NCBI GenBank assembly: GCA_024704765.1
Contig: JAKMXF010000111.1
Span: 1,256,619-1,320,618 of the forward strand
Source: Oopsacas minuta
Taxonomy: Eukaryota > Animalia > Porifera
Direction of reading: 5' to 3'
Length of the DNA stretch: 64,000 bases
The notes under the pieces are model-generated. The model did no database searches and was not told the origin of the DNA. It was given only the letters and a program-made list of their open reading frames with translations. How positions within the stretch are numbered: position 1 is the stretch's first letter; the number at the start of each line of letters is the position of its first letter. This document shows, piece after piece, positions 1-64,000 of the stretch. A program made the position numbers and the translations under genes.

Positions 1-56
1 TTCAGAATCCGTTAATTCAGGTTGATATCGCTCAATTTGATAATCCATAGCATAAA

Positions 57-854
57 TAAGGCAATGATAGTCCATTGAAATTTAGGACCAGGGACAGCGA
101 TATATAGCGATGAATTTGCATAGGGCATCCTATTATTGTCTCTAGTATCAAAATGGTACACTTTTACCCGACTAAATGTATTAGTGATATTTAACTACAC
201 ACAATCAATATCTGCAAAAATTTCAGGACTAAATGACGTCACCAGATTTATCACTCGACAATTATATTACTAAAATGCCCCATTTTGAAGCTCTGTAAAG
301 TGTGTATTAATGTATCTAAGAATCCAAAATTTTTACGATGGGATTCCAGGCTGTTTGCATACAAAATATCAAAAATTAGTTATTAATGATTGCGGAAAAT
401 TCTTTGGAGATATCATATCAAATGTACTATTAGGGTATGGGAAGTTGGGTATATACTATTTGTATGTCAGATATTTGGCCATAACGTTGAAAGTTGTCAA
501 GTTATTGGCGAATATAGGCAAAATGTGTCATCCTGGTCACTACTATAACTCTGAAACGTGCTAACTTTATCATGACAAATTTTAGATATTTTCTATGAAA
601 ACAGCCTTGAATCCCATGGGAAGAATCGTAGATGCAATAATACACACTTCACAGAGCTTCCAAATAGCATTTTAAGTAATAAAATTGTCGAGCGAGCTAT
701 CTGGTCATTTCTATGTGTAGTTAAATATCGCTAATACATTTAGTCGGGTAAAGGTGTACCATGATACTATAGAAATAATAGGATTCCCTATGTAAATTCA
801 TTGCTATATATCGCTGTCCCTGGTCCTAAATTTCAATGGATTATCATTGCCTTA
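57..854. mobile_element. MITE-like element with ~145-bp terminal inverted repeats
   Basis: Left arm 57..201 (taaggcaatgatagtccattgaaatttaggaccagggacagcgatatatagc...) is the reverse complement, with few mismatches, of right arm 714..854 (...gctatatatcgctgtccctggtcctaaatttcaatggattatcattgcctta). TA (or TAA/TTA) at the ends; no transposase inside. Confidence 0.8.
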
Positions 855-1774
855 GTGTATAGAATGCTATGGATAATGATTCATGAGTAGCTAATAGCTG
901 CCTTGCTGATACGAACTGATAATATTCAGTTGAACCAAGTTCTAGTAAGTCTATATCATCAGAACGCAACTAATCTATGTATATATTTATGTTTGTATGT
1001 CCAGGATTGATTGAAGAAACTGGAAGACACCCAGGGCTGATTTATGGCATACAGGGGTATTTGGGGCCTGGCTCGGACATGTTCGAGTCTTGGACGTAAA
1101 TTCATACCTATGACGAAATTATGACGTTATTGTCACCTTTTGGAATTTCGAAAAATCACATTATTAACCACTGCTCAGCCAATATATATGTTAGAAGTTT
1201 GAAATTTGAATCACAGGTACCCCTTAATGTGAAAAATGTCCTGACGTCATGATTCTAACTAAAGCTATCTCATCATGGGATTATTACGTCATCATGACTG
1301 TACAAAATAATAAAAATTTCAGATATTCTTAATACCCGAGGCACGAGGTGCGAGATTACTAACCATAAAGGGAAATATCATCTCCAGTGTCATTACAGAA
1401 GGGCATTGAATGTAAATTGGATGGGCCATGGATAACAAAATCTTAAAATTTTAACTATTCTGTGAATTCGAGGCACGTAGTACCGAGTATATTCTGTCGC
1501 TTAGAGACCAATAACACAATAAAATTTACTGTTTAATTAATACTTAAGCTAACCTGGAGCACTAAGCTGTCGTGCAGCGACCTAGCAAGCGAAGCACGCT
1601 AGTAGAAATAAAATTGTAACGTATTCGTATTGTAATGTCGAAAAATTTTAATAGGAAAATATGAACTGAATTGGAGATAATATATAACTAAAAGTGAATA
1701 TATCTATAGCCTACGATAAATCCCAAATAATCACAATTATATGATAAATATGATAACTGATTTACTGCTGCAAG

Positions 1775-3353
1775 TTATGAAGATTGTTTGAGATCTTCAG
1801 GACAATCTGGTTGATTGAAGGGATGTGCTGCTTTGAATGCCTCATTCTTTTCCAGCTCTTCTACTATTCTACATATTGTTGGATAAGGTTCTACCTCTAC
1901 TTTGAACCTAAACGTAGAAATAATTATGGGGTTAATTCATTTGCAGAATTATTAATTGGATATTTCATATTTTGAAAGACAATTTTGACTCGAAATTACT
2001 AGAAATAATCCAAATATTTAATCGGTTTGACAAAAACTACTCAGATAGTTTATGAATTAACTCTCCACATTGATATGAAAAGCAAGAAGTATTGATAACA
2101 AAACGTTACGACCTACCTAGTACTCGGATACAAAGAAAATTGTAGTATGTATATTAAAATTAGTAATATAAGCAAAGTTTGATAATTAAAGTCTACAAAT
2201 ACATCACAATTACAGTACAACCTCGTAAGTACGTACGTCAAGAGATTTCAAAAAGGTACTTATCTGTACTCTGAAGTAAGTACGTCTCGTCCAAAGTATT
2301 TCATTTTGAATTATATTTACCTAATTTCACTATACATTCACAAGTACTAACGAGGTTTACGTACTGTGCTTACCTTGCTGCATTGAAGAACTGAGGTACT
2401 AGACACAGGTCAGCCATGGTTATCTATGTAAAATAGATTAAACAATATATATAATCATTCATACTGTGCAGCGTGCCGAATCTTCTATACTATACTATAC
2501 TATACTACAGTGGTTATACATTTGTTTTTCGTCTTTCATTATTGTTGAAATTTTGTTGAAGCAAGCTGACAAAACAAACATCCTATATGTAACAAATATA
2601 CTACTACACGTGATCACTAAATTTGTTAGATCGCTGTTAGGCCTTCCTAAATATTGATTCGACAGTACATAGGAGCAGTTGCAGGTTTTTCTACGAATGT
2701 TTGGGAGAATTAGGATTGTTCACGGATTAGTAATTATCCCTGTTATCGTATAGTTGATCAGAGCATATTTGATTTGTTGTACTATCCGCTCTTAATGATA
2801 CAACTACAGACAGTACAAATATGCACTGTGATTACTAATATATTCAAAACTCAATTCAACTGACGATTATTATACGTACAGAGATTAAACTTAATTAATG
2901 CAAATAACTAGGGGAATATTATTTAATAATTAACAACTATATGAAGTATGAACTCATATTAGATCATCTAGCAGGACAAACTATTGCTCTGGTGTATGAT
3001 GTTAAATTTTCCGAGGTTAAGCAAATACCTGATACTTTGAAAAGCTTATGATTAATCATAATACTTACTTCGTTTCCAACACAGTATTTGCCAGCAGTTT
3101 CTTTCAATATTGCCTCCAGTGCTAATAAGAAATATTTAAGGTATTAGCAAATTTATGGAAATATAAAACTGTCTTACAAGAATGCACATGGCATTATCAA
3201 GAAATTGAAGAATTCTAGATAATCAATAATTACGTAATTATAAGACTACTCAAAGGTTAATACTTAGTACTTACCATCAAATCCATGTTTAATCCAGTAA
3301 TGTCCCCACTCAGCGCTGCCATCTTTGCCAATCTTATTCAATACACGAAGATT
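1775..3353 (-). other. GSTZ1: GSTZ1 exons 6-9 (3' block)
   Basis: Four short exons 3275..3353, 3069..3121, 2374..2423 and 1775..1907 with canonical splice sites, encoding the GST-zeta C-terminal helical domain. Confidence 0.92.
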
Positions 3354-6300
3354 CTAAATACATAATACACAAGGTCATGTAAAGAATTACTTTCTCATAA
3401 TTACATATGTTCTAGGTAGTTTTGAACATTAGGAATAAATCGCTAATAACGATCTCCAACTTGACAATTGTAATGCTCACCATGTTCATACAATAATTTA
3501 TCTAAGCATAGAATGGATTAGTAGTTTCTTCCAGCTTCCATAAATCGCATGAACTAATAGTTAGTGAAATTAAGTTTAATTGAAATTCAAAAGAGCTACG
3601 AATTACACTGTTTTATACAACCATTATATAATTATTACAAAACAATACAACAATAAATCAATACTTCAATCCAACTTATTCTAACTAATAAAATTACAAA
3701 ACTTTCATAAATGAAGTCATTTCTTGTAGGAGAAATTCCTAATTAACTTCTTCAGTTGGACCTGCATCTAACAAAACGATTCGTCAGAGGTAGCTAACAT
3801 CGATGAGATTTCCTGGAAACTAGGTCTGATCTCTGCATTTATTTGCCAGCACTCTAGCATTACTGAGAATATTCCTTCCGGGCAACCAGTGGGTCGATCC
3901 ATAACATCTGAATTAGCATATGCCTGCAATACATCTTCGTTACTATACCCAGGCCACGGCTTCTCACCTAGAGACCAGATCTCATAAAGCGTCATCCCGA
4001 AAGACCAGACATCCGATTTCTCCGAGTAACGCTGGTAAAAGATAGCTTCAGGTGCTGTCCACTTGAGAGGGATCTTACCTCCCTTTGATGTGTAATAATC
4101 TCCTTCATCTCGGAGCTGTCGAGACAGGCCGAAGTCTGAAATCCGACAAGTGAGGTCTTTAGCTAACAACACATTGCGAGCAGCTAAATCTCGATGAATA
4201 AAGTTTTTGGAAGAGAGATAAGTCATGCCCGAAGCAATCTCTCTTGACAGCTTCAGGTAGAGAGAATACATCTGGGAACGTTGTAGAGTAGATTTGCGGA
4301 GTACCACTACGAATTTTAGAAGTTCTATATGCATTAGCTCAGTAACTATCATGAACGGTTCTGTAAGACTAACAATTCCGAGTAGACGGAGTACATTAGG
4401 GTGTGAGAATTGACCCATAATGGCTGCTTCCTGCAGGAAAGTAAGCTTCAATTCTATGGTGGATGAATCGTGGAGAGTCTTTATAGCCACAAGAAGAGGT
4501 TTGTTTGCCTTAAAGGGGTTGGATTCCATTCCTGATGTGTGCCAGAGACCCTTGTACACAGCCCCAAACTGACCTGATCCTATTTGTTCCTGTCGCTCAA
4601 TAGCACTCACAGCAATTTCGCGATATCTCATATCGGACATTTGATTGAATAGTAGACTCAGGTTCTTAGGAGGTTCCAAGTATATACTCCCCTGCTCGAA
4701 AAATGTATCGGATTTCTGTGATAATTGTCTTGAAGCTGATCCATCTGCACTTTCATACACACTTTCAGACCTCAATTCATATCTTGGCACAACCATTGAA
4801 CTTCCAATATAAGAGCATTGACTCGCTTCTTCATAAGTCTGATACAGGTCATTAACATCATCTGATATACCTAACTCTCCGTATATGTTCTCGTAGGATT
4901 CTGGAGCTGTCTTCATAGCAAATGGCGGTAGTATTTGACCCTGTTCATTAATACTGGAATAAGTAGGATTAGGAAAGTTGAGATTAAAGTCTGTGCTTTC
5001 TACGTGAGGATTTACTTCTGATTTCGGACTCCTATATACCACTTCATTCACGGAACATTCTGATGGAACTAATTGTATATCTTGTGGGTTGACCTCAGCA
5101 TATATTTCATCTTGGGCAGGTCTATTTCCTTTGGATTTATGAGTTCGAGTTAGGAGCAGAAAGAACAGGACAACTACCAGAATTACTATTACAATAATAA
5201 TCACAATCACGACAATAGGAACTGCGTATACTATTGGAAAGGTTATAGCTTCCACAACAGGCCCTGTAGAAACATCAGTAAGAATTGTTTTTGACGTTGA
5301 TTCTAATTGTATGTCCCGACAGGTATTTCCAATGGATCCAGATTTGCATTCACAAATACCATTATTACAAGATTGATTAGGTTTACATTTAGGTTCACAT
5401 TGAAGAAACTGACAATTCGGATAAAGAGGATCACATTCACAAACTCCTTCATTGCATATTTGTGTTTCTCTACATTTAGGAGAACAAGCTTTGGTCTCAC
5501 AACTATCACCGTAATACATGTGAGTGCATTCACAGGTACCATTTGAGAGACAATTACCATCATTCTGACAATCTGGTTGACAAGATAAATTCTGACAACT
5601 ATCACCATAATAAAGACCAGGGCATTCACAGGTACCATTTGATGTACAATTACCATCATTCTGACAATCTGGTTGACAAGATAAATTCTCACAACTATCG
5701 CCATAATAAAGACCAGTGCATTCACAGGTACCATTTGATGTACAATTACCATCATTCTGACAATCTGGTTGACAAGATAAATTCTGACAACTATCACCAT
5801 AATAAAGACCAGTGCATTCACAGGTACCATTTGATGTACAATTACCATCATTCTGACAATCTGGTTGACAAGATAAATTCTGACAACTATCACCATAATA
5901 AAGACCAGGGCATTCACAGGTACCATTTGATGTACAATTACCATCATTCTGACAATCTGGTTGACAAGATAAATTCTGACAACTATCACCATAATAAAGA
6001 CCAGGGCATTCACAGGTACCATTTGAGAGACAATTACCATCATTCTGACAATCTGGTTGACAAGATAAATTCTGACAACTATCACCATAATAAAGACCAG
6101 TGCATTCACAGGTACCATTTGATGTACAATTACCATCATTCTGACAATCTGGTTGACAAGATAAATTCTGACAACTATCACCATAATAAAGACCAGTGCA
6201 TTCACAGGTACCATTTGATGTACAATTACCATCATTCTGACAATCTGGGTGACAAGATAAATTCTCACAACTATCGCCATAATAAAGACCAGGGCATTCA

Positions 6301-9300
6301 CAGGTACCATTTGATGTACAATTACCATCATTCTGACAATCTGGTTGACAAGATAAATTCTGACAACTATCACCATAATAAAGACCAGGGCATTCACAGG
6401 TACCATTTGATGTACAATTACCATCATTCTGACAATCTGGGTGACAAGATAAATTCTCACAACTATCGCCATAATAAAGACCAGTGCATTCACAGGTACC
6501 ATTTGATGTACAATTACCATCATTCTGACAATCTGGTTGACAAGATAAATTCTGACAACTATCACCATAATAAAGACCAGTGCATTCACAGGTACCATTT
6601 GATGTACAATTACCATCATTCTGACAATCTGGTTGGCAAGATAAATTCTGACAACTATCACCATAATAAAGACCAGGGCACTCACAGGTACCATTTGAGA
6701 GACAATTACCACCGTTCTGACATCCTAATGGACATAATATATCTTCACAAGTATCTCCACTGTACCCACTAGGACAGTAACACATACCAGCGTGACAACT
6801 ACCGCCATTCTCACAATTATTAATACACTCACATTTTTTATTGTTGACACAGACGCCGGTAGCTGGACATGGGTTCTCATCATTACAATTTTGACATGTG
6901 ACTTTGAGCAATTCAAAGCAATCATCTACCACTGAAAACGTACATTCGGATAAATGTAATTCTGTCCCAATGCAATCAACCTTGACTCCACTTGTCGCTT
7001 CACCCTGTTCCCAACTTTCTTTAGCACTTGGTCTATCCCTACTTAGACAAAATACTGACGATTCATTCAAACTCCAACCCGAAAAACAAACGTCGGAATA
7101 TGTATCCCCATTCTCACAAATTTGTAGACGCTTGCCAGCTCTCTTGGTTTGTCCATAATTACATGAACTCGAAGTTTGCAATACGACAGTACCAGCAATT
7201 AACAGAAAAGCAAAAACTAACATATTAATATAATAGTATTTGTATATTCTATATGTATTTATATAAATTGGCCCTAGATAGTTGACTGTAATAGAATACT
7301 CTCTCTCATCCAATAATAGTGTTACTAAAAATAATTACTTTAATACTAGATTTGAGCATAATAAATGTCAAATATAATTATATATATATTAGCCTTCGGC
7401 TCGCAAACAAAAATTCACATACGTACATATGAGCAATTTGTGAAATTCAGATTCAGCATACTTGGTATATATATATATATATATATACCCTTGTGTAGTC
7501 ACTGACAGCAAGTTTCTATGTATAATTTAGATTTCGTTAGTTGTTTACATTCATAAAACAACAAATAAATATAATCATCTACAGTAGAACGCGGATAACT
7601 GGATAACTCTCAGTTTATACGTATAGTCGAGGAGAACATAGCCAAAATAATGCGTACTAATACGATTTTTGCTGAAAGTGATAAATAGGAGTATGTCAAT
7701 GCAGAATCCAGCGGGTGACACCTTGGAAGTCTCCTGATTCTGCACTTATACACTTTCAGCAAAAACTACTACTGTAATAATTCTTCTTCCAAACAAAATC
7801 TCAAATCACCGCCTGTGCCCACGTAATTTCCAGCATTTCAAGATTTTTATATTATTTGTTTACTTTATATTCATAAAATCAACAATAAATTTACATATGA
7901 GAAATTTAAGGATGCCAAATTCGGATTCAGCGTACTTAATTAGGGGCCGTTCAATGTTACGCAACTCAAAATTCTCTACATTCTGACCCCTTCCCCTCCC
8001 TATGTCATGCCTTTTGACAGTTTTTGTAATACAAAAAGAATGAGACTGTTACGCCTTGTATACCACCCCCTCTCCTTGGAGCGTTACGTAACGTTTGAAC
8101 GACACCTTACCCTTATACGTCTGTTGAGTCCGTGATAACATGTTGAAACCTAATCTCGAGCATGCTATTGAATTGTATATAGAAATGTATGAAAATATGA
8201 TTAACTACCTAAAAGGTGAAAACTATACACATTAGAATCTCTTCACATGTTAGGTACACATCTAGACGTCACAACGAGTATAAATGCCAAATTTGGTGTC
8301 TTAATCTCTAAAGGTGTGAACAGGAGAGTGAACACACATATACACACCAGTATATACATATATATATATATATGCCAAGTCAAACATTTTAGTACTGAGC
8401 CACTATGTGATATATTATATCTCAGAATTACGAAATTTTGACGAATTATATAACAGCATACTACACTTCCTTGACAACCGAGAAAGAGACAATAATTGAG
8501 ATTTAATGTAATATACGAACCCGGGGTATACAAGATTCATGAACGGACGCTGGTGGTGTTGATTTTAGACGATGAACGTGAATGAACTAAACGTGCGTCA
8601 ATTTGAGACGGATTGAATTGCATTAATTCAGTCTGTTCGTGAACCTTTCATTCCCTGAAAAGTACTAGATTCATAATCCGATATATTAAACTTTGCTAAT
8701 ACGCAAGCTTGATATTAGAGGAATTATTTCCAATACAAAATAGACTACAAAATAGAGTCTCTGAAAACTTGCTATTAGTCGAATATTGGTAATAGACGAA
8801 TTGCTAATAGGCGAACACCACTATTAATAATACATAATATAATATCTAAAACATTGGCTATTAATTCATTTAGAACTTCACCAAAATTGTACCTACTCTG
8901 CAAGTATTAGGCAAATTAGATATTCAATTAAGCATTATACTTGAGAGGGAACAGAATTTGTATTGATTTGTATATAATATTTTTTATATTTTCCAAGCTG
9001 ATCAGTGTAATTAGCGCTAGGTTAATTCCTCAATCTTTATGTTATCAAAGTATCTGACAGCATATGGAGTTATTGATGTAGGTTGGGTATTATGATCTTT
9101 GGTATCATGATGAAATCGTGAACGCATAAAATCCCATGGAATAGCATAAGAATAGACTATTGAGCGAGTTCTTTTTGGCGTTTTTGTTTCTACATCAGAT
9201 GACTCTTTGTTAGGAAAGTTTGAATTACTATATATTCTCTGTACTCTATGCGATTGGTTACACTTCACTTTCTTAATTGCTATACAGAATAAAGTACACA

Positions 9301-12300
9301 AACACACGCACAGTACGCCACAACCACAACCAACCATAAAAGTTGTAGATATTATCACACATAAGATTAACCAATTATCTGGTATTGATGTAATGGAATT
9401 AGGGATCAAACAATCTGAATTAAACAAATTATTACCAAAGCTATCATCAGAAGAATGATCAAAGCATACACAGGTACAATTTGTTAGACAACTACCATTG
9501 TTCTGACATTCTTTAAGACATAAGATTCTCTCACAACTATCACCATAATAAAGACCAGGGCATTCACAGGTACCATTTGAGAGACAATTACCATCATTCT
9601 GACAATCTGGTTGACAAGATAAATTCTGACAACTATCACCATAATAAAGACCAGTGCATTCACAGGTACCATTTGATGTACAATTACCATCATTCTGACA
9701 ATCTGGTTGACAAGATAAATTCTGACAACTATCACCATAATAAAGACCAGGGCACTCACAGGTACCATTTGAGAGACAATTACCACCGTTCTGACATCCT
9801 AATGGACATAATATATCTTCACAAGTATCTCCACTGTACCCACTAGGACAGTAACACATACCAGCGTGACAACTACCGCCATTCTCACAATTATTAATAC
9901 ACTCACATGTTGTATCGTCGACACAGACGCCGGTAGCTGGACATGGGTTCTCATCATCACACATTTGACATGTGACTCTGAGCAATTCGAAGCACTCATC
10001 TACCACTGAATACCTACATTCGGATAAATGTAATTCTGTCCCAATGCAATCAACCTTGACTCCACTTGTCCTTCCACCCTCTTCCCAACTTTCTTCAGCA
10101 CCTGGTCTATCACCACTTAGACAAAATACTGACGATTCATTCAAACTCCAACCCGAAAAACAAACGTCGGAATATGTATCCCCATTCTCACAAATTTGTA
10201 GACGCCCATACCTACTCTTGGTTTCTCCAAAATTACATGAACTCGAAGTTTGCAATACGACAGTACCAGCAATTAACAGAAGAGCAAAAACTAACATATT
10301 AATATAATATAGTTACAATAATTTTCCTTACTCCTTACTTATATATTTTCAGTATTATGATGTAATATTCTTTCAATTCATAGTTCCTAGGCCATACATG
10401 GATGCGTCCCAAAGCACATTTAACCGAGCACATATTAAATACAATATACAAGTAACTCATAATTTGAGAATAACATAAGTAAGCATATGTAAGACGAATT
10501 GAGAATAACATACGAAAACATCTTGTAAGCAAAATGTAATCCACTCTAATAATGCATCCAGTACAAATCTGCAACCAATATACATTTATGGCATAACTAC
10601 CGTGAGATTGCACGGGGAGACACATTTTAATTGTTCATCATTTTAAGGAGCGAATAGTCAGTGCCTACTACACACAGTCAACTCCCGTAATATAGAAACC
10701 CCAAGGGACCGTGATAATTACAGTCAGGGCCGCCTATTATCAACCCACAAGGGACCAAAAATCTTGTTCATAGAATTAATACATATAGAGACTTCATATT
10801 AAGGGAATTTAATTTAATACAAATCCTATGTGAATGATTTCTGGCTTGGTTCATAATAAGAGAATGTTCATAATGAGCACCTTTACTGTACTTCGATATA
10901 AATAGGATTCGATATAGCCGATGAAACTCTTAGGGATTATGTATATATGTATAATTTCTATATATCCGTGTTCGTTAATACGAAAGTTGACTGTGCTATC
11001 ATAAAAGTTAATTAGATACTTAAAGAATCCATAATAACGTAATTCACATAAATATCTTACTTATCAATAATCTTGATTTGTTTGCAAGCTCTTATATAGA
11101 TTAACACTTAGTCTAGGATCGTTCCCAATAATCAAGACAGGATCAGTTTGGGGTACAGGGGGCGGTAACTCTATTTCAATTAGCATACTCAATACTTTAG
11201 AAAAGGTTGGCCTTTCTGATTTTTCACTTCTCCATGTTTCTATCATTGTTTTGTATACATCTCGATTACAGCCTGTAGGTGGAGGTAACTTTGTCCCTAC
11301 TGATAGAGCCCTGACTATTTCCTCATTCGTAGAGTATGGCCATGGTCTCATTCCCAATGACCAGATCTCGTACATTGTCATGCCGAGTGACCACACATCA
11401 CTCTTTTCAGAATACTTTTGATAGAACACAGCTTCTGGAGCGCACCATCTGAACGGGATCTGTCCTCCCTTTGAAGTGTAGTCACCTTCCATACCGAACT
11501 GACGCGTCATTCCAAAGTCTGCAATACGACAAGTTAAGTTTTTAGATACCAAGACATTTCTTGCAGCAAGGTCGCGATGAATAAACTGCATTTCTGCTAG
11601 ATACTTCATACCAGCTGTGATATTGAGACAGAACTGTAGTAAGAGTGAAGGTAACAGCTGACATTTATCAAGTTGGGATTCTTTCAGCTTAAGCAAAAGT
11701 TCCCTCAGCTCAGATTTGAGTAGCTCTGTAATCATCATGTAAGGAGAACTACTAACTACACCAATTAACCTCAATACATTAGGATGTTTGAATTGGTTTA
11801 ATATCATTGCTTCCTTTATAAACGCATTTTCTGCTTCATTATTTGTATAATCTTTTAATTTCTTAACAGCTACGTCAATAGTACCATCAGGTGAACTATA
11901 TTGTGCACTGTAAACGATTCCAAACTGCCCTTGTGCTATTAACTGTCCAATTTTTAATTTGTCTTTATTTACTTCGATATTAGGATCATGACGTAGAGAT
12001 TTGATATACCGTGGAGGCTCAACGTATATCTTCCCAGAAGATGTGAGATGGTGATTCTTACTCACTCCTCGCTTAGAAATAGACGCATAATATTCTGTAT
12101 CAACATAACCGTCAAGGATGGAGGTATAAAAGTCTTCTTCCTTATGACAATCAAGTAGATTCGATTTACTTTTGGTAGTTGTAGGAGATTTTGGTTGGAT
12201 TGGTGATTCATATTTCCTTGAAGAATTTGCGTATGCTGTTAATGATGAATTAGAGGGTGGGACAGGAGGTATGGCCATCTGTGGTATAGGGTCAATAGAG

Positions 12301-15300
12301 TCAAAACTCCCACCAGCGGATTCAATTCTAGGTCTTCTCTCATAGCTTAGATTTTCGCTGGGATATGAATCGAAGCTGTCATCATCCATGAGCGGAAAAG
12401 TTCTATCCGTGTGGTCATTATTCGCTAAGGTGCCATAACGATTACTTGAATGAGAAACACTTCGAATATCACCATGATGTGTATTTTTAAATCTCATACA
12501 TTTGATTAAGACGAGTATTATACTGAATAGAGCGATCACGATAAGGATAACTGATAGGACAGATCCCACTACTATGCCTATTTCGTTATTATTCTGTTGA
12601 GATGTACCATCTACATCTAATTCACATTTAGGTTCTAGACTATTGTGGCATAAATGACAATAATCAGATTCATTAACGTAATTACATGTAGATGTGAAGT
12701 TGCAATATGAAATATATTTATTTCCATCACAATTCGTTAAAACCGGTTTCAGATTATTATTTGAGCTCTCATAACTCTCAACTGATCCAATATGAACCAT
12801 CCCTAGACAGAATTCATTGGTAGAGATATCGCCCAATCCTTCATCATTGAAACATAAAAACTTCCATTCGAGGGTCCTATTATTACTATTCAAACATATT
12901 TGAATAACATTAGATAAGTTTCCTATACTAGTTACTCTTTTGTCTCCGTCTCTACTACAACTTTGAGCGAATGTGTATGATAGATAAAACGTTAATACAG
13001 AAAGAGACAGCAAATAAACAAGTAAAATATTGGAATACATAAAAGCGAGAATCCAATTTCTTCCAGTACGATATTATTGATAAAGCAATATTATCCATGA
13101 TTATGAGAATATCTACCAGAAGAGTGATATATGATATGTACTTCTGAATAGATGTACCTATGACTATCAATTGATGCCTCCAAATGCAGTATAAATGAAA
13201 AAGAATACTTTGGGGCCTCTCTACGTGAGGCGTATTTCGATCATTTTTACTCAAAATATTTCAGTAATAACAAATTCCATAAGCTGGATCCTGACATTAA
13301 ATTGAATAATAAAATTGGACTCGTAACAGAGCAAAATGGATAAATAATAGATTAATAGAATAAAGAATAAATGTGAATCATTTTCAGATGCTGTGAATTT
13401 ATGTTCTATCAAAATTGATTGAGCATTTTATAAATTCAATATTCGGTATCAGGCTTATTCATTAGAAGATTAAAAAGTTAGTAATCAAGAATCCAAAGAA
13501 CACTTGGATATTTGCCTAAAAGTTGGTCTCATTTTTGGATCTTGCCTCCATGTCTCTAACATGATTTGGTACATTTTTTCTGGACAACGGACAGGTTGTG
13601 AGAGGGTGTCTCCGTTTGTAAGAGCTTGTATAACTTCCTCATTATTACAACCTTCCCATGGCTTATCTCCCAGTGACCAGATCTCGTACAGTGTCATACC
13701 AAATGACCACACATCAGATTTCTCAGAGAATTTATTGTAGAACAGAGCTTCTGGAGCTGTCCAACGGAGAGGTACCCTTCCACCACCTGAAGAGGTGTAG
13801 TAATCATTGTCACAATCTATTCCTCGTGACATACCGAAATCTGCCACACGTACACTCAAATCTTTCGCTACTAACACATTCCTAGCAGCTAAATCTCTAT
13901 GAATGAATTTCTTATCAGCTAGATGCTCCATTCCAGCTGCTATCTCCTGACTGAACTTCAGCAGTAGATTTTGAATATTTAGTTTGTCTGAAGAAGCAGT
14001 AGGTCTAATTTGGAGTAAGAGTTGTCTCAGTTCTGTCTTGAGGAGTTCTGTTACCATCATCCATGGTTCTTGAGTTGTCAGTATACCGATAAGTCTGAGT
14101 ACGTAGGGATGATGGAACTGAGTGAGAATAGCAGCCTCCCTCATGAAATCCATTTTGGTATCTTTGTTAGTACCCACAGTTTCCTTCAACGTTTTGATAG
14201 CTACAGGAATGTCTCCCTTCCCTGTACTGTATTTACCTCTGTACACAACACCGAACTGACCAGAAGCGAACTTTTCTCCTATCTCTATATCTTCTGCTCT
14301 AATCTCATGGATATATGCATCTACCATGTGTTTCAATTCAGGGAAGTTCTTAGGAGGCTCCAAATAAGGGCTATCAACTATAGTGCTCTTGTATAAAGAG
14401 TTAACTGATACACCAAAATGAATAGAGTCTATCAGCTGATTTGGATCAATCTTCTGACTTAGTAGGTTAGCATACATACTTGGTTCTATGACCTCCCCAC
14501 CCACTATACTCATATAGTGTTCTATGTTATTATATTCTAGCAGAAAATGAGTTGGATCTTGATATGGCGATGGATCTTGTGAAATGGTGTGATATATATT
14601 TGATGAGTTTCGAAGTGAATTGATAGGAGAATCACAATATATTTCAACCACTTCAGAATAAATTACTTCTTCTCCAGCAACATTGTCACAAGTTGTAACT
14701 GTAGGGTTATTGGTATTTAAATCTCTCCCTTCAAGATTATCAAGAATTAAAGTACGTGGCTCTTGCAAAAGCTTATCTGTGGATTTCTTCCTGCAAGTAA
14801 GACAAATAACTAATATGATGAGGACAGACAAAATAATGGATATACTGATAGCAATAACAAGACTGATGACCAAACCTATGATACTAATGTTATTATCGAC
14901 AGCTGACTCAGAGCAATTTCCTTGATTTAACCCAGATGAAGTACAGTCGATAGTTGGCAAAATAGTTTCTGTCGTAGACAAAATAGATTCTGTCGTAAGC
15001 ATAATAGTTTCTGTCGTAGGCATAGTAGTTTCTGTCGTAGACAAAATAGTTTTTGTCGTAGGCAAAATAGTTTCTATCGTAGGCATAGTGGTTTCTGTCG
15101 TAGGCATAGTGGTTTCTGTCGTAGGCATAGTAGTTTCTGTCGTAGGCATAGTAGTTTCTGTCGTAGGCATAGTAGTTTCTGTCGTAGACAAAATAGTTTC
15201 TGTCGTAGGCATAGTAGACTCAACATTAGTTTGGTTAGAAGTTGGTATTTGTGTAGATATGGTCGTACTAATTGTTGTTAATGGTTGAGTTAATTGTTGG

Positions 15301-18300
15301 GTGTCGTGAGAAGTAGTACCTACAGTAATATCATGAATACTACAATCAACTCCACTAATTCCAGTAGGACAGATACACTCGCCTAGAAAACAGAACCCTC
15401 CATTCATACAAGCCTCCTCACACACACATCTTCCTTCCTCACAAATTCCAGCATTACAATCGGTTTCTGCGTTACTGCATCGTCTGCAACTAAATTCAAC
15501 AGCAGACACATAATGACAATCCTCCATTGTTGTACTATGACTACAATCCAATAGAGACATACTGTCACTACTGCAGTCTAGATTTATTAATTTAACCATA
15601 CCATCGCTTATAATATTAGAGGCACCTAACCCTGAGTAATCTGACAAGATGTAACCAGCTCTTCTACAATACACATATGCCTCACTACTACTCCAACCTT
15701 CAAAACACACAAAGGTCCAACTTTTAACTCCATTATTCTCAAAACAAATCTGTATTACATCGTTTCTATTTGCAGCAGATACCACCCTCTCATCTCCCTC
15801 TACGTCACAAGAATCGGAGAATACAACTCCTGAGGTTAGAAGCAGAAGCTGGACTACTCGTAAAATCCTCTGGTAAAAGTACATAGAATATTAATATGTT
15901 AAATAAATTTGTAGTCCTAATATATTAGGTAATTCAATCAGGCTAGCGCTAGGCAATGAGATAAACCATGGCCTGGGTATACCATTTCAAGGCTAGGTAT
16001 AATGATGTACTATTAATACAAGAATTGAGAATCCGTTTGGGAGAGTTCTACCGAATTATACAGAAATTAATTAAACAGACAGATTTCTAATACATTTTAG
16101 TATTTAAATGTTTTATCAGTAAAGCCTTGATTTCCCGAACAGCAGGGAACGTACGGGAATTTGGCGAAATAGAATCTGAGATTTGAGCTTCTGACTTCTA
16201 TACTAACTATAGTACTAATCCTTTCGAAAGTTATGGTGATGTTAGACACATATTAGTATAAATAAATCTTCCAAGTTGCAACATTCTTGTCAAATATTCC
16301 AACTTCCGAGTTACAAAATCCTCATTTTCTATAATCCTCAAGCATTGAATGTCAAATATCAAAATACAGTAAGACACTATTCAGTTATTCGAATACGTTA
16401 ACACCAAAGTTGAAATTTAGAGACGAAAGGTGTTCGGATAGCCGAGGGTGTACCGTATCCAGCAACCTAATTGGTTACGACATTTATGGAGTTGTTGGTT
16501 AGAAAAATTAATCATTAATACAACTGAAAATTTGATTGCATAATTGTCCGTGTTGATTCTACCATATTAAATAGCATTCCATGAAAATATCTCTAAAATG
16601 CAAACGGCTAAGTATATTAATTACAGAAATTTCACTGAATAATATTACGTATAAGTAACAATTCTAAGAATATAATTAATATAATGCTACATACGCGGAA
16701 TTTATAATTTCGTATTCGTTTGTTGGGTCATGGATTCATTATTAGATTTGACTGAAGGGAAATATACAACAACGGAATCAGAAAACGTGTACTCTAATCA
16801 TTTCTTAAACAAAATAATTATTAGATTATATATGTTTCCGTAAGTTTTTTCTTTAGTTTTCTTGTAATAATTGCGTAGAACATTGCTGGGTTATATGTAA
16901 GACTGTTGTTCAAAATATGATAAATAGAACAAATTTCTGTTTTTGTTATGATAATTATCTGAACACAGTTAAGAACATAGTTATAACAAATGAAACTTGC
17001 ACTAGTTGTATCTCTCTTAATTATATTTGCATTATGGCAGTGCAGAAGTCAAGAGTGTAGCATGGTGAATGAAATAGAAGATTTACAATGTAATGAATTG
17101 AGAGAAGTTAGGTCAGATGCTATATCATCATCATCGAATTGTCGGTCATTCATTACATATCGAAATAGTAGTGAGAATTGTCAAGATATCCCACACGAAG
17201 ACGAAGATTATCTAGATGGGATAATAGTAATCAAATGCACTCGTAATGATGGTATAATCTGTTTGAAAAGTGAAATGAAATTTAGGTGTACATCGTGTGA
17301 AGATGACGCGAATGGTCGAGGTTTTTGTAATTGTAATTGTATGGCTGAGTGTGAGGTAAGTGATGAAAAAGAGACATGGGACATAATATCTACAGTAAAT
17401 ATAACCCAACAAGTTATCTCAAGAATAAGCACTAATCAACCAACAAGCCCAACTATAAATGAAATAACAGATGCACCAACAGCGAATAATACCACAATAA
17501 GGAACAACAGTAGCCCAACTCCTGATCTCCCATTAAATACAAAGCAATACTTAGCTTACGTATTACCAATAGGTGGAATATTTATCATATTACTGATAGC
17601 AGTGCTAATCCCTATCATTGTGTGTTTGATATGTAGAAGGGTATTAAGTAAAGGTAAAGATCCAGAATTAGATACACACTCGATGGATATAAGCCAGTTA
17701 TACATAAATCCTCATATCAGCTCTACGAATGAATCTAACTATTCCACGATATCAGAAATAGAACCCAATAATACCTGTAATTCTCTCAGAAACCACTCCA
17801 ACCAAGATACAAGTAATGGTATAACATCGAATAGACTATCTGAAAATATGTATCAAGAGATCAGATCTAGCCTCATATCAGAAGCAACAACTCCCGGGGA
17901 AATGATACAAAATGTATTATACAATTTCGGTGCTACCAATGAGACAGATATCTCAAATAACTTTTATCATGTCTTGGTAGCTGGTGAAGTAATTCAACCA
18001 AACATTTATGATCAAATAATAGAGGTTAATTCTTTATACTCGAAAGATAATACAAGCAATGAGCAGCGAGATTTTCATAACTACATCGAGCCCCCTAAGA
18101 ACTTCCCTGAATTGAAACACATGGTAGATGCATATATCCATGAGATTAAGGCAGAGGATATAGAGATAGGAGAAGAGTTCGCTTCTGGTCAGTTCGGTGT
18201 TGTGTACAGAGGTAAATACAGTACAGGGAAGGGAGACATTCCTGTAGCTATCAAAACGTTGAAGGAAACTGTGGGTACTAACAAAGATACCAAAATGGAT

Positions 18301-21300
18301 TTCATGAGGGAGGCTGCTATTCTCACTCAGTTCCATCATCCCTACGTACTCAGACTTATCGGTATACTGACAACTCAAGAACCATGGATGATGGTAACAG
18401 AACTCCTCAAGACAGAACTGAGACAACTCTTACTCCAAATTAGACCTACTGCTTCTTCAGACAAACTAAATATTCAAAATCTACTGCTGAAGTTCAGTCA
18501 GGAGATAGCAGCTGGAATGGAGCATCTAGCTGATAAGAAATTCATTCATAGAGATTTAGCTGCTAGGAATGTGTTAGTAGCGAAAGATTTGAGTGTACGT
18601 GTGGCAGATTTCGGTATGTCACGAGGAATAGATTGTGACAATGATTACTACACCTCTTCAGGTGGTGGAAGGGTACCTCTCCGTTGGACAGCTCCAGAAG
18701 CTCTGTTCTACAATAAATTCTCTGAGAAATCTGATGTGTGGTCATTTGGTATGACACTGTACGAGATCTGGTCACTGGGAGATAAGCCATGGGAAGGTTG
18801 TAATAATGAGGAAGTTATACAAGCTCTTACAAACGGAGACACCCTCTCACAACCTGTCCAATGTCCTGATCAAATATATCAAATTATGCTTGAGACCTGG
18901 AAGCAAGATAAAGATTATCGCCCAAGTTTCTCCCAACTGAACAGAGAGCTGAATTTACCTATATGATTTCAGTCATCAAGCTACTTCTCAATATTATTAA
19001 ACACTTGATTGTGTAAATCAAGATTTCTGGAATAACATTTGTTATGATATTCAAGTTGATTGTAAATTATGTCAATACTCAAAACTTAATCTTGCAGCCT
19101 TTGTACTCAATTTCAAGTAATAACACCTTGAAACACATTCGCTCTCTCATTTTTAACGCCCTAGGTTTGAATTTTTGAAAAATGGCTATAAACTTATAAT
19201 TCATTTAAACCATGGATGCCTAGTTAAGCTATATGTATATCTAACATGGTTAATATACAATATTTTGTAAACTAATAATATCATAATTATATTATTAGGA
19301 ATTTAGGACCTTGGTCATTAGTTGCATGGGAAACGGACGCTAGAGTTAGGTAAACCTCATGCTATACACATTCCATTCCATCGATGAATTTATTTTCCTA
19401 TACAGCCAGGGGCGTAGGGCCCCAAACAAATGTAAGGGTTCACAACTTCAGACCAGACGAGTTTTTAATTAAATTCCTCTGACTTTACTAATTATCACTA
19501 AGAAATAAGAATATATACTAAAGTTTCCAAAATATCCAAAGTAGTCAGAGAATATATTGATGACCCTTAATTTAGGGTAGGGACAGATATTTCACTTAAA
19601 CATGCGTTTTGGGGTGATTTTATTTTATATTGAGAGTGAGATCGCGAGTGAAGAGAGCCGAAATTTTACCGTTTGAAATTCGATCCAAATATTATGTATT
19701 TAGATTCCAATTTTGATATTTTCAAATCTATATCTCATATATTTACCATATTTACAACCAGGGTAGGATATATGTCCGAGATGCCTGAGCTGCACTCCCA
19801 GTCTGCCAGCTGGATATTTTCTATCTGTCTTTGTAGCAATTATTATTATTATTATTATTATTTGCAGAATGTACAAAATAGAAATGATAATTATAATATC
19901 GCAGATAATCAGTATTTTGTAATTTGTACACATAAACATGAATAATAAAGATACCATCTTCATTTGATTATAAGTTCTTAGATAAGCTTACGTGCTACAA
20001 CATTTTAAGAAAGATTTTTTGTCTACAAAGTATTTTTTGCGATAATTAGCCAGTAAACTAAGTTATCAAAATGATGATATGCAATACTATAATTTACTTA
20101 AAATTGTGTCGGAATTTCATCTCGTATATTCATCGAATTTTCATTAGTTTGAAAACTTTGAAAATATTAAAATATATAATCGCAGCGTAAAATTTGCAAT
20201 TATATTAGTTGATGCAATTCCATAGAGTATTGCACAACAGCGTATGTTCTTTCTAATTGTAATCAAATGTATTTTCAACATGTAACTTGAGTAATAATTA
20301 TTACTATCTGTCAGACAGTGAGGAGACTGTTTGGCACCAGGGGTTACGTCTCTGGAGAGAGACAATTAGATTCAATTTCACTGAGGCAACATCATGAATC
20401 ATGTCGATGAGTATTCGATTGCCACTGAAATCGAATATTTATTAAAATATGTCTAGGATTATTGGAAAATTATAATATTCTAACAAAAATCTGTAAATAT
20501 TTACGTCTAGAACAAATAGTTAATTCCTTTAAATAAATTATTTCTGATAAATATGGTCTCATAATCATAGTAACTTAAGTATGCGAAACCAAAGTAGAAA
20601 GTTTCAAGAAATAGACTATCAGATTAAGATTATATAAGGGAATATTCATGCATTTCGAAGTGACAATGTGTCCCATCTTTTTCGACACATTATACAATAC
20701 TTGATTAATTCACTAATTCATGAAATTTTCTTGTAAATCATAATTCAGATGAACATTTCTTGGTAAAAATTTGATTACAATATTAACAGTATGAAGTTCT
20801 ACAATATTTCTGAGAAAATATGCCAAGAGTTTATTAAATGATTAGATAATACACATATGTGTATATATATATAATAATAAGCTTTCTCAGAAAACAGTAA
20901 GTCTGGTTATAGTTGTTGATCTATAAAGCCATTTCAACTTAGTCAAGCTCTGTAATACCACAAATTATGCTAAATATTCGCATAATAATTATTAGACTGA
21001 ATGGAATCATGGCCACATAATAATCTGTGTGGTATAACAACATAGTGGGAAGATCAACGAATTCTAATTTCATAGAGATGAAATTCAATGAGTGTACAAA
21101 TAATTGTGTTTTTATCAAGAATTGTGTCTCTGAGTCTGCCCTATAAATGCAGTAGGATTGTCAATAATATGATTTTTCAAACAATTAAACAGCACATACA
21201 TTGAGATGCATATACTCAATATTCTAAGTGTAATCCTATTAGGGATAACCTTTTTGGGATTGGGACGATGCGAATTATGTGACAAAGTTGGAGAGATCAG

Positions 21301-24300
21301 GTCAGAAAATCTTGAAATTATGGATTCATTATCCCAAAGTTACGCACAGATATGTCTACAGCAATCGAGTAGTTTGGAATGGAGTCACATTTGTTCTGAA
21401 CAAACAAGTGAAGGATTTGCTTGGCCCTCTGACAACGGATATGTTTGGTGTAGATCTATGAAGAGAATACCACAGAGTGATCACATAGGATCAATAACGG
21501 CCTCTACATATGGTGTGGGTGATATTAAGTTAGCCAGTGCAAGCTGTGACAGGATAGATCATGAAGATTTGTATGCTTGTAATCACACTACAACTACTGA
21601 GGGTTGTAGATATCTGCATGGGCTTGTTTGTGTCTCTTGTTCAGAGGCTGTACCCTGTAATGGTAATGGATCATGCAGCGAGGGAATGTGTGAATGTAAT
21701 AATAACTGTATGAATGGTGGATTCTGTGATTTAGGAATATGCCAGTGCAGATATCCATACTACGGTGAAAATTGTGAGTACAAATATTGTGTTTCATCTT
21801 GTAATGATAATGAGTTCTGCTTGAATAGCTCTGGGACGTGTATTTGTAAGGATTCATATTATGGTGACAGTTGTCAGTATAAAATATGCCCCGATACATG
21901 TGGTGAAAAAGGAGAATGCAATAATCAAACCGGTTTGTGTCAATGTGAACCAAATTATTTCGGTATCACATGTCAATCAAAGAATTGTACACCTTCTTGT
22001 TCACAGAACGGAACATGTGATGAAACAGTGGGATTATGTCAATGTAATGCACCGTATTACGGAAACAGTTGCCAGTACTTAGGAATAAATTGCACTAACA
22101 AATGTCTAAACCGAGGAATTTGTAATTTCACAAATGCTATGTGTGAATGTAGTGCAAACTTCAGAGGAAACAGCTGTGAAATTGCGTTATCACGTTTTGA
22201 AGAGAATATAGTGATTTCCATAGGAATATTAGCATGTACAGTAGTAATACTGATTGGCTTGGTAGTACTAGTAGTCATAATGTGTATAGTGATTAAAAGG
22301 AGAAAGAGAGGTTCTAAACAAAATGGGAAAATTAAAAATATCGAGTTGTCTGAAGATCAGATACAGGCTTCACAAGAAAACATAACCGAGTCTAAAACTA
22401 ATATAAAGCCAAAACGCAAGTTAAAGGATAACAAAACCTACATCAAGAGCTTAAACTCTAGTAAAGGAACTGAAGCACAGATGATAAGTCTCAATCAGAA
22501 CGGGAATAATTTTCATGCTTCTACAACGAGTAGTCCGTATACACAACTAGGAACACTTGAATATATCAGTTATGAAAGGGAGGAAGTGCATGCCATGTTT
22601 TTAAATGGAGATCGGACAGGGGAAGAGTTGTACGAGGCATACACTAGGATTAACGATAGCATTTTGCCAAGTAGAAACGCTACAATTGTCCTGTCTCAGG
22701 AAGAACGTGATTCGATTCATTCTCAAAATAACGAGCCAATCTATGAAACCTGTCTCAGGAGGGGGAAAGATACAAATGTTGTAAAATTCTCTGATTCAAC
22801 TGAATACTGCGAACCTCCGGATAACTTACCAAAGATATTCGATAGAATGTCTTTAATGAAATTTCGTGAAATCAACCCTGATACTCTTGAGAAACTAGAC
22901 TACCTGGGTTCTGGAGAATTCGGTATAGTTTATAAAGGCATTTGGGATACAGGACGAGAGAAAATCGATGTTGCAATGAAAATATTGAAATCATCAGATG
23001 AAGGAGTGAAGACAGCGTTCATGAGGGAGGCAGCTATAATGGGACAATTCTCCCATCCAAACATCCTAAAACTTATGGGCGTACTTAGTTTGTCAGAACC
23101 CTTCATGATAGTTACAGAATACATGAATGGAGATCTACCAAAGTTACTAATAAATCTAAAACCATCTGGAATAAATTTTTCCCTGATACCGCCAGTCCTA
23201 TTAAAGTTCTGTAATGAGATTGTTACGGGCATGGAGTACCTTGCTTCTAAGAATTGTGTACATCGAGATCTAGCTGCTAGAAATGTTCTCCTCAGTCGTA
23301 ACATGGTGTGTAAAATCGCAGATTTTGGAATGTCACGTGAATTCAAAGAGAACTACGATTATTATAAATGTTCTGGAGGTCTTATTCCTGTGAAGTGGAC
23401 CGCCCCAGAATCAATATTCTACCAGAGATACTCTGAGAAGAGCGATGTTTGGGCTTTTGGCATGACTATGTTTGAGATATGGTCACTAGGTTATAAGCCT
23501 TGGCATAATAAGTCTAATGAAGATATTCTTCAAAAGATGCAGTCTCGTCAAGTAATGCATCCACCAACAGGTTGCCCAAAGGAAATATATGCTATCATGC
23601 TGGAGACCTGGAAGTACGAAGTGGATGAGAGAATTACATTCAAACTATTGCGGCAGTTACTTCGGAAACCAATCCAATTCCAAACTAATACTTCATCTCA
23701 CCCAGCTGATGTTCTTGGAAACGATCCTTCTCTCGTACGAGGATTCGATTGAAGCATAATATTGATAATATTTTTATAATTTGTTTTCTTATCATTTAGA
23801 ATGTTTTACTTCTTTATGTATATGTCAGCTGTTTTGGTATTTTTACACACATTAGCAAGGATCTTATCATAGAATTCTGAATAATTATTCATTTTGAAAC
23901 ACCCGCTTTGCCACTTTTACGACCCAAACGTGGGGCTTCCAGGCGGTCCAAAGAGCCAGAGAAAATTTTACGACGCCCATGTATTGGTGTGTAAATTAAA
24001 AGATTCTAAATAGCCTCAGAAACTTGGTTTCAACCAAATATTAAAAGTACTCAGAGCATGCTCCATCTGCACTGAGAATATGCACCACCTTGGCAATTGA
24101 ATAAAGCTATTAAATATTTGGCTTGGATGTTTTCTAGGCATTTTTGGACAATTCTCACTTGTTGGAATAGTATTTTCCCTGTGTTATTGGCTACCTGCTT
24201 AGATGTTTATTTTTGGACATTATGAGACACTCCTCGTTTTGTTGGAGTGGGTATTTCCCTTGTATTAGTGGTCAGGTGCTTGGATGTTGTTTAGGGCATT

Positions 24301-27300
24301 TGGGGCGGGTGATACTCTAAGTACAAATAGAGCATGCTATGAGTACTTTTACCACCTCTTTCAACGGTTATACTGGGGTGTTCGAGTACGCTGATTCCGA
24401 ATTTTGCACTTTGAAACAGGGGTAGCGCCAGGAAATCCCCGACAAGGGGGCTTAGATCCCCAATGGGGGGGTCTAAATTTGTGACATAAATCCTAGAATA
24501 CTACACAGTTTTACTAGATATAATTCATATTCTTGTCAAATTTCTTCCAATTCCTTCCCAACGGGGGAGCTGTAGCCCCCTCACCTCCCCCTAGCGCCAC
24601 CCCTGCTTTGAAATTACTCATATGTAAATAATTGTTGTGTCTATAAACTAATTTCGAGGTACGAAGTGCCGAGTTCCATGGATCACAGAGTATTCGCAAG
24701 CCGCGCGCTCGTATATTTTATGGTCAGAAATCAAATTCATTGCACCTGTTGTATTGCAAATGCTAGAAACCGAATTTAGAGTAAAAATACTACCAAATAG
24801 ATCCCGGAATTTAATTTTAACCAAATAATATTAATCTAAAGCTAAATATTAAGATAATATCTCTAATATGAAAGCATATACTTTACCATAATTATTAAGA
24901 TACCTAGAGGTGTGCGGAAATTAAATACAATTAAATTCTAAGCAATTAAGCTGAATTCAATTATCTAAGTTCTAACAATCTTGACACTATATGCCAACGT
25001 AGTATTAATTTAATAAAATACAATTTCATTCTCATGGCAATCAATCATATGGTAATTATGTGATTAATCAGCCACAATTTGTAATTAGTTATAGCGTGGT
25101 GGTGTAATTAATTGGAGTTGAGAAAAGCATTAATAGTCTAAGATAAAAAGTAAAAATGATTGGAAAATTGAAAACTTGAAGTACGCTTGATAATGTCAAA
25201 GATAAAGTCAATCATATTTGTGTTACTGATCTGTCTCATGACTCAGGTTATTACTGTATTAACTTGTACAAATAGCAGCCAGTGTAATGGATCAGCTGTG
25301 TGTGGAAGCGGTGGAGTGTGTGTTTGTGAATTTCCTAATTTCGGTGCAGATTGTGAGTTGAGGAACTGCTCCCCTCCCTGTAATATTAACCAGACTTGTA
25401 ATAATCAAACTGGAATATGTCAGTGTAAAGTTCCATTCTATGGAAATAACTGCGAATTGAGAGGATCAGTTTGTCCAGCTCAATGCTTGAATGGAGGTTC
25501 ATGTAACTTTGCTGATGGTACTTGTCTATGTGCTAATAGTTACCATGGAGATGTATGTGAGTTACGAGTATGTATTCCAGCCTGTAAGAATGGAGGTGTG
25601 TGCATATCCCCTAATCACTGTAAATGTGTTAACGGTACGTATGGAGTGTTATGTGAAGAGTTTTTAGACGATTTAAATATAACAGATTTTCCATTAATTT
25701 TTGGTGTTTCAATTGGATTGATAGTATTTTGCTGGTGCTGGGTTATTTACGTAATCATAATATTAACCACTGAGGCCTTCTGTATCTGTAGAAGAAGGAT
25801 AAACAAGAAATCAACTCCACAACCACATCTTTCCCTAAGAACGCAATCTTCCATTAGAATACCGATGCATTTACCAACAGTTAATTTAGAAGCAGGAACA
25901 TTCGATATACAAAACTTAGGAATGACAGATATAGAAAGGAGGAGGAGTCATCTGGTTAGAAATCAATACTACAACAGCAATGAGAGTATAGAATACAGAG
26001 GATGTAATACCGAGACAGTAGCGTACATAGATCCAGATTTACTTTCTGTATCTCCAAACAGAAACTACAACGTCCCAAATAATGACCAACTAGCTGCATC
26101 AGAAGGGCATTGTATTACAAACCATCATATCAGAGAAGCTAGCTTGAATGCAGGATTATATCATGATAACAGTGACGTATATATTCTCCCAGATAATAAG
26201 AATACTGGACCTGCTCTACCACCGAAGCCAAGACCAAAAGCTAAATTTGAAGAGACTCGAAAGAGATTAAGAAAACAAAGATCAAATAGCTATGCAAACG
26301 ATGATTATATCATTTATGAAACTATTGGAGAAGAAGATAGAACGATGGATACAATGTATTCACTGCTAAGCAAGCCAAACAAAAGCGAGCGTAGATGCGT
26401 TGTACTCTCAAATGAAGAAAGAAATTCTCTTCCCAGAGGGAAAACTAGTTATAGCACATTCCCTGGCTTGCTAAAGCAGAGAAGGCAGACTAGATACTTC
26501 AAAGAAGCTCCAATCTATGACAAACCTTCCACAACTCTGGATAAACTGTTTGATCAGATGTCAGGCATGAATTTCAGGGAAATAGTGCCAGACACATTGA
26601 TCACGAGTGAGCTATTGGGGACAGGAGAGTTTGGGATAGTTTGTAAGGGTGCGTGGATTTCTAGACTGGGAGAGGTACCTGTAGCTGTGAAAACTCTGAG
26701 AGAGCCTAGTACTGAAGAAAGGAAGATCGCTCTGTTCCAAGAGGCACTTATCATGGGACAGTTCTCCCATCCAAATGTAATCAGGATTCTAGGTATAGTT
26801 AGCATTAGGGAGCCTTACGCAATCGTATCAGAATTGATGAAGACTGAAATGCTAGTATTTCTACGTACAGTGAGAAATTCAAAGATTGATTTGAACAAAC
26901 TGCCTCCTCTCTTGCTTAGGTTTTGTCGTGAAATAGCAGCAGGAATGCAATACCTCGCTTCAAAGCGTTTCGTGCATCGTGATCTAGCAGCGAGAAATAT
27001 TTTAATCGCGAACAACTACACTATTCGCATAGCAGACTTTGGGATGGCTCGTGAAATTATAAATAACAGCGAATACTACTCTACTTCAGGGGGTAACATA
27101 CCGGTTAGATGGACAGCACCTGAAGCTTTGTTCAATCAACTGTATTCTGAAAAATCTGACGTGTGGTCATTCGGTATGACAATGTTTGAGATATGGTCTC
27201 TAGGTCTCAATCCATGGTACAATTTATCTAATGACGAGGTTATACGAGCTATCCATGGACACCGAGTTCACCCTCCACCCACAGGTTGTCCTAGAGACGT

Positions 27301-30300
27301 ATACTTCATTATGGTAGAAGCTCTGAGATATGAAGTGAAGAAGAGATGTGTATTTACTCAATTCAGACAAATGCTGGAGGCACCGATTGTACTACTAAAA
27401 CCAACAACTGGCACAAATGCAGATGTGCTCGGTAACGACCCTAACTTGGCTAAAGACCTCTACTCTGATTTACAGACAAAGTACATGTATTGAATTAGTA
27501 TGTCGGTTTATAAATGTGAGCATATAGTGATAAAGAGCTATACATATGTATCTACTGGTTGTGTCCCATATTTTGTTTGTAATTTTCAAATTAACATACT
27601 TCATAAGCAATTAAAGAATATCTAATTAAAGATTAACACATCGTAGAGATTTATAATACGCATCAAAATATGGTGTATGTACCATTTACAATATACTGTA
27701 TTAACATACTTTATTTATATCTGTATTTATGAAAATATATAACCTAAGACAGACAAATATCGAGAAATTAATTTTTCATTAGCTAAGAACTAAGAGAACG
27801 CCAATTCTAACTGATGTACAAATACAATTAACAATTTTAATCCGCCAAATTTCGCATTATTTAAGTAAATGAGATGGTTTACACATTTTTCAGTTTATTT
27901 AATCTAAACAATTTGTACAATAAATAATGATACAATTAATTGATGTTACAACACATTCTACATCGCTAATTGCATTATGTAATGTGGATTTATTTCGTTT
28001 TGTATCTCTTTTGCAAATCTAAGTACAAATATTTTGATAGTGAAGGTTCATTACCTACTAGATTCATTGGATCTGTTTCAATCCCTTTTGACAACTTGAT
28101 ATCATTTAACTTCACACATAAATCGGAGAAAGTAGGTCTATTTTCAGGCTCTGGGTTCCAAATCTCTATCATAAGCTCGTAAATATTCCTAGAACACCCA
28201 GTAGGTGGAGTAGGTAGATTATGGTGAAGGAGTGTATCCACCACCTCTTCGGTAGTTAGTGTACACCAAGGTTTAAGACTCATACCCCATACCTCGTACA
28301 TAGTCATGCCAAACGACCAGACATCTGATTTCTCACTAAACCGCCGATAGAAAATAGACTCCGGAGCTGTCCATCTCACTGGAATATGAACTCCTGAAGA
28401 TCTATGATACTCCTTTTCAGTCTTAAGTTCACAGCACATACCAAAATCTGCTATACGACAGCTAAGGTTGATTGTCAGGAGAACATTTCGAGAGGCTAGG
28501 TCTCTATGGATGAACTTTAGATTACTCAAGTACTCCATCCCAAGGCAAATTTCAATGCAGAATTTATGAAGTAAGGTAGGGAATTTTGATTTCTCAATCG
28601 GAGATTTGTTTAACTTAAAAAGGAAGGAGTCTAATTGATCCTTGTGTAACTCAGTGACTATCAAATAAGGTTTCCCTAGGGTAACGACCCCGAATAGCTT
28701 AAGAATGTTTGGGTGGTAGAACTGTCCCATAACTGCAGCTTCTCTCAACACACCAACCACTTCATCAGTATTTTCGGAATTGTTTAGTGCCCTGATCGCT
28801 ACAGGAATATCTCCGTAGTTACTGGCCCAATTTCCTTTGAAAGTATCAAAAAACTGTGCTTCAGAAAGCTTTTCCTGTGGACTCAGAGTTTTCCTGTTTA
28901 TCTCGCGAAAATTAGATTTTGACATCTCATTATATATCGTGGAAATGTCCTTTGAAGGAATTTTCAATCCAGCTTGTTGCTTGAAAAAGTTAGTCTTGTC
29001 TAAATTTGAATCAGGAACTTTCTCAAAGACAACTTCATAATCATTTCCTACATTATTCCTTTCAGTAGAATTGAGTACAATAACTGCAGTTTTATAGTCA
29101 TCCTTCACAGTATGGTTCTCTGTAATTTGTTGGTACATTGATTCACTAACTTTGTTGAGATTCCGCCCTAGCTCGTATGCTCTGTAAATGTCAGATACTT
29201 CATCATAAATAGTACTATCATCATGTAAATCCTCATCTCTATCAGAATAATCATTGGCCATTATCAGCTCCATTGTGCTGGTAGGGCTCACAACATTAGG
29301 TTCGCTGTACGGAGGAGCTGCTTTCTTAAAACGTTGCTGTGGGGATTCGTGCATAGTTTGGTTTTTCAAATTAGAGCCTGTACTCTGGGAACGACCATCA
29401 AGCTTAAAAGACTCATAAATAATTGAAGAGTCGTTCAAAGGTCTGTCACCAGAAGAAGTAATAGTAGACATGGGCATCTGATTGGTACTACCGTGTGTAT
29501 CGCTCAAAACCGAATTTTCATAGACATTACGGTTCATTTGTGAGGTAGCTAAGACAACAGGCACATTATCCAGGCTATACTTCTTACGAGTAGCACAACA
29601 GGCGGAAAGACAAATACATATCATACAAGGACAAAGTAGACAGCAACATAATAGGGCGAATACCCCGAACAACGGTATTACAAGCAAATACAAACTGATT
29701 GCATTATTACTGAAAAAACATTGGAGGATAATACAAGCTATACTACTCGAGTCACAGATAAGAGTGTACAGAGAGGTGGAGTTTGTGAATGTTAGAGTAT
29801 CATTCTGATAAGCACAGTCTGTAAGGAGAGCATTAGATTCGTTCCCCACATAGACAAGGAATATGATATACAAGTAGATAAATACAGACATTATTAAATT
29901 CTATCGATTAATATGAATTATGATATTCGAATATAATTGTATAAATATAGTATTCAGTGAGATAATGTGACTATAGAAATGTGCCCAATGAGGATCAAAT
30001 ATCATAAACTGTCTTTATTAAGAACAACTAATTCTAAAGAATAACTTGCAAAAGTTCTATAATATCCTATGAATAATCAAAATTAGCAACTATTGACAGT
30101 TAAATCAATTAATATATTATTTTAATGAGAATACTACAAATATCAAAATCTAACAAAATCATTTCACAAAAAATAAAATGATACAAATACATAATTAACT
30201 AATTGTCAACTTGTGATAATTATACGTTATTAATATCTTCAACACTATTTCTATCATCATGTTGTTGTATCACATATTTAGGCTCCATATTAGTGTAACC

Positions 30301-33300
30301 ACTCTCTCGTGAGCTAACAACCTCAGCTTGTACCGGGTTATTATTCTCCTCAGTCACAGAACGCCGGACCTTAGCTACACCTACTATTCCTCCATTCCCT
30401 TTATTGTTCATAAATGTTACGAAAGGGTAACTGTACTCGCAAGATTGTCTCGGAATAATCTTATGGGAGGGCTTAAGAGGTATATTGAGATTCTGTATTC
30501 TATCACGGGGACCAACTGGAGGGCGAGGAGGAAGGGGACGAGTCTCAAAAGAATTGACAGGATTGTTCATTTCCTGATAAGATTCCGTGGCGGGAGGAGA
30601 TTCTACATGAGTGGTTATATTCATATCTGTGTAATCGTGTAGAATAGAGACATGATGATTCTCTAAGTTAGTTATATTTTGTAAGTTAAGTTGATGGGAT
30701 TGAGTTTCGTTCCCTGCCATTCGACGCGATCCTAACCTAGCAATCCTTTTCTGTGATTTTCTCTTCCCACAAAGACGACAAGCAACCAAGGCAGGAATAC
30801 AGCACAACAAGCATATGTGACATATAATGATTGCAGTAACACCCACGCTAGGAATAATTAGAGTTAAATAGAGAGGATATCCGATATCTAGACCTAATAA
30901 TCCTGTCGGAGCAACACTAACATCAGTAGACGTAGATATATTATTAAGGTCAGAAGCAGAAAACTCACAGCGGGAGCCAAAAAACTCACTGGGACAGTAG
31001 CAATCATTGAGGACACAAACTCCACCATTCTGACATATGATACTGTCATCATTACAAACGGTTACAGTGCAAACTTGATTAGGAGTACCAGGTACACAAG
31101 CAGCAGGTAGGCAAACTTTCATATCTTCCAAGCATACTGTTACCGAAGTATCTTCTGATTTTATTAATGTTATAAAATGGCATATTAAAAAGAATATTAA
31201 AGTACTCTTCATTTCAGAGATATGGTAATTTGTTTGTAGATAAGTTATGTTAGATTAGATTTAATGTTCTATTTATCCACCTAGAATCTACGTGGTTTAT
31301 AAACCGGATTTTAATAAGAAGTAGTTTAAATCATTCAAATTCACAAAATATTACAAGAACTGTGTCTACACGTAATGTCAGCACAAATAAGGACAACACA
31401 ATTTGTGTAGGAGTCACATCAGATCATGATATCTCTATGTTCGAATATAAGCTCTATAATTACGTGAGATTACAATTAATACTCTAATAAAATGATCCTA
31501 CAATTCAACCTGATTCTAGAGATAACCAAACCAATAAAAAATTCACTACAAATACTTTGAATTCCCTAATAAGGATTGACCACAGTAAATCAGTTTGCTT
31601 TGTTAAGAAAGCTTAGCTAATATTCTGAATACTCGGTACACATTTAGACATATTCAACTAAGTATAATTAATTTCTAACTATTCTCTGAAAGTTTACGAA
31701 TCATTTGTAATTTATTTCTCTGAACATAAATATGTGTGAATGTTTTGCTTGGATTTTTCAAAGGGAATATTCATGAGTTCCGCTCAATGCAACTAGAATA
31801 TTCAATTTCTTCAGGCTAGCTACAAGTTTGGAAATTAACTACACATATAACAGACACCTCATGATAATCTCAGCTGGCATAGCCTTGCCGGAAATATTAT
31901 GAACTGATCCTGGCGAGTAGTTAAATTTAAGATTGCGTATACAGTTCAATACATGAGATGATGTGCGTAGAACAATACAATATATATAGTAGATAAGGAA
32001 GTGGTATGTTACTTATTGTACGAAGTAAACCTATGAAAAGTGTCTATGTAGACTAAATTTTACCTGAATATCTTCAAAATGACAAGAATGACCTGGGTTG
32101 ATTAATTTATGTGCAAACAAATCAATTCATAAATCTCGTCATGAATATTTAGAATTATTCAATAATAGGTTTGATAATATAATCGAATAAACTACTATCT
32201 CATATATTTGCTTTTACAAAGAGCACAGTTATCAAGACAAAGGCCAGCATCTAATCATTTTAGCAGCCTTGGAGGGTAGAACTAACGAGTGTGTAAGAGA
32301 TGCTAAACTGATAAAGAAAATATTAAATATTCAGATTGCTTAATATTGTAAAAAGAATTAAAATTGCGCGAGAAATATTTACTAATTGTATATAGCTGTG
32401 GCCTGTATATTAGCAGAGATTAGTTTGTATTTTTAGGGTACTTAGAAATTGTCGATATACGTATTAAGAAGTAATATGAGAATGCGGACAACTTGCATAG
32501 CCGAATAGGTATACTAACTCATATGAAAAGAGTTAAGTTTGAAGAAATATAGATGAGACTAATATTCAGCTTTATTTTCACAGCATTTTGGAAACAAATA
32601 GTAGCACCAGAAGTGAGAGAAGTATGTCAATCACTAGGTGCAGTGAGAGAGTTCACAAACTCAGCGTATCCCCAACTCTGCAATGACGTTGGTGGGATGC
32701 TTGAATGGAATTATTTTTGTAACAATATCATTATGAATGATGGTAACGTAATTTGCAGAGCACTAGGTTATCCAGGCTACGAATCAGTCGAAGAAATTCA
32801 TTTGGACATATTTAATCCAATAACAAAGATAGCTAATCTGAACTGTGCTGGAAATGAGACAAGATTGACCGATTGTCCATATTCTGAAACAACTAATAGC
32901 TGTATGGTAGCAAAAGGGTTGATATGCACCAGATGTAGTGTCAATTCAATGTGTTCAGGTCCAATAGGGCAGTGTACAATGAACGGGAAATGTAAATGTT
33001 CAGAGGGCTGTATAAGCGGGTACTGCTATCTGGGGAGGTGTATATGTTCAGATGGGTTTGCTGGTACTACATGTAATGAGTGCGATCCTCAATGTGATAA
33101 TGGAGGTATATGCTCTGCTAGCGGGATGTGTGAGTGTATGTCACTTTATTCAGGTGACAGATGTGAATTCAATAACAGCATAATAACACCGACTAATAGT
33201 ACTATATCTATTGTTGATAGTCTAACCTTGATTATCATTGCTGCAGCTGTTCCTTCACTTATATTCAGCTGTACATTGATAATAATCTGCTTCGGAATAC

Positions 33301-36300
33301 TAGCCTTCCTAATGTTCTTTGTGTCTCAAATAAAACCGTCCTTGGGTAGGAAGAAAGTTGAGAATACTAAAATGACTGAAATGACTGTGCAAAACACTAA
33401 CAAACAATTTTCCAACAGAAAACCTCACGAGTATGAGCTAGAATTCGAAAATTCGCACGATTATTACTACATTAGAAATAGTCAAGTTGGACAGAATTCA
33501 TCTAATCCATTCTTGACGACCCAAGTAAGAGATGATAATTATGAGATAATAGAGTCAAGAAACATGTCTAATCAAGCTAAAAAACAAGAAGACCCGCCGC
33601 AGGATTTCTCAACTAATTCTACTTCAAACCTGGTGGATAAAGATCCGAAGTCAGATTATGTAATTGATGATATTAATGATTATTCTTAAGTTTCCTGATA
33701 TTTTTGAATAATATGACACTGAAATATAAATTTATAATTTAGTTCATTCGTGATTTAAAGGAGCACTATAATTAATTTACAGTAAGGGTCACAAATTATG
33801 AACATTCTTTTCTCTAATTATAAACCAAATCAGTGGCCCCAATAACTCATTCCCATAGGATTTGTATTAAAAGTAGTGGGCATCGCTTGCTTGCGCTACA
33901 CGAATCAGCTTTCTTATGTCCCCAATAGTGAACAAATATTCACAATATGTTGTTTACAATATTCATATTCGGAATCAGCATACTCGATTACCCCAGTATA
34001 ATGTTTATTTGTTGTTGTTGTTATGTTGTGTAATATTTGGTTCTGGACTTTATGAACTGAACCTATATAGTTCTATACGGGGGCGTGACAAACATACAGA
34101 CACACACAAAATACTGTTCAATTAATCACAATGTAAGATTCGAGAATTTACGGATACCCTCAAGGGCGGGCCTGGAGTACGACCTTCTCTCCCTCTCATT
34201 TATGAAATTAATTTGACCAGGATAATGAAACTTATAACTTTCAAGAATATCTGAAACTATGGATATGTAAACATTCTAACAAATATATCGTATTAATTAT
34301 CGTTCATATTATCGATTACATAAAATGACCTCTGGACTACATCTGAGGTAGAATTAGTTGGGAAATCAGGTAACAGGTCATCTTTAGCTCTATCTGATTC
34401 ATTAAACGTGTTTCTTGGCTGTATTGACTTAGAATTGCCATTATAAACTGGAATAGTTACTAATGGATTCGATGAGTTCTGTTCAACTAGTGTATCTTGA
34501 ATGCAGCAATAATTATGAGAAATATCGAATTCAAGCTCATACTGTGGAGAGTTTATATAAGAAGATTTCTCAGAGCTGTGCTCTGTTATTACAGTCATTT
34601 TAGCATTTTCATCAACTGTTTTCCGACCGAATTTAGGTTTCATTAGACACACCATAATTGCTAAGCAAGCTAATATTCCGAAGCAGATTATTATCAAGGT
34701 ACAGCTCAATATTAGCGATGGGACAGCTGCAGCAATGATTATCAAGGTTAGACTAGAATCAGTAGGTACTACTTCAGGGAAGAAACTAGTATTAGTCGAA
34801 GGGAATTTTACTGTTGTATTATTAAATTCACATCTTTCACCTGAATAAGATGGCATACACTGACACGTCCCGTTAGCAGTACACACACCTTCATTCTCAC
34901 ATTGAGGGTCGCATCCACTACATGTAGGACCACCAAACCCATCTGAACATAAACACTTCCCCAGAAAGCAGTACCCTCCGTTTTCACAGTCATTGAGACA
35001 TACACATTTCCCATTCATTGAACACTGTCCTCCTAGACACATAGAATTATTCGTACAACTGATACATGATAGTACTGTTACAGAACATGTCAATAATTCA
35101 GAATAAGAACATTGATTCAAAGTAGTTTCATCTCCCATACAGACTAGGTTGTCTATAGCTAGAGCTGTAACGGTCATAGAGGTGGGCGTGGCGGAATCTT
35201 GCATTGGAAAGCCAAGTACCTTGCAAAATACCTTGGCCTCCTTCTTACCGAAATCACCGCAAAAAGAATTCCATATTTGGGTTCCACTTGCATTACTACA
35301 GAGTTGAGGATACATGTCATTGTATAATCTCACTGAACCTAGTGATTGGCATATTTGTGGAGCAGTTTGAGCTTCTATTTGATACCATAATGTAGACAAC
35401 AGCAGATAGAGAATTAATCTCATTTCTACGCTGATAATATTGCGTATTTATTATTTTCTTTAGTTATCTACCAATTAGATATTAACTCCTTCAGAGTTTT
35501 CTTACTTTAAAGAATTATAAGAAATGAATAGTACCTACTTTGTAAATACTGCAATAAATGATATCTCAACTGGTAAAACTACTAGTGTATCATCTTACTA
35601 CCTAGATAAACCTTACCTGAGCATGGTATTCGCAATGGTTTAAGAATTGGGGCCACCACGAGTCCAGGGGTTATTTACAGACCTTAAACTCAAACCCATT
35701 TAGGAAAAATCAATTCTTTGGATTGGCCTTTACAAAAAATGTCCAGCCGACAGACTGTAGTGCAGCTCAGGGTTATGTATTTTGTTCTTTTCAGGGGCAC
35801 GTCTCCCCTGACCCCCCACGTGTGTGTGTATGCGTGTAGATGTTGCAATGCACCAGACCCCGACTGATTTTGGGCTCCTGGATCTAATAAATAGTTCAGG
35901 AGATTCAATATTATTAGTCCCCAACTGTACTTCATGTTCTATTCTCAAATCCTATGGATAAAATTCTAAATAAAAATCCTGCAATTGTACCCTGTCTAAC
36001 TTTTGGAACAAAATCTCTAGCATCAATTTGAAATATGTGCGAAAAAGTGTGAAAATATGATAAATCATGTAGATATCTAGCTTGCTTTTGTATTTGACAC
36101 ATAGAAAGGTGTTTTCACATATGATTAATATCACCAAAAAAGGTGTGAAATATTCACTTTAGAAAAATTCATACCCAAGTTGCAAATCTCCGACCAAAAA
36201 TGTACATGCGTACCAATTTTCATGTGAATCGGACTGCTATCGTAAGGCAGATTTCGAACGGCAGAAATTTCACAAATTGTTCCTCAAATAATGGATTAAT

Positions 36301-39300
36301 TATAGCATAAATGAAGGGAGGGGGTTTATTGAAACCCTAAAATATTATAACAATCAACAACTAGTGCAATTTTAATACGATAGAAAACTATAAATGTATA
36401 ATCGTACACAGTTGGTGATGGATTCCAGTAGAAATATTACTACAAATAATATCATTCATCAACACTTAAGACTCATCATATTCAACCACGGATTGGTTTT
36501 CGTAAGCATTCTCCTTCCAATCACTGTCCTGTTTTTTAAGTAACAAATTAGGAGATGAAGCTTCCATTAAAATAGGAAGATTTCGTATAGCAGGTTCTTC
36601 ATGATTTGATGCATTGACGATTTGATTTTCATAATTAGTTGTGGAGTCAAATCCTTCCCGATTTAAACTTGTTTTGGCTTCAAGCACAGAGTCTTCAACC
36701 TCATAATGAGAAGTCTTCTTTTCTGAGGGTTCATCTATGCTATTACTGTTTGGCATAGGTGGCCTGCTATCCATTTCTACATAAAAGGATTCATCCCGTG
36801 CAGGAGGTAGGGCAGGTGGCATCCCATGATCCATCATACGCCTTTCGTCAACGACTGTATAAATAGTTGATGTTCTTTCTAAGAAGTCCGGCATCTGTAA
36901 ATCAAGTTTTTCCGGTTTGACATTTTTATGCCACTTATTTTTCATCATAAAACATACCATAATACACAGGCACAAGCATAAAAACGATACCAATAATATG
37001 AAACCAAACAACACGCCAAATACGACAATGCCTAACAAGATAGGATCCGAGAAAATAGATGAAGTTCCAGTAACAGGAGATTCTGTTGTATTATTGATAA
37101 ACGTTGTAGTAGGAATGCAAATATTGTCTACTATTTGCCCAGCACAACAGGAAAATACGCCATCATTCAAATTAACAAGGCATCGACTGCTAGATGGACA
37201 AGGTGGAGAACATGTCATAAGAATTTCACAATATTCACCAGTGTAAGGAAACTGACATTCACAAATACCATTGTCTTGACAATTACCAGAGTTTTGGCAA
37301 GGTGAAGAACATGTCATAAGAGTTTCGCAATATTCACCAGTGTAAGGAAACTGACATTCACAAATGCCATTGTCTTGACAATTACCAGAGTTTTGGCAAG
37401 GAGGAGAGCATATCCTATCCTCACAGTCATCTCCTGCATACCCATGAAAGCAGACACACCCTCCTACGTAACACACCCCATTCTCACACTGTTTGCAGCT
37501 ACAAGTACCGTCAACATTACATATAGAGTCATCGTCACCTAAACAATCTGTATATGAAGTGCATGATTCACAAGTTAGTCCACTAACGTAATGACATAAA
37601 CCAGTCATTACATAACCGCCACACTCGGAAATGTTTGTAGGACTTGGATTTCCCAAACAAGCAAAGTTTGTATATTTAGGGGTTCCAATATCGCCTACGT
37701 ATACAGGCATTATCATTGCGTCATCATTGATGTAGCCACTTAAATAACAGAAATTCTCGCTGTTACCACCAGATGGTGCCCAGTTCCCGTTATAACACAT
37801 GGACATGAAATAGAGGCCAGCGTCAAAAAAACTAATCGAAATATTAGAGGCGTTGAAGTAAGCACATATTTGAGGGAATGATCTGTTAGAATCGTCGAAA
37901 TATATTCTAGTGTCACCTGAAATCTGACAAGGTTCTACGGGAGGACCTTCGATTCCATCCACAGGACAAAAGACCGCACAAAACAGGATTATAGAGGAAT
38001 AAATGAAAATTCTCATTTTGGATAAATTATTGTTCTTGGAGGTTTAGTAAATGTATATACTGAGGAGTTAAAGGCATATTGCTACCTGATGACCAATACT
38101 ATCCCAGCAACTTACTAGGTTACATGTTGCAAAGTACAAATTAATGCAAAAGTATGTCAAATCATTATTGTAACTCGAATAAAGTACTCCTATAATGTTT
38201 GTAATGTAAAGTGCTATTATTAGATGCAACATAGGGTGTAATAGGCGTGACGAGAGGTTAGAGAAGGACATTAATAAAGATATCTTCTACCTAGCAAAAT
38301 CAGAGATGAAAGAAAAACGATACTACAATAATTACATACTCGGATATTAATAATCATTTGTATTATACATATCTTAATGCAAGAATTCCATCTACACTCT
38401 GCTCCATTAAGATCAAACCAAATCATTTCTTAGGTAATCATCAAGTATTATTTATTAATTTTCTGTGTAAAGAGTGTACCCTTTAAAAAGTGAAATAACA
38501 CAATTGGATATGAGATGGAGAATATTTAACTGTGTATCAACAATAAATACACACTCTGGCTCTGGTCAAACATCAGGGCCGGTGCCACCGTGGGTGTCCT
38601 GGGTGTCCAGACACCTACTGCCACGAAAGACCTTTGCATTATCCTCTATGGTAGATGCTGTTTAGACACCCAAAAGCTTCAATAGGCGGCGCCGGCCCTA
38701 AATATCATAAATCTCCCGAAAAATACTAGCACATAGTAGTGAATCGGTCTGAAGATCCGAAGATGAGATATTCGTGAAAATGTCCCGATAATACTCGTAT
38801 ACTCTAACCAGAGTAGACTGAATTATATAATTACACAATTAAAATAGATAATCTTAACCATAAGCTGCCATAACTAATGTATAACTACGAGTAATATTAT
38901 GCTGCAAATGTCTACACACTACCATTATTCGAATTAACTAAATAGAAAAGGAAATTTATTTTTGAATAATTGTATATGATAGATATCATCACATAATATT
39001 CAGAGTAATATTAAGAAGAAAATTACAAATGAGATAAAAATAAAATTATCTCCAACTACCCACAAGGAAATATCCTAAAGTTATTGAACTTTGTGGGTTA
39101 ATATGGCTCGTACCACTCACAGTTTGTTATAGCGATTATAAAAGTGTGAAATCGAGTAGAATAATAAACAAACTGTACTAATGAATATATTATTCTATTA
39201 TCTGGTGATCTTATTATTAACTTATAACATACATGTTATAGTAGAGACGCGTAGTCTAACGGGAAACTACACTAGAGAACGATTAGTAACAGATGAAACA

Positions 39301-41158
39301 GGCTCGCGTTGTGTGAATGAATATCGCTACGAAAGTGATAATAATGTATCTTGGTTGAGGATATGTGCAGATGAAATGAGTGAGCATACTGTAAGCCTTT
39401 TGTGTAGAAATCTTCTGGATCTTAGTACAAACTCAATAGAGATAAATGATTCTGAATCTCCAAAGAATCGAAATGAAAAAGTGCGCATAGATTGTGATGG
39501 AGATGAAACCAGATTAGAAGAGTGTAATGTTGAAATAGTCAATTCCTGTAAAACAATCCTGCATGACAAAGTATGTGTTAACTGTAGCCAAAACTCCCAG
39601 TGTAATGGATCAGCTGTGTGTGGAAGCGGTGGAGTGTGTGTTTGTGAATTTCCTAATTTCGGTGCAGATTGTGAGTTGAGGAACTGCTCCCCTCCCTGTA
39701 ATATTAACCAGACTTGTAATAATCAAACTGGAATATGTCAGTGTAAAGTTCCATTCTATGGAAATAACTGCGAATTGAGAGGATCAGTTTGTCCAGCTCA
39801 ATGCTTGAATGGAGGTTCATGTAACTTTGCTGATGGTACTTGTCTATGTGCTAATAGTTACCATGGAGATGTATGTGAGTTACGAGTATGTATTCCAGCC
39901 TGTAAGAATGGAGGTGTGTGCATATCCCCTAATCACTGTAAATGTGTTAACGGTACGTATGGAGTGTTATGTGAAGAGGTGGACTCAGATATATTTCGTC
40001 ATGGATTAACGGTTGGTGTCTCACTTGCTGTTATAGTTTTTTTCATTTTAGTTATCATATGCATGATAATTTTGCTATGTATACAACTCAAAAAGCTAAT
40101 GAAGTATAAATTGGATGGAATCTCTATTCGCAAGAAGAAAATACAAAAAGAATTGAAAAGAGAAGTTCAAATGGAAGATTACGTAAATATTCCCAAAGAA
40201 ATACATAGGCAACAAGCACATCTTACACAAATACAAGCTGTCATACCGAATCTGAACCGAAACAGATTATCAGAAGTATACTACGCTATTCCGCAACAGC
40301 TAAGAAATACGGAATACAGAGAAGAGGGTTACTCTACTATGCGGTTACACTACGATAACGTAATCGCTGCAGAATCATGCCAGGATATAGAAAGCGGACA
40401 GCAAGAGCAGAGAACAGAAACTCCAGAATATATTGAGCTGCAATAGATATTCTGTCACATAGAGTGAGTAGATTAGTTTAGTTTAAGAAAGTTTAGGTTG
40501 ATACAAGATTTTCTATGTTCTAATTAAAATATTAATACAGTCTACATCTGGTAACTAGAATGCCCGTTAACTCGAACGAATATTCAGTTCACTTCGTTGT
40601 ACTTTTAGTACTTATCGCATCCGTTAACTCGAACATTCGATTTTTCCAACAGATTTTCAGGAATCGAATTACTGAATGTGAACTATATAGTATATTAATT
40701 AAATCTCCATTTGTGTCTGTGTGTCTGTGTGTCTGTCACGCTCCCATATAGAGAACATATAGGTTCAGTTCATAAAATCCAGAACTAAATACTACACAAC
40801 ATAACAACAACAAAACAACATTGTACTGGGGTAATCGAGTATACTGATTCCGAATATAATATCGTAAACAACATTTCCTAAATATTAGTTCACTTTTGGA
40901 GACATAAAGAAAGCAGATTTAAAGTTTATGGCAGTATCATGTTTGCTACGGTTAAGATGAGACCAGGGGGGGGGTCGACAAAGTGCGGCCCCTCATAGCA
41001 AGTTTGGGCAGCGCGGGCAAGCTTCAGATACTCACATAAACTAGCTATCTTCGCTGTAATAACTAATTCCATAACCTTATTTGCCACCCGAATCTTCTTG
41101 TTTAAGTACTTTTGTATATTTAACATAGCCTTATTTAAAATTTCAATTATTTCTTTAC

Positions 41159-41216
<58 letters not shown>

Positions 41217-41658
41217 GTAGTAGACAACAAATCTTTACGATTCAAGAACCTTTCTACGAAACTATTAGTCAACCACCTAACGAAGAACCCGATGATACTC
41301 CAGATGTCACAATCAATACCACAATTACAACAGATTTAGAATATACTAGTTCAGAAAATTCAAATGATCATCTCTAAACCAAACATGATTACATAGCCTG
41401 TCAGCAATCAACACTTTCAGAAACCACCATTGCTCAAATCCACTTTATATAGTAACTCCCATAAATAATATTAGTAAGCTCATATACGCTTTATCATCTT
41501 TCGTTACTCAGAAATCTAGAATGTTCCTTCAAACCTTAGAATAGCAGCAATCAGTTATATTTAGTACTATAGTTGTGTTTGTACTGATGAGCTGGATAAA
41601 TAGCCAGCGAAACAAATTATGTTATTGTCTACTACTATTAAATCTACATATACTCTTT

Positions 41659-41706
<48 letters not shown>

Positions 41707-44700
41707 TAATAATAACAATAATAATAACAACAATAAATGTATATATGAGAACCTTGAAATTCGGATTCAAGTCATTCAACCCAGTATAAATGTTGAGAGC
41801 AAATCTCTTCCAATATTTTCAGATTAGTAAATTTGTTTAATTGGATTCAGCATATTATATTTTGAATTTAATACTGCTTACTAAGGACAGGCTACATTTT
41901 GAAATTTTTCGGCCACTGAAAGTCTTAAAATGGTGAATGCGGCCCACTTTGCAGACCCCTGAAGTAGACTATGAACACCACACAGCTACACACACATAGG
42001 GTATACAATGTCACATCACTTTACAATCGTTTTATTAAGATTCGTATGACTCCATTTAAGAATATAAAAGGATTTTCAATAAATAAGTATCCAGTACATC
42101 AACCTGTTATATTGTTACTCGTTATTCTGTGAGTTCAGTATATTAGAAAATACGTCAATCGCATAACAATCAGTTAGATTAGTGGAATATATGGCGAAGT
42201 GGTTAATTACGTTAATTATTAAGTCAGAAATACTGAAAATTCTCCAAATAAGTTATGCAGAACAAAGTGCAGCTAATAAGGCGGTAAGTGTATGTGGGTT
42301 TCGAGAGATTACATTCAATCATTTTCCTAGTAGAACAGCCCTGAAGATATTTACGGGATTCATTAACAAAGAATTTTTGAGATTCGTACAATGTTTGCAT
42401 AAATCAATAGATTGTTGTAAGACAGTGATGTTGCTATCTATCTCATTCAGCAGGGATTCTCAAGTGGAATCAGACAGCACTTCTTCTCAATATCATATAA
42501 AAGAAACGTTCTCACTGATTTTGAGTTAAATTTACTCATGAATTATATATATTTACAATTTCTACTGCTGATCCTAGTTATAGCATACACAAACAGTGAG
42601 TCATGTGATGTGTATGGAGAGTTAAGAGAAGTGAAGGAGGGAAGGAAGAATTCCCCACAGGTATGTGATTACGATAATTCAGGTTCATTAAACTGGTACC
42701 AGATATGCGATAATGGATGGGATATAGATGATGCAGATGTATGGTGCAAACAGCTGGGTTATATTGAAGCAGAAAATAAAGGTAAATCAGTCAAGAAACC
42801 AGGTAATAATCGGAATACAGTAAAGATGAATAATTTCAACTGTAATCCTGATACAGACAAGAAGCTGGTGGACTGTTCTAATGTGAAACAAACCAATAAA
42901 TGTGATTATGTAACAGATATAAAGTGTAAGAGATGTGATAGTGATATACAATGTATTGGAGTAGGCTCTTGTAATATAGGTAGTGGTATCTGTAAGTGTT
43001 CAAACAACAGTACTTGTGGAGTTGGAATGATGTGCAAGGAAGAAAGATGCGAGTGTATACGCTCATCTTGTCAAACTTGTCAACAAGAATGTCAAAATGA
43101 TGGAATATGTCAGAATGATGGAACATGTGAGTGTGTTGGATTATATTACGGAGATAGTTGTCAGGATAAATTGTGTACCAATGAATGTCCTGATAATAGC
43201 TTTTGCGTTACAGTTGGAGAATGTGTAGTAACCGTCATACCAACCACAGAACCTAAAACTACACTTGTTGAAATTCCTATAACTACAACAAAACAATCCA
43301 TAGCTACAATAACTACAGAACGACCTACAACCATGCTATCTACTAAAGCACATATAACTACACTTCCTATTGTACTACCTACTGTAACCACAAAACTTTT
43401 AGAAGTAACTAATTCAGATCATTCAACAACAAAGCCTGAAAAAGAAGTACCAAACACTCCAGAACAAGATTCCAGGCCTGGTTTAACATTAATGGAAAAG
43501 CTAATACTGAGTATAAGTATCTCAGCAGGACTAGCTTGTATCATTATAACCTGTATTGCAGTCCTGTCAATTTGCTTTATAAGTAACATTAGAAAGAAAA
43601 GGAAGAGAGTACTCATGAAGGAGAATGAATACGAAGAGATGGCAGCTCTACCCAGCTGTAGTTTCCATGAGTCTGCTAACTGTTCTGATAATATTTCTAT
43701 CAGCTCTCCTATTGAATATGATTCGGTTGTAGAAGAGGTTATGTCTTATTCTACGATAGACAGTGTATCTGAATTTGTTAATGCAACAAACCAAGCTCCA
43801 TATTACTCTACAGTAAGAGAAAGCATCCCCGTTGATGAGGTAGCTGTAGAGGAACTGCCATACTACTCTACTGTAGGAGAAATAATACCAGCTATTAGCA
43901 TAGAAGAACCAGCTCCGTACTACTCTACAGTAGGAGAGAATAACCTAGATAGTGAGGCAGTTAATACGGAGGTACAAGCTCCATACTATTCTACAGCGGG
44001 GGATATATCAACAGGGAATGAGCCAGGTATATATGAGAGTATAGAGTTTGGGTATAGAGACTATGAGAATGTCAACGAGAACAATCCAATAGAGCCTTAT
44101 CTGATCACTTAGCGATATTTTTAATATGGACAGTTGGATACATATACTAATTTATTAAATCATTGTAAATGGCACGCAGTAATCTATAATGATACAATTG
44201 TAAGGATTGGTCTGAATTGAAATAAGATAATATGAAATATATTTTATCAATAAAACTCGATGTGTATAGGTGCAGAATTAATGGAGGAAATGGTAAATAC
44301 AAACTTGAAATAAAACAGATGTATGGAATGAAATGTTACAAATGTTTAACCCATCAGACTTGATATAATACAAATGCATGATGATACAAGTTACATGATG
44401 ATCAGTTGCAATCCTATCTGAGCCTATAGATGTTGGCTAGTACAAATTACAACATATATTAGTAAGTAAGTTTATTCGATTTTCACCAATTTGATTAGTA
44501 GTTAAAGGTCAAAAGCAGCTGAATTTTGTATGTACTGTACCAAATATCATACTAAGTGCTCTGCTGATATGATATACTACGTATGCAGTAACTTCAGAAA
44601 AAATGCAATCATTAAACACAATAAGTATCATGTCATGTATTATGCAACAATATATACCAAAATGTTGAAGTAATTTATTATTCATAAAAATACATACTTG

Positions 44701-46478
44701 TATAGGCTGTATGGAGGATGAGATGATGTAAGATATTTCTCTAACCTTTGCTCTAACCAGAGGTTCTTTAGGTAACAACATATATCCTGGACGTGTCTCT
44801 TCAAGATACGCAATTATAGACAGCTGTTAAAATAATATCGATTAATACCACTAAGTACAAGTATATTATAAATAAATAATATGTATTATTAATAATTATT
44901 ACCGATTGAGTTAATGTATGTCCATCTATTATGAGAGTGGGTACTTCTTGCATCTGGTTAACCTTAGTGTATTCTTGTGAGTACTAGTAGAAAAACCGTG
45001 TAATAAATTTAAGAGTGAGACTATTGACACTGCCCGGTCTGTGCAAATAAAGACTTCATTAATTCGTTAATATTTATACTTGTGTAAAATACGTACACTT
45101 ATTATAACCATAGGCGCTAAACCTAGGGGGCTCGAGCCCCCCCCTGGATCTTTCAAGTTGTTAGGAATTCAGCGCCCCTGATTATAACCCATTGTATACC
45201 TGCTCGCCGCCATCCTTCAGGAGATGTACAGGGTTGTATTCGTATTCAATACCTTTAAGAGCCAAAGCTAGAATAAAGTAAAACAATAATAATACAATGA
45301 GCGATCATTGATCGTAACTTAACAAGCTTTAAAGAATGGATAAATGAGATATCAAATAAACTTAAATACAGTCAACAAACTCGAACTAATATTCACTTCG
45401 TTGTACTTTTATTACTTATCGCATCAGTTAACTCGAACATTCAATTTTTCGAACAGATTTTCAGGGTTCGAATTACTGATTGTTAATAGTATATTAATTA
45501 ACAATAATTTTTAAATAATTTTGATATGAATAGATTCTTTTAGGGTAAATAAATTCACGGAGTCTGTATTTCAAACTTTTTTACCAGAAAAAATATTTCC
45601 AGATTGATGCTGGATGTTTGAATTAGTTCATTTATTTGACAATCAAGATAAATGCAAGTTCAGCATATTGGAAGAATAGCGACACAATATATACCTAGGA
45701 CATGAAAATAATAAATTTATCAAAAATTATTCATGAATTAATCAAAAAGTATGAAAATGGGGTAAGAAATCGATTATAAAGCAAATTTGGTGAACATTTA
45801 TGCAGTTTGGATGAATAGAAGACATTATTCCAAGGAAATTACAAAATTTAAATTTTTACATTATGATGCCCTTAATTAAGACTACTTTTTAATACTCTTG
45901 ATTCATTCCGTGAATTTATTTACCCAAAAAAGGTTCAATTCGCAATCATCGGAAGCTTTATTTTTCTTTCATGAGGATTATAAAACTGGACTCTTATTTT
46001 TACTATGATTCGGCAGCATATATAGCTGTATTATAGTAAACTATGATGCGGAACATGTTTGGATATTGTTGTCATTTATTTCGCCAGTAATTAAGAAAAT
46101 TTACTGCCACAACCATAAAGATAACCTATTATTATCAAATTAACATAGCTCATTTTAATCTTCCAATCAATCGACTAAATTTATACGTACGGTATACGAC
46201 AACTTGTAAAATAATTAATGATAATATAATCCATCAATTGTGGAGCTAAATAATCATTGACAATGACAGTATTGCACAGTTTTGAGATCACTAAGAATAG
46301 ATATAGCTTGTTGATCCCTAGTCTACTCACCTATCCTCACTCTCCATGAACAACTACTTCTGAAATAGCTATAGAGAATTGGCTATAGAATGATAAAATA
46401 GAATAATTACTAGTTCATATCCAAGTATAATCTTGTATGGTATACCTTAATTGCTGATTGGACTGTAGATGCAGACAT
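1775..46478 (-). CDS. GSTZ1: Maleylacetoacetate isomerase / glutathione S-transferase zeta, 9 exons, 224 aa
   Basis: Hand-assembled complement(join(1775..1907,2374..2423,3069..3121,3275..3353,44698..44823,44903..44983,45200..45267,46331..46382,46446..46478)) = 675 nt. All introns are GT-AG and all phases are compatible. Translation MSASTVQSAIK|PILYSYFRSSCSWRVRI|ALALKGIEYEYNPVHLLKDGGEQ|YSQEYTKVNQMQEVPTLIIDGHTLTQS|LSIIAYLEETRPGYMLLPKEPLVRAKVREISYIISSSIQPIQ|NLRVLNKIGKDGSAEWGHYWIKHGFD|ALEAILKETAGKYCVGNE|ITMADLCLVPQFFNAAR|FKVEVEPYPTICRIVEELEKNEAFKAAHPFNQPDCPEDLKQSS* contains the zeta-class SSCSWRVRIAL signature and the C-terminal HP-x-x-QPD motif. Confidence 0.93.
2213..2366. mobile_element. Tc1/mariner (pogo-like) MITE in GSTZ1 intron 8
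   Basis: cagtacaacctcgtaagtac at the left and gtactaacgaggtttacgtactg at the right are imperfect inverted repeats; TA on the left flank. Confidence 0.6.
3768..7223 (-). CDS. R1: receptor tyrosine kinase (SRCR-like + EGF array + TM + TK), ~1151 aa
   Basis: Probable start MLVFAFLLIAG at 7223 (signal peptide; matches the R2 start). Cys-rich SRCR-like domain, 13 near-identical EGF units plus flanking EGFs, TM IVYAVPIVVIVIIIVIVILVVVLFFLLL, kinase motifs GSGQFG, VAIK, HRDLAARN, DFG, KWTAPE. Single exon. Confidence 0.92.
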   Translation of the reverse strand: MLVFAFLLIAGTVVLQTSSSCNYGQTKRAGKRLQICENGDTYSDVCFSGWSLNESSVFCLSRDRPSAKESWEQGEATSGVKVDCIGTELHLSECTFSVVDDCFELLKVTCQNCNDENPCPATGVCVNNKKCECINNCENGGSCHAGMCYCPSGYSGDTCEDILCPLGCQNGGNCLSNGTCECPGLYYGDSCQNLSCQPDCQNDGNCTSNGTCECTGLYYGDSCQNLSCQPDCQNDGNCTSNGTCECTGLYYGDSCENLSCHPDCQNDGNCTSNGTCECPGLYYGDSCQNLSCQPDCQNDGNCTSNGTCECPGLYYGDSCENLSCHPDCQNDGNCTSNGTCECTGLYYGDSCQNLSCQPDCQNDGNCTSNGTCECTGLYYGDSCQNLSCQPDCQNDGNCLSNGTCECPGLYYGDSCQNLSCQPDCQNDGNCTSNGTCECPGLYYGDSCQNLSCQPDCQNDGNCTSNGTCECTGLYYGDSCQNLSCQPDCQNDGNCTSNGTCECTGLYYGDSCENLSCQPDCQNDGNCTSNGTCECPGLYYGDSCQNLSCQPDCQNDGNCLSNGTCECTHMYYGDSCETKACSPKCRETQICNEGVCECDPLYPNCQFLQCEPKCKPNQSCNNGICECKSGSIGNTCRDIQLESTSKTILTDVSTGPVVEAITFPIVYAVPIVVIVIIIVIVILVVVLFFLLLTRTHKSKGNRPAQDEIYAEVNPQDIQLVPSECSVNEVVYRSPKSEVNPHVESTDFNLNFPNPTYSSINEQGQILPPFAMKTAPESYENIYGELGISDDVNDLYQTYEEASQCSYIGSSMVVPRYELRSESVYESADGSASRQLSQKSDTFFEQGSIYLEPPKNLSLLFNQMSDMRYREIAVSAIERQEQIGSGQFGAVYKGLWHTSGMESNPFKANKPLLVAIKTLHDSSTIELKLTFLQEAAIMGQFSHPNVLRLLGIVSLTEPFMIVTELMHIELLKFVVVLRKSTLQRSQMYSLYLKLSREIASGMTYLSSKNFIHRDLAARNVLLAKDLTCRISDFGLSRQLRDEGDYYTSKGGKIPLKWTAPEAIFYQRYSEKSDVWSFGMTLYEIWSLGEKPWPGYSNEDVLQAYANSDVMDRPTGCPEGIFSVMLECWQINAEIRPSFQEISSMLATSDESFC
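5493..6740 (-). repeat. Coding tandem array, 13 x 96 bp (32-aa EGF-like unit)
   Basis: caagataaat recurs every 96 bp from 5581 to 6637 (12 copies of LSCQPDCQNDGNCTSNGTCECxGLYYGDSCxN), plus one ILCPLG variant unit. Confidence 0.97.
7943..8106. mobile_element. PIF/Harbinger (Tourist-like) MITE
   Basis: TIRs ggggccgttcaatgttacgcaac / gttacgtaacgtttgaacgacacc, with TTA on both flanks (7940..7942, 8107..8109). Confidence 0.7.
8521..8657. mobile_element. Small inverted-repeat element (MITE-like)
   Basis: aagattcatgaacggac near the left end versus gtctgttcgtgaacctt near the right end; no clear TSD. Confidence 0.4.
9017..10297 (-). CDS. R2: kinase-less paralogue of R1 (SRCR-like + EGF + Cys-rich TM + short tail), 426 aa
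   Basis: The N-terminal part is nearly identical to R1 at DNA level but has only 3 of the 96-bp units. TM and tail are unrelated to R1; no kinase. Confidence 0.9.
   Translation of the reverse strand: MLVFALLLIAGTVVLQTSSSCNFGETKSRYGRLQICENGDTYSDVCFSGWSLNESSVFCLSGDRPGAEESWEEGGRTSGVKVDCIGTELHLSECRYSVVDECFELLRVTCQMCDDENPCPATGVCVDDTTCECINNCENGGSCHAGMCYCPSGYSGDTCEDILCPLGCQNGGNCLSNGTCECPGLYYGDSCQNLSCQPDCQNDGNCTSNGTCECTGLYYGDSCQNLSCQPDCQNDGNCLSNGTCECPGLYYGDSCERILCLKECQNNGSCLTNCTCVCFDHSSDDSFGNNLFNSDCLIPNSITSIPDNWLILCVIISTTFMVGCGCGVLCVCLCTLFCIAIKKVKCNQSHRVQRIYSNSNFPNKESSDVETKTPKRTRSIVYSYAIPWDFMRSRFHHDTKDHNTQPTSITPYAVRYFDNIKIEELT
10675..10993. mobile_element. pogo-like MITE (cagtcaactc...gttgactg) interrupted by a second MITE
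   Basis: TIRs at both ends; related to the copies at 58740..58909 and 63757..63923. Confidence 0.7.
10721..10888. mobile_element. Nested Tc1/mariner-type MITE with TA duplication
   Basis: cagtcagggccgcctattatcaac / gttcataatgagcacctttactg inverted ends, with TA at 10719..10720 and 10889..10890. Confidence 0.7.
11064..13040 (-). CDS. R3: receptor tyrosine kinase with short degenerate SRCR-like ectodomain, 658 aa
   Basis: Signal peptide, Cys-rich ectodomain, TM IGIVVGSVLSVILIVIALFSIILVLI, kinase AQGQFG, VAVK, HRDLAARN, DFG. Confidence 0.92.
   Translation of the reverse strand: MYSNILLVYLLSLSVLTFYLSYTFAQSCSRDGDKRVTSIGNLSNVIQICLNSNNRTLEWKFLCFNDEGLGDISTNEFCLGMVHIGSVESYESSNNNLKPVLTNCDGNKYISYCNFTSTCNYVNESDYCHLCHNSLEPKCELDVDGTSQQNNNEIGIVVGSVLSVILIVIALFSIILVLIKCMRFKNTHHGDIRSVSHSSNRYGTLANNDHTDRTFPLMDDDSFDSYPSENLSYERRPRIESAGGSFDSIDPIPQMAIPPVPPSNSSLTAYANSSRKYESPIQPKSPTTTKSKSNLLDCHKEEDFYTSILDGYVDTEYYASISKRGVSKNHHLTSSGKIYVEPPRYIKSLRHDPNIEVNKDKLKIGQLIAQGQFGIVYSAQYSSPDGTIDVAVKKLKDYTNNEAENAFIKEAMILNQFKHPNVLRLIGVVSSSPYMMITELLKSELRELLLKLKESQLDKCQLLPSLLLQFCLNITAGMKYLAEMQFIHRDLAARNVLVSKNLTCRIADFGMTRQFGMEGDYTSKGGQIPFRWCAPEAVFYQKYSEKSDVWSLGMTMYEIWSLGMRPWPYSTNEEIVRALSVGTKLPPPTGCNRDVYKTMIETWRSEKSERPTFSKVLSMLIEIELPPPVPQTDPVLIIGNDPRLSVNLYKSLQTNQDY
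13485..15884 (-). CDS. R4: receptor tyrosine kinase (SRCR-like + EGF + mucin stalk + TM + TK), 799 aa
   Basis: WTFVCFEGWSSSEAYVYCRRAGY SRCR-like core, EGF, Thr-rich repeats, TM, and intact kinase motifs (VAIK, HRDLAARN, DFG). Confidence 0.93.
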   Translation of the reverse strand: MYFYQRILRVVQLLLLTSGVVFSDSCDVEGDERVVSAANRNDVIQICFENNGVKSWTFVCFEGWSSSEAYVYCRRAGYILSDYSGLGASNIISDGMVKLINLDCSSDSMSLLDCSHSTTMEDCHYVSAVEFSCRRCSNAETDCNAGICEEGRCVCEEACMNGGFCFLGECICPTGISGVDCSIHDITVGTTSHDTQQLTQPLTTISTTISTQIPTSNQTNVESTMPTTETILSTTETTMPTTETTMPTTETTMPTTETTMPTTETTMPTIETILPTTKTILSTTETTMPTTETIMLTTESILSTTETILPTIDCTSSGLNQGNCSESAVDNNISIIGLVISLVIAISISIILSVLIILVICLTCRKKSTDKLLQEPRTLILDNLEGRDLNTNNPTVTTCDNVAGEEVIYSEVVEIYCDSPINSLRNSSNIYHTISQDPSPYQDPTHFLLEYNNIEHYMSIVGGEVIEPSMYANLLSQKIDPNQLIDSIHFGVSVNSLYKSTIVDSPYLEPPKNFPELKHMVDAYIHEIRAEDIEIGEKFASGQFGVVYRGKYSTGKGDIPVAIKTLKETVGTNKDTKMDFMREAAILTQFHHPYVLRLIGILTTQEPWMMVTELLKTELRQLLLQIRPTASSDKLNIQNLLLKFSQEIAAGMEHLADKKFIHRDLAARNVLVAKDLSVRVADFGMSRGIDCDNDYYTSSGGGRVPLRWTAPEALFYNKFSEKSDVWSFGMTLYEIWSLGDKPWEGCNNEEVIQALTNGDTLSQPVRCPEKMYQIMLETWRQDPKMRPTFRQISKCSLDS
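13589..14272. repeat. 684-bp perfect inverted repeat, copy A (R4 kinase core)
   Basis: Base-by-base comparison with 18176..18859 found no mismatch. Confidence 0.95.
14943..15215 (-). repeat. Coding minisatellite 13 x 21 bp (TMPTTET/ILSTTET mucin-like stalk)
   Basis: gtcgtaggcatagtagtttct-type units in frame within R4. Confidence 0.9.
16990..18966 (+). CDS. R5: receptor tyrosine kinase with divergent Cys-rich ectodomain, 658 aa
   Basis: Signal peptide, Cys-rich region plus Ser/Thr stalk, TM YLAYVLPIGGIFIILLIAVLIPIIVCLIC; kinase core identical to R4. Confidence 0.92.
   Translation: MKLALVVSLLIIFALWQCRSQECSMVNEIEDLQCNELREVRSDAISSSSNCRSFITYRNSSENCQDIPHEDEDYLDGIIVIKCTRNDGIICLKSEMKFRCTSCEDDANGRGFCNCNCMAECEVSDEKETWDIISTVNITQQVISRISTNQPTSPTINEITDAPTANNTTIRNNSSPTPDLPLNTKQYLAYVLPIGGIFIILLIAVLIPIIVCLICRRVLSKGKDPELDTHSMDISQLYINPHISSTNESNYSTISEIEPNNTCNSLRNHSNQDTSNGITSNRLSENMYQEIRSSLISEATTPGEMIQNVLYNFGATNETDISNNFYHVLVAGEVIQPNIYDQIIEVNSLYSKDNTSNEQRDFHNYIEPPKNFPELKHMVDAYIHEIKAEDIEIGEEFASGQFGVVYRGKYSTGKGDIPVAIKTLKETVGTNKDTKMDFMREAAILTQFHHPYVLRLIGILTTQEPWMMVTELLKTELRQLLLQIRPTASSDKLNIQNLLLKFSQEIAAGMEHLADKKFIHRDLAARNVLVAKDLSVRVADFGMSRGIDCDNDYYTSSGGGRVPLRWTAPEALFYNKFSEKSDVWSFGMTLYEIWSLGDKPWEGCNNEEVIQALTNGDTLSQPVQCPDQIYQIMLETWKQDKDYRPSFSQLNRELNLPI
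18176..18859. repeat. 684-bp perfect inverted repeat, copy B (R5 kinase core)
   Basis: Reverse complement of 13589..14272. Confidence 0.95.
21206..23752 (+). CDS. R6: receptor tyrosine kinase (SRCR-like + multiple EGF + TM + TK), 848 aa
   Basis: Signal peptide, SRCR-like domain, about six EGF units, TM, kinase GSGEFG, VAMK, HRDLAARN, DFG. Confidence 0.93.
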   Translation: MHILNILSVILLGITFLGLGRCELCDKVGEIRSENLEIMDSLSQSYAQICLQQSSSLEWSHICSEQTSEGFAWPSDNGYVWCRSMKRIPQSDHIGSITASTYGVGDIKLASASCDRIDHEDLYACNHTTTTEGCRYLHGLVCVSCSEAVPCNGNGSCSEGMCECNNNCMNGGFCDLGICQCRYPYYGENCEYKYCVSSCNDNEFCLNSSGTCICKDSYYGDSCQYKICPDTCGEKGECNNQTGLCQCEPNYFGITCQSKNCTPSCSQNGTCDETVGLCQCNAPYYGNSCQYLGINCTNKCLNRGICNFTNAMCECSANFRGNSCEIALSRFEENIVISIGILACTVVILIGLVVLVVIMCIVIKRRKRGSKQNGKIKNIELSEDQIQASQENITESKTNIKPKRKLKDNKTYIKSLNSSKGTEAQMISLNQNGNNFHASTTSSPYTQLGTLEYISYEREEVHAMFLNGDRTGEELYEAYTRINDSILPSRNATIVLSQEERDSIHSQNNEPIYETCLRRGKDTNVVKFSDSTEYCEPPDNLPKIFDRMSLMKFREINPDTLEKLDYLGSGEFGIVYKGIWDTGREKIDVAMKILKSSDEGVKTAFMREAAIMGQFSHPNILKLMGVLSLSEPFMIVTEYMNGDLPKLLINLKPSGINFSLIPPVLLKFCNEIVTGMEYLASKNCVHRDLAARNVLLSRNMVCKIADFGMSREFKENYDYYKCSGGLIPVKWTAPESIFYQRYSEKSDVWAFGMTMFEIWSLGYKPWHNKSNEDILQKMQSRQVMHPPTGCPKEIYAIMLETWKYEVDERITFKLLRQLLRKPIQFQTNTSSHPADVLGNDPSLVRGFD
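24417..24605. mobile_element. hAT-type MITE with 8-bp TSD
   Basis: TIRs caggggtagcgcca / tagcgccacccctg; identical CTTTGAAA at 24409..24416 and 24606..24613. Confidence 0.85.
25193..27493 (+). CDS. R7: receptor tyrosine kinase (4 EGF + TM + TK, no SRCR), ~766 aa
   Basis: ATG at 25193 (MSKIKSIIFVLL signal peptide); EGF block directly after the signal; kinase GTGEFG, VAVK, HRDLAARN, DFG. Confidence 0.92.
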   Translation: MSKIKSIIFVLLICLMTQVITVLTCTNSSQCNGSAVCGSGGVCVCEFPNFGADCELRNCSPPCNINQTCNNQTGICQCKVPFYGNNCELRGSVCPAQCLNGGSCNFADGTCLCANSYHGDVCELRVCIPACKNGGVCISPNHCKCVNGTYGVLCEEFLDDLNITDFPLIFGVSIGLIVFCWCWVIYVIIILTTEAFCICRRRINKKSTPQPHLSLRTQSSIRIPMHLPTVNLEAGTFDIQNLGMTDIERRRSHLVRNQYYNSNESIEYRGCNTETVAYIDPDLLSVSPNRNYNVPNNDQLAASEGHCITNHHIREASLNAGLYHDNSDVYILPDNKNTGPALPPKPRPKAKFEETRKRLRKQRSNSYANDDYIIYETIGEEDRTMDTMYSLLSKPNKSERRCVVLSNEERNSLPRGKTSYSTFPGLLKQRRQTRYFKEAPIYDKPSTTLDKLFDQMSGMNFREIVPDTLITSELLGTGEFGIVCKGAWISRLGEVPVAVKTLREPSTEERKIALFQEALIMGQFSHPNVIRILGIVSIREPYAIVSELMKTEMLVFLRTVRNSKIDLNKLPPLLLRFCREIAAGMQYLASKRFVHRDLAARNILIANNYTIRIADFGMAREIINNSEYYSTSGGNIPVRWTAPEALFNQLYSEKSDVWSFGMTMFEIWSLGLNPWYNLSNDEVIRAIHGHRVHPPPTGCPRDVYFIMVEALRYEVKKRCVFTQFRQMLEAPIVLLKPTTGTNADVLGNDPNLAKDLYSDLQTKYMY
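25279..25660 (+). repeat. 382-bp identical EGF cassette, copy A (in R7)
   Basis: No mismatch against 39597..39978. Confidence 0.95.
27990..29891 (-). CDS. R8: receptor tyrosine pseudokinase with ~45-aa ectodomain, 633 aa
   Basis: Signal peptide, stub ectodomain, Cys-rich TM. In the kinase fold the Gly-loop is replaced by SEAQFFD and the beta3 Lys by Arg (VAIR); HRDLASRN and DFG are retained. Confidence 0.88.
   Translation of the reverse strand: MSVFIYLYIIFLVYVGNESNALLTDCAYQNDTLTFTNSTSLYTLICDSSSIACIILQCFFSNNAISLYLLVIPLFGVFALLCCCLLCPCMICICLSACCATRKKYSLDNVPVVLATSQMNRNVYENSVLSDTHGSTNQMPMSTITSSGDRPLNDSSIIYESFKLDGRSQSTGSNLKNQTMHESPQQRFKKAAPPYSEPNVVSPTSTMELIMANDYSDRDEDLHDDSTIYDEVSDIYRAYELGRNLNKVSESMYQQITENHTVKDDYKTAVIVLNSTERNNVGNDYEVVFEKVPDSNLDKTNFFKQQAGLKIPSKDISTIYNEMSKSNFREINRKTLSPQEKLSEAQFFDTFKGNWASNYGDIPVAIRALNNSENTDEVVGVLREAAVMGQFYHPNILKLFGVVTLGKPYLIVTELHKDQLDSFLFKLNKSPIEKSKFPTLLHKFCIEICLGMEYLSNLKFIHRDLASRNVLLTINLSCRIADFGMCCELKTEKEYHRSSGVHIPVRWTAPESIFYRRFSEKSDVWSFGMTMYEVWGMSLKPWCTLTTEEVVDTLLHHNLPTPPTGCSRNIYELMIEIWNPEPENRPTFSDLCVKLNDIKLSKGIETDPMNLVGNEPSLSKYLYLDLQKRYKTK
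30220..31212 (-). CDS. R9: kinase-less receptor (EGF + Cys-rich TM + Tyr/Pro-motif tail), 330 aa
   Basis: Signal peptide, EGF CQNGGVCVLNDCYCPSEFFGSRC, TM; tail with YTDM, YQEM, YTNM and RPLPPRPP. Confidence 0.87.
   Translation of the reverse strand: MKSTLIFFLICHFITLIKSEDTSVTVCLEDMKVCLPAACVPGTPNQVCTVTVCNDDSIICQNGGVCVLNDCYCPSEFFGSRCEFSASDLNNISTSTDVSVAPTGLLGLDIGYPLYLTLIIPSVGVTAIIICHICLLCCIPALVACRLCGKRKSQKRIARLGSRRMAGNETQSHQLNLQNITNLENHHVSILHDYTDMNITTHVESPPATESYQEMNNPVNSFETRPLPPRPPVGPRDRIQNLNIPLKPSHKIIPRQSCEYSYPFVTFMNNKGNGGIVGVAKVRRSVTEENNNPVQAEVVSSRESGYTNMEPKYVIQQHDDRNSVEDINNV
32553..33689 (+). CDS. R10: kinase-less SRCR-like/EGF receptor, 378 aa
   Basis: GNVICRALGY and LNCAGNETRLTDC SRCR-like motifs, EGFs, TM, Tyr-containing tail. 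Confidence 0.9.
   Translation: MRLIFSFIFTAFWKQIVAPEVREVCQSLGAVREFTNSAYPQLCNDVGGMLEWNYFCNNIIMNDGNVICRALGYPGYESVEEIHLDIFNPITKIANLNCAGNETRLTDCPYSETTNSCMVAKGLICTRCSVNSMCSGPIGQCTMNGKCKCSEGCISGYCYLGRCICSDGFAGTTCNECDPQCDNGGICSASGMCECMSLYSGDRCEFNNSIITPTNSTISIVDSLTLIIIAAAVPSLIFSCTLIIICFGILAFLMFFVSQIKPSLGRKKVENTKMTEMTVQNTNKQFSNRKPHEYELEFENSHDYYYIRNSQVGQNSSNPFLTTQVRDDNYEIIESRNMSNQAKKQEDPPQDFSTNSTSNLVDKDPKSDYVIDDINDYS
33880..34107 (-). mobile_element. Interspersed repeat, HINE/DINE-1 (Helentron)-like non-autonomous element
   Basis: Its reverse complement aligns with 40711..40920 (gtcacgc...ataggttcagttcataaa...tactggggtaatcgagtatgctgattccgaat). (ctgt)-type microsatellite at one end; gcaagcgatgc...ctact end resembles gcaagcgaagcacgctagt at ~1585..1603. 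Family assignment is inference. Confidence 0.55.
34293..35423 (-). CDS. R11: kinase-less SRCR-like/EGF receptor, inverted paralogue of R10, 376 aa
   Basis: Same architecture and shared motifs (CQSLGxVR, YPQLC, SLTLIIIAAAVPSLI, YELEF); tail-to-tail with R10. Confidence 0.9.
   Translation of the reverse strand: MRLILYLLLSTLWYQIEAQTAPQICQSLGSVRLYNDMYPQLCSNASGTQIWNSFCGDFGKKEAKVFCKVLGFPMQDSATPTSMTVTALAIDNLVCMGDETTLNQCSYSELLTCSVTVLSCISCTNNSMCLGGQCSMNGKCVCLNDCENGGYCFLGKCLCSDGFGGPTCSGCDPQCENEGVCTANGTCQCMPSYSGERCEFNNTTVKFPSTNTSFFPEVVPTDSSLTLIIIAAAVPSLILSCTLIIICFGILACLAIMVCLMKPKFGRKTVDENAKMTVITEHSSEKSSYINSPQYELEFDISHNYCCIQDTLVEQNSSNPLVTIPVYNGNSKSIQPRNTFNESDRAKDDLLPDFPTNSTSDVVQRSFYVIDNMNDN
36466..38016 (-). 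CDS. R12: kinase-less SRCR-like/EGF receptor with Tyr-motif tail, 516 aa
   Basis: Signal peptide, PQIC SRCR-like domain, EGFs including a 99-bp duplication (units offset 37211/37310), TM, tail with YTVV, YVEM, YENQ x2 and PPALPP. Confidence 0.9.
   Translation of the reverse strand: MRIFIYSSIILFCAVFCPVDGIEGPPVEPCQISGDTRIYFDDSNRSFPQICAYFNASNISISFFDAGLYFMSMCYNGNWAPSGGNSENFCYLSGYINDDAMIMPVYVGDIGTPKYTNFACLGNPSPTNISECGGYVMTGLCHYVSGLTCESCTSYTDCLGDDDSICNVDGTCSCKQCENGVCYVGGCVCFHGYAGDDCEDRICSPPCQNSGNCQDNGICECQFPYTGEYCETLMTCSSPCQNSGNCQDNGICECQFPYTGEYCEILMTCSPPCPSSSRCLVNLNDGVFSCCAGQIVDNICIPTTTFINNTTESPVTGTSSIFSDPILLGIVVFGVLFGFILLVSFLCLCLCIMVCFMMKNKWHKNVKPEKLDLQMPDFLERTSTIYTVVDERRMMDHGMPPALPPARDESFYVEMDSRPPMPNSNSIDEPSEKKTSHYEVEDSVLEAKTSLNREGFDSTTNYENQIVNASNHEEPAIRNLPILMEASSPNLLLKKQDSDWKENAYENQSVVEYDES
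38574..38700. mobile_element. hAT-like MITE
   Basis: TIRs cagggccggtgcc / ggcgccggcccta; the flanking 8-mers do not match well. Confidence 0.6.
39181..40446 (+). CDS. R13: kinase-less receptor (SRCR-like + 4 EGF + TM + Tyr-motif tail), 421 aa
   Basis: WLRICADE...IDCDGDETRLEEC SRCR-like domain; EGF block identical to R7; tail with YVNI, YSTM, YDNV and YIEL. Confidence 0.9.
   Translation: MNILFYYLVILLLTYNIHVIVETRSLTGNYTRERLVTDETGSRCVNEYRYESDNNVSWLRICADEMSEHTVSLLCRNLLDLSTNSIEINDSESPKNRNEKVRIDCDGDETRLEECNVEIVNSCKTILHDKVCVNCSQNSQCNGSAVCGSGGVCVCEFPNFGADCELRNCSPPCNINQTCNNQTGICQCKVPFYGNNCELRGSVCPAQCLNGGSCNFADGTCLCANSYHGDVCELRVCIPACKNGGVCISPNHCKCVNGTYGVLCEEVDSDIFRHGLTVGVSLAVIVFFILVIICMIILLCIQLKKLMKYKLDGISIRKKKIQKELKREVQMEDYVNIPKEIHRQQAHLTQIQAVIPNLNRNRLSEVYYAIPQQLRNTEYREEGYSTMRLHYDNVIAAESCQDIESGQQEQRTETPEYIELQ
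39597..39978 (+). repeat. 382-bp identical EGF cassette, copy B (in R13)
   Basis: No mismatch against 25279..25660. Confidence 0.95.
40711..40920 (+). mobile_element. Second copy of the HINE/DINE-like repeat
   Basis: Aligns with the reverse complement of 33880..34107. Confidence 0.55.
40964..41961. mobile_element. Possible degenerate hAT-type element bounded by cagggg...cccctg ends
   Basis: caggggg...gtcgacaaagtgcggcccc versus gcggcccactttgcagacccctg; TSD only partly matching. The ends may belong to separate fragments. Confidence 0.35.
41161..41215. repeat. (AAT)n microsatellite
   Basis: Pure taa/aat run; a second run with aac variants lies at ~41662..41735. Confidence 0.95.
42538..44112 (+). 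CDS. R14: kinase-less receptor (SRCR + EGF + mucin stalk + TM + tandem Tyr-motif tail), 524 aa
   Basis: Clearest SRCR core (WYQICDNGWDIDDADVWCKQLGY), EGF CECVGLYYGDSCQ resembling the R1 unit, Thr-rich stalk, TM, tail with four PYYST[VA] repeats. Confidence 0.92.
   Translation: MNYIYLQFLLLILVIAYTNSESCDVYGELREVKEGRKNSPQVCDYDNSGSLNWYQICDNGWDIDDADVWCKQLGYIEAENKGKSVKKPGNNRNTVKMNNFNCNPDTDKKLVDCSNVKQTNKCDYVTDIKCKRCDSDIQCIGVGSCNIGSGICKCSNNSTCGVGMMCKEERCECIRSSCQTCQQECQNDGICQNDGTCECVGLYYGDSCQDKLCTNECPDNSFCVTVGECVVTVIPTTEPKTTLVEIPITTTKQSIATITTERPTTMLSTKAHITTLPIVLPTVTTKLLEVTNSDHSTTKPEKEVPNTPEQDSRPGLTLMEKLILSISISAGLACIIITCIAVLSICFISNIRKKRKRVLMKENEYEEMAALPSCSFHESANCSDNISISSPIEYDSVVEEVMSYSTIDSVSEFVNATNQAPYYSTVRESIPVDEVAVEELPYYSTVGEIIPAISIEEPAPYYSTVGENNLDSEAVNTEVQAPYYSTAGDISTGNEPGIYESIEFGYRDYENVNENNPIEPYLIT
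45109..45180. mobile_element. 72-bp hAT-type mini-element with 8-bp TSD in GSTZ1 intron 3
   Basis: Ends cataggcgctaa / tcagcgcccctg; ATTATAAC at 45101..45108 and 45181..45188. Confidence 0.8.
45369..45489. mobile_element. pogo-like MITE in GSTZ1 intron 2 (second copy ~40565..40690)
   Basis: ta|cagtcaac start; internal ttcacttcgttgtactttta...cttatcgcat...gttaactcgaacattc shared with 40565..40690. Confidence 0.55.
45543..45925. mobile_element. MITE-like element in GSTZ1 intron 2
   Basis: Perfect 19-bp inverted ends gggtaaataaattcacgga / tccgtgaatttatttaccc. Confidence 0.65.
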
Positions 46479-46524
46479 AACTGGCTACACACTGATAATA
46501 TCAAATTACTTCTGAGCTAATATA

Positions 46525-46938
46525 ATGCAACGCAAAGAACACCCAATAACGATACGATTAGAGTATCTAGGCGTAGAAGATAAATACACAAGAGAGATGA
46601 TTCTCCTCGTATTTAACGACTTATTCGATGTGAAGATATGGCCAGAGCTGAGACTAATACTCCATCCAGACGAGAGTAAGCCCCCTCTGTTAGCTGGGAG
46701 ACCCTCAGCCGATGGACCAATTACACTGGTCCAACCGAGACCAAGCGAACGTCTTATAAGCCTACAGTCACTCTATTCAGAGCTCTCTCTTATACAGAAA
46801 AAATATTCAGCTAACTCAATTATGGTAGCGTTTGTGGATAGTGACAGTGCTATTGTGTACTACAACCTCAACGCTACAGATGTCCCTTCCAGTTACAAAA
46901 GTTGTCCGAAACAACAGACACTTCCAAATATTGCGTAG
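46525..46938 (+). CDS. TSEN15: tRNA-splicing endonuclease subunit Sen15, 137 aa
   Basis: N-terminal HP, VFNDLFDVKIW and C-terminal IMVAFVDSDSAIVYYNL match the Sen15 family pattern and size. Confidence 0.85.
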   Translation: MQRKEHPITIRLEYLGVEDKYTREMILLVFNDLFDVKIWPELRLILHPDESKPPLLAGRPSADGPITLVQPRPSERLISLQSLYSELSLIQKKYSANSIMVAFVDSDSAIVYYNLNATDVPSSYKSCPKQQTLPNIA

Positions 46939-47073
46939 ATAATCAGGTTATATTCAATTAGCAGTTGAACAAATACTAGAAATTATAATTACATGTATGG
47001 ATAAATTTATAGCTGCATACAAGTAAATATAATAATAAAAATCAGCGTATTACTTTCCTGGACCATCAAAATG

Positions 47074-47730
47074 CTAAATGAAAATACCATCAAGAATGCT
47101 AATAGCAAACTTCTGTAGTCTAAACAGCAGGTATATTCCCCATCCCAATACTCCCAATACATTCAGGAGTAATGGAGCATTTACAACTGAGTAGATATCA
47201 AACTGTACACTTACAGCTTCTACTATTCCCCAAATGAAGAGAGCAATGATGGGGACTGGCAAAAAGTCAAAAGTTTCCACATATGTAAATACGGAATCTT
47301 TGGTATCAAGTCGTCCAATAAAGTACCATACAACTCGAGCAATGAACTCTATAATAGCTAATGAACCTACAACCATTAGTTGTATGTTAGACAGATCATC
47401 TCGGCTACTGCTTAACTGTCCATACACTCCTGTTCCTAAACATGCTATTGGTACCAGCAACATGAACACCAGGATGAATGCTATCACAAAAAAGAATAGG
47501 ATTAGATTCAACCAGTTTAGTGTCTGTTTACTAAAACCTCCTTCAATTCCAAAATCAGCATTAGGACGTGCGTACATGTATTGTGCGAAGTAGTGAATGA
47601 GCACGTGAGTGGAATTGGTAGCAAGGAAGGACTCACAAGCATCTTTTGAATTTAGTCTCTTGTTGAATCTATCCTGGACTCTGAAATAATTGGGATGTTC
47701 TTTTTTGAGTTCATCGATTGAAACTGCCAT
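47074..47730 (-). CDS. Hypothetical multi-pass (about 4 TM) membrane protein, 218 aa
   Basis: Long ATG-initiated ORF with four hydrophobic segments in the C-terminal two thirds; no family recognised. Confidence 0.65.
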   Translation of the reverse strand: MAVSIDELKKEHPNYFRVQDRFNKRLNSKDACESFLATNSTHVLIHYFAQYMYARPNADFGIEGGFSKQTLNWLNLILFFFVIAFILVFMLLVPIACLGTGVYGQLSSSRDDLSNIQLMVVGSLAIIEFIARVVWYFIGRLDTKDSVFTYVETFDFLPVPIIALFIWGIVEAVSVQFDIYSVVNAPLLLNVLGVLGWGIYLLFRLQKFAISILDGIFI

Positions 47731-49011
47731 TATGACTGTAATTACTGTAAAATTTTTGATATATCTTCAATATATAATTATATAGCTTAGATATTAACTG
47801 TGTGGTAAGTATTAGGGAAGAATACATATTGTTATCAATTATTTTAAGAGGATAATTATTTCATCATTCTTTAGGAGATAATTAGGCAGTTTAGATAGCA
47901 GAATTTATAACTTGATGGTAATGTCAGATATTATTTGGAGTTCTTAGAAGTAAATACATACGATTAACTCAACAATATTTCTGAGTTTCTGGAATCAATC
48001 TTAGCTATAAGTAAATTTATCAAAGTTGTGGTGAGATGAATCCCATTATTACTAACCATAACCACGATACAATCTAATAGTTACTAGTTACATCTGATCA
48101 TAGAATGCTATTGCTGGCAATGATATTCAAAAACTAACAAAATACATTTGTTTAATATTTCAAAGAATGTAATAATAACTATAATAATCATTGGTGCGTA
48201 CTAAGGCAAATTCATAGTCATTTTTATACTACATATGATCTCAGCATTAGATTCAGTAACCTGAAAGTCTGCTTTATTATAAAACAATAATAAACAAAGG
48301 ATTTAGGATTAATTAATCTTCTACTTTCGGTATCCATAGTATTTGTAATTTTTACACAATCCAAGACTCGTGCATGAAAGTAAAATTTACATTATTTTAG
48401 GGAGGAATCGAATCGTATTCTTGAATCTCATTTACCTAACAATAAGCGGTTTTTACGAAACGAAAGGGAACTCTAAATTATTATGCGTATGAAGGGTTCA
48501 AGCCTATATAGCTAATTCTCTGGCATGGCAACGGGAGAGAATGTAATCAAATAAACTCTTACTCATACTTGTATTGTTATGACGTCATCGCCCCCTGTTT
48601 ATGAAGTTAGTCAAATTTCTAAGCTGATAATAATAACAATAGCTCTCTGTAACGTCGTTATGAGAATAAATGTAGTCATATATGGAATTATGTAATCAGA
48701 GTGATAAAATAGATCCGAACCTTTGGAATAACACCTGATTTACCTACCATGCATTATTATTCCATTATTGGATTGGTTTCATTTCCGAAAAATTTGTCTC
48801 GTTGTGATTGTTTATATTTTCACGCAAATTTCGAAATAATACTCTACAAAATCAAAATATTATATGAAATTAGAAACAATTGAGCTCGCATCAACAACTC
48901 CAGTAAAAGTAAAGTGAGTATAATCTTGTATAGATAAGATTTAATAATTACTACGTCATCATTATTATATATCATAATTATATCACATACTTTGATAATT
49001 AGCAAAATTAT

Positions 49012-50807
49012 ATGGCTTCAGGTACTCGAGGAAGGAAACAGTTAGGACAGTCGGAACAAGAGATTATAGCTGAACCAGTCAAACAAAAAATTACAGAAAG
49101 TGAGAATCTGTCTGAAGAAGAAAACAAGTATAAAATAGGAGATAAAGTTCTCTGCTATGAACCAGATCCGACTAAAGCAAAGGTTCTATACAATTCGAGA
49201 GTTCTAGACTTACGAGAGAAGGGGAAGAAAAAAGGGATGGAAGACAAGAAACTTCAATACCTAATGCATTTTGTGGGGTGGAGTAACAATTGGGATTGTT
49301 GGGTAGAAGAGAATTCAATCATAGCCGATGATCCTACGGGAAGGGAAATACAGAAACGGGCGAATAGAGTAGCAAACAGATCGTTAAAGAAAGATGAAAT
49401 GTCTAGGAATAGAGGGGTGGTTACAAGAGGGAAGAAGAGGCAGCGAAAATTTCACGATTCAGATGAAGACAGCGATAATGAGCACGTAACCAGCACAAGG
49501 TAAATTTTCAAAATTATCTTAGCAAATATTATACAATATTGAGTATGATTATTCTATTATTTAGCGATTGGTTAATAATTATATAATTTATAAATATTAT
49601 TATGACATTCGAATATATCCCTGGGTGTACACTTATAAAATTAGCATATCAGCTTAGAACACGTATATTACGTTACATTGAATGATCAGTACATTCTGAG
49701 TTGAATTATCCATTCCTCAGTTTTCTATTGAATTAGACAGTGGATAATCTGGTCCTATTCAAATGGGCTATAATACAATTTACCATAAGAGTTTATAAGA
49801 TTATATTATTGCAATAGTATTGCAGTGCATGTAAAGATCTACTTTCATTTGAGGAAGCTAAATATACACAAGTATAATGTGTGTAATATGTCATTTATAT
49901 GTGAAATGCGTAATAAACTATTTCAATTTATAGGTACTCAAGTAAAGACTCAGAAGTCTCAGAGATCTCAGAGAGTGAATGCTCCACTAGCACTTGTACT
50001 GAGCCTTGTCAACCTAAGAGTAAACCACAAGGCAAAGCCTCTCAAATGCCAGAGCACATTATTTTTAACTTACCAGCAGCGCTAAAAGCTGTTTTGATGG
50101 AAGACATGAATCAATACCAACTTGGTCTTCAGTTGAGGCTACCGAGAAGCCCTAATGTAAGGGAAATCTTATTGCTGTACTTACAGCAAAAGATTCAAGA
50201 TTCTCCAGAACAGGAGGGTATTTATGGAGAAATTGTTGACGGAATAAAAATATATTTTGACTTTTTGGTTGGAGATCAGCTCCTGTACGAATCGGAGCTG
50301 CCACAATTCAAACGTTTCTTCCCACAGAGTCGTAACAAACCTCTCTTGATTGCTTGTTCACCTGACTACGTCAAATATGCGCCTATTACGAAAAGTATGT
50401 GAACGTAATTCAAATAAATTATTATTCACATAATTACAAAAAGCCTAAACCAAGGAAATTATGGGAATTTATAATGTATTTCTTTCTATTTAGTTGAATG
50501 CGTAGTGAATAAGGATCGACCTACAAACTCAACTTCTCAAGGAATCTTTCTAAAACCACCAGCTAGCAAACCTCAAAAAGATAAAGATAGTCATATGCTT
50601 CCATCACAAGTATACGGAGTTGAGCATCTGGCTAGATTATTCGTACATCTTCCTGACTTCATGGGCAAGGCAGATATACCTCGTAAACACAATTTACTCA
50701 TAAGTTCACATCTACAAGATCTAATTGACAACATAACATCCAACCTCCCTCGTTACCAAGAAACAGCACAGTATGAAGAACCTATTCATCAAAATCAACA
50801 GAAGTGA
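49012..50807 (+). CDS. MSL3: Male-specific lethal 3 homologue (chromo-barrel + MRG domain), 3 exons
   Basis: join(49012..49499,49934..50394,50494..50807), GT-AG and in frame. KVLCYEPDPTKAKVLY and YLMHFVGWSNNWDCW are MSL3-type chromo-barrel motifs; YFDF..GDQLLYESE and PSQVYGVEHLARLFV are MRG motifs. Confidence 0.88.
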
Positions 50808-51015
50808 GATATGCTATGAAGAATATTTTAATCTATTCTAATTCATGCCTATACACTTAGAAATTTTATACGTCAATTTCAATCAAATGTGAGTAATTAT
50901 TGACAAATATTAACACAACACACGCATACGAATCGATGCAGTTAGTTAATTCAATAATTTATTACCAGAAATACATTTAAAAGTATATAACCAGTATGTA
51001 AATTCCTGGAACTAA

Positions 51016-52149
51016 TCACACCGACTTGACATCATCTTTACCAATCAGGGGGACAAGCAACTCGTCACTGGAGATTGATACTTGGATGTCCTCATGCTCA
51101 GCACTGTCCGGTCTGCCCCCCTCCCTCACATTTAGTGTTGTTATCGTTGATGTTGTTGATGTTGTGGTCGTTACAGTCTCTTCTTGATTGGTCTCTAACA
51201 TTTCCGGTGCGGTATCTTCAGATGTATCCTCGTGCTCTCCTTTGAGGATATCAAACTTACACAATGGACATGTGTGTTTCTTATACAACCACTTATCAAC
51301 ACAATCCTTATGGAACGGGTGTGTACAGGGAAGAGTCCGTATAACATCTCCACTCATAAACTCATCCAAACAGACACTGCAGGAGTCATGCAGTCCGTCT
51401 ACACTAGTAGTATCCCCTACACTGTATCTACTACACTTCATCTCATGCAGCTTCCTCTTGACAGCTCGATTTGCCTCTTGTTTCTGCTGGGTACGCTTCC
51501 AAATGTTGAAGCAGCGACACCAGAGCTGGTATATGGTCAGAAAAAGCGCAATCAGTACTACCAATAGTACGATACAAGTTAGCCCGATGAAAATGGAGAA
51601 AGTAATTTGCGAGTACGTATTATATCCATCACTATTGTGTTGTGTGTTGTCAATAGCTGCTAAGGTTAAAACACTCATCAGCTGTAGCATGGCTTGCCCT
51701 GACTTCAAGCTGACTGATACTACTGCAATAGGACTTAAGTAATCAGAACTGCTACCCATTACGAATGGATAACTAGTATCTTCTATGTTATACACTACCA
51801 ACCCCTTAGCATTGTTGTTTACAGCTATTTCAGTCTTAGTTGTGAAGTAACAAGATCCTCTCTCTGCTAGAGCAATGAATCCATTCGGAACTGTAACGTT
51901 AGCCAACCTAGATCTCACTTCACTGTCGTTGCATGACGTACCAATGTAGTAGAATGGCAGAGAGCTGGTGTTGATAAGTGCGCTAAAAGTCGCGTAATAG
52001 CAATCAAAACTATAGGTTTCAACTAACTCCTCATCTGCAGTTTCCATTACACGGATGATTACATCTCCTCTGTAGTCGAAGTAGCTTGAACAGTTCGTGA
52101 TCAAGACACTAGCTGTAATCACCAGCAAGATTAAATGGTATCTTTCCAT
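51016..52149 (-). CDS. PA-TM-RING E3 ubiquitin ligase (Goliath/GRAIL/RNF130-150-like family)
   Basis: Probable start MERYHLILL at 52149. PA domain (IALAERGSCYFTTKTEIAVNNNAKGLVVYN), TM, RING-H2 CSVCLDEF...LPCTHPFHKDCVDKWL...CPLC. Confidence 0.88.
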   Translation of the reverse strand: MERYHLILLVITASVLITNCSSYFDYRGDVIIRVMETADEELVETYSFDCYYATFSALINTSSLPFYYIGTSCNDSEVRSRLANVTVPNGFIALAERGSCYFTTKTEIAVNNNAKGLVVYNIEDTSYPFVMGSSSDYLSPIAVVSVSLKSGQAMLQLMSVLTLAAIDNTQHNSDGYNTYSQITFSIFIGLTCIVLLVVLIALFLTIYQLWCRCFNIWKRTQQKQEANRAVKRKLHEMKCSRYSVGDTTSVDGLHDSCSVCLDEFMSGDVIRTLPCTHPFHKDCVDKWLYKKHTCPLCKFDILKGEHEDTSEDTAPEMLETNQEETVTTTTSTTSTITTLNVREGGRPDSAEHEDIQVSISSDELLVPLIGKDDVKSV

Positions 52150-52571
52150 GTTGTAAATGCTAATAAACACGTAATGCAATATAATTATAATATCGTTGCA
52201 ATATTCTTATATAAATAGTGTCCCTGTGCATACAATGGCTTATGAAGTCGTTGAAATATGATACATGGATTACTAAAGAAAGTGTACTGGCCTTACGATC
52301 TGTATAATTTGATACTTACAGATCATAAAGATATAAATAGCTAGCCATAATTCAATAAGATGTGAGTTCAAACTTGTAAGGAATGGTCATAAGGAAGTAG
52401 AACAGGATATCCAATATGAGATTTGGAAATAAGTAATGAGATATCATAGCCATAGAAATAAGTATTCAAGTAATACATGAAAATTTATTATTCACAAATT
52501 ACATGTGTGAATCAAATATAACCATCTATCTATCACTAATATTCATGCATGGAAAAGTAAGTAGAAAATAT

Positions 52572-54548
52572 TCAAGGGGTATGACTGGAGAATTGCTCAA
52601 TAATATATTTGAAGAGGGGAGTAACTCTCTCATTTATAGCCTTATTCTTCAATAACTGGTTATAATTACATAGACATGTCCACAACTGAGCTACAGTAGT
52701 TCTATTCTCTAAGAGCTGTTGATGTAACTCTATCAGTCTATCTCCCAACTTATCATCTCCAAACGTGAAATACAAAATATCTCTCCTAGTTACAGCTGCT
52801 GACATCAGTTGTATCACTGATTTCAAAGATTTGTCTCCTCCAAACGCACCACAGCCCCAATTACCTGTAGCTACTGCTAGACAGCTGTCAGTGTCAAAGT
52901 CACCTTGAAGGAGACCAGCCAATGCTTTATCAAGTTCTCGTCGTAATGCATAAGGACGGAATTGATCTGAATACTTTCTAACTACAAGAGCATCAATAGC
53001 TGTAACGTATGTCTTACGACGAGCTAATGAATCAATTGGTGTGACGTCATAGTAATTACCAGTCCATTGAAAAGAATCTGAATAACCTGAATAATTAGAG
53101 AATCTCTCTGCCCCTATTATTACTAATGCTTCATGTGGTTGTAAGCATTCTACGAACAACCGGGATATCATCATTTCAGGACACAGCAGAAAATAAATCT
53201 CTTCTTGTACACAACCTCCACTGAGTACTCCTCCTCCTATTATCTTGTTAGCAAAATCTACCTTGAGTGTATTCTCGTTAGCATCTTCAATCCTACCTTT
53301 ATTGTCAATTTTCAAGTTTGTGAGAGTACAATCCTTGAGAGACCATTCGTAAGGCTGTTCTAATTGTTGTCTGCGGAATGTAACACATCCAGCAGGTTGA
53401 TCTGATAGCACACGTTTGAAATAATGGAATATACATTTGAGTTTGTTAGCTTTGCATTTGCTTAGAGAAAGAGCATCTTTATCAGATTCGAATTGAGGAG
53501 CTTGATCAGGCGAGAATAGAGTATAGAAATTAATTCCTGGGAAATTAGCATACTCACTGGTAAATCCTGTAGAATTCCGTCTAGGAAATGTACAGAAGAA
53601 TGCATTAGCTAACAAACATGCTATTTGTATCTGTGAGAGTGTTAGGTCTCTCACTTGCTCACATCTGAGTAGAGGGAGGGGAGAAGTTACCAGAGAGGGT
53701 AGGTTTAGTGCCAGGCGTGTCATGCCTGGGATTGTATCCTCAAATATGTGCTTCCTCTCCTCAGCATCTATGTAGTGCTTAAAGAATGTGTGTAGTCCTA
53801 AGAAATTCCATTTGCGTCCAACTTCATTGTTGTAACTAAGAATAGCCTCTTCTAATTCATAACTATCTGATATACGAGACTGTAAAGACTTCTCTATTAC
53901 ACTCCATTTGTTAGTTAGCTGTTTCTTAGCACCTGTAGATCTGCATAATAAATTCTTCACAGAGCAAGGCATTCTAACATGCATTGCAGTCCAGGTGTCC
54001 TGGAAGGCGAGAGGAGTAGGGAGAGGAGCCTTGCCTTCCTCTCTGAACTTAACAAGAATAGTGTGAGGGAGTTTTCTAATGGAATCAGGTAACTGTGCAT
54101 TTGTAGGAGATTCTTTAGCTTCAGGTCTAGAGCTCTTTGGTGGAGTAAATAATACCTCCACTCTTGTAGATGTAGCTGCTTCGGAAGGGGAGAGTTTCTC
54201 TATATCAAGAGGTGTGAAATTTCGAGAGCTCTTCTTATCAGGAGGAGTACTGGAGTTGTTTATATGTTTAGATCTTGTGACTGCAGAATTATCAGGTGAT
54301 TTCCGCTTTCTATTAGTTTGTTTGTTGTGTGTAGGAGTTGATATTTCCTCTGTTTGATCAGAGTCGTGAATTGCGAAATTTATCACAACAGGTTTATCAG
54401 AAGAGTTTAATTCAGGGACAGGGGGTAGTATTTTGTCTAATCCTAATTCTTTAATATCTATAATGTTAGAATGTTTACACACAGCTTTATCTTGAGGTTG
54501 TAGATTCAGAAATTCAGATATATCTGTCTGTATGGATTGACCAGCCAT
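52572..54548 (-). CDS. PARG: Poly(ADP-ribose) glycohydrolase
   Basis: Signature VDFANKIIGGGVLSGGCVQEEIYF, LLANAFFCTFPRRN and ATGNWGCGAFGGD; probable ATG at 54548. Single exon. Confidence 0.95.
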   Translation of the reverse strand: MAGQSIQTDISEFLNLQPQDKAVCKHSNIIDIKELGLDKILPPVPELNSSDKPVVINFAIHDSDQTEEISTPTHNKQTNRKRKSPDNSAVTRSKHINNSSTPPDKKSSRNFTPLDIEKLSPSEAATSTRVEVLFTPPKSSRPEAKESPTNAQLPDSIRKLPHTILVKFREEGKAPLPTPLAFQDTWTAMHVRMPCSVKNLLCRSTGAKKQLTNKWSVIEKSLQSRISDSYELEEAILSYNNEVGRKWNFLGLHTFFKHYIDAEERKHIFEDTIPGMTRLALNLPSLVTSPLPLLRCEQVRDLTLSQIQIACLLANAFFCTFPRRNSTGFTSEYANFPGINFYTLFSPDQAPQFESDKDALSLSKCKANKLKCIFHYFKRVLSDQPAGCVTFRRQQLEQPYEWSLKDCTLTNLKIDNKGRIEDANENTLKVDFANKIIGGGVLSGGCVQEEIYFLLCPEMMISRLFVECLQPHEALVIIGAERFSNYSGYSDSFQWTGNYYDVTPIDSLARRKTYVTAIDALVVRKYSDQFRPYALRRELDKALAGLLQGDFDTDSCLAVATGNWGCGAFGGDKSLKSVIQLMSAAVTRRDILYFTFGDDKLGDRLIELHQQLLENRTTVAQLWTCLCNYNQLLKNKAINERVTPLFKYIIEQFSSHTP

Positions 54549-54854
54549 TGTATGAAAAATATTAATTGTTAACACTTGTCAATCTAATAATACATCTCTT
54601 AGAATTTGATAATTTAAAGAATACATTTTTAAAGTACGAATATAGAGTAATACGTGGTCATGGTGATAAATAATACATTTACAATAAACGTACTGACTAT
54701 TGTACTCGAAATTTTAGAGTTTCGTAGTGGAAGAAATTACTAATTTCTATGATATAAAATATCTCAATACAACAAACGGCCAATGAATAAACTAATAGGA
54801 TAAAACTTTACCAGTTACAATCAACCACTACATCTCACCTACATAGAACTAGCA

Positions 54855-57800
54855 CTAAATTTCTAAGTCCTTGGCTACCATTGTAGCACAAATGTTGTGA
54901 TAAATGTGTTTGTGTTGTTTAAAGAGCTTCAAAGCGATATCTCTACCATTCTCAGCTTTATACAGATTCCTGTACAGAGGTCTAACAAACTTCATACGAC
55001 CTACTTCTGTTAAGAAGCTAGCTACTTGAACATACATCTCTTCCCAATTGGATCTGAGGCATAACCTGAAATTATAATTAGCAAATAAATTCAGATAAAT
55101 GAATACTGATTGATATAGCTTTGATTTTTACAACCTTCAAACAATACTCATAGTACAGTTGAGTGTAACATTGAATATCTGAACCTATAGTTGCCTATAG
55201 ATTGAAATACAGAACAAGGGCAAAATCTATACTGAATATATTAATATTGGAATTATATTGAATGGCTTTCGGAACGAAAATTAATTACTATAATGGGTCT
55301 CGAAGCAGTGCTCCGCGCTCCATCTGCATCCCATCTCATATCCCATACTTAAACAATTCGGAAGCAGTCTGTATTGCTGGACAAGTTCGAACGCTAATTC
55401 TGCGCTAAAGAATAACAAAGGATGTGACTAACTGGTGTTCGGTGAAATTCTTCATGAATTTGTAAGAATATAAAATACGTATTACTTCATAAATGTACTT
55501 CAATGGTTTGTTATAATGGCAGAATAGCGCTAATGATGGACGATTTAACGGAAGCATAACTAATGAATATTTGATAGAAATATCATATGTTTTCTATATG
55601 TAAATTAGCTTACGATAGCCATTTGAATTTTATTTCTGCGTTTTTGGAATCTTCCATATTGTAGAGAGTCTTCATTTTAATCAAGTGAGTTATAGGCAGT
55701 GGAATATCAGCTCTCAGGAGTAGAGATAACAAATCTCGTTTTTGGAGCGGAGAGAGAGACGAGTAGAGTTCAAAACTTGAATCCAGTGTAGCTAGTTCAT
55801 CAGCTGATATATTTATCCACCTATTACTTAGTTCAATACAAGGTTGTTGTAGAGAAGAATCGAAACAAGAGGGAATAATTGAGGGAGCAGGCATACCAGG
55901 AGAGTAGAACCAATTATCCCAATCTAAACTGGAGAAGCAACCTGTTCCTACTTCTTCTGAAAAGAACTCTAAAAAGAATTTTTTGAATAGATCAGTTGTT
56001 ATCAAGCCATCTCCTTTGAACTTATCTATGTAGGCTTTAATGAAGGGATCAAAATTGTCAGGTCCTCCCACCAAGGACTCCAGATGAAAGAGAAAACAAG
56101 AACCTGAGGGAATACAATGGATAATATGTTTAAATTAGCTGAAGGATGAAATTATGTAATCTACTAAAAGAATGATACACAATACACAAGGGATGTATAT
56201 ACTGCTATCTAGAGTGTGTAACTGAGTATTGAAAATATATTGTATTGAAGGGAACAGAATAGAAGGGATGAGGCGAAAAACATTAAGACATAGTGAATAA
56301 TAAATTACAGTAGAACTTAGATAACGACCTACCCCTTCGGGAAAACAAAAATTAATGTGTACAGTCCGAATAGGAATTGTACTATAATTAATAGTAACTT
56401 GGGTATACTCCTTATCAGAGTTCTACTATAGTTTCCAAATCACACTGAAAACATACTATACCTTTCTCATAGGGTACAGATGAGAAGGCATCGTCTGGAT
56501 CTGTGTCTCTAACAGTAGGAACTAGTTTAGTAAACTCATGATCTGATCCAAAGCGTTTGACTGAGTTTAATAGAGAATCATATCCATTGAGAAACTCCAT
56601 ATGTCTCAACTTCTCCGAGTTGAGACGAGAAATAATCTTTCTTTCTAGGAACACAGTGAAGCCTTCATTCAGCCAAAAATGATCCCATGTAGCACATGTG
56701 ACTAAATTACCTGTCCAGCTGTGGGATATCTCATGAATCAGCACTGCAGCTAAAGATCTAAAAACAATAAAGAGTAACAGTAACATCATACCTAGTTTGA
56801 ATGTATCATCGAATTAGCCATTATGGCAATGGCTAAAATATGATAATTATCTTGACTAGGTTAAATACAGGACCGTAATAATTACAGGTGTCACTCTTAG
56901 TCAAATAATGGAAATATAAAAATAATGAAATTTATAAAAGTCAAAACCATGAAAATTTATACATATCCAATTCAAGTTGAATTTTTACAGGAAATTCGTA
57001 ATCTAAAACTTTGGAAATTAAATACTACGGAACTACAAATTTGTAAATATTTGTAAATATTAACTTCATGGCCAATACACGCAATTATTAAGTATAAAGG
57101 AATTAAAACACAATAGAATAATGTACTAATAAATCATGAGAATCCAACTAACCTATCCCCAGCTAACAGAGTAGGAGTAACAAATATGAGACAAGGATGT
57201 TCCATACCTCCGTAAGGGTAACTGGGAGGTAGCACAAGTAAATCGCATGAACCCCAAATGTATGGACCAGCGATTGATTCCCCACACTTAATAAACTCCT
57301 CTATTTCTGAGAATTCATACGCACAAGCATCTAGTAGCTCAGGCTCACTCCAAACTCTAGACCTGAATAATGTATTCATATAATATATTACGTATATTTG
57401 TTAAAGTATTTAATCTACCTCGCTCCAATTTCTCTACAGTGTATATCCCCAATAGCTAATCCTATGAGGTAAGAAGGAATAGGAGTAGGTTGTTCAAACG
57501 AGTATGATACTTTATTCCCCACACCTATAGATTCTCCAGTCAGTCTCCCTTCTTTAATATCTCCTACAGGAATAGCTCCCATCAGAGCAGTCAGTTCAGC
57601 AGGTACTATTAAAGTAGCTCTGTAAGTGAACTTAATGCCAGGAGAGTCCTGACAGGGCAGCAAGGAACGAGCATGAATAGCCTGACACTGAGTAAACACG
57701 AAGGCATGCTTTCCACCTATATGATGACACGATAACCAGATAACCAGATAACCAGATAACCAGTGATAACTCTATAGCAAATGCAAATATCACAGTTAAT

Positions 57801-60800
57801 TATCTTAACGAATAACCAAAATATATTCAAATATTAATTCAAAATATGTACAATGCTACAGAATGCTAACGAAATTTTAAATTTGTTATTTTAGGATTAA
57901 AAAGGAGGGAAAATTGTTTGCCTGAGAGAGCGGAGCAATTAGGCTCAACACTTGTCCGATGCCTCGGGAAGGATATCGGCCAAAAACAGAACAGTTGACA
58001 AATAAGCCATTGGATGCACTTGTGTATTTTATTAGATTGATGAATTGGACCGAAAGGAGGGTTTGATATCTCAAATTAAAAGATGAATTTATAAACTACC
58101 AACGATAACCTACCATAACAACTATTATTCAGTATTGGAAATCAGTGAAATGAATTAACACAGATAAATAAAAGAATTATTTGCATTATGATTGTTTAGA
58201 TATCTAAAATATTAATATCAAATATTATTTTACAATTGTCAAACAAACAAATTATTTAGTCTATTGTCATCTATATTAAGCAAAAATATTCTGCAATGCT
58301 ATATGAGTAATAAATATTCCCTTCTTTGATATCAATTAAATATACTCTATAGCGATAATATATAAACTAATGTGAGTAATAGCAGTAGAAATAGCTATCC
58401 CCCCAATAAGTATTAATCAGTTTGTAGAAGTTATTATAAAATAAGAAACAGTATAAATAGCCTAAAAGCAGGCAGCAAATATAAATATTTATAAGTAGGA
58501 GCTGACTGTAATTCACTCTATCAATTACTAGTCAACTATCAACAACCAACTTCAATATATCAGACTACTGATCTCAAACATTCACAGGCTAAGGTATTAT
58601 GTAGATAAATCATATATCAGAACCCCAGCCCAATATAATTGGGGGTCAAGGTAGGTAGAGTTGGGGATAGGGACCTTACAGTAACAATATTCCAACCTAA
58701 AATCAACTCTAAATGTAGGGAAATTTGTATTTGGCTATACAGAGTCAACTCCCGTTATACCGAACACGGACATATAGAAATGCCTGATTATCTCGAAGTC
58801 TAAAATTATTAAAAATCAAATTAAGGTTATTTCATTCGTCATATCGAATTCTACTTATATAGATTTAATTATCGCGGCTTGAACTTCGATATTATGAGAG
58901 TTGACTATGTAAATACATTCTAGAACAATATCTAAGAAAGAATATGTCTGACTCAGTAGAGAACTTGCTATTCAACGGAAAGAAAGGCTATTTAATGAAA
59001 CTATTTGATCCTAAATTTTCTGAATTTCTGAGATGTGTAGCAATATGTCAAAGATGTGAAAGAATAATGCGAGACCCTTGTAAGATATTACAGGGTGGTC
59101 CTCAAGACACTGTCTGTCTAAACTGTAAAAAGGATGGAGAAGAAGTTACAGAACTGAAGGCTATCCAAAGAGGTATTTTAATTTTGAGAGTGAAGTGTGC
59201 TCTACAGGAGAGAGGCTGCAAATGGACAGGAAAGCTCACGGAGATAAGAGATCATCTAGGAAATTGCGAGGAATTTCTGCTCGAATGTCCTCAGAAATGT
59301 AAAGAAATAAGGAAAAGAAGCGACTTAGAAGTTCACATGAAAAATCACTGTGCAATGAGAATAGTTGAATGCGAGCACTGTACACGAAAATTTCACTTCA
59401 AAGATATGGCAACTCATTTAAATACGTGTGAATACTTTCCGGTAGAATGTATTTGTGGTGAACGACCGAGAAGAAAAGATCTACGAATCCATCAACGAGA
59501 CATCTGCTTAGAAACCGTCATTGAGTGCCACTTTAAAGAATATAAATGTGAAGAAAAGTTTAAGAGAAGATTCTTAGAAGAACATCTAAAGAAAAATGAA
59601 GTCAAACATATTACATTGAAAGTAGTAGCGCTAGAAACGAGAATCCAAATCTTAGAGGGGAAAAATAACAAACTAACTGCTGAAGCGAGACAATTAGCTA
59701 TTAGCAAGATCGATTATGAGGAACAAAACAAGAAACTCAAAACAGAAGTAGATCGATTAGAGGCTCGTAACATAGGGATTGAGAAGATGAATAACAATCT
59801 TAATAAAAAGGTATATATACTAGATGAGCTGAGTCGCTATACATTTGTCCTAGATTGGATAATCGTCGTGAACATTGGTAAGATGCCTGATATCAATGGA
59901 CCTACTTTCATTTTACCGGATTCTGGGATAAAAGTCTACACAAAATACCGAATTCAAGAGTATGCGAATGATATACTATCTCTTTCAATTGCTGTCTGGC
60001 CTATAAGTATGAAAGAAGCATTTTCTTATAACTATTGGAGTTTCATAGTAGATCAACATGATCAATTGTCAACTCTGTGTAACTACAAATGTACAGATAA
60101 CAGAGAAATGATAACGGGAACAGCAAGCAAAGTATTCGAATCTTGTAAAACTATAGCTAAATTCCCTCGAAATGAAATCGATAATCTAAAACTCAAACAG
60201 AATGGAAAGCTGCATGTTAGGATATATGTCAAAAGATAGATAGATAGATAGATGTGTAATTATCTTAACTGTTCCAGTAATCAGCTGAGGGTTTATGAAT
60301 CTTCATATTATATGTAATCTTAAATATTTGGTATGCTTTTACAAATAGTTGTAAACTTGTAATGGATAATAAGCAAAATGTTGTATATAATGATTTGATT
60401 GAACCAGGGTATATGCGCCAAGTTTTGTGTTCTGGTAGGAAATGTCCTCCAGGTTTGAATATATTCTAAAACCTTGCGCATATGAACCAGAGTCACCAAA
60501 GTAAATTGAACACGCTCCTAATAGTCCTCACATGAATTAGGTCAAATCTCTTAATCCTCAGTTATGATCAAAAGTATAATTAAGAGAGCAATTGACTTCA
60601 CTTAAATAATAGAAATACTTGATTGATACGAATTTGTAAAAAATCGTTTTAGTAATCTATTAAATCTCAATTGTTGTCTGTCTGTCTGTCTGTCTGTCTG
60701 TCAGTCTGTCTGTCAGTTTGTTTGTTTGTCAGTTGTGAAGGATAGGATTTACGGTATGCAATTTTGAAATTTTATTTATCGTGTTTATCAAGGAAGTAAA

Positions 60801-63385
60801 TAGAATTCAATAAAACTTCACTAAATATATTGAACATGCTGAATCCGATTTTCACATTTTTGGATTAATCATATGTAAATTTATTGTTGTTTTTATGAAT
60901 ATAAAGTAAACAAATTAGCAAAATCTTAAAGTTTACGTAGATAATTGCCCTCAACGACTACAAAGGGACTTTATCTTACAAAATAATTCAATATCATGTA
61001 TGTCATATATGCATATTTGTGAATTACATTTTCTAAATATATCTCTATTATAATACTCAAGGGAGCCGTCAATTTGGAGAATAATGGATACCTCGAGGCG
61101 GAATGCGGCAAGTTCATCGCGAAGCAACGAGCCAAAGCGATCAGCTTGTGCAACTGCGTGCTGCGTAGTAATAATACTACGCAGCACGCAGTTGTTCAAG
61201 CTGATAAGTAATAATATTCTGAATAGTAATATTATATTCCAATATTAGGTTAACAATACACAGTGTCTCTTTGTGTAGATTCGCAATATAGAATTATTCA
61301 ATATAATTTAATTAGAACAATGAATGAAGTTAATACTGTTGATATAGTTTAATTAATCTTTTCAGTTTCAGGTGAAAGTTTCCCCACTATACGTATACCT
61401 ACTATATAAGTGTAGATGCGGCTGACCCAATAGAGAAATTGATATTTGTTGGAAGAGACAAAGGGTATGTGAAGACATTAATCCCATATACTATCTTACA
61501 GTTTATGACAAGTGCATTAACGTGTCCAAGATGTGGAGGAATAATCCGAGATATGTGTGTGATAAAAGACAGTGATCAACTTATAGTTTGTCTAAACTGT
61601 AAGAAAACAGATGAGTAGTAACCAGGACTACTCAATTCAAAGAAGCAATATCAGGATTGAGAGTAAAGTGTCCGTTACAGAATAGAGGCTGTAGGTACAT
61701 TGGAAAATTGAGTAATTTAGAAAGTCACATGCAGTATCGTCAGTAATTTATATTTGACTGTCCTCAGAATTGTAACCAAATATTGAAGAGGAAGTCTTTA
61801 AAACTCATAAGAAAATTTCGTGTAATATGAGGCTAGTTAGATGCGTTAATTGTGAAGAGAGATTATACTTTAAAGATATGAGAACTCATTTGGAGGTTTG
61901 TAAGTATTTTCCCGTACAATGCGTTTGTCGTCAACGCATTCGAAGAAAAGATCTACAAATTCATAAACAAGACAATTGCTTGTAACTTTAAACAACATGG
62001 ATGTGATGTTATGTTTAAGAGAAGATCCTTAGAGTCTCATATACAGGAAAACTAAGCCAAACACCATATACTTAGAATAAGAACACTTGAGAGTAGAATT
62101 ATTACTTTAGAGAGTCAAAACTATAAACACAAAGATGAGGAAAACAATCAAAAGAAATAAACAAAATTGTTGAAAAACAAAGAGATCATTGAATCAGAGG
62201 ATTTCAGTCAGTACAAGTTAGTTCTGAATTGGAGAATATTAATAGACAATTTCAGAGGTACATTATTGGTGTATGGACTTACATTCACTATTCCTTGTTG
62301 TGGAATAAAATTCTTAACTAAATGCCTCGTAAAAAAAACACACTGATATTAGCAGTTGTTGTCTGGCCTGTCAGAATGAAAGAAGCGTTTTCATACAATT
62401 TCTGGAGTATTGTTATAGATCAAGAAAATGATAAATTATGTGAGAAACAAGAGGGTAATTATAAATGTATTATTAACAAGGAAATAACGCCAGCATCTAC
62501 AAGCAGGCCATTCGAAGCTAGTATGCTCATTGCTAGATATAAACTAGCATGTCTCTATGAATATATTAAAGACGGAGTATTGAATGTTAAGGTATATACT
62601 CAGAAATAATCTTCAGTTTGTATTTTGGCTAACCCTCTCCCCAGGATGTACCTGGTGTGATAGAGTTTCTGGGAGATATACTCCCAAACAACTCTTAAAT
62701 AAATATAAATATTTATACCTAATCTAATGATTCTAAGTTGGTTATGACGTCATAACGTAAGACAAATAAAGCAGGAAATAGTACTGCATGCATCTATAAC
62801 ATTACAATATATAAGTGGAATTTGATTAATGCGAACTCCAAATTGTACATTACACGATTCTCATTGATAGACATTGAAGGAGACTGAACATTTGTAGATG
62901 ATATCAGTATTGTATTAATCTTGTGTTATTGTATTAGTATAACGAGAGCCTACTACACACCCTATATAAGATGGTTACATAAACATACCTTTAGTCTGCT
63001 CAGGAGCTAACCACTGCACAGCAGTAGCATTAGTAACCTTATACTCAATGTTGATCTTTAATTCATCCTTACCAACAATCATATCACTAAATAAAGTTAT
63101 TGATAGAGAAGTTCCAAGGACAGAGGATGCTCCTATCTCCCATTTCAATTTGCGGTTACTAACACAATCGCATACCTCAATTACTTGTATGTTATGAATA
63201 TCAAGTATCAGTAGAGGAGAGGGTACTCCACTAGAACATATGTTAAAGTGTAGCTCAGCTGTAGCAGATATTATCTTAGAACTAAAGTCAAAATCTGCTT
63301 CCCACACAAGATGAGACAATCTGTAATCTTTTGTGTTAGCACAAGACAGAGGATCAGTAGGAAATATAGTTTCTGTTGTAGCCAT
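54855..63385 (-). CDS. LTA4H: Leukotriene A4 hydrolase / M1 aminopeptidase, 6 exons, 633 aa
   Basis: complement(join(54855..55065,55614..56103,56462..56757,57153..57362,57419..57716,62989..63385)) = 1902 nt, GT-AG and in frame. [28 protein letters not shown]...[14 protein letters not shown] and [10 protein letters not shown] motifs. Confidence 0.94.
57731..57762. repeat. (gataacca)x4 minisatellite near the LTA4H intron 1 acceptor
   Basis: Four exact 8-bp units. Confidence 0.85.
58740..58909. mobile_element. pogo/Tc1-like MITE with TA duplication
   Basis: ta|cagagtcaactccc ... gagagttgactatg|ta. Confidence 0.75.
58944..60239 (+). CDS. TRAF-like protein (degenerate RING, TRAF zinc fingers, coiled coil, MATH-like C-terminus), 431 aa, nested antisense in LTA4H intron 1
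   Basis: [33 protein letters not shown]...HMKNHC, CEHC...HLNTC, C.CG...HQRDIC zinc fingers; heptad region; beta-rich C-domain starting FVLDWII. Confidence 0.85.
   Translation: MSDSVENLLFNGKKGYLMKLFDPKFSEFLRCVAICQRCERIMRDPCKILQGGPQDTVCLNCKKDGEEVTELKAIQRGILILRVKCALQERGCKWTGKLTEIRDHLGNCEEFLLECPQKCKEIRKRSDLEVHMKNHCAMRIVECEHCTRKFHFKDMATHLNTCEYFPVECICGERPRRKDLRIHQRDICLETVIECHFKEYKCEEKFKRRFLEEHLKKNEVKHITLKVVALETRIQILEGKNNKLTAEARQLAISKIDYEEQNKKLKTEVDRLEARNIGIEKMNNNLNKKVYILDELSRYTFVLDWIIVVNIGKMPDINGPTFILPDSGIKVYTKYRIQEYANDILSLSIAVWPISMKEAFSYNYWSFIVDQHDQLSTLCNYKCTDNREMITGTASKVFESCKTIAKFPRNEIDNLKLKQNGKLHVRIYVKR
60640..60960 (+). mobile_element. HINE/DINE-like repeat with (ctgt)n microsatellite
   Basis: (gtct)n/(gttt)n tract at 60678..60730 followed by atgctgaatccgattttcac, a motif shared with repeats at ~7440, ~7920, ~24390 and ~41760. 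Boundaries approximate. Confidence 0.45.
61140..61205. other. 31-bp near-perfect hairpin (4-nt loop)
   Basis: atcagcttgtgcaactgcgtgctgcgtagta-ataa-tactacgcagcacgcagttgttcaagctgat; 29 of 31 positions are Watson-Crick. Confidence 0.9.
61416..62609 (+). pseudogene. TRAF-like pseudogene, tandem paralogue of 58944..60239
   Basis: Colinear remnants ([59 protein letters not shown]) with in-frame stops at 61616, 61744 and ~62053, and frameshifts. Confidence 0.88.
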
Positions 63386-63756
63386 AATTATAATTAGGAT
63401 AACTATATATCACAACTACACTATCTACTATAAAGTATATATGACATAGTTACATAATTTGAGAACTACAGTAATCAGGACCGTACACAGGGGCTGGGGG
63501 GGGTTGGCTCGAACGAACCGTAAATATAGGAAGATTTCGGGCTGGCGTCACTAGCCTAGTTTGTCAATTTTGGTGTTGTCAGTATTGTTTCGATGGTAAT
63601 TGAGATTTCAACGTTTAGCTGATTTGGTTTAACCCGACCACATCAAAATCCGTGCCGGTGGGGCCTATGATTTATATTGTTCATGCACCCATGAGTTCTG
63701 ATTATTAAGTTTCACATTGTCAAAAGATAAATATAAAATTAAGTAAATGAATAAAA

Positions 63757-63923
63757 CAGTCAACTCCAGTTATATCGAAGTTCGAGGACCGCGATAATTC
63801 CTTCGATATGACCTGATATAATGTATGTTATTTTGCTGGTTTGGGAACATATTTGCACTATTTCAGACTTCTATGTAAGCGGGAATTTCGAAAATGCTTG
63901 TTCGATATAATGGAAGTTGATTG
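63757..63923. mobile_element. pogo-like MITE, same family as 10675..10993
   Basis: cagtcaactccagttatatcgaa / ttcgatataatggaagttgattg inverted ends. Confidence 0.7.
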
Positions 63924-64000
63924 TATAATTGTATATTTGATTGATAGGAAGTCAAGTCCGAGTTATTACATGGCAATATTAATTAACATCTGGTAGAGAG

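Follow-up and report, generated by a model that had tools for sequence, protein, structure and literature searches.

A conserved sponge receptor pseudokinase with almost no ectodomain and a degenerate ATP site

Most of what is known of receptor pseudokinases comes from eight human proteins. The human members signal via heterodimerisation and trans-phosphorylation (PMC13259870), and most of them lost one of the HRD Asp, the Asn, the DFG Asp or alphaC Glu-type residues (PMC13259870, Table 2). HER3 serves as the model of a receptor that is phosphorylated in trans, offers docking sites and activates its partner allosterically (PMC4718504, PMC13259870). In EphB6 the juxtamembrane tyrosines are phosphorylated in trans by an active family member and the protein recruits SH2 proteins, while STYK1 has no plausible ligand-binding module and is hence a suspected co-receptor (both PMC13259870). 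Under the bioinformatic definition of Manning, Eyers and Murphy (PMC4718504), a pseudokinase has a kinase fold in which at least one of the beta3 Lys, the HRD Asp and the DFG Asp is absent. Canonical kinases require the beta3 lysine (Lys72) for catalysis, nucleotide binding depends critically on Gly52, and activity is best predicted by an intact Gly-loop together with VAIK (PMC4718504). A literature search for sponge receptor pseudokinases or the gene family described below returned nothing specific.

The window, a stretch of 64,000 nucleotides from a contig of the sponge Oopsacas minuta, carries a cluster of EGF-repeat receptor tyrosine kinases (R1, R3-R7). The gene R8 (Table 1) is nested among these kinases and has the motifs VVLSxxER[ND] and GN[DE]PxL..LY..LQ in common with the cluster. 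In all six other kinase ORFs of the window the beta3 Lys, HRD and DFG are present. The SRCR/EGF-repeat ectodomain typical of R1 and R3-R7 was not detected in R8, where Pfam gives no EGF or SRCR match.

Table 1. Positions of R8, its parts and its neighbours in the window.
Feature	Position	Strand	Details and evidence
R8 coding sequence, intronless	27990..29891	-	633 codons + stop; ORF list, continuous Pfam match, colinear with seven full-length orthologues
R8 N-terminal hydrophobic segment, residues ~1-20, probable cleaved signal peptide	29832..29891	-	sequence MSVFIYLYIIFLVYVGNESN
R8 short ectodomain, residues ~21-61	29709..29831	-	Cys26, 46, 53, 58; sequons N30, N37
R8 membrane segment and Cys-rich cytosolic border, residues 62-101	29589..29708	-	Kyte-Doolittle hydropathy
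R8 juxtamembrane region, residues 102-328, ~230 aa, Tyr-rich	28908..29588	-	invariant alignment columns
R8 tyrosine-kinase-like (pseudokinase) domain, residues 329-596	28104..28907	-	Pfam PF07714, AF2, Foldseek, omega
Degenerate Gly-rich loop LSEAQFFDT; G-x-G-x-F-G to S-E-A-Q-F-F	28842..28868	-	translation, orthologue codons
beta3 Arg367 (AGG) replacing the catalytic Lys	28791..28793	-	translation, orthologue codons
Catalytic loop HRDLASRN, DFG, activation loop (R487C, Y495 kept, Y496H, G501V), APE	28359..28508	-	translation, 16 active relatives
R8 C-terminal tail and stop codon	27990..28103	-	cluster-wide motif GNEPxL..LY..LQ..Y
R9, kinase-less single-EGF membrane protein directly upstream of R8, possible partner	30220..31212	-	Pfam EGF_2 E = 2e-4
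R7, predicted active EGF-repeat receptor tyrosine kinase, convergent neighbour of R8	25193..27493	+	motifs, Pfam, phylogeny
R6, predicted active EGF-repeat receptor tyrosine kinase, next neighbour	21206..23752	+	motifs, phylogeny, synteny
Conserved non-coding motif GATATTTGATCCTCATTGG, 94-112 bp upstream of the R8 ATG	29985..30003	-	cross-assembly conservation

R8 has the layout of a receptor tyrosine kinase: a signal-like segment, a single membrane span (by hydropathy) and a cytoplasmic TK-type domain with HRDLAxRN and PVRWTAPE. Its signal-peptide and membrane boundaries rest on Kyte-Doolittle hydropathy only, the membrane segment being called from 19-residue windows of at least 1.6 that merge into residues 62-102. 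About 41-45 extracellular residues lie between the N-terminal signal-like segment and this one, and they contain no recognisable ligand-binding ectodomain, with no Pfam domain even at E ≤ 10. A search for a cryptic domain in the ectodomain or the juxtamembrane region at this threshold gave noise only. Sequons are found at N17, N30 and N37. Across the eight orthologues described below, Cys26, Cys46, Cys53, Cys58 and Asn37 are invariant, as is Cys84, and all of them have an equivalent hydrophobic N-terminus with an invariant Glu18.

Ectodomain exons hidden 5' of the R8 ATG were considered and rejected. Stops are present in all three frames, and the spacer differs from the orthologous loci by indels of lengths not divisible by three, so it conceals no further coding sequence. 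The R8 N-terminus is moreover kept in all orthologues, which counts against missing exons.

The juxtamembrane region evolves fast (omega 0.28) and contains conserved islands centred on tyrosines: Y159-E-S, Y229-x-E, I-Y236-x-A-x-E-x-G and Y285. Invariance is seen at 4 of the 12 tyrosines and at 28 of the 214 other residues here (Fisher p = 0.07). In the tail, residues G613, N614, P616, L618, Y623, L626, Q627 and Y630 are invariant in the orthologue alignment; the motif that they belong to is also found in R3, R6 and R7.

The kinase fold of R8 is well preserved. The Pfam profile PK_Tyr_Ser-Thr (PF07714) spans residues 339-594, matching profile positions 4-257 of 258 with E = 2.6e-68, and the AF2 model of the domain is confident (pLDDT 87.4, pTM 0.88). 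The best Foldseek matches of the model are Eph kinases (TM 0.8-0.9). This likeness is confined to the kinase domain, at 34-37% identity, and Pfam gives only the kinase domain in R8, with no ephrin-binding domain, FN3 repeats or SAM.

The motifs inside this fold are partly destroyed. All three glycines of the Gly-loop are gone, with Phe at the third, and the beta3 lysine is Arg367; the alphaC Glu, HRD..N, DFG and APE are intact, with both Asp464 and Asp482 present. By the standard sequence definition R8 is therefore a selected receptor pseudokinase, with a kinase fold that lacks the beta3 Lys, and it is predicted to be catalytically dead. A preliminary description made from the letters alone had reached the same identification, and its particulars agree with translation, Pfam and hydropathy: the SEAQFFD loop, the beta3 VAIR, intact HRD, DFG and fold, a 633-codon open frame (no internal stop over 633 residues) and an ectodomain of ~45 residues. 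It had also listed EYHRSSGV in the activation loop among the deviations. The stretch is indeed there, as EKEYHRSSGV, but EYH is not itself a defect, because human EGFR has EKEYH at the same place in the alignment. The true deviations of the loop from active paralogues are Y496H, G501V and R487C, and the main activation-loop tyrosine, Tyr495, is invariant.

The R8 family as a whole deviates at 19 of 61 columns that are invariant in 16 active relatives. Five of these belong to the ATP site (PKA G52, G55, V57, K72 and L173) and five to the activation loop; the catalytic loop, DFG and APE do not vary. Among the 120 best database relatives, beta3 Arg occurs only in R8 and its three closest orthologues; because it is confined to these 4 of 120, the motif losses exceed chance. 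The L173 position (Leu471 in R8) reads L/Y/Y/Y/S/N/F/L across the orthologues. R8 itself keeps the Leu here as well as the gatekeeper Thr, and its adenine pocket may for this reason remain open.

Full-length orthologues of R8 are found in seven other assemblies at 46-61% identity, giving a total of eight sponge genomes. Their gene order is the same, with an R9-like gene, an R8-like gene and then R7-like and R6-like genes; R7 is syntenic in 6 of the 7, and the L002 locus is without a full-length R7. That these assemblies represent the same individual or genome is excluded by dS of 0.3 to >2. The R8 family is monophyletic (support 100/100), and within the cluster clade its sister group is R6+R7 (90/88). 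Its restriction to these sponges is a provisional conclusion.

The orthologues also record the order of the losses. The most distant one reads G-H-G-N-F-A in the Gly-loop and has the beta3 Lys; others read S-H-S/T-Q-F-A, still with Lys; the last group reads S-x-A/T-x-F-F/Y with Arg. The ATP site was thus lost stepwise: the first two glycines went first, then the third changed to Phe or Tyr together with the beta3 Lys-to-Arg change. The short ectodomain predates the loss of the catalytic motifs. Codons for Arg367 in the Arg clade are AGG, AGA, AGA and CGA, so the residue was kept through synonymous changes; the Lys clade has AAA or AAG. The series therefore forms a natural stepwise record, from a predicted-active GxGxF-type form with Lys, through a Lys intermediate, to Arg forms without Gly-loop glycines.

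Comparison with orthologues, which the preliminary description had proposed as a check on selection, rejects neutral evolution: kinase-domain omega is 0.09-0.10, much as in the active neighbours, and the seven orthologues are full-length and syntenic. The kinase domain has a maximum-likelihood codon omega of 0.088 in the Arg clade, 0.119 in the Lys clade and 0.103 over the whole family; the corresponding values are 0.078 for R7 and 0.075 for R6. Pairwise dN/dS of this domain within the Lys-to-Arg clade is 0.063-0.069, against 0.049 for R7 and 0.046 for R6 in the same assembly pair. The part before the kinase domain has omega 0.26-0.30. Nonsynonymous and synonymous counts give Fisher p of ~1e-23 to 1e-27 (~1e-23 within the Lys-to-Arg clade). 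Relaxed selection after the Lys-to-Arg change was not seen (omega 0.088 vs 0.119), and silent divergence among the assemblies is saturated. R8 is a gene under purifying selection. It has stayed intact under that selection in eight sponge genomes, and is therefore not a decaying gene but probably a working receptor, predicted kinase-dead.

Conservation extends upstream of the gene. The core GATATnTGATnC of the non-coding motif is kept in all six other assemblies that were aligned (L1, L3-L7) despite saturated silent divergence, and the full motif is also present in L002. Within the window the motif is unique. It comes after an AATAAA that probably ends R9, and is itself probably a promoter element that includes an inverted CCAAT box; its conservation suggests that R8 has its own promoter. 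PolyA-like signals are found downstream of R8 and, together with the motif, point indirectly to transcription.

The explanation that we favour, and consider reasonably probable, is that R8 is a functional, long-conserved glass-sponge receptor pseudokinase which arose by stepwise loss and acts as a trans-phosphorylated docking platform. R8 shares an ancestor with its EGF-repeat receptor tyrosine kinase neighbours R6 and R7. Its lineage first became a receptor with only ~45 extracellular residues and then shed the ATP-holding elements of the N-lobe step by step. The kinase fold was retained, as were the catalytic loop, DFG, the alphaC Glu, Tyr495, the Tyr-rich juxtamembrane region and the family tail motif. 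Such a protein presumably phosphorylates nothing efficiently. Because it has almost no ectodomain, its input would have to come from a co-receptor and not from a ligand of its own. Brought beside an active receptor kinase, for which R6 or R7 are the obvious candidates, it would be phosphorylated in trans on the conserved juxtamembrane tyrosines and Tyr495. Like HER3 and EphB6, phosphorylated R8 would then provide a docking platform, and it might also act allosterically on the active kinase domain. The wider idea, that R8 may be a dedicated partner, scaffold or allosteric subunit of the six active kinases, is one we infer; pointers to a partnership are the sister position of its kinase domain to R6+R7 (90/88) and the conserved neighbourhood of R8, R6, R7 and R9. 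Synteny as such is weak evidence for physical interaction between R8 and its neighbours.

None of Asp464, Asn469, Asp482 and Glu384 varies among the eight orthologues, the Arg clade included, at silent-site saturation. A pure scaffold would not obviously need them, which counts against the docking-scaffold reading. They also favour an alternative in which R8 is an atypical kinase that is still active or at least binds ATP: Arg367 would pair with Glu384, nucleotide would be bound non-canonically, and the intact catalytic loop and DFG would carry out slow phosphotransfer or nucleotide-dependent conformational switching. The gatekeeper Thr, the Leu471 of R8 itself, the confident fold prediction and an omega no higher after the Lys-to-Arg change (0.088 vs 0.119) agree with this, and ATP binding or weak activity is described for the sequence-defined pseudokinases KSR2, HER3, CASK and ULK4 (PMC4718504 and a preprint on ULK4). 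However, the three glycines are lost with Phe at the third, and canonical kinases are described as absolutely dependent on Lys72 for catalysis (PMC4718504). Orthologues differ freely at the adenine-floor position 471, and Arg487, invariant in active relatives, is Cys in R8. No WNK-type compensating lysine was found in R8: Lys352 occurs throughout the family, and only eight residues are fixed differently in the Arg and Lys clades, none of them adding a Lys to the ATP site. Overall we regard an atypical kinase as rather unlikely, although R8 may retain some ATP binding or weak activity.

Another possibility concerns R9. Its EGF_2 match falls just below the gathering score. An R9 orthologue occupies the same position in all seven other assemblies, omega is 0.27 with a very conserved membrane segment, and in L002 R9 was duplicated together with the R8 orthologue. 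R9 and R8 could accordingly be a two-gene split receptor, inherited and duplicated as one unit and signalling through the adjacent active R6 and R7, in which the EGF chain of R9 would give the extracellular input and R8 the intracellular docking or allosteric module. We hold this to be a long shot.

Less probable still is that R8 is a decoy or dominant-negative subunit that damps the active cluster kinases through its membrane or kinase-like domains and has no docking role. The kinase-dead signature, the tiny ectodomain and conservation beside its closest active kin would suit such a subunit, but the juxtamembrane Tyr motifs, Tyr495 and the tail tyrosines Tyr623 and Tyr630 are conserved, and a pure damper would not need them. 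That R8 is an incipient pseudogene whose open frame is merely still unbroken is hardly credible: its lost catalytic motifs and tiny ectodomain would fit, but seven other assemblies, with silent divergence saturated, hold intact full-length orthologues, and the omega of 0.09-0.10 (p ~1e-23), the conserved upstream element and the conserved ectodomain cysteines likewise speak against it.

R8, as the favoured pseudokinase receptor, arose independently in a very early-branching animal lineage and is demonstrably under selection; it would place non-catalytic receptor subunits already within the tyrosine-kinase signalling of sponges. The sponge intermediates are a natural variant series bearing on why a kinase fold persists after normal ATP binding stops. 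The surprise is moderate, because such events are expected in a large, fast-evolving expansion of receptor kinases.

The closest architecture to R8 among known systems is human STYK1/NOK, likewise a single-pass protein with a diminished ectodomain (22 residues in STYK1) and a degenerate tyrosine-kinase domain. The pattern of its losses is opposite to that of R8: in STYK1 the beta3 Lys (VILK) and two Gly-loop glycines are still there, the alphaC Glu is gone, DFG has become GLG without its Asp, and HRD has become HKD (PMC13259870, Table 2). There is no specific sequence relationship between the two, the nearest solved kinases to R8 being Eph. R8 and STYK1 are of independent origin, and R8 arose independently of the human receptor pseudokinases. 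EphB6 and EphA10 resemble R8 in their replaced beta3 Lys (VAIQ and VAVH) and in belonging to the family closest to its kinase fold. Unlike R8, they kept GxGxxG, lost HRD and DFG, and have full Eph ectodomains and SAM domains. HER3/ErbB3 is comparable as a kinase-impaired receptor under selection beside active paralogues, but its losses are the HRD Asp and the alphaC Glu, with Gly-loop and Lys still present; it binds ATP tightly, and its ligand-binding ectodomain is large. Mammalian KSR1 shares a natural beta3 Lys-to-Arg change in a catalytic core that is otherwise largely kept, and works beside a related active kinase as its scaffold and allosteric partner; it differs in being a cytosolic Ser/Thr-type RAF relative with an intact Gly-loop and not a receptor. 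In VRK3, as in R8, Gly-loop glycines are replaced while the fold is conserved, and the side chains that VRK3 has there preclude nucleotide binding (PMC4718504, PMC2639636). The whole catalytic site of VRK3 is poorly conserved ('inverted' conservation), whereas the C-lobe catalytic residues of R8 are invariant, and it is this combination of lost ATP-holding N-lobe residues with a kept catalytic C-lobe that makes the R8 pattern unusual.

R8, the receptor-type protein for which a preliminary description had proposed loss of kinase activity, is a predicted pseudokinase under the standard sequence definition (loss of the beta3 Lys, HRD Asp or DFG Asp; PMC4718504). Its beta3 Lys is replaced by Arg367 (VAIR, codon AGG) and its Gly-loop is degenerate (LSEAQFFDT in translation); HRDLASRN, DFG, EKEYHRSSGV and APE are all found. 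The six other kinase open reading frames of the window retain the beta3 Lys, HRD and DFG. The activation-loop EYH, also proposed as a lesion, is not one because EGFR has EKEYH as well. The uninterrupted frame and the ectodomain of ~45 aa were borne out.

The R8 N-terminus is hydrophobic and signal-peptide-like, and the sole long hydrophobic segment spans residues 62-102 (hydropathy only). The ectodomain of about 41-45 residues, its boundaries set by hydropathy only, contains four Cys as well as two or three sequons for N-glycosylation; with so few extracellular residues R8 would not plausibly bind a ligand alone. Stops occur in all frames 5' of the ATG. Pfam detected one continuous PK_Tyr_Ser-Thr match (residues 339-594, E = 2.6e-68) and no other domain in R8, even when the N-terminal 340 residues were searched at E <= 10. 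Where the membrane segment meets the cytosol, 12 of 20 residues (about 82-101) are Cys, a possible site of multiple palmitoylation; R9 (a kinase-less membrane protein) and other receptors of the cluster have comparable Cys-rich membrane borders. Two motifs outside the kinase domain, juxtamembrane VVLSxxER[ND] and C-terminal GN[DE]PxL..LY..LQ..Y, are cluster-wide; an AF2 model places the latter beside the kinase domain with good confidence. The region around R8 is low in GC (about 35%) and crowded with intronless receptor genes. Seven receptor genes in the window have a tyrosine-kinase domain and about seven encode kinase-less EGF or SRCR membrane proteins.

Coordinates of R8, its neighbours and features at orthologous loci
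Feature	Sequence	Position	Strand	Remark
R8 coding sequence	window	27990-29891	-	single open frame, 633 codons; both cluster-wide motifs
Cys-rich membrane border of R8	window	29589-29650	-	CCCLLCPCMICICLSACCA
Non-coding motif GATATTTGATCCTCATTGG	window	29985-30003	-	upstream of R8; inverted CCAAT
R9	window	30220-31212	-	330 aa, single EGF, kinase-less; directly upstream of R8
R3	window	11064-13040		both cluster-wide motifs
R6	window	21206-23752		both cluster-wide motifs
R7	window	25193-27493		both cluster-wide motifs
R4	window	13485-15884	-	kinase region identical to R5
R5	window	16990-18966	+	kinase region identical to R4
Four-EGF stretch in R7	window	25279-25660		identical to next
Four-EGF stretch in kinase-less gene 39181-40446	window	about 39600-39980
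R9 orthologue	L001	8715-9707
R9 orthologue	L003	2896-3855
R9 orthologue	L004	7933-8886
R9 orthologue	L005	8304-9377
R9 orthologue	L006	7773-8618
R9 orthologue	L007	8537-9544
R8-type copies (four)	L002	1-12579
hAT-transposase dimerisation-domain fragment	L006	12478-12822		R8-R7 spacer
Actin gene	L007	12721-13851		R8-R7 spacer

A word-based protein search uncovered seven full-length relatives of R8 (624-644 aa, 46-61% identity over 97-100% of the query), beyond which matches fell sharply to the kinase domain only; judged by this word-based search, the R8 family appears restricted to these sponges. Several of the nearest named matches, the top one among them, are O. minuta proteins. All seven loci, from different ENA assemblies, were examined. 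In 7/7 a kinase-less gene (about 280-360 aa) lies on the same strand directly upstream, and 6/7 also carry two EGF-repeat RTKs, a convergent homologue of R7 and one of R6. Six loci thus match the window order R9, R8, R7, R6, and this shared gene order identifies the seven relatives as R8 orthologues. The exception, L002, has R8-type and R9-type copies only. Of its four R8-type copies, two are intact and almost the same (dS 0.01), a third is truncated at the C-terminus (552 aa) and a fourth at the N-terminus (418 aa); two R9-type copies are paired with R8-type copies. Either the R9-R8 pair was recently amplified at this locus, or the assembly combines haplotypes. The convergent R8-R7 spacer tolerates insertions (see table). 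The identical kinase regions of R4 and R5, which lie in inverted orientation and have near-zero branch lengths, and the four-EGF identity between R7 and a kinase-less gene were both seen in translations.

In the kinase tree the R8 family forms a clade (support 100/100), sister to R6+R7 (90/88). Its stem (0.51) is only slightly longer than those of R6 and R7 (0.42 and 0.36), and branches within the family exceed theirs in length about 1.5-2 times. L007 is the outgroup; inside are L004-L006 and a clade of the window with L001-L003, the tree giving no firm order between L006 and the other two groups. L007 (Gly-loop G-H-G-N-F-A, VAVK) has every catalytic residue and is predicted active. L004-L006 (S-H-S/T-Q-F-A, VAIK) lack the first two glycines, and the window and L001-L003 (S-E/Q-A/T-x-F-F/Y, VAIR) lack all three and the Lys. 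Of the best 120 database relatives, none apart from these four has the beta3 Arg. Its codons differ (AGG, AGA, CGA), so the Arg itself was maintained through synonymous change. The short ectodomain, with Cys26, 46, 53, 58 and Asn37, is common to 8/8 orthologues and therefore predates the loss of ATP-binding residues. Protein P0069 from another assembly (446 aa, VAVM at beta3, ANFE for DFG) is a second, unrelated copy, predicted kinase-dead, or a pseudogene. R3, R4, R5 and many sponge RTK relatives read A-S-G-Q-F-G (first glycine to Ala) with other catalytic residues intact, which is probably ordinary variation among the active kinases of this expansion.

Sixty-one kinase-domain columns are invariant in 16 predicted-active relatives (R1, R3, R4, six R6 and seven R7 orthologues), and 19 of them deviate somewhere within the R8 family. 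Five belong to the ATP site (PKA Gly52, Gly55, Val57, Lys72, Leu173); at the adenine-floor Leu173 the eight orthologues have L, Y, Y, Y, S, N, F and L. Another five lie in the activation loop, including R487C (the Arg right after DFG), Y496H and G501V in the window R8. All eight orthologues keep Glu384 (alphaC), His-Arg-Asp464, Asn469, Asp-Phe-Gly482-484, Tyr495 and APE. The AF2 model of residues 317-633 is confident (pLDDT 87.4, pTM 0.88), scoring low at the activation loop only. Its closest structures are Eph kinase domains (TM 0.8-0.9, 34-37% identity), to which a sequence search pointed as well.

Purifying selection, a check named beforehand, was confirmed on the full-length orthologues at the seven loci. 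Maximum-likelihood omega (GY+F3X4) of the kinase-like domain across all taxa is 0.103 for R8, 0.078 for R7 and 0.075 for R6; within R8 it is 0.088 in the Arg clade and 0.119 in the Lys clade. Pairwise dN/dS, taken within the Lys-to-Arg clade on one and the same assembly pair, is 0.063-0.069 (R8), 0.049 (R7) and 0.046 (R6), and nonsynonymous versus synonymous counts for R8 give p about 1e-23 to 1e-27. The pre-kinase part is faster (omega 0.28), yet comparable with that of R6 (0.27). Silent divergence is 0.3-0.4 among three orthologues, 0.5-0.7 among three others, and saturated (above 2) between these two groups and the window. Although it is saturated, the upstream core GATATnTGATnC is conserved about 95-130 bp 5' of the ATG in every assembly aligned (L1, L3-L7), with the longer form GATATTTGATCCTCATTGG in the window and the three relatives closest to it. 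GATATTTGATCCTCATTGG occurs once within the window and is immediately preceded by AATAAA, which probably ends R9. The arrangement suggests that R8 has its own promoter.

Canonical kinases cannot catalyse without Lys72, Gly52 matters most among the Gly-loop residues for binding nucleotide, and an intact Gly-loop with VAIK is the best predictor of activity so far (PMC4718504). R8 fails on both the loop and VAIK and is therefore probably not an efficient kinase, acting instead as a non-catalytic subunit. An active receptor kinase, beside which R8 would be recruited, would phosphorylate it in trans, and R8 would then serve as a docking platform and possibly also an allosteric partner, as do HER3 and EphB6 after trans-phosphorylation (PMC13259870). 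The fast-evolving juxtamembrane region has few invariant islands, which are Tyr-centred (Y159-E-S, Y229-x-E, I-Y236-x-A-x-E-x-G, Y285; invariant Tyr 4/12 vs 13% of other residues, p = 0.07). Tyr495 and tail Tyr623/Tyr630 are invariant too, and the juxtamembrane layout and tail motif are common to R6 and R7; all of this was counted as support for docking.

The main competing reading, which appears rather unlikely, is that R8 still binds nucleotide or has weak activity. In its favour, Asp464, Asn469, Asp482 and Glu384 were strictly kept after the Lys-to-Arg change, selection is not relaxed, and KSR2, HER3, CASK and ULK4 are precedents (PMC4718504; ULK4 from a preprint abstract). R9 is found in the same position in 8/8 assemblies, is duplicated in L002 as one unit with the R8 orthologue, and has an overall omega of 0.27. 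The segment covering its outer juxtamembrane part and membrane span hardly varies (PTGxLGLxIGYPLYLxLxIPS...CHLCxxCCIP) and its tail motifs RPLPPxPP, YSYP and SGYTxMEPKYV are conserved. R9 and R8 could form a split receptor, one input chain and one pseudokinase chain, a speculative reading that is improbable. R8 could possibly be a pure decoy, but this leaves its conserved tyrosines unexplained. An incipient pseudogene is excluded by the intact syntenic orthologues, low omega and conserved upstream motif.

None of the eight human receptor pseudokinases reviewed, each retaining at least two Gly-loop glycines, matches R8's combination of features (PMC13259870, Table 2). EphA10 and EphB6 lost the Lys as R8 did, but lost HRD and DFG too, and STYK1 (22-aa ectodomain) kept the Lys but lost the alphaC Glu and DFG (PMC13259870). 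R8 resembles STYK1 in architecture, Eph in fold, and HER3 and EphB6 in its presumed mode of working. KSR1 shares the Lys-to-Arg change. R8 belongs to none of the STYK1, Eph, HER3 and KSR1 families; it is a member of the sponge cluster's own RTK clade and, judged by its sequence, an independently evolved new receptor tyrosine pseudokinase of an already known class.

Follow-up and report, generated by a model that had tools for sequence, protein, structure and literature searches.

How does a conserved gene in a genome of short introns come to have a first intron of more than 5 kb that holds gene-like sequences on the other strand, and does such a locus tell us where fast-duplicating, immune-type gene families settle? 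Introns of the glass sponge Oopsacas minuta average 341 bp (PMC10280926), and intron 1 of the gene of leukotriene-A4-hydrolase (LTA4H) type considered here lies far above that mean. We analysed a window of 64,000 nucleotides around it (assembly GCA_024704765.1, contig JAKMXF010000111.1, positions 1,256,619 to 1,320,618 of the forward strand); its features are collected in Table 1. Very probably this is an ordinary nested-gene locus, in which an old intron of a single-copy host measures 5.27 kb in O. minuta because it is filled with foreign DNA, namely an antisense TRAF-type gene (the guest), a dead tandem copy of that gene and at least two dispersed repeats.

Table 1. Features of the LTA4H-type gene and of its first intron, in window coordinates
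Feature	Position	Strand	Remarks
LTA4H exon 1	62989..63385	-	ATG at 63385; last base is the first base of a split Gly codon
LTA4H intron 1	57717..62988	-	5272 bp, phase 1, GTATGT...ATATAG
LTA4H exon 2	57419..57716	-	Peptidase_M1_N (PF17900) 3e-13; aligns with LTA4H structures from residue 125
LTA4H exon 3	57153..57362	-	follows a 56-bp intron
LTA4H exon 4	56462..56757	-	HEISH zinc site; Peptidase_M1 (PF01433) 5e-25
LTA4H exon 5	55614..56103	-	Leuk-A4-hydro_C (PF09127) 28 bits, cut-off 27; single copy
LTA4H exon 6	54855..55065	-	contains the stop codon
Intact intronless TRAF-type gene, 431 aa	58944..60239	+	half-RING, TRAF zinc fingers, coiled coil, MATH-like C-terminal domain
Decayed tandem TRAF-type copy (pseudogene)	61418..62609	+	no ATG, frameshifts, stops, deletions
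High-copy dispersed repeat, about 430-480 bp	60658..61137		spacer between the TRAF copies; begins with a (GTCT)n run
Palindrome, near-perfect	61140..61205		31-nt arms, 4-nt loop; adjoins the high-copy repeat; unique in the genome
Short dispersed repeat	58719..58919		65-bp core at 58743-58807; 25-225 bp upstream of the TRAF start codon
8-bp tandem repeat GATAACCA, about 5 copies	57723..57762		on the host strand, ends six bases ahead of the intron-1 acceptor AG

The host gene and its first intron

Judged by its sequence, the host is an LTA4H-type gene of the M1 aminopeptidase/leukotriene-A4-hydrolase family. The features of that family are present, including an M1 N-terminal domain, a catalytic domain bearing HEXXH with a downstream Glu, and an LTA4H-type C-terminal domain, and the best PDB matches of the host exons are LTA4H. 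The gene lies on the minus strand in six exons, giving 633 codons (1902 coding bases) with a single terminal stop and the HEISH motif at residue 310; the six-exon join was checked for frame and length only, and database searches were done exon by exon. Exon 1 aligns in the structure database with residues 2-120 of frog LTA4H (4gaa), as well as with human LTA4H, and the gap between its alignment and that of exon 2 is filled by the few junction residues, which leaves no room for a missing exon. In the O. minuta assembly (61,460,524 bases in 365 contigs), exons 1 and 5 have one match apiece, which makes this the sole LTA4H-type gene in the genome. The housekeeping genes around it are closely packed: PARG begins 280 bp past the LTA4H stop codon, and a PA-RING ligase and an MSL3/MRG-type gene come next.

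Within exons 3 and 4 (56462-57362), the sponge protein reads GGMEH, where the human motif is GGMEN, and has Phe at the position of human Tyr378; the catalytic Tyr of PYEKG is retained. Any epoxide-hydrolase activity of the host on leukotriene A4 is putative.

The five introns, all GT..AG, measure 5272, 56, 395, 358 and 548 bp in order. The first-pass annotation of the window had described a phase-1 junction spanning 5,272 bp beside other introns of 56-548 bp, figures that direct reading matched exactly. The donor GT of intron 1 stands at 62988-62987, after the end of exon 1 at 62989, and the acceptor AG at 57718-57717, before the start of exon 2 at 57716. The exon-1 open frames of four other assemblies, 61-72% identical to that of O. 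minuta, all end 1-4 residues past the same APEQTKG motif, so that the position of intron 1 is old; the end of exon 4 is likewise conserved in relatives. Scans of intron 1 revealed no tRNA, and no Rfam family reached threshold. Its final 379 bp are unique in the genome.

The antisense TRAF-type gene and its decayed copy

The first-pass annotation had also placed an intact TRAF-like gene and a disabled tandem copy antisense within this intron, and both are indeed present on the plus strand, each lying wholly between the canonical LTA4H splice sites. In the protein of the intact gene, zf-TRAF (PF02176) scored 50.7 bits against a cut-off of 27, over two stretches. A profile of this protein and four homologues matched the TRAF6 RING-zinc-finger structure (3hcs) at 6e-9, the top Foldseek match was the TRAF6 N-terminal domain (7e-6), and the zinc ligands are conserved across five homologues. 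The RING region holds only Cys 35, 38, 46, 58 and 61, all invariant, with no His after the third Cys, and is therefore a half-RING; the canonical C3HC4 RING with eight zinc ligands is absent from this protein. TRAF1 is likewise without a RING, so that the missing canonical RING does not exclude membership of the TRAF group. Beyond the zinc fingers, the coiled coil (TRAF-N) is predicted as a single helix over residues 219-296 (pLDDT 80-91), and weak coiled-coil Pfam matches cover the same span.

The C-terminal domain likely has the MATH/TRAF-C fold, as judged from predicted models. Pfam MATH models gave no match to the last 140 residues even at E = 1. The C-terminus of the whole-protein AlphaFold model was too poor, and the domain was folded alone (pLDDT 64, pTM 0.61). 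Against 48,161 structure representatives, MATH-fold proteins took all of the nine top places for this model, led by TRAF1 and TRAF6 at Z 7.6 (126-127 residues aligned; Z below 8 is middling) and followed by SPOP, USP7, Siah1, TRAF3 and meprin. An ESM Atlas model of the domain reached TM 0.59-0.70 to MATH clusters, and Foldseek E-values for the domain were only 0.02-0.3. The sponge protein thus resembles adaptors of the TRAF6/TRAF4 type in having zinc fingers in the register of the TRAF6 structure, a long coiled coil and an eight-strand C-terminal domain that best matches TRAF-C/MATH, but it differs from them in its RING of five Cys without His and in a C-terminal domain undetected by Pfam MATH.

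The second copy, on the same strand about 2.4-2.5 kb downstream of the intact gene, is a pseudogene. Aligned with the intact gene over 1174 coding bases, it shows 61.6% identity (K2P 0.55), and it carries at least nine disabling lesions. GCG stands in the position of the start codon, the frame is shifted four times by deletions of 1, 1, 17 and 10 bp, and about five stops interrupt it, comprising TAG TAA after residue ~66 and three further points, one of them in place of a zinc-ligand Cys. The coiled coil has in addition lost 81 bases through deletions of 21 and 60 bp. The tree, for which the pseudogene was read through and every break marked by an X, gives it a branch of 0.95, roughly double the 0.52 of the intact copy.

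Signs of a retrocopy, such as a poly-A tract and target-site duplications or flanking direct repeats, were not found around the copies. Almost all members of the TRAF-like family in the genome are single open frames, so the absence of introns is uninformative as to retroposition or DNA duplication. Nor were terminal inverted or direct repeats found in intron 1 bracketing the TRAF pair, leaving no sign of transposon-borne capture. The intron does hold dispersed repeats. The one between the two copies has at least 1555 first-look candidates in the genome, with 40 scored copies 83-87% identical, and could account for roughly 1% of the genome; the shorter one upstream of the intact gene has 40 other genome matches, 67-91% identical. 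The palindrome was considered as a miRNA and rejected as a generic hairpin, having only sub-threshold matches to two miRNA models.

Homologues in relatives and the TRAF-like family of O. minuta

The nearest homologues of the nested gene are found in related sponge assemblies, where several paralogues (P0002-P0010) are 43-48% identical to it; in a JGI metagenome scan, the TRAF alignment matched no relative. One of these homologues, P0003, has an internal duplication of the zinc finger and part of the coiled coil, giving 488 aa with three zf-TRAF stretches. The copies of the relatives and the two O. minuta copies form one clade with support of 100/100. The seven sequences of the relatives are monophyletic (100/97), which indicates that each lineage duplicated separately, after the split from O. 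minuta, and the pairing of the two local O. minuta copies is unsupported (56/43).

The homologues lie on contigs of 106,681, 737,117 and 648,217 bases. In the relatives, the contigs that bear LTA4H exons 1 and 4 measure 19,140, 169,734, 654,782, 1,154,556, 1,808,754 and 2,498,683 bases. No contig is common to the two sets, as far as size, a proxy, tells contigs apart, and the sets possibly come from different assemblies. Provided that they come from the same assemblies, we lean slightly towards a nest specific to the O. minuta lineage.

Within O. minuta, the nearest other paralogue is 34-36% identical to the nested gene and matches residues ~13-290 only. The genome contains 104 TRAF-like matches. 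About half belong to pairs or tandem arrays, and contigs C343 and C110 carry dense arrays. Rough clustering gave ~85 loci, 42 of them solitary, although neighbouring genes were merged too eagerly and these counts are rough. Three informative loci adjoin the C-terminus of an aldose epimerase, the C-terminus of an aminotransferase and the N-terminus of Tmp39, and are intergenic as far as the 1.5-kb flanks show. At one locus, L028 (G000:C318:311765-315583), a plus-strand TRAF-like gene (1423-2673) lies between two minus-strand open frames of 357 and 369 aa; each frame extends past the edge of the locus, neither matches Pfam, and the two show no relation to one another. L028 may be a second antisense nest. 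A literature search found no relevant work on TRAF expansion in hexactinellids. The half-RING TRAF family is large and apparently specific to glass sponges.

Two further observations concern this family. Two TRAF-like genes lie 12-15 kb before the window, just past the end of an aminotransferase gene (G000:C111:1241687-1245004); they are 29-34% identical to the nested pair, no closer than family members elsewhere. In addition, one internal TGA and one TAG recur in some twenty matches that cover residues 73-290 of the TRAF-type protein (for example C10:1884-2597, C19:278-997, C66:59991-67424 and C132:587-2988); several of these matches lie at contig ends. They look either like a TRAF-zinc-finger unit that has been dispersed or repeated, or like a subfamily having a single short intron.

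Origin of the nest

Nested genes are often described on the strand opposite to their host. At this locus the TRAF-type gene would be transcribed from its own plus-strand promoter, and minus-strand transcription of the host would run through the guest, with splicing of the pre-mRNA joining 62989 to 57716. As to history, we infer that one TRAF-type gene of the glass-sponge subfamily came to lie in LTA4H intron 1, and that local duplication of a unit of ~2.4-2.5 kb, death of one copy and repeat insertion then followed. The order of insertion before duplication is tentative, since it comes from the tree, which gives no support to grouping the two local copies together (56/43).

These steps correspond to known processes. 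In work on Drosophila, nested genes are reported to arise typically by insertion of short young duplicates into long introns (PMC5174743). The sponge guest is like those duplicates in coming from a large duplicating family, in lying on the opposite strand and in having one copy that is decaying; it differs in that the sponge TRAF family is essentially intronless, so that DNA duplication and retroposition are indistinguishable. The locus thus combines the usual origin of nested genes, in which short duplicates are inserted in introns, with the usual tandem birth and death, and a special landing-site mechanism is unneeded.

Nesting is also widespread in glass sponges. Aphrocallistes vastus has 2432 nested genes (12.4% of its genes). 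The O. minuta annotation has only 83, a low count attributed to the way in which it was made, and both species have a nested glassin gene (PMC10282587). The present locus resembles other hexactinellid nests in that a short single-exon guest is wholly enclosed by one intron of a conserved host with several exons, in a compact genome, and in that the host intron greatly exceeds the genome mean. It differs from them in that the guest is accompanied by a dead tandem copy and in that the nest is apparently absent from the relatives in which the closest homologues occur, again with contigs told apart by size. The literature searched made no mention of an LTA4H/TRAF-type host/guest pair.

The alternatives to an ordinary nested-gene locus concern the reality of the nest, its age and its meaning. 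The nest would be an artefact if exon 1 had been joined to the gene by an assembly error, or if LTA4H used a different first exon nearer 57716. We regard this as extremely unlikely. A search for such a first exon found no minus-strand open frame in the intron that resembles exon 1, and exon 1, which has no second match in the 61-Mb assembly, supplies the N-terminal domain otherwise missing from the gene and joins exon 2 on LTA4H structures with no residue skipped; the splice sites are canonical. If the nest is real, it could also be ancient, the TRAF-type subfamily having resided in LTA4H intron 1 already in the common ancestor of several glass sponges and having duplicated and died there since. 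Conservation of the intron position in four other assemblies and the single 100/100 clade of the nested pair and the relatives' copies are consistent with such an age, as is published work in which conservation extends to many nested genes, and synteny between A. vastus and O. minuta to nearly half of the genes (PMC10282587). We nevertheless think it rather unlikely, because the TRAF copies and LTA4H exons of the relatives lie on different contigs (a distinction made by size, a proxy, in assemblies that are perhaps not the same) and because the monophyly of the relatives' seven copies places their origin after the split from O. minuta.

The remaining alternative is the interpretation that the first-pass annotation put on the locus, that immune-type families in expansion (TRAF-like and SRCR-RTK) use the introns of conserved genes as preferred, systematic landing sites, in which case enrichment of these families in introns is expected. 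The structural part of that interpretation, an LTA4H host with an oversized phase-1 first intron containing an antisense TRAF-like gene and a pseudogene, is borne out here. The systematic landing sites are not, and we consider them quite improbable. The LTA4H intron and the candidate antisense nest L028 are what such sites would produce, but at the published nesting rate of ~12% roughly ten nested TRAF-like members are expected by chance. Furthermore, a large part of the family sits in the dense tandem arrays on C343 and C110, and the three informative loci abut the ends or starts of genes rather than lying between the halves of one gene. In these counts and loci we see no sign of enrichment. 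It is similarly improbable that TRAF-type and perhaps other fast-duplicating signalling families are over-represented among glass-sponge nested genes. If they were, introns of housekeeping genes would be nurseries in which new copies are born, tried and discarded, and the LTA4H locus and L028 would be among the first signs of it.

The ordinary nested-gene reading gives the locus a more modest meaning. A gene-within-gene layout is already known to be common in glass sponges, the LTA4H/TRAF nest is an ordinary case of it, and on its own the locus says nothing new on the genomic placement of immune genes. It matters mostly for annotation, which here needs nesting-aware models that provide for a six-exon LTA4H, a separate antisense TRAF-type gene and a pseudogene. 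To the biology of the large half-RING TRAF family, it adds one dated example of birth and death.
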